Shown here one piece after another: positions 1 to 64,000 of a stretch of DNA of 64,000 bases. Made by a program: the position numbers and the translations under genes. Location: positions 1,364,001 to 1,428,000 of the forward strand of contig CAUYUJ010000002.1 of NCBI GenBank assembly GCA_963575745.1, given 5' to 3'. The notes under the pieces were generated by a model, which had not been told where the DNA came from, did not search any database, and was given only the letters and a program-made list of their open reading frames with translations. This DNA comes from Prorocentrum cordatum (lineage: Eukaryota). Numbering within the stretch: position 1 is the stretch's first letter; each line of letters begins with the position of its first letter.

Positions 1-107
1 GTCCTGCAGCCTTTGGGTGCATGCTTCTTAGAAGCTGCACCACCTGGCCTGTCCATGGCAGCTCAGTGCTGTCTTTGGCACCGCGGTCGATGTCCACGGC
101 AAAAAAA

Positions 108-560
108 TCATCATCATCGTCATCATCTTCATCTTCATCATCATCATCATCAGCATCGTCATCATCATCATCATCGTCATCATCATCACCATCATCATCG
201 TCATCATCATCGTCATCATCATCGTCAGCATCATCACCATCATCATACTCATAATCAGCATCGATATCATCACCACCACCATGATCATAAGCATCAACAG
301 CACCGTCTTCATCATCATCAGCATCATCACCACAATCATCAATACCACCACCATCATCCTCATCAGCATCAGCATCATCACCATGTTACCATCCGCATCA
401 TGGTGACGATCATCATCACCACCATCATCAGCGTCAGCATCATCGCCATCATCATTATCGTCATCACCACCAGCACACCAGCATCACCATCATGATCATC
501 AGCAGCAACCTTATCATCGTCATCATCGTCATCTTCATCGTCATCTTCATCGTCATCTTC
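108..560. repeat. Degenerate (CAT)n microsatellite preceded by A7
   Basis: Direct reading; source of the poly-His, poly-Ser and poly-Met ORFs. Confidence 0.95.
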
Positions 561-600
561 AGCAAGACTAGCAACAACATCACCACCCCCCCCAGGCTTC

Positions 601-708
601 CGCAGGCCAGCGAGGTGATGCCGCGCAAGTGCTCCACCGCCCTCACCAGACCCCAGCCGCATGCCTGGCAGAGCCATATCAGGAGCGCGGCTCCGCTGCG
701 GTTCTTGC
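601..708 (-). CDS. Exon of dual-specificity phosphatase-like host gene (second half of the catalytic loop and following helices)
   Basis: Acceptor CAG at 711-709, then GC AAG AAC CGC AGC... = (G)KNRSGAALLIWLCQACGWGLVRAVEHLRGITSLAC. Joined in phase 1 to exon 32984-33047 it gives VNCQMGKNRS (CX5R). The 3' boundary assumes a G|GA donor at 600-599 and is less certain. Confidence 0.85.
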
Positions 709-1169
709 CTGGGGTCGTCCAGAACCAAGTTTAACAGTAAGCCTACGCGTCACCTTCATGCCCCCTCCTCGCCCCTCCTCTTCCCCCACATCCTCCTTAT
801 CCTCCTCCTCCTTCTTTTCCTCGTCCTCCTCCTACTTTTTTTGGATTTCCTCCTGTAGAGGTTGTGTCCGAGCTGTGTGGGCCATGCACACTTGAAACAA
901 GAAATCGCCAGCTTCCCAACTGATGGGAAGGGGACCCCTCGATGCTACAGCGTCGCACCGAGGCCGGCACAACCAAGGCAAGTCGGCGAGAACGTGGGGA
1001 GGAGGAAAACGAGACGACGACGAGGACGACAAGCGGACCAGCCACGAGACCAGGAAAGGCGAGAAAGACGAGGGACACGAAGAGGAACGACGAGAGGGGG
1101 ACGTCGGCTCATGAGAGCCCGGAGGCCGCAGAACGGCCACAGGGCACGGAGGAAAAAGCCGCGCGCCAG

Positions 1170-1567
1170 TAACCCCAGGAAGCATTTAAGAACCCCCCCG
1201 GCGATATCTTAGCACCGCATTTTTATTCGATATTCCGAGGGGCCGAAATAACCGCACGATAGGTTTAGCACCCGGACACACAACAAATTCGCGGAGGCCT
1301 GGCCCCTGGGCTACTGACAGGCCTTGGGCCCCGAGGGAAGGAGGGGGGCGCGGGAGGAGGAGGAGGAGGAGGAGGAGGAGGAGGAGGAGGAGGAGGAGGA
1401 GGAGGGGGCAGGAGGAAGTTCGTGGGTGGAGGAGAGGAGGAGGAGGAGGATGAGGAGGAGGAGGAGGAGGAGGGCTCCTGGTGCCAGGTAACGCTTCCAG
1501 GGTGCGGAAGGGTTATCGATTTGCCGGAAGGGGGGGGGGGGGGGTTCTTAAATGCTTCCTGGGGTTA
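1170..1567. mobile_element. MITE with a 30-bp perfect terminal inverted repeat and an internal (GGA)n tract
   Basis: TAACCCCAGGAAGCATTTAAGAACCCCCCC (1170-1199) and its exact reverse complement (1538-1567). The ends GTAA|CCC...GGG|TTAG resemble a decayed piggyBac TTAA site; a TA site is the alternative. Confidence 0.8.
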
Positions 1568-2504
1568 GCCGCGGCCCGCCCACGCGGCGCGCGGCACGCT
1601 GCGTGCTTCGATGCCTCGGACCAGGCACGCGGGAGGGAACAGGGGAGGAGGGGGGAAAGGAGGAGGAGGACGAGGAGGAGGAGGAGGGGGGAGAAAACAC
1701 AAGAAACTGGACAGACGAAGGTGTGCGGCCCGTCTCTCCGGCGCGCAGACTCGCGACGGCCTGAAAAAAAAAGGGTGCACATTTGTACCGACGGATTTCC
1801 GTACAGAGGACCCGGCACACATGGGGGGAGGAGGAGGGAGGAGGAGAAGGGACGGCAACGGCAGCGCCTGCTGGGGCGCGCGGCAGGACACTTCGCGCCA
1901 GCGCGCGGCCTCCAGAGGAGAAAAGATTGCACCGGCAGCCTCCGGGCCCAGGAGAAGAGGGAGGACGGGGAGGAGGAGGAAGGAGGAGGGGGAGGGAGGA
2001 GGGGCAGCAAGCAGGCAGGCAAGCAGGGGGCACCGGGGGGAGCACGGCCGCGGGGTGTGAGCCACCTGGCCCCGCTGGTTAGGCGCGCGTGCTCGGGTGG
2101 GGGCAGACGGGGGTGGTGGGGAGAGGGGGCCCGCGCCCGCGGGGGTGGGCTGGCCGGCGGCCGGCGCCTTAAGTCGTCACCCCCGCCAGGCCAGCAGGCC
2201 CTGACGTGGGCGGCCGCCCGCCGGCTCCTACTCTTCCGCCTCCTCCTCCTCCTCCTCCGCCTCCTCCTCCTCCTCGTCCGCTTCTCCTCCTCTGCCAGCT
2301 CCTCCTCTTCATCCGTCCTCCCTATCATTCTCCTCTTCCTCGTCCTGCCTGCCCACCTCCTCCTCCCCTCTACACGTTTATCCGGCTCCGTTGCTGCAAC
2401 CCGTGCTACATATACTTGACGGCCGATTAAACCCAATGCAACCCTCGGGCGTTCCATTCCTTTTGTTTATCAAAAACTCCTCCTTGTCGAACCCCGAAAC
2501 CAGT

Positions 2505-3062
2505 CGGAAGGGCGGGCCACCATTGATTATCCTCAAGCTGAAAATTGACAACAACTTCGCACATGGAAGGCGAATCGGTTTTAAACATGTGGTTCGTGCC
2601 GTAGCGCCGCGGACACTCGTCTAAACAATTGCAAAAGCGTTACGAAATAAGGGCGGGTGGTTTTTCAAACGCGGTTCTTGCCTTAATGATGGGCACATTC
2701 GTTTTCCGAGTTTGCAAGAGCTTCGCGGCTTGAGGGCGGGAGGTTTTCAAAATGTGGCCTCCGCCCCAGCGCCGCGCACATTCGACCTTAAAAACACGCA
2801 GGGTTTCAATAAGGGCGGGTGGTTTTCAAAACGCGGCTCTCGCTTTAGCGCCGCCCACACTCGTGCAACAAAATCATACATAGATTCACGGATTGACGGC
2901 GGTTTTCTTTTCAGCATGTGGTTTTCACCTAAGCGCCTCGCACACTCGCCAAACGAATTCGCAAAAACCTCAAGAATTGAAAGCGGGTGGCAGTTTCAAA
3001 ATGGACTTCGCCTCAAGGCCGCGCGCATTGGTTTGGGCAAATTCTTCAATCTGTCAGTTTTG
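2505..3062 (+). repeat. Diverged ~83-bp tandem array (about 6 units); resumes at 4655-4795
   Basis: Recurring AGGGCGGGTGGTTTTCAAAA(T/C)G(T/C)GG...GCGCCGCGCACATTCG near 2568, 2650, 2733, 2812, 2897 and 2981. Reverse complement of the array at 35868-36378. Confidence 0.8.
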
Positions 3063-3067
3063 AGCGC

Positions 3068-3666
3068 GACAACGCCGTGGTTTGCGTCTGCCGCGGCGAC
3101 CGGAACAACCGCCACAACGCCCTGCGCAACCAGGCATTTTTCGACGCCGTGGCCGCTGGCCACGCTGAGGCGGAATTCGAGCTGCCGGGGCTGCTACCCC
3201 CGCGCCCCGCCGGGGGCGCCACCCCTGGAGGTGAGCAGGGCGGGTCCAAGGTGGACTACAATTACCGCCGCCCCGCCGACGTCGACCTGTCCTGTGGCGC
3301 AACGGAACGGCGGTTGCCTGGGACTTTGCCGCCATGTCCGGGATGCGCGCCGATCTCTTCGCCGTTTCGGCCGCTTCGTCAAGCGCCCCGACGGAGCGGC
3401 ACGATTGGTTCAAAAAGCAACACCAAGACACCGCGCGGCAGTGGGAGGCGCAGGGTTTCACCTTCCTCCCTTCGGTGGTGGAATCCCACGGCGGCGGGTT
3501 GGGCCACGAGGCGCGCAGTGCTCTCGGGTTCCTGACCAAGCGGGTGGCTGACGCCACATGGGAAAACGCTGCCGCTGTAGCGGGCCAACACGCCAAGCGA
3601 CTCTCGACTTCCCTGCGTCGGGGGGACGCACGGGCTCTTTTGCGGCGCCTCGAGACGCATTCTTAG
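3068..3666 (+). mobile_element. 5'-truncated CRE-like non-LTR retrotransposon: C-terminal restriction-like endonuclease region, frameshifted
   Basis: DNAVVCVCRGDRNNRHNALR...E.ELPGLL...RRPADV, then a frameshift to WDFAAMSG...FKKQHQDT...GFTFLPSVVESHGGGLG. This is the RHN / PAD / D / P-x-x-x-E-x-x-G series of RLE-clade elements. Probable 3' UTR to about 4075. Confidence 0.8.
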
Positions 3667-4654
3667 GGGGCGGGGTTGGCCGGGGCCCGTTTGGCCGCGG
3701 CCATAGCGGCCTCCGCGGTGGACGCCGTGTGAAGTTTTCCCGGCGCTGCTTAACGCCCCTTGCCCACCCCGCCGCCCACCCTTGCTGCCACGAGCACTTC
3801 CCCCCGCGCCCCTCCGCCGGCCGTCCTTTCCTCGGCGGGGCGGTGGATGGATCCCGCAAGTGGCAAACCCCGCCGAGCCGCAGCGTGCTGGGCTCGGCCA
3901 AGGCACCCCACAACGATCCGGACACCCCTCCCGATGCTTTTCTTGACACCCAACCCCGCGCCCAGCCCCACGCCCTGCCCTACGCCCAGCCCCACTCCAG
4001 CACGACGAACCCGACGACGAACCCGACAACCGCCACCCACTCCAACGCTGGCACCGCCGCCGTATATCCGTAACCTCGTCGCGGGTGGTCCTTTTGTCCC
4101 GGCCCCTGTTCTGACCCGTCTGCTTGCGGTTGCTCGCCTCTCCCTCCTCGTCTCCCGTCCCTCCTCCCCCTCGCCTTCTCCGCCCTTGCTCCCTGCTTGC
4201 TGTCTTCTTTTGTCCCTTCCCGCCTGCTTCGTCCCGCCGGCCCTGGCCTCCCGCGCGCGCGTTTGTTGAACAAGGACCGACCGCCCCCGCTTTCTTATAG
4301 GCCTACCACGACATGTTCTTAAAACCCACAAATGTTCGAAAAACTGATCAACGCTTTTACACTATAAGCCCGATGTGTTAAAACAAAACAACCCCAACCA
4401 TACACGCTGTAAGAACATTCCGCGCCGACCACAAACAAACAGGTTCTTAGAACATTCTTTGGTGGGGCGATAGGCAAGCAAGGACGTTTCGCCACTGTTC
4501 GAGTTTGCCGTTGTCAGGTTGCTTCTCGTTCCCTCTCTCCTTCTCCGTCGCCGCGCAGCACCAAACTGCCGGGAGCCGGCGGCGCCGCGCGGCGGCGCCC
4601 TGGGGCAGGCGGGGGCCGAGCGCAGCAAAAAGCTGCCGGAGAGTTCGTCCTTCG

Positions 4655-5100
4655 AGAGGGCGGGCCGGTTTCAAAACGTGGCTCTCGCCCCAAGGCGGCA
4701 ACTTCACGGATTGATGGAGGTGATTGTGAAAACAAAACTCCCGCTTTGCGCCGCGGGCATTCGTTCCAAGAGACTGCAAGAGTTTGACGGGTTGCCATGG
4801 TCCTGTACAAAACATGGAGGTTGGGAATTGGGAGCGATTCGGGACTGTCAGGCCGCAACAACTACGTTGATTCGCGGTAACGGAATCCAAAGAATAGCGT
4901 TCAAACACGATTCTGGATCGTCAACTTCATTCGTGGCGTTGAATTCCCAGGACTTGTTTCGGTACGCTGCACGATCTTCAAGCGGTCGTCCCACCGACTC
5001 ATTTCCCTCAGTAGAAAGGAGTCCTTCGATGGGGGGGGCGCTGGGGGATAGGTTTATTCCAAAGTGGTTGGTGACTTTGGGTTTACAATGGTCATGCTCC
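4655..5100 (+). repeat. Distal part of a dispersed repeat (83-bp units plus ~300-bp tail), homologous to 35575-36378
   Basis: Shares CACGATTCTGGATCGTCAA and TTGGGTTT(A/C)CA(A/C)TGGTC, followed by CCT repeats, with the minus-strand copy. Confidence 0.7.
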
Positions 5101-5607
5101 TCCTCTTCCACATCGCCCCGTGCCCCCCCTCCTTTCCCCCCCCCCCCCCCCTTCCTCCCCAGCTCCAGACTGGATGGGTATGGCGGCCTTTCGGCCTACA
5201 AAGGCTTCAAAGGTTTTGTTTGAATTTCCTCCTCGTGGCCGTCCTCGTCGTCGTCGCCCTCCTCGTTCGTGTGTTCGTCCTATTTCCTCTGTCGTCTACA
5301 ATTTCTTCCTTGTCGTGCCCCTCGAATCGTTATCCGAAAGCTATTTCTTCGTCATCATCCTTCCCGTGTAGAAGATCCATGCAGGGATAGCTTCTGTTTG
5401 AGGTGCGACACAATCCGTTGTGTGGGCGGATTGCATTGGATTCGTCATGCTTGCGGGGAAAGCCACAGAAAACAAAACACAAAGAACAACCAAACAACAA
5501 CAACAACAAAAAAAAACACGAACACCGAATGAAACAACCAAGAAACCTTTCACAAAACAAAGAGTATTATTGCGTGTGGTCTCCAGGGCAGTCCAAGAAC
5601 ACAAGCC

Positions 5608-8600
5608 TCAATCAGGCTCGGAGGCTTCATCCTCCCAGGAATCTCCGTCACTGTCAGCTCTGCGGCCTCTCTCAGTGGAGATTCGCCCAAACTCTGCCAC
5701 CCAGTCTAAATCAGATTCAACAAGCCCGAAGCAGCGGAGCACTATTTGGCGCTGCTCCGTCTGGCTCGGGAGAGCCGCCGGGGCAGCATCGGCCCCAGGC
5801 GCCTCATGCACCTCTTCGTTCGGTGGTTCAGCCCGCTGCGGCTCCCAGGTGCTACGTAGCTTGTTGGCCGTAGCCCTGCCGATGCCAACAGGGGCCCCTA
5901 TGTGCAGATCCTTGGTGCGAGCCCTATTGCTAGGGAACCTGCCCTCAGCAAGGCGGCGCAGCTGCTCACGATAGCGCGGCCCTGCCTGAGCCCCGCGGCA
6001 CGGCCCCAGCATCTTAGCACTGGGCATAAGGGCAGAAAAAAAAACTCCGCATCGAAAACAAAATGTGAAAGTCTCGGCAGGGCGCTCAACTATGTGGGCA
6101 CATAAAAGTGCATGCCCGCCGAGGCGCAGAGCTACTCCACAGTATTGGCTCCACGACCCGTCCCATACGAATTCTAGTTCAAGCTCACTCTGGCTGCCCA
6201 GGCGCAGGCAGTCTGCCGCGTCGGTCTGGCCGCCGACGGTCGACTCGGAAGCGCCAGCGGCAGCGGCCGGAATGGCGGGCGGCGCATCCGCGCCCGCCGC
6301 TCCACTGAGGGCCCCTCCTGCAGGGAGCGCTGGTGGGGAACTGGCAGGGCCCAGCACGTCCTCGTAGTCGTTCATGCCGTTGTCCACCATGACGCCCTGC
6401 AGCTCGCCGAACCAGCGGGCACTCTCGCGAGCCAGCTCCTCAATGCCCTTCCACAGGTGGACCTCCCTGCCCGTGATGCCCGTGTGCATGTGGGCCCCGA
6501 GTTCAGCAAAGTGGTCCACGGCATCGTTGGCCTCCCGCTCCCAGTGCGTGGACCTCCCCGCGCCGACATCAGCGGACGTGGCATGCCCGAGAGTCTTGTG
6601 AGCTATCAGGTCCCCTAAGCTGAAATGTCCCCACACTCGGCCCCATAGATGAGGTCGTTGGTCCTGCGGCCTGGCACCAGCCCCAGGCCCGCCCTGCAAC
6701 GTGTCGACGGCCCCTTGGCAGTCGATGTAAACGTCATGGGTGCCTGGCCAGACGAGGTCGCAGAGCATGAAGATGGCGAAATCCTCTCCGTCTCTAGAAG
6801 TCTGCCGCGGGCCAGCCCAGAAAGGGACTGGCCCGTAGGCGGCAGACACCATGCGTCCGAACCGATCGGCCTGGATAACCGCCCAGCCTGCGCGGGCCAA
6901 CTCAGGGATCTCCATATGGAACGCGCTGCCGTCTGTGAACAACGGCCCGTGCAGCAATCCATCGGCTGGACGGTTGACCCACGAAATCAAGTCGGCGGGA
7001 TCCACACGAGGCAGCAGGCGCTGGTGAAGGTAAGACTCCTCGGGCAAACCTTTCTGCGCCTTCCACGCTCCACTCGCGCACGCGGGCAGCCCGGAGCAAA
7101 TGGCGTGCTCCAACCCGCTCTCGTCGCAACTGTTGGTGCGCCGGGCACCCGTAGCAGCGATGCCACACCGTGCCGAGGCCGCTCCGGCAACGCGTGCAAA
7201 GGCCATCCTTCACGAGGCCGTGGCCAAGCAAGCGGGCCTGGCTCCAGATGGTGTTGCAGATGCCGGCCCTCAGAGCCCGCTGCTGACGCTGCGTCCAGAC
7301 TGAGGTCACGCGCTGAAGGAGTGGCCTGAGACCGCTCCAAAACACTGGAAGAGTACCCGGATGATCTGGCCCACCAGCCTCGCCCCCTGCGGCCGCGGCC
7401 GCGACGCCCGACCCGACCCTGCAGAGGGCCATTCTGTCAGAGGCCCGGACAGCAGCAGCCTCCACCAGGGCCCTGAGCTGGCGCGGCGAAGTGCGATGGA
7501 GATCGTACTGCTCAGCCGTGTCGGTCCGGACGACGGCGCTGCTGACCATCTTCCAACCAACGCGGTCTAGGGTGAGGACCAAGACGTCTGCTGGAGAGCA
7601 CGCCACCCGCCAGGGGGACTTCGAAGTTGCGAGCTTCCGCTGGCCGTGCTCCAATGTCACCTGCAATACCCTGGCTGCCACTGCTCCAGACCACACCGCC
7701 TCGCACCACTGCTGGAGCACCTCCGCCGTGTTCAGCACGAGCGGGTCCACGCGGCTTCCACTGCGGTACGAGTGAAGACGGAGCCCCACGCTGGCGCCCT
7801 TGGGCAGCCGACCCATGCTGGTGACCGCACTCACCCTCAGGCCGTGGAGCTGGGACGGCGGGAGGCCCATGACGGCCCCGCCCCATAATCCAGAAGATGT
7901 AGCCCCGAGGCGATGAGCCATGGTGACGTCAGCTCCAGCTTCGCGAAGAATGGCATAACGATGACCGCGTCGTCGGGCTGCAGCCTGGCGCACACTGGTC
8001 GCCGCAACGCGTCGCAGCGCCCCCATGGTGATGTCACCGCCCAGGCTTTTAGCCCCATCTACCCTGGTCCGCGCTGGCAAGCTCCACGCCGCATCGAGGG
8101 CAGAGGCCAACTCGCGGGAGCTGGCCAAGTACCTTTACTTGCCGATGTTCACGGGCAGCGAGAGGCCCCTGAAGGAACCCGGGAGAGATTCGACACCGCC
8201 CCCCAGGCTTGCGACGACCATGTCCTGGCGCCCCGTCGCCTGCAGCGCCGCGTCGTCCACGACGTTCCGGATCTGCAGGCCAAGCCGACCAGCTCGTGCA
8301 GCGCGGAGCGGCCGGAGGAGGACCAGCTTCGCGAGAGTCGCGGCTGCCGAGCATCCAGCAATTATGGAGCCATTGGCCCGCATGGTCCCAGACACAGCGC
8401 CCCCATACAAGACGCGGCGGGGCCCGCTGTACAACATGCAGAGGCCCTTCAGCAGCCGCACCGGAAACTGGAACTCCAGGGCGGCGTCGTACAGGTCCCT
8501 CCGCCTGACGTGCTCGTAGAACTTGGACAGGTCCAAGAGAGCCGTCGCGCAATGGAAGCCGACTGCTCGACCGAAAGCGGCGTAGGCATTGTGTACCCAC

Positions 8601-10717
8601 GCGGCTTCCTCACATGAGGTGGCTCGAGACGTGCCCCAGAAGAAATCCTCCTGGAATCTACGTTCCCATTGCTGGCAGATCGGGGAGCGCATCTTGCTCC
8701 ACAGCTTGGTCACCAAGCAAAGCAATCCGATCGGTCGGAGACCCCCGTCTGGCTTAGGCAGAAAAACCAACGTGGAGAGAAGCTCATCGAGGATGACGGG
8801 GTGGCAGTCGCAGGCCACGATGATGTCCAGCAGCCGGAGCTGGAAGTCCACAGGCAACTGCAAGATCCATCGGGGATGGAAGTCGTCCCAGCCCAATCGA
8901 GCCGCCTCCCGATAGCCGCGGCACGCCCGCTGCAGGTCCTCCAAAGTGAGGTCTGGCATGTCTACGCCATCTGTCACCGCCCAGTTCTCCGGGGCCACGT
9001 CGTCGGATCTCAGCGGGTTGTCCCAGAGCGCCGCCCAATCGTCCAAGAGCTGGACCGCCGCGTCCTGCCCGCCCACCGGCAACCGGCCTCCAGTCGTAGA
9101 GTCCGCCTTGCCTCCAAACTCGTGTTTGTTCAAAGTCTTCTTGGCGAAGCGGTGCGCCTGCTTGCCGCCGTTCTGGACAGAGGCACGGGCCCACGATTTC
9201 CAGTCCTGCATTTTCTGTCTGGCATCTGCTGCCCTACGGCGCCCTAGATCCTGTTCGAGACGCTGCCAAGTCTCCTGGAGGTCGCATAAGCGCCCTTGTC
9301 CTGCATGTAGTGCAAGCAGCTGGAGATCGCACTGGCTGCAGTCATCATTCTCTGGCATCGCAGGCGCCTCCAGTACCGCGATGATATCCTGCAACTTCTC
9401 CACCCAGAGCGTCTGTCGAGCTCGTCCGGCTTGCCCGAGCCCAGTCTTTGAGAAGAGGTCCAGGCGCTGGCAGAGGCAGCGGAACGACCACCACGCAGTG
9501 GTGAGGGGTGACGAGCGCTGGCGTTGCTCGCGCCCCCACGCCGTTGCTAACGGAACCCTCGACGTTCGGGGCCCTCGCGAACGCCCGCCATAAGCAGCCC
9601 AATCGCGCTGCTCCACGCCGTGGAGGCCAACAAGGAACTCTTCAGACTTGTCGTACCACTCCAGGAGCTTGGCCACCAGCGGTACGCCACGACGCCCACC
9701 TCCACCAGCATCGTCGGTGAGGTCCCATGCCCAGTCAAGGGGCAGATGCTCCAGATGCGGACCGTGCGGCAGAGCAACCGCGAACCGTCTAAATCGAGCC
9801 GGTTTCCTGATCCAAGTGCTCGGCCTCGCCCCCTTCAGGTACAATATCACCGGGATGTGGGGCGAGAGGGGTGCATCTGCTAATGCGCCGGCTTTTTTCC
9901 ACGCATGTTGCCAACGTTTCCGCAATAACGAAGTAGTCGAGGACCCGACCCTCATCAGGGGCACCATCCCCGCCGCGTCCAGGGGCGCACGTCGCCACGT
10001 CGGGGGCCACGATCACACCCTTCACCTCGGTCAGCCAACCCGTGCTGTCCAGCTCCTCCGGGGTCAGGTTGAAGTCGCCCTGGATGACCCATGGGGAGTC
10101 GCGCTGGAGGATGATTTCGCCGACCTGGTTCAACAAGTCGATGTTCGGCTGGGCAGGGCCAGCACCGGAAACACCGTAGAACGTCACAAGCAGCAAGCCC
10201 GCAGGAAGTCCTGCACGAACTCGTCGGGCCTGCATCCTATGCTCGCACCCCTGCATGTCCACCTGAGGGGCTGGAAGGGAGGGCAGGCGCCCCTCCACCG
10301 CGAGCCATGCGCCGCCGGAGTGCTCCAGGGCGCCTTCTCCCGTCCGGGCCGCCAGGCCAACCGAGGAAGAGTAGCCTCGCGCAACCATCGCACTTTGCGG
10401 GGCGATGGCCCGTGCATCACTGTGCAACCTGGTCTCCTGCAGGCTCACCACAGTTGGGCCGGGGGTCTGTTCAGAGAGGCCGTAGTCGGCCAGGCCACCC
10501 TGAAGAGCTTGGCGGTGGACCCAGTCGAGCAAGGGGCCCGCCGTAGACCAAGCATTCACATTCGCTCCAAAGATCGTGAAATCTGTGAGGAGCTCCCGGG
10601 GCCCTGGTTGAGGTCCAAGGGGTTCGCCAGGCGGGGCGCTCCGGCACGCTGATCTTGATGGGGATGATCTGGTACTGGTAAGCAGGATCGGCACGCCCTG
10701 CCCGCACGCAGCGTTAC
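5608..10717 (-). pseudogene. LINE-A ORF2 (APE endonuclease, RT, CCHC, RNase H, C-terminal Zn-like domain)
   Basis: APE: GANVN, LQET, GDFN, LDYF, SPH. RT: LPKPDGGLRPIGL, LLDLSKFYEHV, IIAGC, VVDD. CCHC: CTRC-x8-H-x4-C. RNase H: FTDGS, RDGE, YIDC, GH, NDAVD. Lesions: frameshift near 9890, in-frame TAA at 8137-8135, frameshift near 7000-7040. Confidence 0.92.
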
Positions 10718-11872
10718 CCGCGCGGCCGGGCAGGCTTCGACTTGCCGATGCTGCGGAAGACCTGGCCGGTCTTCTCATACAACCGTCTCGCCTTCTTCTT
10801 GCGCTCCTCCTGCCTCTGCCGCTGAGCGTCAGGTTCCTCCTCAACTTCTCCGGCGGGGTCGTCGACGAGCGCGAGGTAGGCGTCCTGGTCGTCCTCTGCC
10901 AACATGTCCCAGTCGGGGGCAACGGAGGCGGCCTGCGATGCGGGTGCAAGTGCGCCATGTTCACCGGCTGGCCCAGCAGCCAGAGGGCCAGCAGGAGCAC
11001 CGCCGACACCACCAGGTGGATCGCTCCGGGCCGCCGCTGCCGCAAGCGCCGACGCCTTGTCCAAGGCAGGCCGGAAGGTGGAATCCAGGGCCGCTCCGGC
11101 GGCCTTGATCTCTTCCGGGCAATTGGCGCAACTGGCCATGGCCTGGAAGCAGCCCAGCAGCGCTTCAAAGGCAGCGAACGCATCGGTAGGGTTGGCGGAG
11201 ATTTGCGGCGGCGCCGGAGCAGACTGGATGCTCTTGGCAACGACGTCCCGCTGCTTCTGGAGCTCCTTGTACTTCTCCTCGTTCTTGGCCACCTCCTGCC
11301 TCCTGGCCTCCACCTCCTGCAGCGTGTCAGCGATCCACTGCTTGTCCGACTCGACCTGGTCGCTGAGCTTGGACATCTGGGTCTCCAGGGTCCTGATCTG
11401 GGTGGCCGTGGGCTTCTCAGCGAGCAGTAGGGACTGGAGCTCCTTCTCGCGCGCCCGCCTCTTCGCCAGGATCGCCGCCACTTCAGGGTCGTCCGCCTCC
11501 AGCTCCAGACGCTTAATGCAGTCCCGGACCTTGGCGAGTTCCTCCTTGGTCGCACTTTTCTCCCCCTCCTCCATGTCTCCTCCACCTCCCACTGCTCCCT
11601 TCGCTCCCTTCCCCTCTTTGAGTTGCTTCTGCAGCTTTGCGATGAGCACGTCCTTCTCCTTGAGCTGCTCAGCGTGCTTCCTGTCCGGGGGGGGGGCGCG
11701 TGCTGGGAGTGGGCGCTTCGACTTTGCCGCCAAAGGCCCGGTCCTTGCCGATCTTGCAGCCAAGGCAGACCTTCCGGAAGCCCTTGTTGACAAAGGGCTT
11801 GGTCGGGTCGCGGCGGTCCGCGCAGCCCAACTTGCACTTCCAAGCATCCTTGTCGGGCTCCGCTGGGGCCAT
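10714..11872 (-). pseudogene. LINE-A ORF1: N-terminal C4 zinc finger and coiled coil; frameshift at a G10 run
   Basis: ATG at 11872: MAPAEPDKDAWKCKLGC...VNKGFRKVCLGC (RanBP2-like spacing). The frame changes at the G run 11687-11696, which could be a sequencing error, into the heptad-rich ORF ending TAA at 10716-10714. Confidence 0.8.
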
Positions 11873-12137
11873 CGAGCCGTGGTGGTTCGACAGCACGTGT
11901 TCGGCTAGGCTGAGCCTTCTGGCCAAACGTGGGGTGACTCGCCCAGCCCGCAGGTGTAGCAAGTCACGAGCGTCGGCACGTTGTAGGCGTGCCCGGTGGT
12001 GCCAAGCCGCTTCGGACGGCGTCTTGGCGATCGATGGGAAGTCCTAGTGCTGGTCTAGGCGCAGGATAGGGCTGATGTATGGTTGGATGGTTCGCTTAAG
12101 AAAGCACCCCAAAACCAATCGCAACCAACGACTGCCC

Positions 12138-12150
12138 CCTGAGCCGAAAC
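12138..12150 (-). other. Degenerate partial DinoSL at the 5' terminus of LINE-A
   Basis: GTTTCGGCTCAGG versus the SL 3' part ATTTTGGCTCAAG: 10/13 identical, all differences are transitions, and it directly abuts the TSD. Confidence 0.6.
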
Positions 12151-12254
12151 TCACAAAACAAAGAGTGCAGTCTATAGTGGTGGAGGCGCTGTGGGGGTGG
12201 ACGAAATATTGAATAGATGTTCATGTATGTATGTATGTATGTATATATATAAGA

Positions 12255-12285
<31 letters not shown>

Positions 12286-15200
12286 AATGGGGGGTTGATT
12301 GTGTGTTGGTTTTTGTTTCCACCCGTCGGTCTTTGAGCTATTTGATTTTGTTTGTGTTTCATGGTGCTGTCTTGGGTTTTCGCCCTCCTCATCCCCCTGG
12401 GGGAGCGGACGGCGGGCGGGGGCAGGAGGGAACGGGGGGGGGGAGGGGGGGGGGCAGGAGGAAGGGGAGGAGGGGGAACAGGATGACGGTGATTCAAAAG
12501 GGAACCCAGTAAAGGACGCCAGGCTCCCCCCACGAAGCCACAACAGGATTCACAACAGAAACTGCCATTTCTCGGAAGGCGTCCGCGCGAAAGAGAAAGG
12601 GGCAACGGGGTGAAACGGAGGAAAGGGGCCGCGGCCGAAGGGCATCCATGCATGGATGCCCCTGTTTACAGCATGAACGTTGAGGACGGAAGCGGGTGGC
12701 AACGACGCCACGCAGGCAACAAACAACTGGGGAACCCCAAACGCGGTTTCCCCGCGCCTCGCCCGAAAACAGCGCAACGTAGTGGCATGCGTTCGGTCGC
12801 GCACCTTGGGGTGCTGGAAACCAGCTGCTTGACTCAAACCTGTGGTGCACGCAGGTGCTGCGGTGCGTGCGGGGGCTATGTGGTGCAAGGAGGCCCTGGC
12901 TGTGACAGTGGCATTGCGGCGCGCGCGGCCGATGCGGGAAACGACAAACGTTGTGGCGTAGACGGCCCTCATGTGCACTTGGCTGCTGCCGGGTAAAGCG
13001 GGCGCAAGGGACCGTTCGCGCAGCAGCGCGCGTTATGCGGCGCTCCTCAGATCGTAGCTGTTGTGGACTCGCTGTCAGCAACGCGCTTGCGCCCTCCAGC
13101 TAACCTGCCGCGTGGTTCCAGGGCGTGACATGTCCGCGCGCGAGGACCTGAAGAACGCGACCGACGGTTGGTTATGTCGCCCTCCGCCTGCCCCCTTCGT
13201 GACAGCCGCTCTCTCCCAGGGCGAGCTGGAACCATTCCTTGAACTCGCCAGCGACGCCAGGGCGAACGAGAACCCTCTTGTCACAACATCGATTATATCA
13301 ATGGTTACGCAGACCGGATTCCCCCCGAACTGGGCGAGCTGTACAAGGCGGCGTGGAATACCGACGACTACCACCAGCTCCCACCGCCGTTCAGCTTCAA
13401 TTCGGCGCCGCCTGGCCACGCGACCGCGCGCGCGCATCTTCGACGGCTCCGACGGCGCGAACAACGCCACCAAGCATAGCATCCTGTCCAACATGGCGAC
13501 GGCAGCCACATTCGCCAGCACGGCGTTCCGGAGCGCGAGGAAGCTCGCGCTCCAGCGCCCCAAAGTCCAAAAAGGCGAAGGCTTTGCGGCACAGGGTTGG
13601 AAGGTTTCCCCGCGCCCAAGGAAGCTGACAACCTGGCTAGGCCACCGCTGCGCCCTCGCACTGTCTCGCTCGGTCACGCAGGGCGGGGGCCAAGGTCAGG
13701 CAGTGAGCCCGCGAGCGCTTTGGCGGGAAACAGCTTCGGGCCTTTCTCCTGTCGCCCGACGTCAAGACGGCTGCCGAGGCGAGCGAGGGCCACGAGCTCC
13801 CGGGCGAGGGTATAAACGCGGGCTTCGAGTGCATCCTGAAAAACGCGCCCTGCTCCACGGCCGATCTCAAGCAGCTGGCATGGCAGACGAAGGCGCTGCG
13901 CAAAAGCGCCCCCGTCCACGGCTGGCCCGCCGCCCCGGCTGCGAAGGCGCCGAGCGGCCTCGCGTCAGAGGGCGCGCTGGCGAGGAGGGATTTCGAGTGG
14001 CGTATCGCTCAGACGGAGGAGCACTCCACCCCGTGGGTGCTCAACGTAATGGCGGAGATCATGGGCCCGCTCGGCTCCCTCGCGCTCATTGGAGAGCTTG
14101 ATTTCGGGGGGACGCCCCCGGGCCGCTCGCGTCTCTTCGCGCTCTGCCGCCGAAGCGCCCGCGCCCGCGGAGTGGGCCCCGAGACCGCGGGCGCCCGCGT
14201 GACTCCCGAGGTCGACTTCTGGCGGGCGGGGGGCCCGGCGCTCGCGCCGTGGGCGACTTCTTAGATGATGGCCCCCCTCGACCAACTGCCGTCTAAAATG
14301 GTCAGGGCGCTGCTGGGCGCCGGCCGAATCGAGCCCGTGTGCCGGGCGCGCTGGGGGGGCCACCAAGTGGGTCAAGGGCGAGCCGCGCGCCGTCGGTGAC
14401 AAGATATGCGACCCCAGCGCGGTGCAGAATGACTGTCGGCCCTCCGTGAAGTTTGACTTCTTCGGCCTCGTCAGGCCAGCCTTCCACGAGAAGGCCCCCC
14501 GCGCCTGCGTCGCGGCATTCACGAAGCGCGCGGGGCCCCCTGGCGAACTCGAAACATCGCGCGCACTGGCGCGCCCCAGGGGGCCCAGGGGGCCGACGTC
14601 CAGCGACGGTTGATCCGCGGCTCTGACGAATTTGACCGCAGAGGGCAAGCGAGTGCATGGGCAACGAAAAGGGGAGATCTCACGGCGCCGCCAAGCATTG
14701 AAGAGTTGTCGCAGAAGGAGCATACCTTTGTGGACAACTTCTTCAAGACCAGGGCCAAGGCGACGGCCGCCCCCCCCCCCCCCCCCCGAAGCCGGAAGCG
14801 GGGCTTCCCGCGACTAGGAGGTTCAGGACGTCGGCTGCCTTCTCGGGGGCGCTCGACCTCGATGGCCCCCCTTCCCCCGCGAAGCGGCAGGCTGCGGCGG
14901 CGCCCTCGCCATCTGCCCCCGCCGCCCCAGCCCGCGGCGACCGTGGCCGAGCTCTCGCAGATGTTGGGCGCAGCCAGCGCTGGCCCTGACGCGGCGGAGG
15001 AGACGGGTGCAGCGGGCTTCCCCGGGGCGACCCCTCCGCGCGCGGACGGCCGCGCTCGCGCTCGGATGGGGGCGAGCACCGCCGCGCCCCAGATGGGCCT
15101 TCAGCGCCCCTCAGCAGCTCGCCTATGAACATGTCGGTTTCGGGACTCACACGCGCGCGCGCACACGCGCACGCGCGCACAACTATACATTTCCACTGTG

Positions 15201-15437
15201 CCTGTCTCAAGCAGGAACATGTCGCCCAGTCGTGTTTGCCCCCCTGTTCCGTCGTCGCGGTCGTCGTCATCGTTGCCCCCGTCATGATTGCCACTGTCGT
15301 CATCGCCGCCGCCGTCGCCATCGGCGTCGTCGCACGCCGCAGTTGCATCGGCCCGCGTCAGTTCTCGCCGGCCGCCCGCGAGCTCCATCTCCGGTGGAAG
15401 CTGCGCCCGCCACGCCCGGGGCCACGCGCCAGGGCCC

Positions 15438-17005
15438 ATGGCGAAGTCGGCGATGAAGTCCGCCATGGAGGCCGCCGTGAAGCCCGCCCCGAAGGCCGCC
15501 GCGGCGCCCGTCGCGACGCCGAGGAAGCGCCAGCCCGCGAGGCGCCCAGCGTCCAAAGAAGAAACCCACTTCAAGAAGCGCGTGAAGATGCCCGCCTGCG
15601 CGTCGTCTGGCAAGATGCTGCGGCCCGGGGCCAAGGCGAAGCTCGGTCAGGCCAGGGCGAGGGAGTCCCCGGGTCTGCGATGCGGCGGCAAGATCGCTGG
15701 CAGAGGGGAGACGACGCCTCTGGCTTGCAAGGCCATGGGGGGGGGGGGGGGGGGCGCATTGACTTCCGAGGCCTCTGCGGCATTGACCTGGTGAACAGGG
15801 TTCGGATTGGCGTGGAGCTCGGGCACCTGCCGCGGATGGAGGGCAAGGGGTGCCCGCGCGAATGCGGCGCTAAGCTGTCTCTCCAGGCGATCGCAGGAGG
15901 GTGCTCTCCCGGGGGCGCCGCGAGCGCGGGGGGCGCAAAGGCGCCCTCGGAGTGGCACAATGCAAACCCAGCCCGGTGAACATTGGACAACTGCGAGCGC
16001 TTGAAGTTGCGTTACCCTTTTCAGGCGCACGCCCCGACACTGTGCAGGTACCGCTGCGGCGATCGGACGCGCAATGGAAACAGGTGGGCGCCGCGGTCCC
16101 GAGCGAGGCGGGCGCGCCGATCTTTCTCAGGGGCAACGTGGGCACGCCCGCGGGGGAACGGCTACTCGCTGCTCATTTGGCGCGCGCGCGCCGCTGGCCG
16201 CGCGGCGCCCGAGCTGCGGGGATTGCACCGCGGCGCAGGGCATCTCGAAGGATTCCGCGGTGCTGCACTTGAACGAGGCCCGCCGCCGCAGGGCAGCTCA
16301 ACCATGAGGGGCAGGCCCACAGCAAGTGCAAGGACGGCATGATCGCGGAGCTCGGCGGGCGCGGCATCAGGGCCGAGCGGGTTAGCTGCAAGAAGCCATG
16401 CGAGAATGGCAGGCCTGAGCGCCCTGGCTCTCGCTTGCGCTGGAACCGTTCCCTCGTGATGGTTGAGCGCGGCAACGGGGCCGGCGCGGTCCTCATCCAG
16501 CCCCCCTGGGCGGCGAGCATGGCGGCCGGCGGCGGCGCGCCCTTGAGCGGGGCACAGTGTGGCGAGGCCGTCAGGAAGCACTTCGGCCGCGATGCGGCTG
16601 GCGACTCGATCCGTTCGCCTCGCTGCGACCGCGAGGATTGCCTCGAGCGCGCGAGGGCGGCGGGGCCCGCCAATCAATGCCTGGCGTCGCGACCGAGGCA
16701 TGGGCGGGACCGCTTCCGCGCCCACTACCGCGGGCGGGCCTTGTCGCGCGGCGTGGTGAGCCACCAGAAGGCAGCGTGGGCGGTCGCAAAGTCCGCGCGC
16801 GCTGGGCCAGGGCGGCAACGTCGGCTTGATCAAGATTAAACACGGCACGGAGGCGGCGGACGGCAGCTGGGACGAGGTCAAGACAGCGCCACCGTCCTCG
16901 GTCAAGAGCGCCGACCACGACCGCATCGCCGAGCGCGTCCACGCGCCGGCGTGGCGCACCAGGCGCCATGGGGCCGATCTCTCTGCTCCTGTGTGCTCGA
17001 AGTAA
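15438..17005 (+). pseudogene. Heavily decayed ISXO2/IS1595 (Merlin)-like DDE transposase
   Basis: Read across several frames: K/A-rich N-terminus, Cys cluster (GCPRECG...CRYRC), W.R.LVMVERG, GGG.PLS, VVSHQK, and HGTEAADGSWDEVK (16841 onward), which resembles the ISXO2 'H..VnH' and 'hTn.iEg.W..lK' motifs. No TIRs identified. Confidence 0.45.
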
Positions 17006-17483
17006 GGTAAGGCTCGCTTGGGGACCCGCTGTCGGGGGCCGCGGGGCGCGCGCGGTTCGGGGGGCATGCGGGGCTCGAGACCATGCTCGGCTACTGCGTG
17101 GAACCACGCGGCGCCGCCCCCGACGCGCGCGGGGCGCGGGAGCACGCGCGCCCAATGTATATAACAACGCACATTGCTTCCCACCGCGCGCTCGCGCTGC
17201 CGCGGGGCGGGGCCCCCTTGCGTGAACAAATGGCACCTTGATTTTCGTTCTCCAGAGCGGGCCAGGTGAGCGACGAGGATAATGAAATGGCACAGGAAGA
17301 GGATAACGCACTGCGTTGGCGGTCACCGCGCAGGTCAAGCTAGCGCTGGGCGAGCGCATCAGACCGGGGCCAGGGAAGCCCCTCATGCCAGCAAAAAAAC
17401 GCCCCCGCCCCCACCCAGGGGGTCGCGGAGCGGGCACACAAGCGCAGCCCGAAAGCGCGGCGAGGAAACGCCAGGAACGCGGG

Positions 17484-18230
17484 TCAAGGCTGGGGCCCCA
17501 TAGGCCGTAACCATAACCAAAGCGCTTCAGGGTCAGAGGCCTGCAGGGGCCCGGGGGTTCGGAGGGCCCGACTTCCAGGGCCCCCCTCGTCAGCAGGGCG
17601 CCGACCTGTCAAACATAAAATCCTGCCACGCGCCGCCCTATCTGACATCTGATGGAATTCAGGCGGGCGGCAATCGACGAGGAGGAGGCTCGCCACCCCA
17701 GTAGTGTAGAAGCCACATCTAATACATAGGACCACATCCCCTGGCGCAACCCAACACCTGTGCCCTCGCGCCGCCTCGGGCGGCACGATGCCGCAATGCG
17801 GCATGGGGGCGGCAGGTGCCGTGATAACGCTCAGGGAGGGCCCAGGATTTCGCCTGTCTTGCCTTGGGCGCTTCGCCGCGGGCAGGGAACGTCCATCCTC
17901 GACTTCCTGGACAGCGCGAACCTGCTGCTCCTGGGCGGGCGACCGCACCAGGGTCACAGGGGTCAAAGGTGACGCGCCTCCGCACATTGCGACCATCGCC
18001 AGACGAGCTAGACGAGCGAGGACGACGCGTCGACCCGCGCAAGTCCGACACATCGACGTCGACAAACGGGCGAGGGGCACCATACTCGTGCTCCTCTCAG
18101 GGATGACAGCCTCCTCGCACGAAGGGGGAGAGCCGCCGTAGAAAACATCAGCTGGGCCGCTGAGCACCTTGACCACAGACAGCATCCCGTTCGCCAGGCG
18201 GCGGGGAGGCCGCAGAAGATGGCTCAGCAA
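17484..18230 (-). mobile_element. 3' fragment of a related LINE (C-terminal Zn-like domain only)
   Basis: GHRCWVAPGDVVLCIRCGFY...LLVDC...RILCLTGRRP aligns by eye with the post-RNase H domains of LINE-A (GHALL...FCFRCG...MLGPC...LAEGRFP) and LINE-B (PHKT...WCEKCG...LARPC...QRGKLP). Confidence 0.6.
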
Positions 18231-19863
18231 CCATGGGGGGGAGGGGGGAGAGGAGGAGGAACAAGAGGAAGGAATGCGCGCGGAGCACGGACGAGAGCCG
18301 AACGGCCGCCGCCGCCATGCCCATCCAGTCTGGCGCCTATTACCCTCCTGCTCCTCCTCCTCCCCCTCTCCCTCCTCCTGTCCTTCTCCGCCTCCCGGTG
18401 GCAGTCCTCCTCCTCCTCCATTTTCTCCCTCCTCCCGTCGCCCTGATCTTCTTCCTCCACCGCGAAGTGCAGTTTGGCCCCTCCTGCGCCCAGCGTTCCT
18501 CCCCGCGGTGCTCGAGGCGCGCCGCGCCTTCTGATCGCCCTTGTATCAGACGCTTGCGGTGGCCACATCCGAGGGGTGTCACGCGCTCGGCCCCCATGCC
18601 AAGGTCGCGGACACAGTGGGTGGAGCGAGAAACTTTCCCAGCGGGACCAACAATGTGGTAGATATGGTCGGGGGGTCAAGCTATCTCGCCGAAGCAGACC
18701 GAGAAAACTGGCAGCAAAGGCATCCGCAATGTTCGCGACGATGATGCTAGTGTTCTCGGCAGCGCAGCGGGCTGCAGTCAGCGCTGGGCATCAGCATCGG
18801 CTCCGCGTGGCAGCGTGGGCGTAGCAAGTAACATCTCGCTCCTGCAACAAGCGCGGCCTCGGGGCGCAGGTCGCCAAGTTGAAGCAGACGAGCACTTCAC
18901 TGAGCGACGCCCCGTCCAACAAGCGGACGGAACGCTTCGAGATGTTTTGTACCGACGCAGCCAAACATCGCGGGCAGTCACACGCTACAACATATGCTAG
19001 CCGCCGCCCAGGCCAATGAACAGCATATCCCCTTAGAGGTAGCGAAGGCTGATTTAAAAGGCAAGAGTGCGGCGGGGGCGCTGGCGCCCGTGGAGGGCCA
19101 AAACCGCGGGAGGCAAGGGATTTCAACCGTCTTAGAAGAAGCCGATTGGCTTGCACTGGGACGAGGAACTGTTCGACATTCCCGACATCCTTGACGGTAA
19201 GGGTGCAGCCAAGCTCGAGCTGAAGATCATTCACCAGTAGCTGGCCGACGCCCAGGTGACGACGTGGATAGACTGAGCATTGTATCAGGGTGGAGGGCTG
19301 CGGGTGAAATTCACATGGGCTTTCGCTCCTCGAAAATCAATCCGTCTTGTGGGTGGGTGGCTTTCATGGTGAGGTTTGTGCTGTGTAGCGGCCCCTGTGT
19401 ATGCAGCGCCTGGCTTCGCTACGACGTCACGATTGCGCCCGCGCGTGGTCAGGCACCGCTGACGGCTCGCACCCGGCAGTCTTTCAAACAAGGTTTCGTC
19501 GCCCCGCCGATGTCACTCGCGGGGTGTTCGTGCCTCGACGGATCCACGCTCAGCGCATCTGCGAATGGCAGGCGGGCGCGAACTCTCGCCACAATGTAAC
19601 AATGCGTTTCCCTCTGTTGCCGGCGCCCCGTTCCTGATTGGCCGGGCGGTTCGCTATTGGTTGGTTGGCTCGTTGGTTGTTTGGCTGGCGGATTGACTGT
19701 TGGGCTGGATGGCTGGACGGATGGTTGGTTGGGTGGCTGGCTGGCTGAGTCCCCGAGCACGCGACTGAAGACAGGTGAACGGGCACGCGACTGGTGCGCG
19801 GCAGGTGTACGAGCACGCGACTGGCACCCGACGGGCGAACGAGCACGCGATTGGCGCAGGTCA

Positions 19864-20080
19864 ATCCAGAATTCTAGAATCGCTTTTGCGCTTTAGAATT
19901 CACTTCGTCGTTCTAGATTTGTTTTGGCCGTTCTAGAAATTATGTTTTTGCTTGCGCTCTATACTATGTGAAGGTATAGCATGTATTGCTGCGTTCTAGA
20001 ACTATTGCTGCTGTTCTAGAATTCGCTTAGTCGTTCTAGAATCTCGTTCTGCGTTCTAAAATTCGTTTTGCGTTTCTATA
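19864..20080. repeat. Array of TTCTAGA(A) palindromic cores at ~20-bp spacing
   Basis: About 9-10 exact or near copies in an AT-richer stretch; related words also occur at 21418-21443. Confidence 0.75.
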
Positions 20081-21775
20081 ACCCCTTTTCCGGCCGTGTG
20101 GTAGGAAACGCATCGGGAACAAAAAGCGGGGATCGGGATTCGGGGGCCCATCGCGGGGCGGCGGGGGTGGCCCCGAGTGGAGCCCCGAGCGGGCTTCGGG
20201 GGAAAGGGTGCGCACGTTTGCGGAGCCACCGTGTTCCAGCCTGGCGACATGGGGGACAGGGGCCTAAATTGAGAGAGGGCGACTCTAATTGAGGTGTCGG
20301 CGACGGCGTGGACTTGGTCAAGGGCCGAGTCCACACGTATTCCAGAAAAGTAATGCGTCACCACCCCGCTGATCAGCGCGGGCGGGCGACTGAGAATAAT
20401 GATGGGGGGTGGAGGGGGACGGGCGGTGAGAGGGAGGCAGAGGCAAGGAATAGAAGCCTTGGAGGAGGAGGTGCAGGAGAAGGCGGAGGCAACGATTGGG
20501 GTGGAGGCGGAAGTGGGGGAGCAGGAGGCGCAGAAGGAAAGGACGGGGGAGAGGGGGAGGGCAGTTGACGAGTGGCGATGTCTTGGGCGAAGCGGCATTT
20601 CAGATTTCACCCTCTGCCCTCCGGCCACAGAAAATGCTCGGATAGAACAGGCCCGCAAGGTTCAGAGCGAAATACAGGACGGGCTCAAGAAGAGAAGGAC
20701 CAACGCCGAAGGGGGCGACAGTGGCGACTCTGGGCCCACTGGGGCAGTCAGTTTGTCTCGTCTCGAAGCGGGGTGGGCCCCTGAGGCCCGTGGCTATGAA
20801 GAGCCCCTGCCGATCATGGAGGGGGCCTTGAAGCTTGGAAATTCCGTCCTTCTGACCTGTCGGGAACCTTCTCGAGGACGATCCTGCTTTTGGATGACTT
20901 TGCGAGGACCATCAAGAAACCACAATGGAGAGCGGTTTTGTGGAGAGGGGCTGGAGGCTGGGGCCGGCAACTATTCGTTCAGACGGTTGCGGCGCCAGCT
21001 TCTCGTCGTACCGCAGGGCGTGCGACGGAGTGAACTGCGCGCCTCGATCGATCACCACAGGCGGCTCTTGGCCCAGACAGGGGTGGCGGCTTGGATGGCG
21101 GGGAAGCACAAAGATTATATGCCCACGTTGCTGCGTCGAAGTTTCGGGAAATCAGCAAAGTACCGATACCGCTACTCCCCGGACCTCTCCCGGGGCGCGT
21201 GCTGACCAGGATTTCGAGGCGAATCCAGCGGTGGCGACGAGGACCTCCCAGGAGGCCCCAAAAGGGGAAAACGGGCGAAGGCGTATAGGTATGCGTACCT
21301 TGTCCTACTCTGAAGGTTGGGGCCCAGTTCCATCGGCGTTGGGGGCATGCACGCAATAAATGCCACTCAGGTCATGGTGATGATAGGATCTGTGGGATTC
21401 AGAAAAACGGCCCCGGATTTAGAACATCCGTTTTAGAATCTAGTAAACTGGCTTGTTGCGTTTGCAAAATGATGTTTTGTCTAATTTTGATGATTGGGCG
21501 GCACAATTTAATACATCCGTCTCTCGCTTTAGTGAATCATCGCTTTCTCAAATATTCCCTACCCAGGCTCTGCCTAGAAGGGTCTTACTTTCTTGGCTTA
21601 AAGGGGCCAGGCAGTGCACCCCGCCCCGGGCGGTTCCCCCGGTCCCCTGGGAGCCAAGCAAAAGCAACAGCAAAGGTAAAAGCAAACGCGCGGTTCCCCC
21701 AGTTGCGCTCCCTGGGTTCCAAGCAAAAGCAAAAGCAAAGGCAAAAGTGAAGGCGAAAGCGAAGACAAAGCAAAA

Positions 21776-21993
21776 GCATAGCATAGCATAGCATAGCATA
21801 GCATAGCATAGCATATCGCAGCATAGCATAGCGCAGCATAGCATAGCATAGCCTAGCCTAGCCTAGCCTAGCCTAGCCCAGCATAGCATTGCGCAGCATA
21901 GCATAGCATAGCATAGCACAGCACAGCACAGCAGAGCAGAGCAGAGCATAGCATAGCATAGCGCAGCATAGCATAGCATAGCGCAGCACAGCA
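21776..21993. repeat. (GCATA)n/(GCCTA)n pentanucleotide microsatellite (second copy ~27320-27522)
   Basis: Direct reading. Confidence 0.95.
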
Positions 21994-22917
21994 TCCACTA
22001 CTGCTACAACTACGACGATGAGGAGAAGGAGGACGGCGTTTACCGCTCCTACTAATGTTGCTTTCCTAGAGGCTCCAACTCCTAGGTAGGCTCGCACTGG
22101 GATAACTTGTTTTAAGCGTGCTCTCACATTCATTACCATGATTAGCCAGTCGGGCTGCGGGGGCGGATCCCGGCGTGCGGGACCGCGATGCCGCCGCCGC
22201 CGAGCCCATAGTCGTGGAAGAATTCGGACACTGAATCAAAGGTCTGGTGAGCGTTCTCTTATTCGGCGTTTCGACATTGGGCGGAAGGGGAGGGAGGGGG
22301 GGGTCTAGCTCCGTACCTCTGCTTGGTGCGACTGTTTGCAGCAGTGTATCCATTGTGGGGGAGACTCCTCACCTGCTCGAAACAGGCGCCCCAAAACAGC
22401 CAAGACATACCCCATGGGGGGGGACGGGGGGTTGGCGAGTGCCCGCGCCGATCGGCAAAACAATGAATGAAAATACGATTACCAACCGATCGTGGTGTTC
22501 GGAGATGCTTCTGGTGGTAAGATGACTGCGGAGTCGAGTTTTGTGCGAGGCGGCGGCGCCGTCACTGTTTTGTCAAGGTTTGAACCCTGTGGTGTTCGGA
22601 CTTTACTGACGGGGCCACTGCTGGGCCCGAAGCAATCTGTGCATCGGGTGAATTGCGCTGGCTTCTGGTTTTGTGATCACGCGAGGGCACATGGCGCGTG
22701 TGACATATATTTTTTGTTTCCTGCAGAGGGAGAATCCGCGTACGAGAAACGTGCTCCCATTCAAAGAGAGGCCCTCGGCAACACGTCTGTCATTGGCCGA
22801 CAGATCAGGAACCCGAGCTCGAATGGCCTCTGGCCAGCCGGCGACAGGCAATGCAACGTCGGCACCTACATTCGAAGGCTAGCACTTGCGATTATCGTGC
22901 CGATTGCGAGCGCCTGA

Positions 22918-23295
22918 ACATGTTCCCCACTATGCGGGATACCTGTGGGCTGGATCAACTATCGCAGCGAACAGCGCAACCAACGCGGACGGAAACACAG
23001 GGTGGACAGCTGGATTATACGATCACGTATAGACACGATCGTCTGAACATTTCTCTTCCCCACCATGCGGGATAATTACCTGTGGGCTGGGTCAACTACC
23101 ACAGCGCACAGCGCAACCAACGCAGAGGGAAAACAGGGTGGACAGCTGGAATATACGATCACGTGTAGAGACGATGGCCTGAACATTGTGGTTCCCATCA
23201 TGCGGGATACCTGTGGGCTGGGTCAACTACCACAGCGCACAGAGCAACCAATGCGGAGGGAAAAACATGATCGACAGCTCGAATATACGATCACG
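22918..23295 (+). repeat. Three ~135-bp tandem units (ATGCGGGATA...CCTGTGGGCTGG...TATACGATCAC); second copy near 28450-28827
   Basis: Motif recurs near 22932, 23065 and 23200. Confidence 0.8.
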
Positions 23296-23519
23296 AGAAA
23301 AGACGATCGCACAACGCAACTCGCACAGAGAAATAAAAATCGGAGGTTGGGGAGTGAGATCGCAGTGGAAGGGAGACCCCCAACCGGGAAATCGTTTCGT
23401 TTCGTTCGTGACGTGCGTGCGGGCGAGGCGAAGCTGCGTGGGCGCGCGAGAGGAATGAACCCGCCGCTGCTAGGGCGAAGTCAAGACAAATGAATATCCT
23501 CCGCCCACCCGTCCAGCGG

Positions 23520-24105
23520 TGGCCCGCGGTGTGCCCCAGTGTCCCGTGGTGTCCCGTGGTGTCCGCCGCTGCTAGGGCGAAGTCAAGACAAATGAGTCTC
23601 CCCCGCCCGACCGTCTCGCGGTGGCTCGCGGTGTGCCCCGGTGTCCCGTGGTGTCCCGTGGTGTCCCGTTGAGTGAGATCGATAGTGAGATCGATAGTGA
23701 GATCGATGTGGTGCCCCAGGGTGGCCCGTGGTGTCCGTGGTGTACCAAAAAGTGAAATCGATAGTGAGGTCGAGAGGTGTCCCGCGGTGTCCCGTGGTGT
23801 CCCGTGGTGTCCCGTTGAGTGAGATCGATAGTGAGATCGATAGTGAGATCGATCCTGAGATCGATGTGGTGCCCCGAGGTGTCCCGTGGTGTCCTATGGT
23901 GTCCCGTTGAGTGAGATCGATAGTGAGATCGATAGTGAGACCGATAGTGAGACCGAGAGGTGTCCCGCGGTGTCCCGTGGTGTCCCGTGGTGGCCCGTGG
24001 TGTCCCGCTGAGTGAGATCGATAGTGAGATCGATAGTGAGATCGACAAGTGCCCCGTGGTGTCACGTGGTATCCCGTTGAGTGAGATCGATAGTGAGATC
24101 GATTG
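23520..24105 (+). repeat. Compound satellite of alternating (GTGTCCCGTG)n 10-mer and (GAGATCGATAGT)n 12-mer blocks; second copy ~29052-29637
   Basis: Direct reading; five 12-mer blocks interleaved with 10-mer blocks. Confidence 0.92.
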
Positions 24106-26973
24106 AGTCAGATGTTGGTTCCCCCCTCTCCCCCCCCCAAAACCTCCTTATCACCCGAAGGGTGATCGTATAAGTAAATATAACGACGACGATGACGGAC
24201 CGACGGTAACGCAGGCTGACAATCGGTGCCGATCCCCTCAACAATCGTCAGAGGGCTGCACGCGGAGGCCTGGAGCACAGAGTGGGGTGATACGGATCAA
24301 GCCCGAAGCGTAGCACAGCAATCGAAGAAGGAAGGAGATGAGAGCGAGGGCATCCTGAGCCAAGAGAAAAGCGCTGGCATGTGTGCTGCTCCTGCCGACG
24401 AGACCCTCAGCTAAGACCTTCACGATCAATACACGTGCGACCAGGGTGTAAACCCATGGAATATGATTCGATTGAACAGCCGAGCTTCGGGATTTCAAAC
24501 AAGGTGCACGTGCTGTCACGCTAGCAGGCGAAGCACATGCGGTTAAGGGAAAGAGAGCACAGTTTTCGAACTCCGAACCATGACTAACAGTACTCCGTTG
24601 TGAACGCTCTTGTTCCTCCATGTGGGAAGACTTTAAGCGTTTTGCAGAAAGAGAGGAATCAGCGGAGCATAAGGGGAGAAGGAGGCGGAGAGGATGGAGA
24701 AAGAGAGAGAGAGAGAGAGACAACTGATGGGATAATACATGTTTCCTGCAGAGGGAGATAATCCGAATCCGCACCTTGGACACGGTATGACAATAATGCG
24801 AGAACGGAGCTCGCATTCAAGGAGAGGCACTCGGCAACACGTCTGTCAATGGCCGACAGAACGTGATCCCTAGCTCGGATTCAAGAGGTGATGTTGCTGG
24901 CTCCAACGGGTGGAGGCTGAGCACAGCCGCCCTAATCCCACCAGCCCTTTCAGATCGCGAATGGTTCAGAGCGCTCCCTCTTCCGACCCCCTTTTCCACC
25001 CCTACTAATTCTCCCCCCTCCCCCCCTCTCCGCACCTCGAGGATAATTCACGACACGCTGGAAAAGTCAGGCCCGCGATCTGTATTGACAGTAATCTGGG
25101 CGTCCGTCGCAGCTCTGCAGCGAGCTCCTGGAAAAAACGCCTCGGGAACGCGGGAGCCGCGATCGCGGGCCCGCTGTTCCGCGGTCTGAAAGCCAGCTGG
25201 GCCGTTGGAGAGGAGCAAGAAGGAGGAAGGGGAGGAGGAGGGGGAGGAGGGGGAGGAGGAGGGCATGCGTCCTGAGACGGCCAGGAAACCAGATTAATGG
25301 ATACATGCAGTCCCTGCCCGAACGAGGCAAGCATCCCCGTCACGGACGAGGCCAGGAGCCAGAGAAGGTGAGACGGCATCGCCTCGTCTACGTGCTTCCT
25401 GCAACGCGGCGAATCTGGGGCACTCCTTACGCCCCAGTTTCTTAGAACAGAGCACGCGCGCAACATTGCTGCGCGAGGCTTCGGCACTGCTGCGCTGGAC
25501 CCCAGGGTGTTGAAACCGTGGTGAGCTTAGGCTACGGACGCGTTGCCCGTTCGCCACTGCTGCGCCCGGTCGCCGCCACCATGCCGAGGCGGCACAGGCC
25601 TTTGGTTCAGACCGAGGCCACGTGCTGCGTGCTACCAGTCTTGTGTCGACAGCGGTGGAGACGCCCATACACGCCGTGCGCACTGGTAGCAGCAACGCGC
25701 GGTGAAAACTGCAGGCCAGCAAGGTCTCCATGTGCCCCGCCCCTCTCTGCTGATGCGTCGATGGGACTGATGTTCGTAACATCGAGTTCTTTGGGGAGCC
25801 CGAAGCCTAGAAATATCCACCGACGCCGAAATTGAGAAGAAGACTTAGCGCGTCTTGTCGTGACACCGAAGGTCAGGAGGAGGAAGAGTAGGAGGGAGAA
25901 GAGGAGGAGGGGGAGGAGGAGGATGAAGACCACCACGCCATGTCACAGGGTGACGATGACGGTCGGCTCGCAAATGTCGATGGGCTCTGAGTTGTCATCG
26001 CCTCCGCCGACCTCAGGGGCATCCGGCAGAAGCAAGACCACCTGCTTGATCGGCGACCTGGTGGTGTTCTGCTTGCCCTTCCGAGATGTCTCCGAGCTCC
26101 AGAACAGGAAGCTGAAGATGGAGGAGGCCTGCATCCCTGGCATCGCGCCTGGTAGGGTAATCGGTGGAATTACCTGCGCTCGCGAGGAGCACTTGTAGAG
26201 GGAGCGGCTTGAACCAAAGTGTCTACGGATGGCGTATGTGACATATTGCGACGCTGCTATTTCTGGTGGTTAAGCTCGCGTGTACCGTCGGCCTTGTGTT
26301 GCCAACAAAGACAAGGATCCCTCGTTCGCTTGTCATCGAGAACTCGTGCGCGGCCACTCTTGCAACTCAAGCCGCCTCATCCGCCCGCGTGCCAGATGAA
26401 CCATGGGCGAACATCATGACGATCGAGCGGACTGCCTACCTTATCAGGCATCGCCTACCCTCGAGGCCCTGCAGGCGGAAGAAGGGGCGGGAGCGCGCCC
26501 GAAGGTGAAAAGACCTCCTCCTCCTCCTCCTCCTCCTCCTCCATCCCGCTCATTTCTCTGTTCGGTCCATGTTCTCCAGACACTTGCTCGACGAATCCAG
26601 GCATAGAGGTAGAGTGCGTCGAGCTTCGGCATCCAAGGCGACCGCTTCTGAGTGGTGGATTATCCTTGTTTCGAACCCCAGTGTGCCAATTCGAAGCGTT
26701 GGAAATCCTTGTCGAGGGGCGGCTGCAAATCGCTGAGGGTTGGGCTGAGGGGACGCATCACAAGATGTTGTCCAAGGCACTTAATTGCGAGGCGGGGATT
26801 CTCCATATCCACCGCCTAGTCAACCGACGTCCTGGGACCCCAGCTGGCGGTAGGCGTTGGATATATGTTTGCCCCAGGGGTCCCGAGTATATCCACATCC
26901 ACCGCCTGCCGAAATCCCCGAAGATCGATCTCATAGACACTAATGATGGATAAATCCTTGCCTCGGGTGAATG

Positions 26974-29900
26974 CCGTTTTTGAATCTAGTAAACTGGCTT
27001 GCTGCGTTTGCACAATGATGTTTTGTCTAATTTTGATTAGGCGGCACAATTTAATACATCCGTCTCTCGCTTAAGTGAATCATCGCTTTCTCAAATATTC
27101 CCTACCTAGGCTCTGCCTAGAAGGGTTCTTACTTTCTTGGCTTAAAGGGGCCAGGCAGTGCACCCCGCCCCGGGCGATCCCCCCGGTTCCCTGGGAGCCA
27201 AGCAAAAGCAACAGCAAAGGTAAAAGCAAACGCGCGGTTCCCCCAGTTGCGCTCCCTGGGTACCAAGCAAAAGCAAAAGCAAAGGCAAAAGTGAAGGCGA
27301 AAGCGAAGACAAAGCAAAAGCATAGCATAGCATAGCATAGCATAGCATAGCGCAGCATAGCATAGCGCAGCATAGCATAGCCTAGCCTAGCCTAGCCTAG
27401 CCTAGCCTAGCCCAGCATAGCATTGCGCAGCATAGCATAGCATAGCATAGCACAGCACAGCACAGCATAGCATAGCATAGCATAGCGCAGCGCAGCATAG
27501 CATAGCATAGCGCAGCACAGCATCCACTACTGCTACAACTACGACGATGAGGAGAAGGAGGAGGACGGCGTTTACCGCTCCTACTAATGTTGCTTTCCTA
27601 GAGGCTCCAACTCCTAGGTAGGCTCGCACTGGGATAACTTGTTTTAAGCGTGCTCTCACATTCATTACCATGATTAGCCAGTCGGGCTGCGGGGGCGGAT
27701 CCCGGCGTGCGGGACCGCGATGCCGCCGCCGCCGAGCCCATAATCGTGGAAGAATTCGGACACTGAATCAAAGGTCTGGTGAGCGTTCTCTTATTCGGCG
27801 TTTCGACATTGGGCGGAAAGGGAGGGAGGGGGGGGTCTAGCTCCGTACCTCTGCTTGGTGCGACTGTTTGCAGCAGTGTATCCATTGTGGGGGAGACTCC
27901 TCACCTGCTCGAAACAGGCGCCCCAAAACAGCCAAGACATACCCCATGGGGGGGGACGGGGGGTTGGCGAGTGCCCGCGCCGATCGGCAAAACAATGAAT
28001 GAAAATACGATTACCAACCGATCGTGGTGTTCGGAGATGCTTCTGGTGGTAAGATGACTGCGGAGTCGAGTTTTGTGCGAGGCGGCGGCGCCGTCACTGT
28101 TTTGTCAAGGTTTGAACCCTGTGGTGTTCGGACTTTACTGACGGGGCCACTGCTGGGCCCGAAGCAATCTGTGCATCGGGTGAATTGCGCTGGTTTCTGG
28201 TTTTGTGATCACGCGAGGGCACATGGCGCGTGTGACATATATTGTTTGTTTCCTGCAGAGGGAGAATCCGCGTACGAGAAACGTGCTCCCATTCAAAGAG
28301 AGGCCCTCGGCAACACGTCTGTCATTGGCCGACAGATCAGGAACCCGAGCTCGAATGGCCTCTGGCCAGCCGGCGACAGGCAATGCAACGTCGGCACCTA
28401 CATTCGAAGGCTAGCACTTGCGATTATCGTGCCGATTGCGAGCGCCTGAATATGTTCCTCACTATGCGGGATACCTGTGGGCTGGATCAACTATCGCAGC
28501 GAACAGCGCAACCAACGCGGACGGAAACACAGGGTGGACAGCTGGTTTATACGATCACGTATAGACACGATCGTCTGAACATTTCTCTTCCCCACCATGC
28601 GGGATAATTACCTGTGGGCTGGGTCAACTACCACAGCGCACAGCGCAACCAACGCAGAGGGAAAACAGGATGGACAGCTGGAATATACGATCACGTGTAG
28701 AGACGATGGCCTGAACATTGTGGTTCCCATCATGCGGGATACCTGTGGGCTGGGTCAACTACCACAGCGCACAGAGCAACCAACGCGGAGGGAAAAACAT
28801 GATCGACAGCTCGAATATACGATCACGAGAAAAGACGATCGCACAACGCAACTCGCACAGATAAATAAAAATCGGAGGTTGGGGAGTGAGATCGCAGTGG
28901 AACGGAGACCCCCAACCGGGAAATAGTTTCGTTTCGTTCGTGACGTGCGTGCGGGCGAGGCGAAGCTGCGTGGGCGCGCGAGAGGAATGAACCCGCCGCT
29001 GCTAGGGCGAAGTCAAGACAAATGAATATCCTCCGCCAACCCGTCCAGCGGTGGCACGCGGTGTGCCCCGATGTCCCGTGGTGTCCCGTGGTGTCCGCCG
29101 CTGCTAGGGCGAAGTCAAGACAAATGGGTCTCCCCCGCCCGCCCGTCTCGCGGTGGCTCGCGGTGTGCCCCTGTGTCCCGTGGTGTCCCGTGGTGTCCCG
29201 TTGAGTGAGATCGATAGTGAGATCGATAGTGAGATCGATGTGGTGCCCCAGGGTGGCCCGTGGTGTCCGTGGTGTACCAAAAAGTGAAATCGATGGTGAG
29301 GTCGAGAGGTGTCCCGCGGTGTCCCGTGGTGTCCCGTGGTGTCCCGTTGAGTGAGATCGATAGTGAGATCGATAGTGAGATCGATCCTGAGATCGATGTG
29401 GTGCCCCGAGGTGTCCCGTGGTGTCCTATGGTGTCCCGTTGAGTGAGATCGATAGTGAGATCGATAGTGAGATTGATAGTGAGATCGAGAGGTGTCCTGC
29501 GGTGTCCCGTGGTGTCCCGTGGTTGCCCGTGGTGTCCCGCTGAGTGAGATCGATAGTGAGATCGATAGTGAGATCGACAAGTGCCCCGTGGTGTCACGTG
29601 GTATCCCGTTGAGTGAGATCGATAGTGAGATCGATTGAGTCAGATGTTGGTTCCCCCCTCTCCCCCCCCCACAACCTCCTTATCACCCGAAGGGTGATCG
29701 TATAAGTAAATATAACAACGACGATGACGGACCGACGGTAACGCAGGCTGACAATCGGTGCCGATCCCCTCAACAATCGTCAGAGGGCTGCACGCGGAGG
29801 CCTGGAGCACAGAGTGGGGTGATACGGATCAAGCCCGAAGCGTAGCACAGCAATCGAAGACGGAAGGAGATGAGAGCGAGGGCATCCTGAGCCAAGAGAA

Positions 29901-32505
29901 AAGCGCTGGCATGTGTGCTGCTCCTGCCGACGAGACCCTCAGCTAAGACCATCACGATCAATACACGTGCGACCAGGGTGTAAACCCATGGAATATGATT
30001 CGATTGAACAGCCGAGCTTCGGGATTTCAAACAAGGTGCACGTGCTGTCACGCTAGCAGGCGAAGCACATGCGGTTAAGGGAAAGAGAGCACAGTTTTCG
30101 AACTCCGAACCATGACTAACAGTACTCCGTTGTGAACGCTCTTGTTCCTCCATGTGGGAAGACTTTAAGCGTTTTGCAGAAAGAGAGGAATCAGAGGAGC
30201 ATAAGGGGAGAAGGAGGCGGAGAGGATGGAGAAAGAGAGAGAGAGAGAGACAACTGATGGGATAATACATGTTTCCTGCAGAGGGAGATAATCCGAATCC
30301 GCACCTTGGACACGGTATGACAATAATGCGAGAACGGAGCTCGCATTCAAGGAGAGGCACTCGGCAACACGTCTGTCAATGGCCGACAGAACGTGATCCC
30401 TAGCTCGGATTCAAGAGGCGATGTTGCTGGCTCCAACGGGTGGAGGCTGAGCACAGCCGCCCTAATCCCACCAGCCCTTTCAGGTCGCGAATGGTTCAGA
30501 GCGCTCCCTCTTCCGACCCCCTTTTCCACCCCTACTAATTCTCCCCCCTCCCCCCCTCTCCGCACCTCGAGGATAATTCACGACACGCTGGAAAAGTCAG
30601 GCCCGCGATCTGTATTGACAGTAATCTGGGCGTCCGTCGCAGCTCTGCAGCGAGCTCCTGGAAAAAACGCCTCGGGAACGCGGGAGCCGCGATCGCGGGC
30701 CCGCTGTTCCGCGGTCTGAAAGCCAGCTGGGCCGTTGGAGAGGAGCAAGAAGGAGGAAGGGGAGGAGGAGGGGGAGGAGGGGGAGGAGGAGGGCATGCGT
30801 CCTGAGACGGCCAGGAAACCAGATTAATGGATACATGCAGTCCCTGCCCGAACGAGGCAAGCATCCCCGTCACGGACGAGGCCAGGAGCCAGAGAAGGTG
30901 AGACGGCATCGCCTCGTTTACGTGCTTCCTGCAACGCGGCGAATCTGGGGCACTCCTTACGCCCCAGTTTCTTAGAACAGAGCACGCGCGCAACATTGCT
31001 GCGCGAGGCTTCGGCACTGCTGCGCTGGACCCCAGGGTGTTGAAACCGTGGTGAGCTTAGGCTACGGACGCGTTGCCCGTTCGCCACTGCTGCGCCCGGT
31101 CGCCGCCACCATGCCGAGGCGGCACAGGCCTTTGGTTCAGACCGAGGCCACGTGCTGCGTGCTACCAGTCTTGTGTCGACAGCGGTGGAGACGCCCATAC
31201 ACGCCGTGCGCACTGGTAGCAGCAACGCGCGGTGAAAACTGCAGGCCAGCAAGGTCTCCATGTGCCCCGCCCCTCTCTGCTGATGCGTCGATGGGACTGA
31301 TGTTCGTAACATCGAGTTCTTTGGGGAGCCCGAAGCCTAGAAATATCCACCGACGCCGAAATTGAGAAGAAGACTTAGCGCGTCTTGTCGTGACACCGAA
31401 GGTCAGGAGGAGGAAGAGGAGGAGGGAGAAGAGGAGGAGGGGGAGGAGGAGGATGAAGACCACCACGCCATGTCACAGGGTGACGATGACGGTCGGCTCG
31501 CAAATGTCGATGGGCTCTGAGTTGTCATCGCCTCCGCCGACCTCAGGGGCATCCGGCAGAAGCAAGACCACCTGCTTGATCGGCGACCTGGTGGTGTTCT
31601 GCTTGCCCTTCCGAGATGTCTCCGAGCTCCGGAACAGGAAGCTGAAGATGGAGGAGGCCTGCATCCCTGGCATCGCGCCTGGTAGGGTAATCGGTGGAAT
31701 TACCTGCGCTCGCGAGGAGCACTTGTAGAGGGAGCGGCTTGAACCAAAGTGTCTACGGATGGCGTATGTGACATATTGCGACGCTGCTATTTCTGGTGGT
31801 TAAGCTCGCGTGTACCGTCGGCCTTGTGTTGCCAACAAAGACAAGGATCCCTCCTTCGCTTGTCATCGAGAACTCGTGCGCGGCCACTCTTGCAACTCAA
31901 GCCGCCTCATCCACCCGCGTGCCAGATGAACCATGGGCGAACATCATGACGATCGAGCGGACTGCCTACCTTATCAGGCATCGCCTACCCTCGAGGCCCT
32001 GCAGGCGGAAGAAGGGGCGGGAGCGCGCCCGAAGGTGAAAAGACCTCCTCCTCCTCCTCCTCCTCCTCCTCCATCCCGCTCATTTCTCTGTTCGGTCCAT
32101 GTTCTCCAGACACTTGCTCGACGAATCCAGGCATAGAGGTAGAGTGCGTCGAGCTTCGGCATCCAAGGCGACCGCTTCTGAGTGGTGGATTATCCTTGTT
32201 TCGAACCCCAGTGTGCCAATTCGAAGCGTTGGAAATCCTTGTCGAGGGGCGGCTGCAAATCGCTGAGGGTTGGGCTGAGGGGACGCATCACAAGATGTTG
32301 TCCAAGGCACTTAATTGCGAGGCGGGGATTCTCCATATCCACCGCCTAGTCAACCGACGTCCTGGGACCCCAGCTGGCGGTAGGCGTTGGATATATGTTT
32401 GCCCCAGGGGTCCCGAGTATATCCACATCCACCGCCTGCCGAAATCCCCGAAGATCGATCTCATAGACACTAATGATGGATAAATCCTTGCCTCGGGTGA
32501 ATGCC
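26974..32505 (+). repeat. Tandem segmental duplication, copy 2
   Basis: Begins CCGTTTTTGAATCTAGTAAACTGG and ends GGGTGAATGCC; CC microhomology at the junction. Confidence 0.97.
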
Positions 32506-32983
32506 TGTCTGGTGTTCTGTATCGTGTGGCCACTTTGCCCATTCGCAGATTCGCGAGCGGGGTAAGCCATGATCGTGTCGGCTGTCATCGTCGGGATTAC
32601 CTAACTCGGACTGAGGGTGGGAAGCAGCGCAAGCAGCTTAGCAGGGCTGAGCAGCTTCGTCGCTCGTAGCTCGTTTCGACCAGTACGTGGGATTGCTCGA
32701 ACCTCGAACCTCCTCCTCCTTTCCCTCCTCCTGCTCGTTCTCCTCCTTATCCTCCTCATCCTCCTGCTCGTCCTCCTCCTCCTCCGCCTCCGCCTCTGCT
32801 TCCCGTTGCTCCCGGTGCTTCTGGTGTTGCTCCTCCCCCTCCTGCCTGCTGGCTGCTGCGGCTCCTCCCCCTTAGAGCGGCCTTCGTAGACAGCCATGAG
32901 GAAGCGGGCGACGAGATTCGACTCCCAGAGGGGGGCGGAGGGGTGCACCTCACTGTCACCGTGGCTTTGACTGCCCAGGCAAC

Positions 32984-33047
32984 CCATCTGACAGTTGACG
33001 TTCACGACGGCGCCCTCTCTGGACCAGCCCCGCAGCACCTCCATGAC
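32984..33047 (-). CDS. Exon of dual-specificity phosphatase-like gene (catalytic Cys)
   Basis: CAG|GTC ATG... encodes VMEVLRGWSREGAVVNVNCQM plus 1 nt, then a GT donor at 32983-32982. Matches the 'G.kVlVhC..G' segment of DSPs. Confidence 0.85.
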
Positions 33048-34991
33048 CTGCAGACGCTGCGCCACGAGGCGATCTCTCCTCATCCTCATCTCCCCTCTCC
33101 AGCATGATCCCAGTCTTCCTCCTCAATTGTCGTTCAAGATTCCAGGATGCCCCGCGAACACGAACAGATACGTGCAAATCACCACCACCACCAACCCTGA
33201 ACCCCTTCTCCACTCCGCTTGAGGGTGGCGGCAATCATTATTAATCCTGGTTTCTCCCCTACGGTCTGCCTTCCTCCCCTACTCCACCCCCTCACTCATG
33301 TTTCCAATTTCCTCCCTCCTCCTCCTCCTCCTAAACCTATCCTCTCGGGCAAGGGGGTCTGGGTGACGAATGTGCGCCGGCCAACTTCCGTCAAAGCCAT
33401 TGAGAAATATGGCCCGGCCTAGAAGCGCAGCCGCGAGATGGCGTCCCTGGCTGCTTCCCCTCTCTCGTCCCCTCTTTCTTCGGCGCCCCCGCCCTGCAAT
33501 CAAGTGAGCTCCGAAAAACAAATCCTTCGAGGCGATCTCCGGACACCATCTGGAGTCCGCCTCCAGTTCACGCCGCGCTTCAGCGGGAGTCACTTCATCC
33601 TTCGACGAGATCGGCCTACTACTCACAAAGTAGCTACTGGCAAATGGCCCGAATCCACCGCGAGGGGGATGCGCCCCATTACATAGGAGGAAGCCATGTT
33701 TCTCGGACGCGAGTAGGCACCCTGCGAGTAGTGGAACGCGCTCGGTGAATCCTGAGCGACCCGACCCGAGCGACGGCAGCCACGACGGCGATGGCCAGGC
33801 GGCGCCAGCGGCGAAGACCGAGCCCCGCAGCCGCTAACACGGTGGGGCCTGCTCGTGAGCGGAGGCAGACAGTTGCAACAGGGGTGGTCGGTGTGAGGCG
33901 GCGCAGGCGGGGATCAGCTCGCGCGCGAAGGCAGGCCATGGCCGAGCGATCGGCTGTGCGAGGTGGTGCGAATCACCTTCCGCTGCAAAGCTGAAGCCAG
34001 CTTCTGCGATATACGGACGCCAGGACTGCTCACTCTGCGAGAAAGAGCCGATGCAAACGCCAAGATTGATGGGCCTGTTTGCCACCACCACCACCATAAA
34101 TTGGAGGGGGAGGGGGTCATCCTCCTCCTCCTCCACCTCCTCCTCCTCGTCCTCCTCCTCCTCCTCGTCCTCCTCCTCCTCTTCGTCCTCCTCCTCCTCC
34201 TCCTCATCATCCTCCGCTTTCCCCCCTTCAGCTTATGTTGGTGGTGGTGGTTATGGAAAACAGGCCCATCAAAGTACGAGATCAAAAAGCATGAAGGTGG
34301 GATCGGCCCGTGCGAGCAGGCATGCAATGGCAACTCGGCGAAGCAAGAGCCGTGCCACATCGGCCAACTGCGCTGGCGCTGCCAGTGCGAGGTGGAGCAA
34401 GAACCAAGCACCTCGAGGCGGCCGGGCAGTCTGAACTGGTTGGGGCCGAACACGGGCTCCCAACTTCGCGCTTCGCGCTGCGCGAAGCGCGAAGTGCGAA
34501 TAACTTAGCGCTCTCGCGCCGCCTCCCAGGAGAGAAGAGGAGGATGGAGAGGAATCGGAGCCGAACCGCGAAGCGCGAAGAACTTCGCGCCCGAGGGCGC
34601 CCTTGAGCCACGCACCTCGAGCTGACTGGGGAGTCTGAACTGGTTGGGGCCCAACCAGAAGATCGGTCGGGAGGGGAAGATGGGGCCAAATCCGATCAAA
34701 ATCGGTCCCCGGACCCCTCCCAGGTCCATCTGGTTCAGTTTCTTAACCCGGACCCATTGTTCGCGGTCCCGGGGCCCGAAAACTGCCCCCCGGAGGCCGA
34801 ACAAGGCAAAAAGCCTTCCCGAGCCCAGAACTTCGAACCTGCCCGCCCTTCCTGATGGCCAGAACCAGTGCTGGGCCACCTCAGGCCCGCAGACCGCTCC
34901 AACTGAACACTACGAGCTGCAACACTGGGCTGCGCTCGTGCGGAAGAGGGCAGGGCGGTGGCAGCAGTGAGGGGCAACGATAGGGGGGACT

Positions 34992-35154
34992 GGCATTGGG
35001 GGGGATGCATCGACCTGGAATCGGCGATACATCGCCGATAGATCGGCGATAGGCCCCCGATAGTGAATCCGCACCTTCCTGGGCGGGTTGGTGCTATCAG
35101 ACCCCTATCGGCGATCAATGAGCTATTGGGGGTCGATGCATCCCCTCCTATGCC
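34992..35154. mobile_element. MITE-like inverted-repeat element
   Basis: GGCATTGGGGGGGATGCATCGACC (34992-35015) versus GGTCGATGCATCCCCTCCTATGCC (35131-35154), with internal ATCGGCGAT repeats. A related fragment (TCGACCTGGA.TCGGCGATACATC) lies near 45599. Confidence 0.6.
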
Positions 35155-35574
35155 TATCCCACCCCATCGTTGTCCCTGACGCCCCCAGACCCCCGACGTC
35201 ATGATGTGTTTCTGAACCTCGGCGCCCAGGCCCCGAGGCCCGGCGAGTGCCACCGGATGCAGAGCATAGCAAACACCTCCCGTCGTGACAGCCGCCTCTG
35301 GCGGACCACGCTGTCCACTCTCCTGCCTGCCTCGTTGCCCCCGAAGCAGCCCCTGGCAGGGCGGGGGGGGGGCAGAGCCGAGCATCCTCGGCTGCAGTGC
35401 CAGGGGCAGCAGCCAGGAGACGGCGCGCAGAGGCAGCGCGGCGCAGTCGTGTCGAAACGTCGGCGTCGACACGGCGTCGATGGCTCAGCCTGGACGGTTT
35501 CCCCCAGGGCCGTAGGCGACCCCAGGAGGGGAGGGCGAGGAGGGGGAGAAGGAGGAGGATGAGGAGGAGGAGGA

Positions 35575-36378
35575 GGACCAGTGGAAACCCAAGAGTCATC
35601 AACGATGTTGGAATTAACCCGTTCTCCAAGCTCCCTCTTCATAGGCCACTACAACGGATCATTTCCATTGAGGGAGCTGCCTCGCTGGAAGACATTGTTC
35701 TCGGGATTTGAACGCCGCGTATCGACCTGACTGCTGCGTCTTGACGATCCAGAATCGTGCCAGAACGCCTTCTTTGGGACTTCAACATAACGAATCGATA
35801 TAACTGCTGCGCCCGTATAATCCGGAATCCTTCCAAAACACCATGTCTGGTGCGCTGGTCAAAGGAATCCGTGAAACTCTTGAAAATGTTAGAACCGAAT
35901 GTGCGCGGCGCTACGGCGAGACCAACGTTTTGAAAAGGAGCCGCCCTCAATCCGTGAAACTCTTGCAATTGTTCAAAACGAATGTGCGCGGCGCTGACGT
36001 GAGAATCACATTTTGAAAACGACCCGCCCTCAAGCCGTGAAACTCTTGCAAATGTTTCAGACGAGTGTGCTTGGCGCTCATGCGAGAACCACATTTTGAA
36101 AACGACCCGCCCTCCATCCGTGAAGCTCTTGCTGTAACTTTTGAAAACGAATGTGCGCGGCGCTAACGCGAGAACCACATTTTGAAAACGGCCCGCCCTC
36201 CCTCCGTGAAACTCTTGCAAATGATTCAGACGAGTGTGCGCGGCGCTAAGGCAAGAACCACATGTTTGAAACTACCCGCCCTCAATCCGTGAAACTCTTG
36301 CAAATGTGTAAAACGAATGTGCGCCGCGCTAAGGCGAGAGCCACATTTTGAAAGCGACCCGCCCTCCATCTGAGAAAC
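35575..36378 (-). repeat. Dispersed repeat: 83-bp tandem array (35868-36378) plus unique tail
   Basis: GTGAA(A/G)CTCTTG recurs at 35871, 35954, 36037, 36120, 36206 and 36289; the tail is homologous to 4800-5100. Confidence 0.85.
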
Positions 36379-36849
36379 TGATGTCACCTTGTAAGCTTCA
36401 TAGTCATAAGTGGTGAGGAAGTCTCAGGCGAAACGCCCGGCCCGCCCTAAAAACTGGCCTCGGGGTGCGACGGGGGGGAATTATCTACAAGGAGAAAGAA
36501 ATGGAGGAGGAGGAAGAGAAGGAGGAGGAGGAGGAGGAGGCAGACGAGGGGGAGGAGGAAGAGGAGGAGGAGGAGAAAGAGGCGGAGGAGGATGAGGAAG
36601 AGGTGGAGGAGGATGAGGAGGAAGAGGAGGAGGACGAGGAGGAGGACGAGGACGGGTCGCCTAAACCCTTCGGAGAAACCCTCCAGCTCAGCCTTGGAAG
36701 ATCGCGACTTCTCCGTGGCGCGGATCCTTCGGTACTCGTGCCGCCAATTCCGGCGCGCCAGCATCGTCCAGCCTTGAACGCCCGAGCTGGGGTCGCCGTC
36801 GCGCCGTCACGAAGCGAGCCTACAGTTATCGTGTCACCAGAGAGAACTG

Positions 36850-37020
36850 ACGGGGCCCAGGGACACACACATAGATAGACACACATCATGGGATTGCCCA
36901 TATATTTGTGTTCCACATCTTTTCTTGACTTTCGTCTTCCCGCCCCACTTCCCATATTTTCCCTACAATTTCTTTGAAGTCGACGCTTGACTGCGCCCGT
37001 ATTTATCCCCCTCTCTGGGA
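36850..37020 (+). repeat. Dispersed repeat, homologous to 40757-40940
   Basis: Shared order GGGGCCCA-(CA)n-GATT.CCCATAT...GTCTTCCC.CCCCACTTCCCAT...TCGACG.TTGA. Confidence 0.6.
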
Positions 37021-37050
37021 ACGCTGCACCAGGCACGAAAAGGCCTCTGC

Positions 37051-37247
37051 CTGACACCGCGGGGATCGTTCAACCTTGCGCCAGTCGATGTCGGACCTGG
37101 GCGTTGGGATCGTTCAAGCTTGAACCATCGGCCGCTTCCGCAACGTCCGATCGTTCAGCATCGACCGATTCTGGGCCGCCGCCAGCGTACAACGTTGAAC
37201 GCCAGCGGCGGGGTCGCCGCCTGTCGACACGACACGAACCTGCCGTA
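37051..37247 (+). mobile_element. Partial copy (right TIR only) of the 45075-45266 MITE
   Basis: Shares CTGACACCGCGGGGATCGTT, ATCGACCGATTCTGGG and GTCGACACGACACGAACCTGCCGTA. Confidence 0.75.
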
Positions 37248-37290
37248 GGTTCCCCGACCTGCCTCGAAGCAACGGCACGAACACCCGAGC

Positions 37291-37515
37291 CCCTCCTGAG
37301 CACAACGTGGCCCTGCCTGCGACTGTACCCCCACAGGGCCCCTCCTGAGCACACATTGGCCCTGTCTACGACTGTACCTGCCGAGGGCCCCCTCCTGAGC
37401 ACAAGTTGGCCCCGCCTACGACTGTACCTACGGAGGGACCCTCCTCAGCAAAACGTGACCCTACCTACGACTCCACAAGGGGGCCCTTCCTGAGCACAAA
37501 ATTCAGCGTCTTGAC
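37291..37515 (+). repeat. ~49-bp tandem repeat (CCCTCCTGAGCACA...CCTACGACTGTACC), 5 units plus one at ~37705
   Basis: Units at 37291, 37340, 37390, 37439 and 37485. Confidence 0.85.
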
Positions 37516-38388
37516 TGCACCCAAAACGAGGCCAGAACGACGTTAACATCGGGTGATGGTGAATCGAGAATCTCTGGGATCCGGCGGCTCTGGAAGATGT
37601 CTCCGGCGCCGCGGCCTTCCCAGAGCGTTCCGGAACGCTCTGTGAGCGATCGTTCCGGAACACTCGGAACGGATTTATCCTCGCCCTAGCCCCTTCCGAA
37701 GAGCCCCTCCTAAGCACAATGTGGCACTTATTTCAGCGTCTTGACTGTACCGCAGGGCTTGCCAGGTCGTGGCGAAGCACGGGCGAGCATCATCATCAGC
37801 TTCAGCACGGGGCACCGCTCTTGTGAGAACGGTGCTTGGTCACGACGAATTCCATTGACGCGAAGGGGCGCAGGGGCCCGACATTGTCAGCAACACCGTT
37901 GGGGGCAGCGCGCGCGTACGGGCGGACAGTGGAACCAGAATCTTCCCTGAAGCATGGAACAAACATGCACGTTTCGAAGGTCCACGCGGAGGTGTTGGCT
38001 TGGCATCGCAATCACCCCCCCTCTCACCATGTCGCGCGGAACGCGTCATGGGTGGCGCTGGAGGCGCCGCCACGGGGGGCCCTCCTCCTCGTCCCCCTCC
38101 TTCCTTTGTGGCGCTGCGCTAACTCGAGCCAATGTGCTGTACCGTGCGATGGATCAAAAATAAGCAGTGCGAGGCCGACTTAGGCATAGCGACGCACAAA
38201 CTGAGCAGACGGCGCGTGCAGATCAGGACGTGCAGGCAGAATCCCCCTCCTCCTGCTCCTCCTCCTCCTCCTCCTGCTCCTCCTCCTCCTCTGCCTCCTC
38301 CTCTGCCTCCTCCTCCTCCTCCTCCTCCTCCTCCTCCCCTCCTCCTCTGCCTCCTCCTCCTCCTCCTCCCTCCGCCCTCCCCCACGGC

Positions 38389-38511
38389 CTGCCCGAGCTG
38401 CGCCACCCAGACCCTAATGTTATCCTCGGCGTCCGCATCGTCGAAGGCGTCGACCATCGGGACGGTCGCCGTCACCATGGTCGCTTCGTGACCTCTGAAG
38501 CTTTTCTCCAC
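38389..38511 (-). CDS. Exon of dual-specificity phosphatase-like gene (general-acid Asp loop region)
   Basis: CAG acceptor at 38514-38512. 123 nt encode VEKSFRGHEATMVTATVPMVDAFDDADAEDNIRVWVAQLGQ, then a CAG|GC donor. Phase 0/0 fits both neighbouring exons; 'vPmvD' fits the DSP acid loop. Confidence 0.75.
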
Positions 38512-38780
38512 CTGGCGGAACGGCGGGGGGGCAAAGCGAGGATAGCACTGGGGGCCCGCAAACAGTGCGGTGATCGCACCATGCGGGGACTCGGGGTCAC
38601 CGCACGGTTTTGGGACTTGGGTCGTTATGCGAGGACGTCTCGGGCGACTGGGACCCCAAGACCGTGCGGTGACGGACCCTGCGGTAGCGGGTCCTGGGGC
38701 TTCGAGGTCACCGCACGGTCTGTGACCGCACAGTTTCGGGGACCACCAACAAAGGAATAACAACTGATTCCTCGGCAGCG

Positions 38781-38940
38781 TTAGGTCGGGCATGTCCTCT
38801 TACAGGCGGATTTTGGACGAATAATAAAACATATCCAGAACATATTCAACAACAAATCCAAACATAATCGGGAAACCGTCCCCTGACTATGCTTTACTAT
38901 TCTTGAATGTTCCTCCTGAAAACGGACATGCCCGAATTAA
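38781..38940. mobile_element. 160-bp MITE, copy 1
   Basis: TTAGGTCGGGCATGTCC ... GGACATGCCCGAATTAA, AT-rich interior; second copy at 44780-44939. Confidence 0.8.
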
Positions 38941-39066
38941 ACGGCAGCGCAGGCGAACGCTGGCGCGTGGGTCGGCACCGGCGGGGCGCACCGGGCGCGG
39001 GGCGCATGGACGCGCGGGAGCACCGAGGGCGGCCGCGGAGAGTCGGAGATCTGCGGACCCGGGTCA

Positions 39067-39285
39067 ATCCAAACCCGGGTCAGCCAGGCCTTGCATGATC
39101 CTGCAGGATCATCCACGGTTCAACAAGGGTCGGTGCGACCCCGGCTCTGCAGCATCCTGCAGGATCCTGGCGGATCCTGCGCCCAAGCCAGGGTCACTGC
39201 GGCCCAGGCCCTGCAGCATCCTGCAGCATCCTGCGCCCAAGCCCAGGTCAGTGCGACCCCGGCTCTGCGAGATCCTGCAGGAGCT
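39067..39285. repeat. ~55-bp tandem repeat with ATCCTGCAG(G/C)AT cores
   Basis: About 4 units, direct reading. Confidence 0.7.
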
Positions 39286-39769
39286 GGTGCCCTGACTGAC
39301 CCCGTTTGCATGGACCCCCGTCGCAACGCATTTCGCAGCTCCCAGGAGCCAGGCGCGCACGGTGGCACCTAAAGCCCCATGGGCGCCTGGCGCGCCCGGT
39401 GCGCGTGGCGCGCCTGGCACGCGCGGCGCCCCTCGCCCAAAACGCGCGCACCTGGGGCGAATATTGGTTCCCAGTGGCTGCAGATCCAGAGACGACCGCT
39501 GAATAAGCTGAGACTCGGGCACTACTTCAGTGTTGGGAGGGCGGGTGGCAGTGCCGGCGCGGTGCCAAGCGGCGCTGCTCCTTGGCGAATTGCCTTGCGC
39601 GGGGGGTCGCACGGAGGCGTCTGCATGCCTGGCTGCGCAACGCATTGCGCAGCTCCCAAGGGTCCCAGACTGAGCCTCTGAGTGGGGTCGAGCGCCGCGG
39701 CTGCGCGCGTGCTCGCGTCCGCACGTCAAAAGAAGGGTGGGGGGGAGCAAGACAGTGTGCGTCAAAGAG

Positions 39770-40630
39770 AGGTGTCCTGACCCCTCCCCCATACCCCCTC
39801 CCCTGGGTCTGGACGGGCGGGGGCCCGAGGGATGTTTTGAGCGCTCAAGATGGCCCAGGGTGGCTCCAAGATGGCCGCCGACGTCCCGGGATGACCACCA
39901 AGACGGCTCAAGATACTTCAAGAAGATCGCCTCCCACATGCATCCAGGAGGCCTTAAGATGTGTTCCAAGATGGTTCCAAGCGCACTCCGATTCTTCAAG
40001 GCGCCCCCCGAGAGGCCAGAATCCTTCAACGACCTCTGAAAAAAAGGCGTTCTGTGTCTTCTCGCCGTTTCGTTTTCGATGCGCCTCTGAGGCTTCAGAG
40101 AGCCCCAAGAGCGGCCTCAGAGGCCCCAAGGCGGCCCCAAGAGTGCCCAAGAGGCGCCCGAAATCGTCCTGCGAGGTAACCGAAGGGATATGTTCAGTAT
40201 TCCGAGAGGGGGGGTGGATGAATTGCCGCCGCCCTTCTTTTTCCCAAGAGGGCCCAAGGAGGACCAAAAGGGCTTCTGAAATGGCCCGATGGCCCCAAAA
40301 GGGCCTCCAAGGCCCTCCAAGATGGAGGGCCTGAAGAGGGTCCCAAGTGAGCTTCAAGAGGGCCCCCAGGGAGCCCCAAAGACTTCCGAAAGGCCCTCAA
40401 GATGGCTCGAACAAGCTGCCAACAAGCTCCCATGTCGAAAGATTGGCGAAGGTATCTATTGGCTGACGCCTGGGCCTGCTCAGACTGACCCCAATATGTT
40501 GCTCGACGGCAGCCCCGCCAGTTGTTCCACTGCGCGTTTACGCACTTCTCAGATCGGTGCAACTCGCCTGGGCATCGTTGCTGGATGGGCAGGTAGGGAT
40601 ACTCGAAGCGTCGAGAGGTTCCAAGCCTAG
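39770..40630 (+). repeat. Internally repetitive region built from CCAAGA(T/G)GGCC-like words; probable non-coding dispersed repeat
   Basis: Many CCAAGATGG, CCCAAGAG and GGCCCC words; no credible protein. Confidence 0.5.
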
Positions 40631-42281
40631 CCTGCGTTCTATGTTTAGGGCGTCCTGAGTTGGCCTTCGATATGGCTTGCTCTCATGGAAAAAACAGCAA
40701 CAAACAGACAACCACCAGAAGCAACGAACCAAACGTTCTCGGTCCTTCAAGAATGAAGGGGCCCACAAACACACACACACACACATAAATACACACACAT
40801 AAAATGATTCCCCATATTTTCCTATATGCTCTGGGTGTTTGTCTTCCCCCCCACTTCCCATTTGTTTCCCATATCTTCTGGGGAATCGACGATTGATTGT
40901 GTCTGTATTCTTTCCCCTCCTCAAAGGATGGTGTTCCCGCTGCAGCGTTGGTCACATTTCGAAATCGGCGCGTGGCCCCCGTCGTTCAGATGTGCGCTCT
41001 CGCCCAGGCCCCGGCCTAGGCCACGCTTCTGGATACAATTCGCCTCGTCGTTGCAGTCCCCCTCTTCCTGCTCCCCTCCCCTCCCCTCCTCCTCCTCCTC
41101 CTCCTCCTCCTCCTCCTCCTCCTCCCCTCCTCCTCCCCCTCTTCCTGCTCCCCTTCCCTAGGCCCTCCTCCTCCTCCTCCTTCTCTGGCCGCTGCTGCGC
41201 TCCGTCTTCTTCATGATCCTGCTCTGCCGTCTGCTCGTCCACCTGTTCATCCAGCCTCCCCCGTCCGATGTAGAAAGCCTGCCTTTCCGATTGCGCATGA
41301 CACGATGGGGCCAATTGAGAGGTCTAGGTCATCTAAAACACCCTGGCCAGCGAACAGAAAAGGGATGTCAGACATGGCATGAACGCAAAAAGCTTGCCAC
41401 GCCTTTTCCTTTTTCTCCTCCTCCTCTTCTTCTTCCTCCTCCTCCTCCTCATCTCCGTCACCTCCACCCTGCTCCCTCCTCCTCCTCCTCCTCCTACTCC
41501 TCCTCCTCCTCGTGCTCCTCCTGCTGCTCCTCCTCCTCCTCCTCTCCAAATCTCCGACGTGGACCCGCAAAGGGCTGTGCCCCGAGATCGGTGCTTCCCG
41601 GCGACGGCCCCCAGAAGCCGAAGCGCCAAACCTCCCGTCGTGATCTCCTCACATCGAGAGGGGGAGGGGGCCCCTCCTGCCCCCTCCTCTCCTCCCCCTC
41701 CCCCTCCTCTCGGACGCCTGGCGGCGTTCTGTCGTCACTCGGCTCTCCCGTGGCCGTCCGCGGGGCGATCCGGGCGCCCCCGGAGCGCCCTCGGCGGGGC
41801 GCAGCTGCTGGCAGGCGTCCCGGGGGCCGCCGAGGCCCGCCGACGAGCGCCCGCAGACTGCGAGCCTCGAGCCTCGGCGCGCCGCCGACTGCCCCGTGCC
41901 TCTCCCTCCCATAGGCACGCGATGCTGGGATCCTTTCAGTGCCCGGGGGCGTCCAAGAGGGGGGGCGCCAGTCATGGCCAGCGGCACGTGCGCGGCCCAG
42001 GCGGGGGCCGGGGGGCGTAATGAAAAATCAGGAGAGACGCCATGAAATCTGTGGAGGTGTCATGGCCCCCGCCATCATATCCACCCCTACTAGTCATCCC
42101 CCCCTTTTGGCCGCCCCCCGACCCGTTCCCCAGGGCCTGTTTTCGCATCGCGAGTCTTCTTGCTGACGGGCATGGGGCCACGCGAGGGCCCCCCGAGGCC
42201 GAAAACAGCCAACAAAAAACCTCCCGTCGTGATGTTTGTGCGACGCCAGCGCGTCTGGGTCCGCTGCCGCCGCCGGCCCGC

Positions 42282-42401
42282 CTCCGCCGCCACGTTCAGG
42301 CGGTGCGTGATGCCCTGCGCGGCGAGCAGGTCGGCGCGCGCCGCGGCCTCGAAGTCGCTCCACCACAGCTCCAGGGAGCCGGGGCCACTGCCGGCGAGCA
42401 C
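42282..42401 (-). CDS. Exon of dual-specificity phosphatase-like gene (start of DSP domain)
   Basis: VLAGSGPGSLELWWSDFEAAARADLLAAQGITHRLNVAAE matches the DSP N-terminal 'LylG...A.....L...gIThvlNva.E' pattern. GAG|GTG acceptor (5' boundary less certain) and GAG|GC donor. Confidence 0.8.
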
Positions 42402-42503
42402 CTCGCCGAGGACGCCGCGGAGCGGAGGGGAGCAGCGGCTCGCGGATCCAAGGCGGCGGGGCGGCGGAGGAGAGGGAGGAGGAAGGAGGCGGAGGTCGAA
42501 GAA

Positions 42504-42540
42504 TCCGTAGCTATTTTGGCTCAAGCCATCTTGGCTCAAG
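42504..42540 (+). other. DinoSL plus tandem relict SL
   Basis: TCCGTAGCTATTTTGGCTCAAG (1 mismatch to DCCGTAGCCATTTTGGCTCAAG) followed by CCATCTTGGCTCAAG (1 mismatch to the 15-nt relict). Confidence 0.92.
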
Positions 42541-43880
42541 CCGTTTCAGAGATTGACAGTTCTGTCTTCACATTGGACCCTCGAGTTGCTCGGTTCTCCC
42601 GCGGAGCTCCCGCGGCGATGGCAATGCACAGTTCCCTTTCTCTTGCGGCGGAAATGGTTGCAGCCGCGGCCTATGGCGCATCGGCTGGAGGGGGCTCATG
42701 GAAGGTTGTCGCTTGGGCAGTTGCTGCAGCGACGCGCACCGTCATGGACGGGAGGCTGGACAAGAGCGAGGGCAGCACGGAACCCAGCGAGGTCGATGAT
42801 GAGGCGAGGGTGCGCATCGACGCCATCAAATCATGGCTCATCAGCCAGGTGTAGGGGCGTCGCTCTTCGAGAGGGCAACACGCAATGCGGGCGCCCACCA
42901 TCTCATGGGCGAGGGGGCTGCGGTGCTCCAGGAGGCTTTGCAGCACCCGCAGAGCACGCAACGTGAAGGCCGGGCCCATGGGGAAACACCCGAAAAGGTC
43001 TTTCACAGTAACGTCCAGGAGTTCTTCATCGGGGACACGTCCAGTGACGAAGGTGAAGGCGAGGCCCAGACTTTCGAGTACGGCTTGAACCTGGAGCTGA
43101 AACTGGCCGACCTCAAGGACATGCTCCTCCAGCTCCGGGCAGACGTCCTCAGCGTGCCTGCGCCGAGCGATCTGAGCAATCGCGCCTCAGGGGCTGACCC
43201 ACCGGTCACCAAACCCATCGCCATCACGACTCTCACGAGCGAGGCCATGGTCACTGAGGCGTTTGGCAAGAAAGATATCCCTCCCCAGGAGCTGTCCAGC
43301 CGCAGGTCGCCATGGACATCGGCGAGATGGCCACACGGGGCGATATCCTCATCGAAGGTAAGAATGCGATTGATTTCATAAAGACTTGCACTCGCAGGCT
43401 TCCGCAAGATAGGAAATGCAGCAAGTCGCGGGCGCCACCATGATAGATGTAGCCCAAACCGACTCCCTTGTAACAGACAGGGCTGATTCGCAGAGGGCCA
43501 CGCATGCAGATGGCAAAGGGTCAAAGGGGCGGAGAGGTGGTCTCAAGTCGAAGCGCCTCCCAAGCCCAAAAGGTGGTTCGAAAGGTAGCCATCGCTGCGC
43601 ACTCCTTGCAAGAATGCTACAGAAAACGGGCATCACCTTCGAGACCGACGGCGACCCGCTTTACGACGAGATCGAGAGCGAGCTCATCACCATGGCTGAA
43701 AGAAGGAGGCTCGGTCAATGAGCTATGCGAGCATCTCGTAGGGCGATTGCACCCGCCTAATTGCCACAGTGGCACGCCCTAAACAGCGAATATGTAAGGC
43801 CGTTTCGAATTTTAGGGTGTCTGTTGTGGTGCGTGGCGTAGGCGCTTGCACAGGACCCTGCTATTGAGGGTCTCTTGACA
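42504..43880 (+). pseudogene. SL-headed intronless retrocopy or non-autonomous retroelement with a disrupted ORF
   Basis: After the SLs comes ATG 42618 MAMHSSLSLAAEMVAAAAYG..., broken by stops and frameshifts to TGA 43721. Hairpin-rich 3' region, then (CCT)n. Product unknown; 3' boundary approximate. Confidence 0.65.
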
Positions 43881-44411
43881 TCTTCCTCTTCCTCCTCCTC
43901 CTCCTCCTCCCTTCCACAGCTGGCAGATGAGACGCCAGGCGAGGCCACAGCCTGGGCTCTGCTTGTAGGGGTGGGGAGGGCGGGGGAAGGCGGGTTGAGC
44001 GGTGGGGCGAGACGATGATTATGCCGCGGACTCGGTGCGCCAGGGACATGGCAAATGTCACCGAAACGGTGCGCCTGAGGACTGGCACAGGTGCAGCTTC
44101 AGCTGACCGTTGTTGCGTTGCCTGGCCCCGAGGAGGAAGAGGGACATCCAGGAAGGGTCTGGGGCTCCCACTTTTCGGGGCTGGGCCGCAACTATCATTC
44201 AGGCGCGTGATTTCTGTGCTCGCACGGACACGCTTCAGAGCGCTACAGTGCTACAGGTGGGTCGAAGGTGAGGCCATGAAAGGCAGGGCGGGCGAGGCAA
44301 GGGGGAGGAGAAGGGAGCGTTAGGAGGAGGGTTGGCAGGAAAGGGTGGAGCAGGGGGGGGGAAAGGAGGAAGAGGAGGAGGTCGACGACGACAAAGACGA
44401 CGACGAGGACG

Positions 44412-44436
44412 TGGCTCAAGACATCTCGGCTCCAAG
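44412..44436 (+). other. Possible truncated SL plus degenerate relict SL
   Basis: TGGCTCAAG immediately followed by ACATCTCGGCTCCAAG, right after a (GAC)n tract. Confidence 0.45.
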
Positions 44437-44779
44437 GGTCCGGGTTGACGCCTCGCCGGAGCTAAAACCATCCCTGGGCATCGGCCATGAGCAGTGCGAT
44501 GTCACTCCTCCGCCTCCCATGCATCAAGAAAAATGGCTTGCGACTCCGAGATCCCGTGGGGAGGCGAAGGGGAGCCTTTGCGAGAAGGGTGCGCGGTGAA
44601 AACACCAGCGAAACCCAGGGCACCCTGGAGGCAAGCAGGGTGTTTCTTGGCATGGGTCTCCACTGTATGCCGGCGAGAGCCGGCCAAGGCAGAGCCGAAA
44701 AGCCAAAGCTGCAAGGGGATTCACCCTCACGAAGGCAGCGCGTGCTTAGCACGGTCACCTATCAACTTCGTGCATAGCA

Positions 44780-44939
44780 TTAGGTCGGGCATGTCCCCCT
44801 ACAGGCAGATTTTGAAGGACAAATGAAAAATAGCCAAACAATGCTCAAACATGGTCAAACAATAATCGAAAAATCGTCCCCGTACTATGTTTTGTCTACT
44901 TTGGGATATTCATCCTGTAGAGGGACATCCCAGACTTAA
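44780..44939. mobile_element. 160-bp MITE, copy 2
   Basis: TTAGGTCGGGCATGTCCCCCTACAGG ... CCTGTAGAGGGACATCCCAGACTTAA. Confidence 0.8.
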
Positions 44940-45074
44940 GCATAGCGCCGCGCGAGATCAACTTCGAGCCATCGCGGCCTCGCCCGACCACCCTTGGAGA
45001 AGGGTAGCCGCTGTGGCCCAGGCCGCGACGCGCGAAGCGCAAGTATCTTGGTGCCCCCCGCGGTTGACCTGGCT

Positions 45075-45266
45075 TACGGCAGGTTCGTGTCGTGTCGACC
45101 CGGGGCTTGGCTACTGACACCGCGGGGATCGTTGAACCTTGAACGATCGGCCGTTTCCGAAACGTCAGACCGATCAACATCGACCGATTCTGGGTCGCCA
45201 GCGGCTTTCAACGTTGAACTCCGCCTGCGGGGTCGCCGCCAGTCGACACGACGTGAACCTGCCGTA
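45075..45266. mobile_element. TA-flanked MITE (Tc1/mariner/pogo-like ends)
   Basis: TACGGCAGGTTCGTGTCGTGTCGAC and GTCGACACGACGTGAACCTGCCGTA form a 25-bp inverted repeat with 2 mismatches, with TA at both ends. Confidence 0.85.
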
Positions 45267-45734
45267 CTGTGCGCGCTTGTCGCAAGAGAACCTAGAGATT
45301 CTGGCCATGAGAGCGTAAGCCAGCTGCCCGCGAACGCCTCAGGGAAGAAGATGAGTCACGACGTCACTCCTGCGAACACGCCCCAGAGACCCCCCACAAG
45401 CAAAACAACCGATCTGGAAACGAAACTCCCGTCGTTCAGATACTTGCCACCACGAATGCATTCGAGAGACTTCCACAAAGACTGGTGGCAGTACCCCCGA
45501 GAGGAAAGGACCACATATGCTCCTAAGTAGCGGCAGCAAGGGAGGGAACGAGCGGGTTTGAGGGGCGACGTGAGGGGTGGACTGGCTGGAGGGGAAGCTC
45601 GACCTGGAGTCGGCGATACATCCTCCAGGAGACATCCCCTCGATGGAGGGAGGAAGCGAAGACGACGTCGTCGGCAAGGTCGGCGGCGGCGGCGGTAGCG
45701 CCGGCGCCGGCGTCGCCGGCGTCGCCGACGGCGC

Positions 45735-45779
<45 letters not shown>

Positions 45780-45884
45780 CCAGCGGCGGCGGCGGTGGCG
45801 GCGACGACGCCTGGCGGCGGCGGCGACGGCGGCGGCGGCGGCAACCATGGCCACGACGGCGACGGCGACGGCGAGCCAGAGGGC

Positions 45885-46024
45885 CTTCCGCGTCTGCAGC
45901 GGTGCGCCGTCGCCGGAGGCCGCGGGGCCGGCGCCCGCTGCCCGGAAGGCGGGCTGCGCCCGGGGCGGGGCGATGCCCAGGGCCGCGTCGGCGGCCCGCA
46001 GCACGGCGCCCGTGTACCTCCAGC
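45885..46024 (-). CDS. Probable upstream exon of the same gene
   Basis: Pyrimidine-rich CAG|GC acceptor, (G)WRYTGAVLRAADAALGIAPP...PLQTRK, AAG|GC donor. Phase 1/0 is compatible with 61174-61285 and 42282-42401. No domain motif recognised. Confidence 0.5.
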
Positions 46025-46114
46025 CTGGGAGCACGAGAAGCAAGCGCACGCAGGCACGCTCGCACGCACCACGCACGCGCGCGCACGCACACACACACAG
46101 ACACACAGACACAG

Positions 46115-46150
<36 letters not shown>

Positions 46151-48462
46151 ACGCACACGCACGCACACGCGCACACACACACACACACACGCACACGCAC
46201 ACACATACATTTGCGTCGGCTGCTAGGCAGAGAGTCACTGCGCTGGCGATGGGGCGTTGGTGGATGCACGAACGCGAAGTAAGCCAGCATGCAGGAGGAG
46301 GAGGGAGGAGGCGTCCGGCGGCGGCGGGAGGGAGGAAGCCCGGCCCGCTCAGAGCAGGGCCAGCCACACACACACACACACACACACTCTTGTTGGCGAT
46401 CGCGGCCTCGCGCGCAGCGACGAGGCGGAGAACATCCCCAGGCAACCAGAGAGCGCGCGCGGCTGGCTCCTCAGAAAACGGGGCAGGGATCCAAGACGGA
46501 TTAGTCGTGCCATGCGCACGCCCCAGCATGGTCAGCGGGGGTGACGGGGTGCAGGATGCGGCATGCCAGAGGGGCCAGCAAGGGGGTGCGCAGTGCAGCC
46601 AGGCGGCCGAGACGAGACGACAACAAATGTGGGCCAGTCACGAACAGTACAACGAGGCCGAGGCAAACACAGCAGGGCAGCACACACACACACACACACA
46701 CACACCGTGCTACCCATTGGCGTTCGGCACTCTCTGGCGGTCCTGGGCGGCCTCCCGCGGTGACTCCGCCGATCGAGGGGGCTCAGATCGAACGCCCTCT
46801 TGCACAAAACCAGCTTGCTGAGCTTCGTGGAAGACAGAGGGAACAGATCGCACCGTGATGCGCACGGCGACCTGTCACGCTGCCCTACACAGTTCGCATA
46901 AGGAGCAACAAACGGCAGAAACTGCCGGAGGTCCGCGCGGATTTCTTGGATCGGCGCTGCGCCCCACTCACGGCGCCTCCACCGCCGCCTCAGGCGCGCT
47001 CCGCGCGCCAGGGAGGATGACCCAGCGCGAATCCGAGAAATCCGCGCAGATCTCCGACTGGGTATGTTTCTTCCGTTTATGCAGATTCCTGTTGCATCGA
47101 CGAGTGGGCCAAGCTGCTGATTATCAGAAGGAGCGCCTGACAAGGAATGAAGCACTCCTTTGGCCCCAGACACGTCCGGGTGCGCGAGGCGCGCCAGGGG
47201 AACAGCCGTGGGAAGACCTGAGGAACAGCGAGCCCATTCCGCATCCGCAGTGCTCCTAACGCCAGTGATCAGTGATCCCTGGCCAGGCCCATCCTGGCCT
47301 CCAGATGGGCCCAGCCAGGATCGGTGCACGTACGGCCAGACCTGGGACAGAAAAACATGATTCAAGAGTATGAGACCCTCCGCCGACAAAAGCACCCCAA
47401 ACCAGAAGATCATTCGAGGATACCCTCCCCCGGGATGCACAAGATCACCCCGCAAGCACGAACACCATGGTACCCTTCCCGAACCGACCTCGATCTTATA
47501 CCTCGGTCTGGCCGTACAGTGCGGGCGCGGCCGCAAGAAACCTTCGCATGAAACCCAACCCTGAAAACCCGCGCGCGAGGTAAAACCCGGAGCACCCCGA
47601 ACGCAGCAGCTTCTTCACCGGCCGCGGAAAGTTACCGCGCCGCGCGCGGAGCGAAGAAACCCAGGGCACCTTGACGAAAAGCAGATAGTTTCTTGATGCG
47701 CGCCCCCACTGCATGTGCACAGTTCTTGCCTCGTTCTTGCCGCCCAGCAACCGCCGGCCGCGTCCGCGCGCACCTCGGGGCAGCTGGAGTCCTGGGCCGC
47801 CCGTGAACCGAACCCAGACACCCCTCGTAAAATCGGCCTCGACCTTGTCCTCATCTCGGGCCAGGCGAAAGGGGGGGAATAGCAAAGGGGGGGTCGAGAA
47901 TCAGCTCACGCAGCTGATTTTCCCGGCGCCTCCCGGCGCCGCCCGGCGCCGGAGGCGGCCATGTATCGAGGAATGGGCCCCTCGGTGGGGCTGAAACCAG
48001 CCGCATGCAGCAGAGTTCGTACCCCCCCTTTCCCTATCCCCCCCTTTCGTCTGGCCCGAATATCCTGAGACTGACACGACCGAATGCGACGACAATCTTA
48101 GGGATGCGCCCTCAGAAACCGAGGGAAACCGTAAGATCGGCAACGAGACAAGGAGACGCCAGTCGTAGATTTGGGATCTGGTGTCGCAAAGGCTTCTCGC
48201 CGCTTTCGGCCTCCAGAGCCGTTTCTGAACCCTGGAGCGCTCCACGGAAACAATTCACAGAGAGGGGCAACAAAAAACGCCAACAACACAAATTTCTTGG
48301 GGGTCCACGCGAATTCCGTGGATCCGTGCTGGGCCCCACCCGGCGGCGTCTTCGGCGCCCCCCCTGGCGCGCTCCGCGCGCCAGGGAGGGGGGTCCAGCG
48401 CAAGTGTATTGCAATTGCAAGTCCAACTGCACGTGATGCTGATGATTGATTGCGAACGTAAA

Positions 48463-48882
48463 CCTCCTCCTTCTCCTCCCCCTCCTCCTCCTCCTCCTCC
48501 TCCTCCTCCTCCTCCTCCTCCTCCTCCTCCTCCTCTCCACCTCCTCTTCCTTCACCTCCTGCTCCCCCCTCATCGTCGTCCCCATGCGCCGCCCCTCCTC
48601 AACTTCCGACTCCAAGATCCCGTTCTACACCCCCCTCCGATGCCTATGCGCCGGCACTCCTCTCCCTCCTCCGCCCCACTTCTCCCTTCTCCCCCCCCCG
48701 CCCCCTGCTCCTGCTCCTGCAACTGCTCCTGCTCCTGCTCCTCATCCTCCTCCATCTCCATCTCCTCCATCTCCTCCATCTCCTCCTCCTCCTCCCCTCC
48801 CCCTCCTCCTCCTCCTCCTCCTCCTCCTCATGCTCCTCCTACTGATGCTCCTCCTCCTCCCTCCTCCTCCTCCTCCTCCTCC

Positions 48883-48919
<37 letters not shown>

Positions 48920-48973
48920 TCATCAGCATCAGCATCAGCATCATCATCAGCATCATCACCATCATCATCATCA

Positions 48974-49026
<53 letters not shown>

Positions 49027-49055
49027 GCATCATCATCAGCATCAGCATCAGCATC

Positions 49056-49093
<38 letters not shown>

Positions 49094-49407
49094 GCAGCAG
49101 CATCAGCATCATCAGCATCAGCATCAGCATCAGCATCATCATCATCACCACCATCACCACCATCAGCATCATCATCATCACCACCACCACCATCACCACG
49201 ACCACGATCAGCATCATCATCAGCATCATCACCACACCACCACCACAATCATCATCATAAGCATCATCATCATAGTCATCATCTGCACCATCAGCATCAT
49301 CAGCATCATCATAATCATCAGCATCAGCATCATCATCATCATCATCAATATCATCATCATCAGCAACATCATCATCATCATCAGCATCACCATCACCATC
49401 ACCATCC

Positions 49408-49449
<42 letters not shown>

Positions 49450-49552
49450 GCATCATCATCATCATCGTCCTCGTCCTCATCCGTCCCTTCCCTCTCCTCG
49501 CCTCCTCCTCCTCCTCCTCCACCTCCTCCTCCTCCTCCTCCTCCTCCTCCTC
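48463..49552. repeat. Compound (CCT)n-(CAT)n-(CCT)n microsatellite, ~1.1 kb
   Basis: Direct reading; forms the 5' flank of LINE-B. Confidence 0.95.
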
Positions 49553-49571
49553 CGTAGCCATTTGGCTCAAG
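49551..49571 (+). other. Near-complete DinoSL at the 5' terminus of LINE-B
   Basis: TCCGTAGCCATTTGGCTCAAG is the 22-nt SL with one T missing from the T4 run; it lies 105 nt upstream of the ORF1 ATG. Confidence 0.93.
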
Positions 49572-49675
49572 ATGACGACCTGGGGGGCTGTCCAGCCTCC
49601 AGGCCGAAGGGAGACCTCTGGACCGAGGACAGTTCCCAGACGGGCGTCGGGCGCGCGCGCGGCACCGCTGCAGCC

Positions 49676-50935
49676 ATGGGGAGTGGCGGCGGCGGACGCG
49701 GGGCGGGCAGCGCCTGGTCGGGGACCCCGAATCGCCAGAGGGTTCCCCCGTGGAAGAGGAGCAGCAGTGGCAGTCGCCCTCCTCGCAGCAGCTACGTGGT
49801 GTGTGACGGGTGCAGCAGATGGCGCTACTGCAAGAATATCACCAGCAGGGGCGACCTCTGCATCTGCGGCAAGAACCTCGCCTGCCTCGTCCCCGACGGT
49901 CATGTCTTCCGTGACGACGATGGTGGGTGGCTGGCAGCACAGCCCCAAAGAGGAACCTCGCCCAGGATCAGCTGGGCAGATGGTTGGCAGCCAGGTGGTG
50001 GTGCAGGCGGGAAAGGGCAAGGAGGCCAACGCCAGCCACTCCCTCACGACAAGACTGTCGACCTCAAGGCTGCCGCCGCAGCAGCTTACAGCAAGCTCAG
50101 CAAGGACGACCCGCTCGGGCAGCACTACGAGGCCCTCTGGCCTGAGCTCGCCGCAGCTAAGCCACCAGCAGACCAACCAGTCGTTGGATTCAAGGAAGTG
50201 GAGGCAACTGCTCGACGCTTGGACAAACTCCAGAAGAAAGTACGATCGGCAGGGGAGCAAGTCGAGAGTGCCCAGCAGCACTTGGCTGAGAGTGAACGCA
50301 AGCTTCGTGAAGCCATGGAAGCCTCCACTGCAGCCGAAGATGAGTTCGACAAGCTCAAGGCCACAGTCGGCAAGCAAGAGGCCCCAGCTGAACCTGCAGC
50401 CGAGAAGCCAACGCTGGCAGCCCTCCTGGAGCAGTTCGAGCATGAGCCTGACGACTCCCACAAGTGGTCCGAGCCCGACAAGGAGGTCTGGCGAGCAGCG
50501 AAGGCCAAGGGCGAGCGCATGGCCCAGACGGTCAAGGAGCACGAGGAGGAGAAGGCGAAGCACCTGCGACTACTGGAGGAAGAGACGGCCAGGCACCAGG
50601 AGCAGCTGCGCCAGCTCGAGCAGGCCCGCACCAAGCGCCTGTCAAAGAGCGGAGTGCAAGACCCAGCAGCAGCAGAAGCCCCACCAGGCAAGCGAGTCTG
50701 CGCCGCCAGCCCAGCCCCTCAGCGAGGTGCCACCACATGCACTGAGGTAGCAGGGACAGCCGCCGCGGCTGCGCCCACCGGCGCCGCAGCAGCTGCCCAA
50801 CCAGAAGCAGCCGCGGCAGAACCTGACAAAGCAGAAGAACGCCGAGCCAGAGTGGAGGCCCACATCCAGGAGGCGCGAGAAGGTCTCGCTGGCAAGGCGC
50901 GCCGAGACAGTCGTCGACGCAGAAGGGCAAGGTGA
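49676..50935 (+). CDS. LINE-B ORF1 (C4 zinc-finger-like motif and coiled coils), intact frame
   Basis: MGSGGGG...VVCDGCSRW...LCICGK followed by heptad-rich segments. The track's start at 48446 is microsatellite read-through. Confidence 0.85.
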   Translation: MGSGGGGRGAGSAWSGTPNRQRVPPWKRSSSGSRPPRSSYVVCDGCSRWRYCKNITSRGDLCICGKNLACLVPDGHVFRDDDGGWLAAQPQRGTSPRISWADGWQPGGGAGGKGQGGQRQPLPHDKTVDLKAAAAAAYSKLSKDDPLGQHYEALWPELAAAKPPADQPVVGFKEVEATARRLDKLQKKVRSAGEQVESAQQHLAESERKLREAMEASTAAEDEFDKLKATVGKQEAPAEPAAEKPTLAALLEQFEHEPDDSHKWSEPDKEVWRAAKAKGERMAQTVKEHEEEKAKHLRLLEEETARHQEQLRQLEQARTKRLSKSGVQDPAAAEAPPGKRVCAASPAPQRGATTCTEVAGTAAAAAPTGAAAAAQPEAAAAEPDKAEERRARVEAHIQEAREGLAGKARRDSRRRRRAR

Positions 50936-53900
50936 CCACTCAGCAGGGTAGCCGCCCCAAGGCGAGCGCGAAGAAGGCTCGCCGCCCGCGTCGCATCGAC
51001 TTCTTCAACGTCACGACCTGGGGCCCCCAGGCACAGGGCTACCTCATGGAGATCAACAATGCCAAGGACAGGGACATCATTGGCATCGCGGAGCACCACC
51101 TCCGCCAGCCTGCGCAGATAAGCAAGGCAAGAGCGGCGCTCAGGAGGAATGGCATGCACAGCTACTGGACCAAGGCACGGCCAGGAGAAGGAGAAGGCAC
51201 TCGAGGAGGCACGTGTGCCATCACGCGAGGATCCTTGGACATCCAGGACAGGATCGCGGGTTTTGATGAGCACTACCTGCACGAGGACGGCAGTGACGTC
51301 ACGGTGGTGATCTCCAACCTGCACAACGTTCGTTTCGCAGTGGCCTTCGTCCACCTTGAGTGTGGGACGGGCTTTGGAGAGCGGAACGTCGACATCCTCT
51401 GCGACCTGCGGGAGAAGATGGCCGTCCGGGGAGGGCCCTGGGCAGCGCTTGGGGACTTCAACATGACGCCGTCGGAGCTCAGCAACAGCATTTGGCCCAG
51501 GGTGCTGAATGCTCAGGTAGCAGCGGCGGAGGATGGCGCCCCCGCATGTTCCCCAGCAGAAGGTGCAGCCAGGTGCATCGACTTCGCGCTGATCTCGCAG
51601 GGCCTGGCGCCGCATGTCGACCAGCTGGAGCTGCTCAGGACCGCGCCGTGGAAGCCGCGCATCGGCATCCGCTTGAAGCTGAAGGGGCGGCCTCTCATGC
51701 TCAAGGGCAGGGTGCTTCGCAGGCCAGCAGCCACAAAGCCGCCAGTCACAGTCGAGAGAATGCCGAAGTCCAGAGCCGCTTGCAGACGAGCGGCGCGCGG
51801 AGGCCAGGAGGCCATGCGCCGACGTCAGCAAGCGCCGGCAGAGGCAGGATGCGACCTGGACGAGAACGACATGGAGCCAGTGCCGCAGCTGCACTACGAC
51901 AAGGAGGTCCAGCACGTCATCCCTGACGAGCTGTGGCAGGCCACCTCCGAGCGGGTCAGCGCGCGCGCCTACGACGAGTTGCCCCAGCACTTGCAGCACA
52001 CAGTCGTCGGCAAGATGATGGAGCGGGACATGCTGGACCTGGGGCAACAGTACGACCGCTTCGCAAGCACCCTCGAGCTCAGCCTGCGCGAGAGCATCGG
52101 CATCCCAGAGGAAGAGCGTGGACGACATCTCGGGCACAGCCGGCCCCCGAGCTACAAGAGCGCGAGCATCAAGGACACCGTCACCTCTACGCCATGGGCA
52201 GGGGTCGAGAGGAAGATCCACGCGTGGTGGGCGGAGACCTCCTCCTTGGCGCGGCAGCTCTCGCACCATGATGCCCGAGCGCAGGAGGCAGCAGCAAGTC
52301 GACAGGGCAAGACCCAGGCACTTCCCGATGAGGACTCAGGAGGTGGACAGGGCCCGTCGGCGCCTGAGCTTGGCCCCGTCATGTCTGACAGCCAGGTAGG
52401 CCACGAAGACGGGGTTCCCGCACCAGCCATGAGCCCATCGAAGAGCTCGGGAGGAAGCTCGGTGGATCGCGCCCCCACCGAGCGGGGTGAGGGCCCCCCC
52501 GAGCTGCAGCAGCGGCGCGCAGGCAGTGGTGGCGCAGCTGGAAGCGGCGGCAGTAGCACCAAGGACATCGCGAATCAGCCAGCACTTGAGGAGGTCCCCC
52601 CTCCTCAGGCTGAGGTCCAGGAGCTCACAGAGGGGCCGGCCCAAGAGAGCCCAGAGCGACCCTGGTTCAGCCCGGCATCGCCGCCAAAGGACGCGCCCTG
52701 GACCTCCGAGACGGGAACAGCGTTACAAGAGATGAGGGCGAGGCGGCCCGGCCTAGAGAAAGAGGCAGGCCCCTCCTCACTCTCCTCGGGGTACCCATCC
52801 CCCACACAGACGAGCGCAGCTGACCATGGGAAGGCAGCTGGCCCCTGCTCTGAGATGGGTCAGGGGCTCCCGCCCCCCAAGTGCGCCGCCGCGGGACGCG
52901 TCCCAGACCTCGACGTGGGACCAACCCACAGCAGCGCAGACAGCTGCACAGAAGGGATTCAGAGGGGTGCCCTTCCCCCACCAGCAGGACGCAACACCAT
53001 GGACATCCAAGATCACGACCCCTTCGAGGATGAGGAGGACTACTTAGAGTGCCGCCAGGAGATCGCAGACCAGGAGAACAGCGACGGGTACCACCAGCAC
53101 AACGAGGGGCAGCAGGACAGCCTCGAGTTCGGCCAGACCGTTCGCCGTCGTGCAGCTGGATCTGCCTTTCCCCCACCAGCAGGACGCAGCACCATGGACG
53201 TCCAAGACCACGACCCCTTCGAGGATGAGGAGGACTGCTTGGAGCATCGCCAGGAGACCGCAGATCAGGAGGACTGCGACGGGCACCACCAGCTCATCGA
53301 GGGGCAGCAGGACAGCATCGACTACGGCCAGACCGTTCGTCGCCATGCAGCTGGGTCTGGTAAAACTGCCCCAGGTGACACGCACTGCTCACCTTCTCAG
53401 CCAGCTGACACTCTGGAGGCAGAGGGTACCGATCACCTGGGGAATCAGAACCAAGCGCCGCCAGGCCCAGAGGCAGAGGAGCCACGTGATATGGGCCTGC
53501 CCCCACCAGACCTCTGGAATGATGACCAGCACCAGCGGGAGCGGGAAGACTACGTGGCCATGAGAGACGACTTGGAGTACTGGGCGGCCATCTGGATGGA
53601 TAACCTGGTGCAGCTCCCCACGGACAACAGCAACTGGATGCAGATCTGCGTGCCGCTCCTGGAGACCATCTTGGGTGGCGGAGGCAACAATGGCATGGTG
53701 AGACTGCTCAGGTGTAGTTACCAGCAGGCCGGCCTCAGCCACATCATCAGGGACCTCTGCGAGCGAGCATGGAGACATGCAGAACCACGACGCCGAGGCT
53801 TTCTCCAAGGTCTTACGCGAGAGGAGCCGACGAGGAGGCGCGAATTGGAAATGATGCATTGGAGGGAGCTTGCTAACCTGCGGAGGTTTATGCGAGAAGT

Positions 53901-56900
53901 TATTGGCGAACGAGCACCAGAAGGAGCAGCGCGAAGACAACTACATGATGCTCCAGGAGCAGGCAGTGGCCCGAGTAGCCGCCGAGATCTGCAGGTCCGC
54001 ACCCACAGCGGCCACCAGACGCAGCAGCAGATCAACACAAGACGGCAGCTCGCACAGCAGCTCAACCAGCCTGACCCAGGCAGGCTGAACGAAGAAGGTG
54101 CAGCAAAGGACCAGCAGCAGGCCCTCCTCACAGACCTGCACGCGATAGCAGAGGGCGCGCTCGTGGACCCAGGGACGATCAGCAGGGTAGCAGAGGAGGT
54201 AAGGAGCATGGCCAAGCTACTCACACAAGCGGTGAAGAAGGCGTACATCCACTGGGTGCACGACGCCACGGCAGGCAGTGCGAAGATGGCCCACGCCTAC
54301 ACCAAGGCAGCGGAGCGCAGCCACCTGGAGGACATCCTTGAGCACGAGGGCCAGGTCATCAACCACCCGCAGCAGCTGGTGGACTTGCGCAAAGAGGCAT
54401 GGCAACGCAGGTGGACACGAGATGCACAGAAGGCCGAGAGGATCCAAGAGGCGCTGGCCAAGCTGAGGCAGGCTGCCTTGGCCCAAGAGAATGCCCTCGA
54501 GCCCATCAGCAAGGACATCATCGGCTCCATCATCCAGCACCTGAAGCGCAATGCTGGCCAAAGAGCGGACTGGTGGAGGGCGCCAGAGCTCAAGGCCATG
54601 GGCGCCCAGGGGCTGGAAGACTTCGTGCAGTGCCTGACCAGCTGTGAGCAACGGGCAGCGTGGCCGTGGCAATTCTACTTGGTGCTGGAGCTGCTGCTGG
54701 GCAAGAAGCCAGGAATCGGCGGTGAGCGCCCCATCGGCCTCATGCCCATGCCGTACCGCACCTGGAGCGCAGCCAGGAGGCCCATAGTAGCCACCTGGAG
54801 CAAGGCAGCGGCGGGCTTCTGGGACACGGCAGTAGCTGGCTCCTCAGCGCTACGAGTGGCACTGCACAGACTGATGAGGGCAGAAGCCGCCACGGAGATG
54901 GGCTTTCATGCAGCAGGAGTCTTCTACGACGCGGTAAACTTCTACGACAACATAGGCCTCGACCAGCTGATCGAGAAGGCCAGCGCCCTCCAGTGCCCGT
55001 TGCTGCCGCTGGCAATGGCCGTGCAGATGTACCTTGCGCCCAGGGCCATCATGGCCCACAGCCTCTTCTCGGACATCTTCGAGCCTGCCAACAGCATGGT
55101 AGCCGGCTGTGGCCAAGCGGTCGGCCTCACCAGACCGCTCTTGCATGGCATCCTGGATGCAGCGCACAGGCACCACATCTTCGTCGTCATGCAGCAGTAC
55201 CTGGACGACCTGGCCCTGCAGGTAGAGGGTGCGCGGCGGCAGGTCATTGACCAGATCAAGTGCGTGGTAGCGCTGGTGCACGATGGATTCAAGCAGCTCT
55301 CGATACCCATCTCCGTCAAGACGGCAGTGGTGGCCTCGGACAAGGACCTCCAGGCTGAAGTCGCCAGCATCCTGGACAGCCTGGGCACCCCCAACAAGCA
55401 ACCAGGTGTAGCGCGCGACCTCGGCGTGGACACCAGCCTCGGCAAGCAGCTGCGGCGACCCACCCATGCCGCGCACCAGGCCAAGGCCAAGCAGAGGGTG
55501 GCCAAGCTCAAGGACCTAGCGAAGACGGACGCCAGAGGCGCGGCAAAGGTCTATTCAGCAGGGGCCTACTGCCAGCAGGCCTGGGACTTACCAGCGCACG
55601 GCATCACGCCCACGGAGGCGAAGTCGGTCAGGGCTACGGAGGCAGCGCTCCTCACAGGCGGACACAAGGCTGGACGCTGCACGTCCACCATCCCCCTGAT
55701 CCAGAGGGGAATGCAAGAGGCGGTAACCCGAGCCATCGGCGACCAGATCAAGCAGTTCTGGCTCACCATAGTCGACCACCCGACGGAGCTCAAGAGGTAC
55801 CAGAGAGGCTGGCTCCTGCTCTACGCCAAGCTGGACGCCCTGGAACCCAACCGCAGGTGGCAGCAGGTCAAGGGGCCTATGGCAGGGGCCATCGCGCAGC
55901 TGCTTGGGTTAGGCTGGACACCGCGACGCCTGGACAGCTGGATCAGCCCAGCAGGTGACGAGTGGGCCTACAAGCCAGATGACATTCCTCATATCGGCGC
56001 GCTCCTGCATGAAGTCCAGCAGAGCGCGCAGCAGCAGCTCTGGCAGCAGGCAGCTGGCCATCGCTGTGGAGAAGGACTACAGGCTGGAGGCGACCTCTAT
56101 CAGCTGCAGCGCCACCTGAGGAGGAGGAGGCGCAAAGGACAGCATGCAGAGGCAGCCATGCTGGAGACCATAGCGGTGGCGGGCATCTGGACCAGGGAGC
56201 GTCGCAGGGCGGCCAACCTCAACCAAGAAGGCGACGACACCTGCGCGAGATGCGGCGAGGCGATAGAGACAGAGGAACACCGCTACTATACTACGCATGC
56301 CCTGCCAACGCAGAGATAAGGCACAGCAATGACACCGACCTGGCGAAGAAGGCGAAAGACGCGCTGGACCAGCGGCAAGACCTGCACTTCTGGCTCCGTG
56401 GCATCCCGCCAGCGGCCTGGGCAGCCAAGGTCGACCCAGACGAGGACGCGGCGAAGGCGGCGCAGATCTTCTGAACCAGCGAAGAGGCTCAGGCCGCAGC
56501 CCAGTCAGGGCACAAGGTTCGAGCAGACTATGTCGTCACGGACGGCTCAGGTGGTGCAGGGGCAACGGCCAAGGACCCCCGCCTCAGACGCTGCGGCTGG
56601 GCAGTGGTGGCCTTCAGGTTCGACGAGCACGGACGCCCGCAGGAAGTGGCCGCCTGGTACGGCACGATCAAGGCGCAGCACACGGTGCCACGGGCAGGGC
56701 TCACCGCCATGAGCAGAGCCATCGGGTACACCACGGCGGCGACAGCCAGGGGGCTCAACATAGTCAGCGATTGCAAGTACGCCCTGGACGCACTCAAGCA
56801 GATCCAGGATCCTGAGGACCTGGACTACAGGAGCACGAACTACGACCTCTGGCTCCAGACAAAGCAACAGCTGCAGAACAGCACGGACACCATCACGGGC

Positions 56901-59735
56901 CACCACATCCCAAGCCACCTGATCGAGCACCCAGCCGAGCTGGAGAGGTGGGATGGTCCAACCTGGTGGGTCATAGGAAACGAGATGGCAGACAAGTACG
57001 CAGGCTGGGGAGCGGAGCATGGAGCACTGGATCCAGCTATCATCGCGCAGCAGCAGATCAGGGACCAGACCACCACGGCGGTGCAAAACCGGCTGCTGGC
57101 CATCAACATGGCGGTGACGGTGGAGGACCCCAACAAGGCCCCTCAGCGCCCCAAGGCCAAGCGCCGAAAGCCGCAGACGGCGAGGGACAGGGCAGCCAAG
57201 CTGGGACACGACTTGCGCAAGCTAAATCCGCGACGGTGGTGTGCAACGTGTCGCAGTGGCCCAGCCAAAGGACAAAGCATCAGAGACTGGCTGGCAGAGA
57301 CGGGAGAATGCCTCGGGAAGTACGGCGGCCACCAGGACCAGCACGGCAACGTCAGGCTTGACTTCGAGGCGGCGCAGATCGGCACGCAGGTGGTGCACGT
57401 CCCCCACAAGACGCAGTTCTCCCATGGCTGGCTCTGGTGCGAGAAATGTGGCGGCACCAGCTACCTCGGGGACCACAAGGGCAGGATCGTGGCAGGAGTG
57501 GCAAGGAAGCTGGCCAGGCCATGTCAGCCCCCAACAGCAGCAGGGCGTCGGGTCTTGGCGGACATGCAGAGGGGCAAGCTGCCAAGAGGAGCTAAGCCAG
57601 CAGCAGACCCAGCTGATGAGGGTCTCAACGAGAGCACCATGCCTGGTGATTTCAAGCTCGGCCTGAGTAACCACGAGGCGATCGACCTGGACGGGGACAG
57701 CTCAGAGGCAGGGGACCCGCAGCCAGCTCCACACCAGCCACCCAGCCATCCGCACTCTGTCGTCCAAGCCAGCTGGAGGCTCGTGGACCACATGGAGGGC
57801 TACGCGGAGCAGTGGATGAACATGGTCGACCAAGAGGTCCGGGACGACATGGACGACTGGATGGAGCACTGCGCACCGCACCTCCTGGCCATCACCAATG
57901 TGGGGGGCAGAACGGACACGCAAGAGCAGACCAGGGCCGTCACCGCGCAGGAGCTTCAGCAGATCAAGGACTTCTGCGAAGAAGTCTGGCGCAACACGCA
58001 CCGCACGCGACGGAGGCCCATGACCAGGATGCTTACCCTCCCGCACGGTACAAGGCAGCAGGCAGCAAGAGTGCACATGGACGCCTTCCAGAACAGAAGG
58101 AACAACATCCTTGCGCACAGCATCCCCAGCAGCGAGCGCAGGCCGCTGCCGAGAACAGCGGAGGCCAGCCGAGAGCGGTCACCAGAGAACCTGGACGATG
58201 ATGACTCGACCCCAGACAGTGAAGCCCCAGAGCTGGAGGGCGAGCCGAGCGACCAGGAGATGGAGACCATGGCAGGACCTGATCGGAGGCACGACGCCAA
58301 CAGCCTGATGCAGACGGCCGTGCAGGTGGCAGTAACGCTGACCAAGCCAGTGGGGCCCGACCTGATGAAGTTCGTGAGCGAAGCAGATGAGGCCGGCCTG
58401 CTCCACCCAAGGCTTCGACACAACAAAGGAGAAGCTGACCAGGACCCCGAGCAGGAGGTGGCGTGGCTCGAGAGGAACAGGCTTGAGCAGCTCATGCAGT
58501 CGCTGGCAGGCTGCTGGATCCAGAAAGAGGGCGAGCAGGGTTGGCCATCGTGGCAGGCCGCGCGCGTGCCCCATGTGCTGAGGGCGCTGCAGACTGGCGT
58601 CTACCAGAGGCTGTTCAGCAACGTGTCAGGGCCGAGCCGCCAGCGCAGCCAGCGCCGAGCGGCGGAGGAGATCTGCCGCCTGGCATGGCTCAACAGCGGA
58701 GAGGCGCGCAGGCAGATCCAGCAGCAGGACCCGAAGGAGGCAGAGCGGCGCAGAGCAATGGCTGAGCAGCTCCTGGGCGAGACTGAGCCAGCGGTGAGGG
58801 GCCGCAGCCCGCGACCGCAAGCAGCAGTGCGAGAACCAAGCAGGGCTCCAGCCAGACAGCCGAGGAGGGGCCCAGAGGCCAGGGCCACCAGCAGCCCCGC
58901 CGAGCTGCGCACGGCAACGCCAGCGCCCGAGCTCGAGAGGCCCAAGGGACCCAGGGTACCGCAGCCAGAGCGGCCCCTGGAGGCGGGAAGGGCGGAGGAG
59001 CGGCAGAAACCCTCCAGCAGGCCCCTGTGCGGAGAGGGGGCAGGCCACCATGGACCCCTGCGCGGCGAGGGGGTAGGCCGCAGAGGACCCCAGCGTGGCG
59101 AGGGGTTAGGCCACAGCCCTGCGCCAGACGGGATGAAGAGGGGTGCCCGTCCCCCACCAGCAGGAAGGAGCAACATGGACAGGGCAGACCTCGACCACTT
59201 CCTTGAAGAGGAGAACAGCGAGGATTGCCTCCAGCAGCCCGTAGACAAGCAGGACAGCGATGACAACCACCAGCAGATCCCAGAGGTACAGCACAGCATA
59301 GGGTACCACCTGGCAGACCGCAGAGGACCCCAGCGCGGCGAGGGGTTAGGCCACGGAGGACCCCAGCGCGGTGAGGGGTTAGACCGCAGCAGACCCCAGC
59401 ATGGTGAGGGTTTCGGCCAGGAAGGGCCCCAGCACGGCGAAGAGGCAGACCGCAGAGGACCCCCGCGTGGCGAGGGGTTAGGCCACAGAACTGCGCAGCC
59501 CGAGACGACGGCAGACTACGACGACACAGACCTGCAGCGGGACCTGGAGAAGTTTTTCGGCGACCTTCCCCAGCGCGGTGAGGGGTTAGACCGCGTGGAA
59601 CCCCTGCGCGGCGAGGGGTTCGGCCACAGCAACCCCCTGCGCGGTGAGGGGGTAGACCGCTGTGCCACAAGCAAGCAGAGGCTCGAGGCGGAGGTCCCTG
59701 ACGGGCCGCCCAGTGAGCATGACGCTGACTTTTGA
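50932..59735 (+). pseudogene. LINE-B ORF2, very long; lightly decayed
   Basis: APE: FFNVT, IAEHH, GDFN, CIDF; KPR stands where LINE-A has SPH. RT: ERPIGL, FYDAVNFYDNI, MVAGC, YLDD. CARC-x8-H-x4-C is broken by a 5-nt TACTA duplication near 56284. In-frame TGA at 56472-56474. RNase H: VTDGS, PRAG (expected E), VSDC, PSH, GNEMAD. Confidence 0.92.
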
Positions 59736-60655
59736 CCAACAGTGTGGTAGATAGGACCTCGCAACTAACAGAGCGGACCCATACCCTGGGAAACCGACAG
59801 GCTGAACGCGAGGGGGAGGGCTTGGCCCGCGGATACCACGTGAACTGCGAACACAGCGAGCGGCATAGTCGGGGGACCTCGCCCAAGCCAGTGGGCAGTA
59901 GCATCGAGGATGGGGACAGTGCGAGACTCGGCGTTCCCCCGCGCGGCGAGGGGTTAGACCGCAGCAGGCCCCAGCGTGGCGAGGGGTTAGGCCACGGAGT
60001 ACCCCAGCGCGGTGAGGGGTTAGACCGCAACGATCCCCAGCGTGGCGAGGGGTTAGGCCACGGCGGACCCCATAGTGGTGAAGGGTTAGACCTCAGCAGG
60101 CCCCTGCGCGGCGAGGGGTTAGGCCACACGGGACCCCAGCGCGGTGAGGGGTTAGACCGCAACAGGCCCCTGCTTGGCGAGGGGTTAGGCCACGGAGCAC
60201 CCCAGCGCGGTGAAGGGTTAGACCGCAGCAACCCCCAGCGTGGCGAGGGGTTGGGCCACGATTTTCCCCAGCGCGGTGAGGGGTTAGACCGCACCGACCC
60301 CCAGTGTGGCGAGGGGTCAGGCCACGACGGGCCCCAGCGCGGTGAGGGGTTAGACCGCAACAGGCCCCTGCGCGGCGAGGGGTTAGGCCACCACGGAGCA
60401 CCCCAGCGCGGCGAGGGGCCAGACCGCAGCAGGCCCCAGCGCGGCGAGGGGTTAGGCCACGGAGGACCCCTGCGCGGCGAGGGGCTAGGCCGCAGTGCAC
60501 CCCAGCGTGGCGAGGGGTTAGGCCACAACCCTGCGCCAGGCAAGGCGGCCGTGAAGGCGCACGAGTCCAGGGACCAGCGGCCAGGGCGGTCCCTGGAAGA
60601 GCGCAGAGCGGAGCAGCGGCTGCGGCCGTCCATCAGGCTGCTCCTCAAGCTCTGA
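59732..60655 (+). CDS. LINE-B terminal reading frame of 11-aa PQRGEGL repeats (frameshifted ORF2 tail or ORF3)
   Basis: Stop-free 307 codons with the same repeat as the end of ORF2; overlaps the ORF2 stop (TTTTGACC). Confidence 0.6.
   Translation: MTNSVVDRTSQLTERTHTLGNRQAEREGEGLARGYHVNCEHSERHSRGTSPKPVGSSIEDGDSARLGVPPRGEGLDRSRPQRGEGLGHGVPQRGEGLDRNDPQRGEGLGHGGPHSGEGLDLSRPLRGEGLGHTGPQRGEGLDRNRPLLGEGLGHGAPQRGEGLDRSNPQRGEGLGHDFPQRGEGLDRTDPQCGEGSGHDGPQRGEGLDRNRPLRGEGLGHHGAPQRGEGPDRSRPQRGEGLGHGGPLRGEGLGRSAPQRGEGLGHNPAPGKAAVKAHESRDQRPGRSLEERRAEQRLRPSIRLLLKL
59936..60532 (+). repeat. 33-bp coding minisatellite, 18 units, mostly alternating DR/GH variants
   Basis: CCCCAGCG(C/T)GG(C/T)GAGGGGTTAG(A/G)CC(G/A)C plus 6 variable nt; 11 further units lie in three clusters within 59022-59665. 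Confidence 0.95.
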
Positions 60656-61173
60656 GAGGGCGGCGGCAGCATATCTTCAGACTGCCGCCGCTCACGGGGC
60701 GACTCCAGGAGTCATCGAGTGGCGGCAGTACGACGCCGTGAGATGAGGCCGCTGGCCCACCCCGCCTCGGGCCGTTCTGCCTGCGCGGGGTGCCGAGACC
60801 AGGGGCACCCACTCACGGGCGGGAGCACGCGGGTTTAAAAATCCTCTTCCTCCTCCTCGTCCTCCTCCTCCTCGTCCTCCTCCTCCTCCTCCAACTGCTC
60901 TAACCCCTCTCCCTCCTCCTCCTCCTCCTCCTCCTCCTCCTCCTCCTCCTCCTCCTCCTCCTCTCCTCCTCCTCCTACTGCTCCCATCTCTCCTCCTCCT
61001 CCTCCTCCTCCTCCTCCTCCCTCCTCCTCCCTCCTCCTCCTCCTCCTCCTCCTCCTCCTCCTGCTCCTCCTCCTGCTCCTGCTCCTGCTCCTCCTCCTCC
61101 TCCTCCTCCTCCTCCTCCTCCTCCTCCTCCGCCTCCCCGTCCAAGGCGACCCCCGCTCATCCCCAAGGTCGGC

Positions 61174-61285
61174 CCCAGAGGTCCGTGATGGCCCGGCGCA
61201 GGTTGGCGCGCGCGGTCGGCGGGTCGTCGGCGGCCCGCAGCCGCGCCTCTGCGCTGAGGCCCTGCAGCCAGGCAGCGGCCACCTC
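61174..61285 (-). CDS. Probable upstream exon of the same gene
   Basis: GAG|GAG acceptor, EVAAAWLQGLSAEARLRAADDPPTARANLRRAITDLW plus G, GC donor. Unique coding-like island between (CCT)n tracts; phase 0/1. Confidence 0.5.
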
Positions 61286-62333
61286 CTCGAGGGGGGATAG
61301 TGGCATCTGGGCGTCTGAGCGCCCTCGCCTCCTCCTCGTCATCCTCCTCCTCGTCCTCGTTGGTTTTCCGTCTCCCTCCTCCTCCTCCTCCTCCTCCTCC
61401 TCCTCCTCCTCCTCCTCCTCTTCCTTCTTCACCCCATCCCCTTCCCTTCCGATCACAGTCGTGGCCCTCCTCCTCCTCCTCCTCCTGGGCCTCCTCCTCG
61501 GCCTCCTCCTCCTCCGCCTCCTCCGCCTCCTCCTCCTCCTCCTCCTCCTCCTCACCTCCTCCTTCTTCACCCCATCCCCTTCCCTTCCGATCGCAGTCGT
61601 GGCCTCCTCGAAGACCTCCTCCTCCTCCTCCACATCCGCATCCTCATCCTCATCCTCATCCTCCTGTTGTTTTTCCGGCTCCTGTTTTTGATCCTCCTCC
61701 TGCTCCTGGTATTGTTAGTCCTCCCCCTCTTCTTACACCGCCTCTTCCTTCTCCTTCTCCTGGCCCGACGTGTCCGTTCTGAACACACTCATCCTCCTCG
61801 CATGTTCCTCGTCCTCCGCTGTGCGTCAGTCCTCCTGCGCCTCGCGTTCCATCATCCATGTTCACGCTCATCCTCCTACTGTCTGTGCTCTTCGTCCCTG
61901 TCGAGGCCCCGCAGCCGCGCGGCGGTTACCTCCTTGACGATTCGAGCATCGAGGATTCGAGGACCGAGGACGGCGACAACGGCGTCGTTTTTGTTGGAAT
62001 GATTGGGGCCTCGCCTGGAGAGAGAGAGAGAGAGAGACAGAAAAAAAGGAACAGACAGACAGACAGACAGACAGATAGACAGACAGACAGACGGAAGGAC
62101 GGACGGACAGACGGACAGACGGACAGACAGCGAGAGAGAGAGAGAGAAGGACAGAGTGCAAGGTCGAGAGCGGCGGGTCGCGCCACCCAGCTCGCCCGGC
62201 CGCGGCCACAAACCGACCGCACCCGAGCGGCACCGCCCGAAGGCAATGCCCGGCGAGCACCCGCACTCGAACATCACCTCCCCGCACGCAGGCCACCGAA
62301 GCGAGATTCACCAATCGTATGACGACCTACCAG

Positions 62334-62475
62334 ACCACCCCAACCCAACCCGAAGACCCGAGTTTCGGGCTGGAGATGGGTACGGGTTCCATATGTGGCT
62401 TCCCAATGTTCCCTGGCCCCCCCTCCCACTGGAAATGGAGGGCAAACTGAGGCCTTCGGGTTGGGTTGGGGTGGT
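62334..62475. mobile_element. MITE-like element with a 22-bp perfect inverted repeat
   Basis: ACCACCCCAACCCAACCCGAAG (62334-62355) and CTTCGGGTTGGGTTGGGGTGGT (62454-62475); no clear TSD. Confidence 0.65.
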
Positions 62476-62584
62476 TTATGAGTGGTGAATTAAACCTGCG
62501 CGCCCCCATGGCACACCAAGTCGGCATGGCGCTGCAACTACACCGCGCCGATGCACCCGGCCGGCGTCTCTCCAACGCGGCGGC

Positions 62585-62649
62585 CTGGCCCACGCGAGCG
62601 CACCTCCCGCAGCCGCCATCGTGCACCGCGCCGCCGAAGACGAGCTCGC
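62585..62649 (-). CDS. Possible upstream exon of the same gene
   Basis: TAG|GC acceptor, (G)ELVFGGAVHDGGCGRCARVGQ, CAG|GC donor. Phase 1/0 fits the chain. Confidence 0.4.
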
Positions 62650-62703
62650 CTAACGGCGGCGCCGCATCGGCACCGCCGAATTAGAACAAGTCGACGAACA
62701 AGT

Positions 62704-63531
62704 TCTCCTCCGTTCTCCTCCTCCTCCGCCTCGTCGTACTTCCTCCTCTCTCATCTTCCTCCTCTCTGCTCTTCCTCCTCCTCCTCATTCCTCCTCCTTC
62801 CTCCTCCTTCCTCCTTCATCCTCCTTCCTCCTCCTCTCTCCTCGTCCTCCTCTCTCCTCCTCGTCATCCTCCTTCCAGTTCCTTCCTCCTCCTCCTCCTC
62901 CTCCTCCTATCCTCTCTCCTCTCTCCTTTCTCCTATCTCCTTCTCCTGCTACTCATCCTCCTCCTCCGCCTCCTCCGCCTCCTCCTCCTCTTCCTTCTCC
63001 TCCTGCTCCTCCTGCTCCTCCTGCTCCTCCTGCTCCTCTCCCTCCTCCTCCTCCTTATCCTCCTCCTATTCCTCCCCCTCCTCCTCCTCCTCCTCCTCCT
63101 CCTCCCCCTCCTCATCCTCCTCTTCCTCCTCCTCCTCCTCCTCCTTCTCCTCCTCCTCCTTCCTCCTCCTCCTCCTCTTTGTCCTATTTCTCCACTCCCT
63201 CCTCTTTCCCCTCTTCCTCCTCTTCTTCCTCTTCCTACTCCTCCTCTTCCTCATGCTCCTCCTCCAACTTCTTCTCCTCCTCCTCCTCCTCCTCCTCCTC
63301 CTCCTCCTCCTTGTCCCCCCCTCCTCCTCCTCCTCCTCCTCCTCCTCCTCCTCCTCCTCCTCCTCCTCCTCCTCCTCCTCCTCCTATTCCTCCTCCTCCT
63401 CCTCCTCCTCCTCCTCCTCCTCCTCCTCCTGCTCCTCCTCCTCCTCCGCCTCCTCCTGCTCCTTCCTCTCTCTCCTCCTCCTCCTCCTCCTCCTCCTCCT
63501 CCTCCTCCTCCTCCTCCTCCTCCTCCTCCTC
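62704..63531. repeat. Degenerate (CCT)n tract (others at 60842-61130 and 61325-61660)
   Basis: Direct reading. Confidence 0.95.
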
Positions 63532-63683
63532 ACGCTCCTCCGACCACCCAAGCCACGACCTCCGAGCGCATGCCGACGCGGCAGTCTGGTAGTGCGCGCG
63601 GTGTGGGACCACCACGGCGCGCGAGGGCGGCGTGCTCTCAAGGGCCTTGCTGGCTCCTGCTTGCCGGCGGGGCGCCCCCTCAC

Positions 63684-63771
63684 CGAGGCGAGTCGGGAGG
63701 CGCTGGGCCGCTTGGCGAGGGGGCTCTGGCCAGGCACCTCCCAAGCGACGCGGGACTGGGACGCCGGCCGC
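63684..63771 (-). CDS. Possible upstream exon of the same gene
   Basis: AAG|GCG acceptor, AAGVPVPRRLGGAWPEPPRQAAQRLPTRL plus G, GTGAG donor. Phase 0/1 fits the chain; no motif support. Confidence 0.35.
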
Positions 63772-63897
63772 CTTGCCCGCAGAGGTCGCGACGTGAAGAG
63801 GCGGTGAGTGCCGCGCGAGGCGGCCGGGGCGCTCATCCTCCTCCTCTTCTTCTTCCTCCCTCACTCCCTGGACTTTGCCCGAGTGGCGGCAAAAAAA

Positions 63898-63910
63898 ATC
63901 ATCATCATCG

Positions 63911-63955
<45 letters not shown>

Positions 63956-64000
63956 CCATCACCATCACCATCACCATCATCATCATCACCACCATCATCA
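63898..64000. repeat. (CAT)n microsatellite preceded by A8
   Basis: Direct reading. Confidence 0.95.

What the first reader, a model, noticed from the sequence alone, without database searches (positions are those of the whole stretch)
12138..12166. LINE-A, a different family, also begins with an SL-like remnant directly against its TSD
The 16-bp TSD fixes the 5' end at 12150 independently of any SL search. The first 13 nt, GTTTCGGCTCAGG, match the 3' part of the SL at 10/13 with only transitions. Two divergent full-length LINEs in one window both having SL heads suggests a clade-wide property. The match is short, so its weight comes from its position.
Basis: partly seen in the sequence, partly recalled or inferred. 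Interest (0 to 1): 0.75.

Follow-up and report, generated by a model that had tools for sequence, protein, structure and literature searches.

The report
Possible spliced-leader relic heading a LINE
A 6.6-kb jumping gene (a LINE) in a dinoflagellate-type genome starts with 13 bases that look like a worn copy of the tag this group adds to its messenger RNAs, probably an old inherited remnant and not a fresh tag.

Summary
A perfect 16-bp target-site duplication (5550-5565 and 12151-12166) brackets a 6585-bp minus-strand LINE (5566-12150) with ORF1, endonuclease, reverse transcriptase and no poly(A). Its first 13 nt, GTTTCGGCTCAGG, match DinoSL positions 10-22 at 10 of 13, and all three differences are AT-to-GC transitions.

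Anywhere in the window such a match is ordinary: 12 found against 12.04 expected. At one fixed, TSD-defined position it is rare, about 1.7e-4 under a Markov null. A second LINE in the window begins with a nearly complete SL, so the idea has a precedent here.

It is not a freshly spliced leader. The nearest other copies differ from this one by only about 0.5-1.2%. Two contigs from a related run also stop matching the window at 12150/12151, and what follows there is not the missing SL half. So the 13-mer is family-encoded DNA.

Best reading (about 0.5): an old SL relic, inherited and decayed at the family's 5' terminus. Chance resemblance stays at about 0.3. I could not build the family consensus: no genome is held and all collection scans were empty. 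Interest is modest.

The parts
12151..12166 (.). Target-site duplication, copy next to the element's 5' end (TCACAAAACAAAGAGT on the + strand)
   Evidence: One of two exact copies in the window; 0.01 expected by chance; sequence read.
5550..5565 (.). Target-site duplication, copy next to the element's 3' end
   Evidence: Exact second copy.
5566..12150 (-). LINE-A, a 6585-bp non-LTR retrotransposon, 64.5% G+C, ending ...CACGCAATAAT with no poly(A) tail
   Evidence: Bounded by the TSD. Carries endonuclease and RT domains. It has no second nucleotide copy in the window. It is multi-copy elsewhere: 115 contigs of run X1 laid on it, split 18/43/25/29 at 99+/95-99/90-95/under 90% likeness. Composition and 3' end.
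12138..12150 (-). SL-like 13-mer GTTTCGGCTCAGG, the first 13 nt of the element; aligns with DinoSL positions 10-22
   Evidence: 10 of 13 agree, with three AT-to-GC transitions. Aligns in register with the SL heads at 49552 and 42505 (alignment A1). Positional chance is about 1.7e-4.
11873..12137 (-). Rest of the 278-nt 5' UTR
   Evidence: The ATG used here as the ORF1 start (11872, the ATG opening the zinc-finger-like reading frame) lies at element position 279. Stops occur in all three frames upstream of it.
10714..11872 (-). ORF1: a Cys-rich, zinc-finger-like N-terminus (WKCKLGC...CLGC) followed by a Glu/Lys-rich stretch. It is 386 codons if one G of the G10 run at 11687 is dropped.
   Evidence: Frames. 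At 11687, 2 of 2 X1 contigs (all the depth there) have one base fewer (table 4). The site is a homopolymer, so the frameshift may be an assembly error. No Pfam family above cut-off.
5608..10778 (-). ORF2, about 1723 aa once the differences seen in other copies are allowed for; the start candidate ATG 10778 overlaps the end of ORF1
   Evidence: Frame bookkeeping. Other copies have one base fewer at 9893-9896 (three contigs, together 10.67 of 10.7 depth; a T6 run). They have GC for TT at 8135-8136, which removes the in-frame TAA (2 of 2 contigs). They have two extra bases at 7015 (1 of 1 contig). Each of these changes shifts the frame in the direction needed to join the window's four ORF pieces (my bookkeeping).
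9903..10532 (-). Apurinic-type endonuclease domain
   Evidence: Pfam Exo_endo_phos, E 1.4e-5, 25.4 bits against a cut-off of 24.5. Weak exonuclease III match in the PDB, E 0.024. 29% identity over 103 aa to the endonuclease of LINE-B, E 6e-10.
8228..8758 (-). Reverse transcriptase domain
   Evidence: Pfam RVT_1, E 1.1e-4, 22.4 bits, below the cut-off of 29.6. 28.8% identity over 215 aa to the RT of LINE-B, E 8e-21. 4 of the 5 database relatives carry PF00078; the best is an Amphidinium carterae protein at 29% identity. The nearest named Atlas clusters are RT plus endonuclease families.
6826..6942 (-). Possible start of an RNase H-like domain (LFTDGS...AGWAVI)
   Evidence: Only a weak BLASTP match, E 0.051, to the start of LINE-B's third ORF, which carries a Pfam RNase_H domain. 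No Pfam or PDB hit of its own.
5566..5607 (-). 3' UTR, 42 nt, no poly(A)
   Evidence: Stop codon at 5608-5610; element end fixed by the TSD.

Best explanation
LINE-A is an endonuclease-type non-LTR retrotransposon that inserted by target-primed reverse transcription and made a 15- or 16-bp target duplication. The RNA template was copied to its last base. The first 13 nt are not a leader added to that RNA. They are DNA-encoded sequence of the LINE-A family. Their most likely origin is a dinoflagellate spliced leader that was trans-spliced onto an ancestral LINE-A transcript and copied into DNA with it, as is seen almost fresh on the second LINE of this window. Later generations started their RNA at or inside that relic, so it was inherited. 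It lost its first 9 nt (DinoSL positions 1-9: the variable first letter plus CCGTAGCC) and drifted by three AT-to-GC transitions in a genome that is about 62% G+C. Shown: the element, its ends, the similarity, its positional rarity, the multi-copy family, and the same end point in two other copies. Inferred: the SL ancestry, the time of capture, and where transcription starts.
For: A perfect TSD fixes the 5' end independently of any SL search. The terminal 13-mer scores as an SL suffix at a level reached by 1.7e-4 of random positions (851 of 5,118,320). All 3 differences are transitions; among copies of this family 284 of 448 listed kinds of change in X1 are transitions (table 1). SL relics are common here. 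The 21-mer with up to 3 mismatches occurs 3 times against 0.00 expected. The site at 42504-42540 is the textbook arrangement of a full SL followed by a relic CCATCTTGGCTCAAG. LINE-B, with endonuclease, RT and RNase H by Pfam, starts with CCGTAGCCATTTGGCTCAAG followed directly by ATG. The family is old enough for such decay: 29 of 115 X1 contigs are under 90% alike and 25 are 90-95% alike. Two X1 contigs stop matching the window at the same place, 12150/12151, which suggests a defined family terminus rather than a random 5' truncation (table 7). Perfect TSDs and neighbours only 0.5-1.2% different show that the three differences predate this insertion, as an inherited relic requires.
Against: The match is only 13 nt with 3 mismatches. 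It would fail the published relic criteria: at most one mismatch for a primary DinoSL, or a BLAST match to an SL-plus-relic query (PMC7245778 methods passage). It starts at SL position 10, not at the usual relic start CCATTTTGG (position 8). No copy with more or better SL was seen. The two other copies glimpsed match the window through its terminal letters and show no SL 5' half. Their upstream letters agree with each other at 0.78. If both loose ends span the 30 letters shown, that is more than unrelated flanks should agree, and it would mean the family runs on upstream. If one loose end is short, the figure means nothing; I could not tell which. The family consensus, which is the decisive test, could not be built.
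Confidence: 0.5

Rival explanations
1. Chance resemblance. The family's own 5' terminus happens to look like the SL's 3' part and has no historical link to trans-splicing.
For: 13-mers this close to the SL are as frequent in the window as in shuffles (12 against 12.04). About nine loci with no other sign of being relics reach the same score (one search list).
Against: At one fixed position the rate is 1.7e-4. All three mismatches are transitions, which has probability 1/27 if mismatching letters were random (my arithmetic). SL-headed retrocopies, including a LINE, lie in the same window.
Confidence: 0.3
2. The window's copy is a 5'-truncated copy of a longer element. The SL-like motif, relic or not, lies inside the full-length 5' UTR, and the truncation happened to fall there.
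For: Two X1 contigs continue past 12151 with letters that agree with each other at 0.78 (table 7). If both span the 30 letters shown, that is above the roughly 0.63 expected for unrelated sequence of this composition (my arithmetic from the base frequencies).
Against: All three copies switch at the same base. A truncation falling exactly at an SL-like 13-mer needs the same 1.7e-4 coincidence. The 0.78 figure is inflated if one loose end is short; the median length is 68 and the individual lengths were not given.
Confidence: 0.12
3. A fresh spliced leader was trans-spliced onto the very RNA that made this copy, was 5'-truncated during reverse transcription, and was then altered by RT error, RNA editing or later mutation.
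For: LINE-B shows that SL-capped LINE RNA is copied into DNA in this genome. The differences are A-to-G twice and U-to-C once, the kinds that RNA editing can make (general knowledge, not tested here).
Against: The TSDs are perfect. The nearest copies differ by 0.5-1.2%, which gives about 3e-4 for three changes in 13 nt. Two other contigs match the window up to its terminal letters, so the 13-mer is templated family DNA.
Confidence: 0.03
4. The SL-like start is kept by selection as a functional mimic of the leader, for example for an Sm-like site or for cap-proximal recognition in translation. It may or may not have come from an SL.
For: A sharply defined terminus is shared by three copies.
Against: No conservation data are available. 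The three changes fall in the AUUUUGG core and in the terminal AAG, which a mimic would be expected to keep (inference).
Confidence: 0.05

Closest known systems
Relic DinoSL (DinoRL) at the 5' end of dinoflagellate retrogenes. Slamovits and Keeling 2008 as described in PMC6050394 and PMC7245778 (passages); PMC12014239 (passages).
   Same: SL-derived letters encoded in DNA at the 5' end of a retroposed unit. The window holds textbook examples: 42504-42540 is an SL followed by CCATCTTGGCTCAAG.
   Different: Here the carrier is an autonomous LINE, not a host gene. The remnant is shorter (13 nt, starting at SL position 10 rather than 8) and more decayed (3 mismatches). It lies directly against a TSD. 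No fresh SL or transcript evidence is available.
SymbioLINE and SymbioLINE-Dnmt elements of Symbiodinium (de Mendoza et al. 2018, PMC5890265; passages and figure legend)
   Same: Dinoflagellate LINEs with Exo_endo_phos, RVT_1 and RNase_H, flanking TSDs, conserved 5' and 3' UTRs and no poly(A) tail. LINE-A has the same layout, apart from its weak RNase H evidence.
   Different: ORF1 of LINE-A has no DNMT; it is zinc-finger-like and Glu/Lys-rich. Relatedness of the RT to SymbioLINEs was not tested because no reference sequence was on hand. The main text of that paper has 0 occurrences of 'spliced leader', and its held supplements have none either.
Trypanosomatid L1Tc/ingi LINEs with the Pr77 5' promoter (PMC1874656 and PMC8190864; abstracts in the search listing)
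   Same: LINEs in another lineage that trans-splices its mRNAs, with a fixed, conserved 5' terminus that defines the RNA start.
   Different: By those abstracts, Pr77 makes unspliced transcripts, so the elements carry no SL. LINE-B here carries one and LINE-A may carry a relic.
LINEs that insert into spliced-leader genes (SLACS, CZAR, CRE, NeSL; names recalled, not from any call)
   Same: An association between LINEs and SL sequence.
   Different: Those elements have SL-gene sequence in their flanks. Here the SL-like letters lie inside the TSD, and the target ACTCTTTGTTTTGTGA is not SL sequence.

Membership tests
Non-LTR (LINE) retrotransposon, apurinic-endonuclease type | Endonuclease/exonuclease/phosphatase-fold domain upstream of the RT | tested here: met
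   Pfam Exo_endo_phos, 25.4 bits against a cut-off of 24.5, E 1.4e-5; related to LINE-B's endonuclease at E 6e-10.
Non-LTR (LINE) retrotransposon, apurinic-endonuclease type | Reverse transcriptase domain | tested here: met
   Pfam RVT_1 is below its cut-off (22.4 against 29.6 bits). However, the tblastn match to LINE-B's RT has E 8e-21, and 4 of 5 database relatives carry PF00078.
Non-LTR (LINE) retrotransposon, apurinic-endonuclease type | Target-site duplication, no terminal repeats, dispersed copies | tested here: met
   Perfect 16-bp TSD. 115 contigs of run X1 at 80-100% likeness cover all 30 bins. Terminal repeats were not searched for specifically.
Relic DinoSL | Sequence match to the SL at published stringency (at most one mismatch, or a BLAST hit to an SL-plus-relic query; PMC7245778 methods passage) | tested here: not met
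   10 of 13 with 3 mismatches; only 13 of the 22 SL positions are present.
Relic DinoSL | Lies at the very 5' end of a retroposed unit | tested here: met
   It abuts the TSD at 12150/12151. Positional chance is 1.7e-4.
Relic DinoSL | Transcripts carry a fresh SL directly upstream of the relic | not testable with these tools
   The single run search was used with kind dna. No RNA run was laid.
Relic DinoSL | Copies or older subfamilies show a more complete or more canonical SL | tested here: inconclusive
   Only two other 5' ends were glimpsed. They match the window through its terminal letters and have no SL 5' half. Six scans of three public collections found no further copies.
SL-gene-specific LINE | Flanks are SL-gene sequence | tested here: not met
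   The TSD and flanks are unrelated to the SL. No SL RNA or 5S family was found in the window by Rfam (0 matches).

The most novel reading that the evidence does not exclude
Dinoflagellate LINEs as a group obtain their capped 5' end from the host's SL trans-splicing rather than from a promoter of their own. The leader then becomes part of the element each time it is copied. LINE-B shows the fresh state and LINE-A a fossil state in which the relic has become the family's fixed 5' terminus. If so, LINEs copy SL-capped RNA to the last base, which points to them as the source of the SL-tagged retrogenes that make up about a fifth of genes in some dinoflagellates. A 2018 review left open which retroelement is responsible and leaned towards LTR elements (PMC6050394 passage).
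Probability: 0.25. Interest if true: 0.65.

Novelty: new member of a known kind. Interest (0 to 1): 0.35.

Why it matters
Relic spliced leaders are the accepted mark of retroposition in dinoflagellates, yet the element that does the copying has not been identified (PMC6050394 passage). A LINE that itself carries SL-derived letters directly against a target-site duplication would show that LINE RNAs pass through the same trans-splicing and reverse-transcription cycle as host mRNAs. It would also show that the LINE machinery copies such RNAs to their 5' end. In this window that case rests mainly on LINE-B. LINE-A adds, at best, an older and decayed example. It also carries a caution: SL-like heads on young copies can be inherited DNA and do not prove recent trans-splicing. 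Three full-text searches and passages of eleven papers turned up no description of SL-headed dinoflagellate LINEs. Subscription journals, and all supplements except those of PMC5890265, were not seen.

Tried and rejected

2. Other copies in the window: blastn of the element against the window found only itself.

3. Public collections, all empty:
- ORF1 protein against metagenome contigs: 448 pattern matches, none confirmed.
- A CpG-free 21-mer from the 5' UTR against metagenome contigs, genome contigs and viral contigs: 0 matches each.
- RT ORF against viral contigs (6 pattern matches) and genome contigs (52 pattern matches): none confirmed.
These scans need exact words, so they say little about absence.

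4. Earlier notes of this scan: nothing by place, words or sequence.

5. Read laying: the metagenome runs X2, X3 and X5 gave no cover in the last bin (12005-12215), so only X1 bears on the 5' end. Of the rows for other letters, 492 were not shown. The exact letters of the two X1 contigs over 12138-12149 are therefore not known. No row for that stretch appears among those kept, which is only a weak hint that both contigs do not differ there.

6. I considered using predicted proteins from other assemblies to read upstream sequence. I dropped this because the ATG frame has a stop 35 codons into the element.

7. PDB sequence search: nothing for the RT or C-terminal pieces. Rfam: 0 families.

8. A TSD for the SL-plus-relic unit at 42504: a 17-mer probe of its upstream flank found no second copy. 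Not pursued.

9. An alignment that starts the element at the A of 12151 and allows one inserted C gives 11 of 13 with a gap. That is no better than the ungapped reading (done by eye).

10. Supplements of PMC5890265 held as text contain no element sequences and no mention of 'spliced leader'.

Full report
WHAT IS THERE. The window is about 62% G+C and holds several copies of the dinoflagellate spliced leader (DinoSL, DCCGTAGCCATTTTGGCTCAAG as printed in PMC7245778; passage). The 21-nt core with up to 3 mismatches occurs 3 times against 0.00 expected. The finding concerns the minus strand at 12138-12150, which reads GTTTCGGCTCAGG. Immediately outside it lies TCACAAAACAAAGAGT (12151-12166). Its only other occurrence in the window is at 5550-5565, with 0 mismatches and 0.01 expected. 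The neighbouring bases differ, so this is a 16-bp target-site duplication bracketing a 6585-bp insertion, 5566-12150, on the minus strand.

THE ELEMENT. After a 278-nt 5' UTR, an ATG at 11872 opens ORF1. ORF1 has a Cys-rich, zinc-finger-like start followed by a Glu/Lys-rich stretch and stops at 10714. ORF2 probably starts at ATG 10778, overlapping the end of ORF1, and runs to 5608.
- It carries an Exo_endo_phos endonuclease at 9903-10532 (Pfam E 1.4e-5, just above cut-off).
- It carries a reverse transcriptase at 8228-8758. Pfam RVT_1 is below cut-off, but the region matches the RT of the window's other LINE at E 8e-21, with 28.8% identity over 215 aa.
- There is a faint RNase H-like start at 6826-6942 (E 0.051 against LINE-B's RNase H-bearing ORF).
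- The 3' end is ...CACGCAATAAT, with no poly(A).

Only 5 database proteins match the RT piece, and the best is from Amphidinium carterae at 29% identity. The PDB holds nothing close. The layout is the one described for Symbiodinium 'SymbioLINE' elements: endonuclease, RT and RNase H, TSDs, conserved UTRs and no poly(A) (PMC5890265 passages). LINE-A differs in having no DNMT in ORF1.

THE FAMILY. No genome is held and the window has no second nucleotide copy. Contigs of a public run labelled X1 (organism A) cover all 30 bins of the element. 115 contigs were laid, of which 18 are 99% or more alike, 43 are 95-99%, 25 are 90-95% and 29 are under 90%. Three marine metagenome runs hold pieces as well. 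So LINE-A is a multi-copy family with both young and old members.

Where the window's reading frames break, the other copies differ in a way that mends each break:
- one base fewer at 11687 (2 of 2 contigs);
- one base fewer at 9893-9896 (three contigs, together 10.67 of 10.7 depth);
- GC for TT at 8135-8136, which removes an in-frame TAA (2 of 2 contigs);
- two extra bases at 7015 (1 of 1 contig).
The direction of each frame shift fits. The first two sites are G10 and T6 runs, so they may be assembly errors rather than real lesions. The nearest contigs differ from the window copy by 3 of 618, 3 of 382 and 7 of 579 letters (table 8). With perfect TSDs, this makes it a young insertion.

IS THE SL LIKENESS MORE THAN CHANCE? 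Against ATTTTGGCTCAAG the 13-mer agrees at 10 of 13. The differences are at 12150 (G for A), 12146 (C for T) and 12139 (G for A), all AT-to-GC transitions. Taken anywhere in the window this is ordinary: 12 matches at up to 3 mismatches against 12.04 expected.

To test that, I scored every position as a mock element start. The score was a log-likelihood ratio for 'the first k nt equal the last k nt of the SL', with k from 8 to 21, 20% divergence, and transitions weighted as observed in this family. The observed score of 9.23 is reached at 75 of 127,950 window positions. Most of those lie inside five evident relics, and about nine other loci remain. In Markov-1 random sequence it is reached at 851 of 5,118,320 positions, or 1.7e-4. 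Allowing for a base or two of boundary slack and for two LINE ends inspected, chance is about 1e-3 to 3e-3.

There is also a local precedent. LINE-B has endonuclease and RT in a 1830-aa ORF and RNase H in the next ORF (Pfam). It begins at 49552-49571 with CCGTAGCCATTTGGCTCAAG, the SL core lacking one T, followed directly by ATG. It lies in a (CCT)n microsatellite and ends near 60845. At 42504-42540 there is a full SL with 1 mismatch followed by the classic truncated relic CCATCTTGGCTCAAG. An SL origin for the LINE-A start is therefore more likely than not.

WHAT IT IS NOT. It is not a leader spliced onto the RNA that made this copy. At about 1% divergence, three changes in 13 nt have a probability near 3e-4 (my arithmetic), and the TSDs show no change in 32 nt. 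More directly, two X1 contigs run through the 5' end and stop matching the window at place 12151 (table 7). They therefore share the window's terminal letters. Beyond that point they read ACGACCCCCG... on the + strand, not the complement of CCGTAGCC. The 13-mer is thus family-encoded DNA, and at least three copies switch from element to something else at the same base. A fresh SL would be perfect and would extend upstream, as it does on LINE-B.

MOST LIKELY HISTORY. An ancestral LINE-A transcript was trans-spliced and then copied into DNA with its leader. That copy became a master element. Its descendants start their RNA at or within the relic, so the relic was inherited, lost its first 9 nt (the variable first letter plus CCGTAGCC), and drifted towards G+C. 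The family's spread of divergence, with many contigs 5 to over 10% apart, leaves room for 3 changes in 13 nt along a master lineage. This part is inference.

WHAT WEAKENS IT.
- The remnant fails the published relic criteria and starts at SL position 10 rather than 8 (passage).
- The two loose ends agree with each other at 0.78. If both span the 30 letters shown, they are related, and the family may run on upstream, which would make 12150 a truncation point. If one is short, the figure is meaningless. The output gives only a median length of 68.
- The place 12151 suggests that the true first base may be the A at 12151, with a 15-bp TSD. That adds a mismatch.
- The decisive consensus could not be built.

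COMPARISON AND NOVELTY. DNA-encoded SL relics on retroposed host genes are well known. A relic on an autonomous LINE is a new carrier for a known mark, not a new mechanism. Three full-text searches and passages of the papers read turned up no description of SL-headed dinoflagellate LINEs. A 2018 review says the retroelement behind retrogene formation is unknown and favours LTR elements. In trypanosomatids, the other classic trans-splicing lineage, the LINE 5' end is an internal promoter that gives unspliced RNA (abstracts). That is a useful contrast with LINE-B. LINE-A is not a LINE that targets SL genes: its flanks are not SL sequence.

VERDICT. Interest is modest, because the strong example in this window is LINE-B and the LINE-A evidence is 13 decayed letters.

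Noticed in passing
window 49551-60845 (+): LINE-B is an 11.3-kb LINE that begins with T+CCGTAGCCATTTGGCTCAAG, the DinoSL with one T missing, followed directly by ATG at 49572. It has a 1830-aa ORF with endonuclease and RT, then a 1086-aa ORF with RNase H. There is a 33/66-nt tandem array in the 3' part (59936-60526). It ends ...GGGTTTAAAAAT inside a (CCT)n microsatellite, so its TSD cannot be delimited.
   Followed up: partly
window 42504-42540 (+): A full SL (TCCGTAGCTATTTTGGCTCAAG, 1 mismatch) is followed at once by a truncated relic, CCATCTTGGCTCAAG. This is the textbook mark of a twice-retroposed transcript. An ATG follows at 42619. A 17-mer probe of the upstream flank found no TSD.
   Followed up: partly
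window 21428-32505: Two tandem copies of a 5.55-kb unit, 98.6% alike. Each carries on the minus strand an SL-like 21-mer with 3 mismatches (26208-26228 and 31738-31758) and a second SL-like 12-mer, TCTTGGCTCAGG (24354-24365 and 29886-29897). Each also has an (AGCAT)n array and internal 131-, 102- and 67-nt repeats.
   Followed up: no
window 5480-12215, runs X2, X3, X5: Marine metagenome runs from other studies hold pieces of LINE-A; in X3, 7 of 30 laid contigs are 99% or more alike. This organism or a close relative therefore occurs in seawater samples. No habitat or strain is claimed.
   Followed up: no
window 11687 and 9893-9896: Two of the four apparent lesions of the LINE-A copy are one-base length differences in G10 and T6 runs relative to all contigs laid there. 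They may be homopolymer errors of the assembly rather than real frameshifts.
   Followed up: partly
window 107-561, 48463-49481, 60842-61136, 62705-63531: Very long trinucleotide arrays (ATC, CCT, TCA, TCC, CTC; up to 270 units) give long spurious open frames on both strands. An 83-nt satellite at 35866-36379 has related units in the opposite orientation at 2646-2864.
   Followed up: no
window 45574-46818 (+): An open frame has a sub-threshold Pfam match to the YL1 nuclear protein (E 1.7e-5, 25.5 bits against a cut-off of 29.2). It lies downstream of the SL-plus-relic site at 42504 and could be part of a retrogene.
   Followed up: no

What the first reader, a model, noticed from the sequence alone, without database searches (positions are those of the whole stretch)
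49500..49680. LINE-B starts exactly with the dinoflagellate spliced leader: a candidate SL-trans-splicing-dependent retrotransposon system
Seen: the (CCT)n tract runs straight into TCCGTAGCCATTTGGCTCAAG, followed by a ~100-nt UTR and ORF1 of an APE-RT-RNase H LINE. Known: DinoSL is trans-spliced onto mRNAs, and genomic SL copies mark retroposed mRNAs. Inference: the element's RNA was SL-capped and reverse-transcribed to its very 5' end. Such an element would need no internal promoter or ribozyme; read-through transcription plus trans-splicing at the SL-terminal AG would regenerate the same 5' end each cycle. The (CCT)n target could supply both a pyrimidine tract upstream of that AG and TCC microhomology with the SL's first bases.
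Basis: partly seen in the sequence, partly recalled or inferred. Interest (0 to 1): 0.9.

Follow-up and report, generated by a model that had tools for sequence, protein, structure and literature searches.

The report
LINE retrotransposon starting with spliced leader
An 11.3-kb dinoflagellate LINE retrotransposon sitting inside a (TCC)n microsatellite begins with the trans-spliced leader that caps dinoflagellate mRNAs, so this copy was made from a leader-capped transcript of the element; whether the family depends on that leader is still untested.

Summary
A (TCC)n tract runs directly into TCCGTAGCCATTTGGCTCAAG (49551-49571). That is the 22-nt DinoSL minus one T. A 104-nt leader follows, then ORF1, then an APE-RT-RNase H ORF2. 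The element ends in A5 at 60841, and (TCC)n resumes there, so it lies inside one microsatellite.

The best reading is a full-length retrocopy of an SL-trans-spliced LINE mRNA, the same signature as dinoflagellate retrogenes. It is not an insertion into an SL RNA gene, and not a template switch onto SL RNA.

The family is multi-copy. Twenty Prorocentrum cordatum gene models are 71-96% identical in the RT region. One contig from an independent sequencing run shows a second variant with the same SL|ATG junction, this time with the canonical T4. That contig is the only evidence beyond this copy that the SL recurs in the family.

The proposed life cycle is plausible but untested: no promoter, 5' end regenerated at the SL-terminal AG, (CCT)n as splice tract. 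The first AG after the pyrimidine tract is the SL-internal one. Using it would leave a relict SL, as in the retrogene at 42504, and this copy has none. No RNA data could be obtained. This copy is decayed, with one frameshift and one stop. Interest is moderate; the decisive test is a census of 5' ends in the assembly.

The parts
48463..49553 (+). Compound microsatellite upstream of the element: (CCT)n 48463-48884, (TCA)n 48883-49481, (TCC)n 49468-49553. The last 100 nt before the SL are 89% pyrimidine and contain no AG after 49449.
   Evidence: TRF; sequence; pyrimidine and AG counts.
49551..49571 (+). DinoSL copy TCCGTAGCCATTTGGCTCAAG: 21 nt, one T fewer than the canonical 22-mer. The first 3 nt overlap the (TCC)n register. 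AG dinucleotides lie at 49556-57 (internal) and 49570-71 (terminal).
   Evidence: (1 match, 0.00 expected). Canonical sequence from the PMC7245778 passage.
49572..49675 (+). 104-nt leader between the SL and ORF1. It starts with an ATG that opens a 392-codon frame overlapping ORF1. That frame is low-complexity and probably not coding. The leader is conserved in contigs of other runs from 49563/49576 onward.
   Evidence: (records 9, 17, 25).
49676..50935 (+). ORF1, 420 aa: a Cys-rich motif (CDGCSRWRYCKNITSRGDLCICG) followed by a coiled-coil-like region. No Pfam family. The only relatives found are within this LINE family.
   Evidence: 3 hits in 1.84 billion representatives.
50851..56319 (+). ORF2 first part. 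The frame is open from 50851 and overlaps the ORF1 end in the -1 frame; the first ATG is at 51046. It holds the APE endonuclease, a long linker with a 195-bp x2 repeat (52968-53359), the RT, and the start of a CCHC knuckle. It is cut short by a frameshift near 56290.
   Evidence: Intact reading HRYYACPAN in the gene models.
56475..59735 (+). ORF2 continuation: RNase H and a long C-terminal region ending in PQRGEGLGH-type repeats. An in-frame TGA at 56472-74 precedes it; family members read Cys there (IFCTSEE).
   Evidence: (RNase_H 30.0 bits).
59736..60841 (+). 3' region: 33/66-bp tandem repeats (59936-60526), a unique tail, and a terminal A5 (60837-60841).
60842..61136 (+). (TCC)n resuming directly after the element (95% pyrimidine). 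It is the same repeat as upstream, so the element lies within one microsatellite and no target-site duplication can be defined.

Best explanation
LINE-B (49551-60841) is an autonomous-type non-LTR retrotransposon with ORF1 and an APE-RT-CCHC-RNase H ORF2. Its transcripts are processed like host mRNAs. The 22-nt DinoSL is trans-spliced onto an AG directly 5' of ATGACGACC. The element's own RT then copies the capped RNA to, or within 3 nt of, its 5' end by target-primed reverse transcription. Here that happened inside a (TCC)n microsatellite. Full-length daughter copies therefore start with SL, the same signature as dinoflagellate retrogenes. Shown: the anatomy, the precise SL-exon/leader junction, the flanks, that the family is multi-copy, and one second variant with the same junction. 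Inferred: trans-splicing as the source of the SL, recurrence in most full-length copies, expression by read-through within a co-oriented transcription unit, and TCC/GGA microhomology at the 5' join. This particular copy is no longer autonomous (one frameshift, one stop).
For: (1) SL 20-mer: 1 match, 0.00 expected. It is contiguous with the leader and ORF1 on the same strand. (2) Only the SL exon is present, ending at its 3' AG. (TCC)n lies on both flanks and there are no Rfam hits in the window. This fits trans-splicing followed by retroposition. (3) APE, RT and RNase H all reach their Pfam cut-offs. (4) The family is multi-copy. Of 26 hits to the RT region, 20 are P. cordatum gene models at 71-96% identity, each listed with one contig and with different longest-contig lengths. 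Of those 20, 17 contain ORF1 sequence and 4 start at the ORF1 ATG. In run X1, 112 contig pieces were laid: 26 at >=99% identity, 56 at 95-99%, 24 at 90-95%, 6 lower. (5) An X1 contig reads TTTTGGCTCAAGATGCTTT immediately before 49579. This is the same SL|ATG junction with the canonical T-run, and the next 4 nt differ from the window. (6) SL-tagged retrocopies are common here. The window holds three more SL-like sites, one of them with a relict. (7) In print: DinoSL marks retroposed mRNAs (PMC7245778, PMC12014239 passages). The GO term 'RNA-dependent DNA replication' is enriched among DinoSL-bearing retrogenes of Symbiodinium (PMC5585692 passage). TE transcripts carry SL in Hydra (PMC12220107 passage).
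Against: Only one complete SL-flank junction was seen. The read-laying tool masked 49500-49562, so what lies upstream of the SL in other copies is unknown. The second junction is a single contig and shows only the last 12 nt of SL, so it could equally be a relict. No RNA evidence was obtained. The SL is one T short, and its first 3 nt are ambiguous with the repeat. The other LINE in the window (LINE-A, minus strand; RT 29% identical) has no SL within 3 mismatches at its 5' side. A preprint reports no overlap between functions enriched in DinoSL-relict genes and in RT genes in two Symbiodinium genomes (10.1101/783902 passage).
Confidence: 0.62

Rival explanations
1. The family is obligately SL-dependent. 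SL-bearing genomic copies are themselves the sources and have no promoter. They are transcribed by read-through, and trans-splicing at the SL-terminal AG (49570-71) regenerates an identical 5' end each cycle. The (CCT)n target supplies the polypyrimidine tract and TCC microhomology.
For: There is a single SL with no relict, as exact regeneration would give. A ~100-nt AG-free pyrimidine stretch lies upstream. Acceptor choice among AGs is flexible, and a host gene with a genomic SL at the exact trans-splice site has been reported (PMC2488372 passages). LINE-B has the same orientation as the nearest upstream SL-tagged unit (42504, +). LINE-A (-) matches the SL-like sites at 26208 and 31738 (-). 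Insertion inside (TCC)n occurred where such arrays cover about 3% of the window.
Against: The first AG after the pyrimidine tract is the SL-internal one (49556-57). The window's own retrogene shows that this AG is used, leaving the relict CCATCTTGGCTCAAG. This model also cannot be told apart from a first-generation copy of a source that lacks a genomic SL. Target preference rests on n=1. There is no RNA data.
Confidence: 0.25
2. The SL was captured once by an ancestor and is now simply inherited as part of the family's 5' leader. Transcription starts at or upstream of it. The SL's TTT(T/G) might even serve as a portable core-promoter motif, as proposed for retrogenes. The SL is not re-added at this position each cycle.
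For: Song et al. propose that the DinoSL TTT(T/G) acts as a basal promoter carried by retrocopies (PMC5585692 passages). Two variants share the junction, which descent would also explain. The window copy's SL has decayed by one T, like ordinary sequence.
Against: A transcript starting at or inside the SL would lose the SL's 5' part on the next copy, unless transcription starts upstream and reverse transcription or processing ends exactly at the SL's first base. The 5' boundary coincides with the SL start and with the microsatellite. Between the two variants, the 12 SL letters differ only in the T-run, while 4 of the next 7 letters differ. This is a tiny sample, and the four changes may be a single event.
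Confidence: 0.1
3. SLACS/CZAR/NeSL-like case: the element is a site-specific LINE inserted into an SL RNA gene, so the SL is target DNA rather than part of the retrocopied RNA.
For: Such elements exist in other trans-splicing lineages. CZAR and SLACS insert between nt 11 and 12 of the miniexon (PMC5814959 passage).
Against: The SL exon is complete to its 3' AG on the 5' side. Nothing SL-like or intron-like follows the element. Both flanks are (TCC)n. The endonuclease is APE-type. There is no SL gene array in the window.
Confidence: 0.01
4. Chance juxtaposition, or RT template switching from the LINE RNA onto free SL donor RNA or onto another capped mRNA.
For: Chimeric retrocopies made by LINE RTs are known in other systems (recalled, not checked here).
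Against: A switch onto the SL donor RNA would copy its intron part. Only the exon is present, joined exactly at the exon's 3' end. The same junction occurs in a second variant. The SL 20-mer has 0.00 expected chance matches.
Confidence: 0.02

Closest known systems
DinoSL-tagged retrogenes ('mRNA recycling') of dinoflagellates
   Same: A genomic copy begins with the trans-spliced leader exon, marking reverse transcription of a mature SL-capped RNA. A short genomic A-run sits at the 3' end. The window holds a classic example with SL plus relict at 42504-42540 (PMC7245778, PMC5585692, PMC12014239 and PMC2488372 passages).
   Different: The retrocopied RNA is the LINE's own bicistronic mRNA (11.3 kb), so the copy results from cis action of the machinery rather than capture of a host mRNA. 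It has no relict. In four literature searches I found no paper describing a LINE family whose copies start with DinoSL. The nearest is an enrichment of the GO term 'RNA-dependent DNA replication' among DinoSL retrogenes (PMC5585692). Supplements were not read.
SLACS / CZAR (trypanosomatid site-specific LINEs in SL RNA genes)
   Same: A LINE physically joined to spliced-leader sequence in an organism that trans-splices its mRNAs.
   Different: Those elements insert between nt 11 and 12 of the miniexon of the SL gene (PMC5814959 passage), so SL halves flank the element. Here the whole exon lies on the 5' side only, and the target is (TCC)n.
L1Tc / ingi with the Pr77 internal promoter and ribozyme
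   Same: A LINE in a genome with polycistronic-like transcription and SL trans-splicing. It faces the same problem of restoring a defined 5' end.
   Different: L1Tc solves the problem with an internal promoter and ribozyme, and its transcripts lack an SL (PMC5814959 passage; PMC1874656 title and abstract start in the search listing). LINE-B's 5' end is the SL itself.
SL-trans-spliced transposon transcripts in Hydra
   Same: Transposon RNAs use the host's SL trans-splicing. About 30% of TE Iso-Seq reads carry an SL (PMC12220107 passage).
   Different: That is RNA-level evidence only. The passage read does not describe genomic copies that begin with SL.
Microsatellite-targeting LINEs (recalled from memory, not checked here)
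   Same: Insertion inside a simple repeat, with the same repeat on both sides.
   Different: Only one insertion was seen here, so specificity is not established.

Membership tests
Non-LTR (LINE) retrotransposon, APE type with RNase H | Reverse transcriptase domain | tested here: met
   RVT_1 29.8 bits against a cut-off of 29.6. Twenty family members are 71-96% identical in this region.
Non-LTR (LINE) retrotransposon, APE type with RNase H | N-terminal apurinic/apyrimidinic-type endonuclease in ORF2 | tested here: met
   Exo_endo_phos 30.7 bits against a cut-off of 24.5.
Non-LTR (LINE) retrotransposon, APE type with RNase H | RNase H downstream of the RT | tested here: met
   RNase_H 30.0 bits against a cut-off of 25.8. 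In this copy it is separated from the RT by a frameshift and a stop. It is continuous in the gene models.
Non-LTR (LINE) retrotransposon, APE type with RNase H | No LTRs; 3' A-run or simple tail; target-site duplication | tested here: inconclusive
   No terminal direct repeats of the element were found. An A5 sits at the 3' end. A target-site duplication cannot be defined because both flanks are (TCC)n.
Named LINE clade (I, Tad1, L1, etc.) | Placement of the RT in a reference phylogeny | not tested
   No reference RT set was available. There is no PDB sequence match. The only non-family relatives are 27-31% identical unnamed proteins.
DinoSL-tagged retrocopy | DinoSL exon at the 5' end of the copy, same strand, ending at its 3' AG | tested here: met
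   20 contiguous letters match, with one T missing from the T4 run.
DinoSL-tagged retrocopy | The SL-bearing RNA exists (a trans-spliced transcript of the element) | not testable with these tools
   No RNA holder was listed and only contigs were available.
DinoSL-tagged retrocopy | Relict SL(s) after the SL, showing repeated cycles | tested here: not met
   There is none after 49571. The retrogene at 42504 has one. A relict is not required for a first-cycle copy.
SL-gene-specific LINE (SLACS/CZAR/NeSL type) | Insertion within an SL RNA gene, with SL exon or intron sequence on both sides | tested here: not met
   The 3' flank is (TCC)n, the upstream flank is a microsatellite, and the SL exon is undivided.
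Microsatellite-specific LINE | Most copies lie inside the same repeat type | not testable with these tools
   One copy was seen. (TCC)n/(GGA)n arrays cover 2.7-3.3% of the window. Flanks of other copies could not be fetched.

The most novel reading that the evidence does not exclude
LINE-B is a retrotransposon family whose life cycle is built on the host's spliced leader. It carries no promoter of its own. It is expressed by read-through inside unidirectional gene arrays. It receives its cap and defined 5' end by SL trans-splicing, copies that SL into every full-length daughter, and can regenerate it at the SL-terminal AG. Its (TCC)n-directed integration machinery is also the long-sought reverse transcriptase behind the mass 'recycling' of SL-capped host mRNAs into dinoflagellate genomes.
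Probability: 0.22. Interest if true: 0.8.

Novelty: new variant of a known kind. Interest (0 to 1): 0.55.

Why it matters
Dinoflagellate genomes are full of SL-tagged retrogenes, yet the passages read say the responsible reverse transcriptase is unknown (PMC5585692). A LINE whose own full-length copy carries the same SL tag shows that this element's machinery can copy an SL-capped RNA to its 5' end and integrate it. That makes LINE-B a concrete, testable candidate for the enzyme. It also bears on how LINEs keep a defined 5' end. Trypanosome L1Tc uses an internal promoter and ribozyme, and SLACS/CZAR use the SL gene's promoter. A LINE that relies on trans-splicing itself would be a third solution. 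The family has at least 20 long gene-model copies in a published assembly, so a census of 5' ends could settle the question quickly.

Tried and rejected
- Whole genome: none is held, so no census of copies was possible.
- Earlier notes of this scan: nothing by place, words, sequence or relatives.
- Metagenome-contig scan with a 22-mer of the leader: 2 loci, both chance matches. They are near-identical GC-rich stretches with no similarity to the element beyond the 22-mer, and look like a bacterial protein-coding gene (read by eye, not searched).
- Viral contigs: the SL+leader pattern gave 0 matches, and ORF1 gave 0 confirmed relatives.
- Genome contigs with a 24-mer: 0 matches.
- Protein word searches with the in-frame translation of SL + leader + ORF1 N-terminus, hoping for edge-of-contig or transcript-derived proteins that read through the SL. 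Result: 0 hits at 253-805 aa and 0 at 30-252 aa. The 'longer' class was not searched with this query.
- The 20 long gene models fetched contain no SL-encoded peptide.
- No RNA holder was listed for the element's first 1.5 kb. All four runs laid were contigs. The tool skipped 49500-49562 as repeat, so flanks upstream of the SL in other copies, and the 18 and 30 extra letters of records 17 and 25, could not be read.
- The listing of cluster members, tried in order to get accessions of the gene models, was switched off.
- Rfam: 0 families in the window. PDB sequence search of the RT region: 0.
- Idea rejected: that the motif TCCTCTTCCTCCTCC, shared by the 3' junctions of LINE-B and of the stretch after the retrogene, marks a common target. 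It occurs 5 times in the window, including inside unrelated arrays.
- Idea left weak: the 9-nt TGGCTCAAG at 44412 as a truncated SL. By my own arithmetic, about 0.5 such 9-mers are expected by chance.
- LINE-A's 5' side has only a 2-mismatch resemblance to the SL 3' half. I do not count it as an SL.
Full report
**What is there**

The window is about 60% G+C and no whole genome is held for it. From 48463 a compound microsatellite runs up to 49553: (CCT)n, then (TCA)n, then (TCC)n. At 49551-49571 the sequence reads TCCGTAGCCATTTGGCTCAAG. The canonical dinoflagellate spliced leader is DCCGTAGCCATTTTGGCTCAAG (passages in PMC7245778, and PMC5585692). The window copy is that leader with one T missing from the T4 run. 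The 20-mer without the first letter occurs once in the window, against 0.00 expected in 100 shuffles. Its first three letters continue the (TCC)n register, so only 18 nt are unambiguously SL.

**The element behind the SL**

- An ATG follows the SL at once (49572). It opens a 392-codon, low-complexity frame that I take to be spurious.
- After 104 nt comes ORF1 (49676-50935, 420 aa). It has a Cys-rich motif and a coiled-coil-like part. It has no Pfam family. Its only relatives among 1.84 billion representatives belong to this family (3 hits).
- ORF2's frame is open from 50851 and overlaps the ORF1 end. It carries Exo_endo_phos (30.7 bits), RVT_1 (29.8 bits) and, further on, RNase_H (30.0 bits). 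Each is at or above its curated cut-off.
- In this copy the RT-CCHC part and the RNase H part are separated by a frameshift near 56290 and an in-frame TGA at 56472. Related gene models read straight through these points (HRYYACPAN, IFCTSEE). The copy is therefore decayed.
- The 3' part holds 33/66-bp repeats and ends in A5 at 60837-60841. (TCC)n resumes directly after that, at 60842-61136.

The element (49551-60841, about 11.3 kb) therefore sits inside one (TCC)n array, and no target-site duplication can be defined. The window holds no second copy of the element.

**How the SL got there**

Only the SL exon is present. It is joined at its 3' AG to the element's leader, on the element's strand. 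Neither flank looks like an SL RNA gene, and Rfam finds nothing in the window.

This excludes a SLACS/CZAR-type insertion into an SL gene. Those elements split the miniexon between nt 11 and 12 (PMC5814959 passage). It also argues against a template switch onto the SL donor RNA, which would bring intron sequence along.

What remains is the retrogene signature. A transcript of the element received the SL by trans-splicing and was reverse-transcribed to, or within 3 nt of, its 5' end.

The window shows that such events are common in this genome. It has three further SL-like sites. One is a textbook SL plus relict (TCCGTAGCTATTTTGGCTCAAG followed by CCATCTTGGCTCAAG at 42504-42540). The other two are copies of one degenerate SL in a 5.5-kb tandem duplication on the minus strand.

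**Is it a family feature?**

The family is clearly multi-copy.
- A search with the RT region gave 26 hits. Twenty are Prorocentrum cordatum gene models at 71-96% identity, each listed with one contig and with different longest-contig lengths.
- Of those 20, 17 contain ORF1 sequence and 4 begin at the ORF1 ATG.
- Thirteen public runs from nine studies hold part of the first 1.5 kb. None is on record as RNA.
- Four runs were laid, all as contigs. In X1, 112 pieces were laid: 26 at >=99% identity, 56 at 95-99%, 24 at 90-95% and 6 lower. So several variants exist.

The tool skipped 49500-49562 as repeat. What precedes the SL in other copies is therefore invisible, including the 18 and 30 extra letters of records 17 and 25.

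One informative piece remains. An X1 contig reads TTTTGGCTCAAGATGCTTT immediately before 49579. Against the window's ATTTGGCTCAAGATGACGA, this is the same SL|ATG junction with the canonical T-run, followed by four different letters and then the shared leader. So at least one other variant has SL-derived sequence at the same junction. It shows only the last 12 SL letters and could be a relict. This single contig is the whole of my evidence for recurrence.

Every other route to more 5' ends failed: metagenome, viral and prokaryote-genome collections, protein searches for SL-encoded peptides, and cluster look-up.

The second LINE in the window is LINE-A, on the minus strand at roughly 12000 down to 5600. 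It has APE, RT and an RNase H-like motif, and its RT is 29% identical to LINE-B's. It shows no SL at its 5' side. It may be truncated.

**The proposed mechanism**

The idea that the element needs no promoter is plausible in an organism with unidirectional, trans-spliced gene arrays. LINE-B has the same orientation as the nearest upstream SL-tagged unit (42504, +). LINE-A shares the orientation of the minus-strand SL-like sites. That is two cases of two, which is weak.

The specific claim that (CCT)n plus the SL-terminal AG regenerates the same end is less secure. From 49451 to 49555 there is no AG, and the last 100 nt are 89% pyrimidine. The first AG after this tract is the SL-internal one (49556-57). 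Using it yields SL plus a 14-15-nt relict, which is exactly what the neighbouring retrogene shows. LINE-B has no relict.

There are two possible explanations. Its source may have lacked a genomic SL, or the terminal AG (49570-71) may have been used. The second is possible. Acceptor choice among AGs is reported as flexible, and one host gene has a genomic SL at the exact trans-splice site (PMC2488372 passages).

A further alternative comes from Song et al. They propose that the SL's TTT(T/G) is a portable core-promoter motif (PMC5585692 passages).

For the target, (TCC)n/(GGA)n arrays of four or more units cover 2.7-3.3% of the window. An insertion inside one is therefore suggestive of preference, but it is one event.

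**What is in print**

I ran four searches on SL and LINEs in dinoflagellates and other trans-splicing taxa, plus one on SLACS/CZAR. I read passages by term search, not whole papers and not supplements.

I found no description of a LINE family whose copies begin with DinoSL. The nearest statements are these:
- The GO term 'RNA-dependent DNA replication' is enriched among DinoSL-bearing retrogenes, and the reverse transcriptase behind retroposition is unknown (PMC5585692).
- An opposite remark that functions enriched in DinoSL-relict genes and in RT genes do not overlap in two Symbiodinium genomes (10.1101/783902).
- About 30% of transposon Iso-Seq reads carry an SL in Hydra (PMC12220107).
- L1Tc transcripts lack an SL because of the Pr77 promoter and ribozyme (PMC5814959).

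P. cordatum is reported at 59.7% G+C, with dinoSL on 4.95% of assembled transcripts (PMC10666404 passages). The supplementary tables of PMC5585692 and PMC10666404 might list RT-encoding, SL-bearing models. I did not open them.

**Verdict**

The core inference, that an SL-capped element RNA was copied essentially full length, is well supported. Recurrence in the family has one supporting contig. Dependence on trans-splicing, regeneration at the terminal AG, and microsatellite targeting are open.

A specialist would largely expect LINE mRNAs to be trans-spliced and their full-length copies to carry the SL. The value lies elsewhere: it names a concrete multi-copy LINE as a candidate for the dinoflagellate retroposition machinery and sets up a quick census test.

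Noticed in passing
window 42504-42540 (+): A classic recycled retrogene 5' end: full DinoSL (1 mismatch, TCCGTAGCTATTTTGGCTCAAG) followed directly by a relict CCATCTTGGCTCAAG. It is preceded by a purine-rich GGA-type tract, and an ATG lies at 42619. This shows that the SL-internal AG is used as acceptor in this genome. The extent and identity of the gene were not resolved.
   Followed up: partly
window 26208-26229 and 31738-31759 (-): Two identical degenerate SL copies (TCCGTAGACACTTTGGTTCAAG, 3 mismatches) with identical flanks 5.53 kb apart. They indicate a tandem duplication of a unit that itself began as an SL-tagged retrocopy.
   Followed up: no
window ~5600-12000 (-): A second, more decayed LINE ('LINE-A'). 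It has an ORF1 with a Cys-rich motif and coiled coil, APE (9789-11963), RT (8135-10012, 29% identical to LINE-B's RT), and an RNase H-like DGS motif in 5608-7209. No SL lies at its 5' side. AT/ACAT-type simple repeats lie about 300 nt upstream of ORF1.
   Followed up: partly
window 49572-50750 (+): The ATG immediately after the SL has A at -3 and opens a 392-codon frame overlapping almost all of ORF1. If it is recognised, it would compete with ORF1 initiation. Several P. cordatum gene models start in this alternative frame (P0006, P0007, P0017, P0019, P0021).
   Followed up: no
window ~49780-49792; proteins P0018, P0025: Two annotated P. cordatum gene models fuse host exons to LINE-B ORF1 exactly at ...SSYVVCDGC. 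One host part is an ion-channel-like protein; the other is a cysteine-rich repeat protein. The window has an acceptor-like CCTCCTCGCAG/CAG at that point. These are either prediction artefacts or read-through chimeric transcripts.
   Followed up: no
window 50851-51046: The ORF2 frame is open for 65 codons upstream of its first ATG and overlaps the ORF1 end in the -1 frame. The stretch IDFFNVTTW, upstream of the ATG, looks like the first strand of the endonuclease. This suggests frameshifting or reinitiation rather than independent initiation.
   Followed up: no
window 52968-53359 and 59022-60526: Internal tandem repeats of the element. A 195-bp unit occurs twice (88% identical) in the APE-RT linker. 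33/66-bp units encode PQRGEGLGH/PQRGEGLDR peptides at the C-terminal end, and these continue past the stop in another frame.
   Followed up: no
whole window: Strong strand asymmetry of TCC-type microsatellites. 1490 nt of (TCC)n-type arrays are written on the + strand, against 254 nt of (GGA)n-type (arrays of 4 or more perfect units).
   Followed up: no
window 44411-44420 (+): GTGGCTCAAG, matching the last 9 letters of the SL, preceded by GGA- and GAC-type repeats. It may be a 5'-truncated SL of another retrocopy, but about 0.5 such 9-mers are expected by chance.
   Followed up: no
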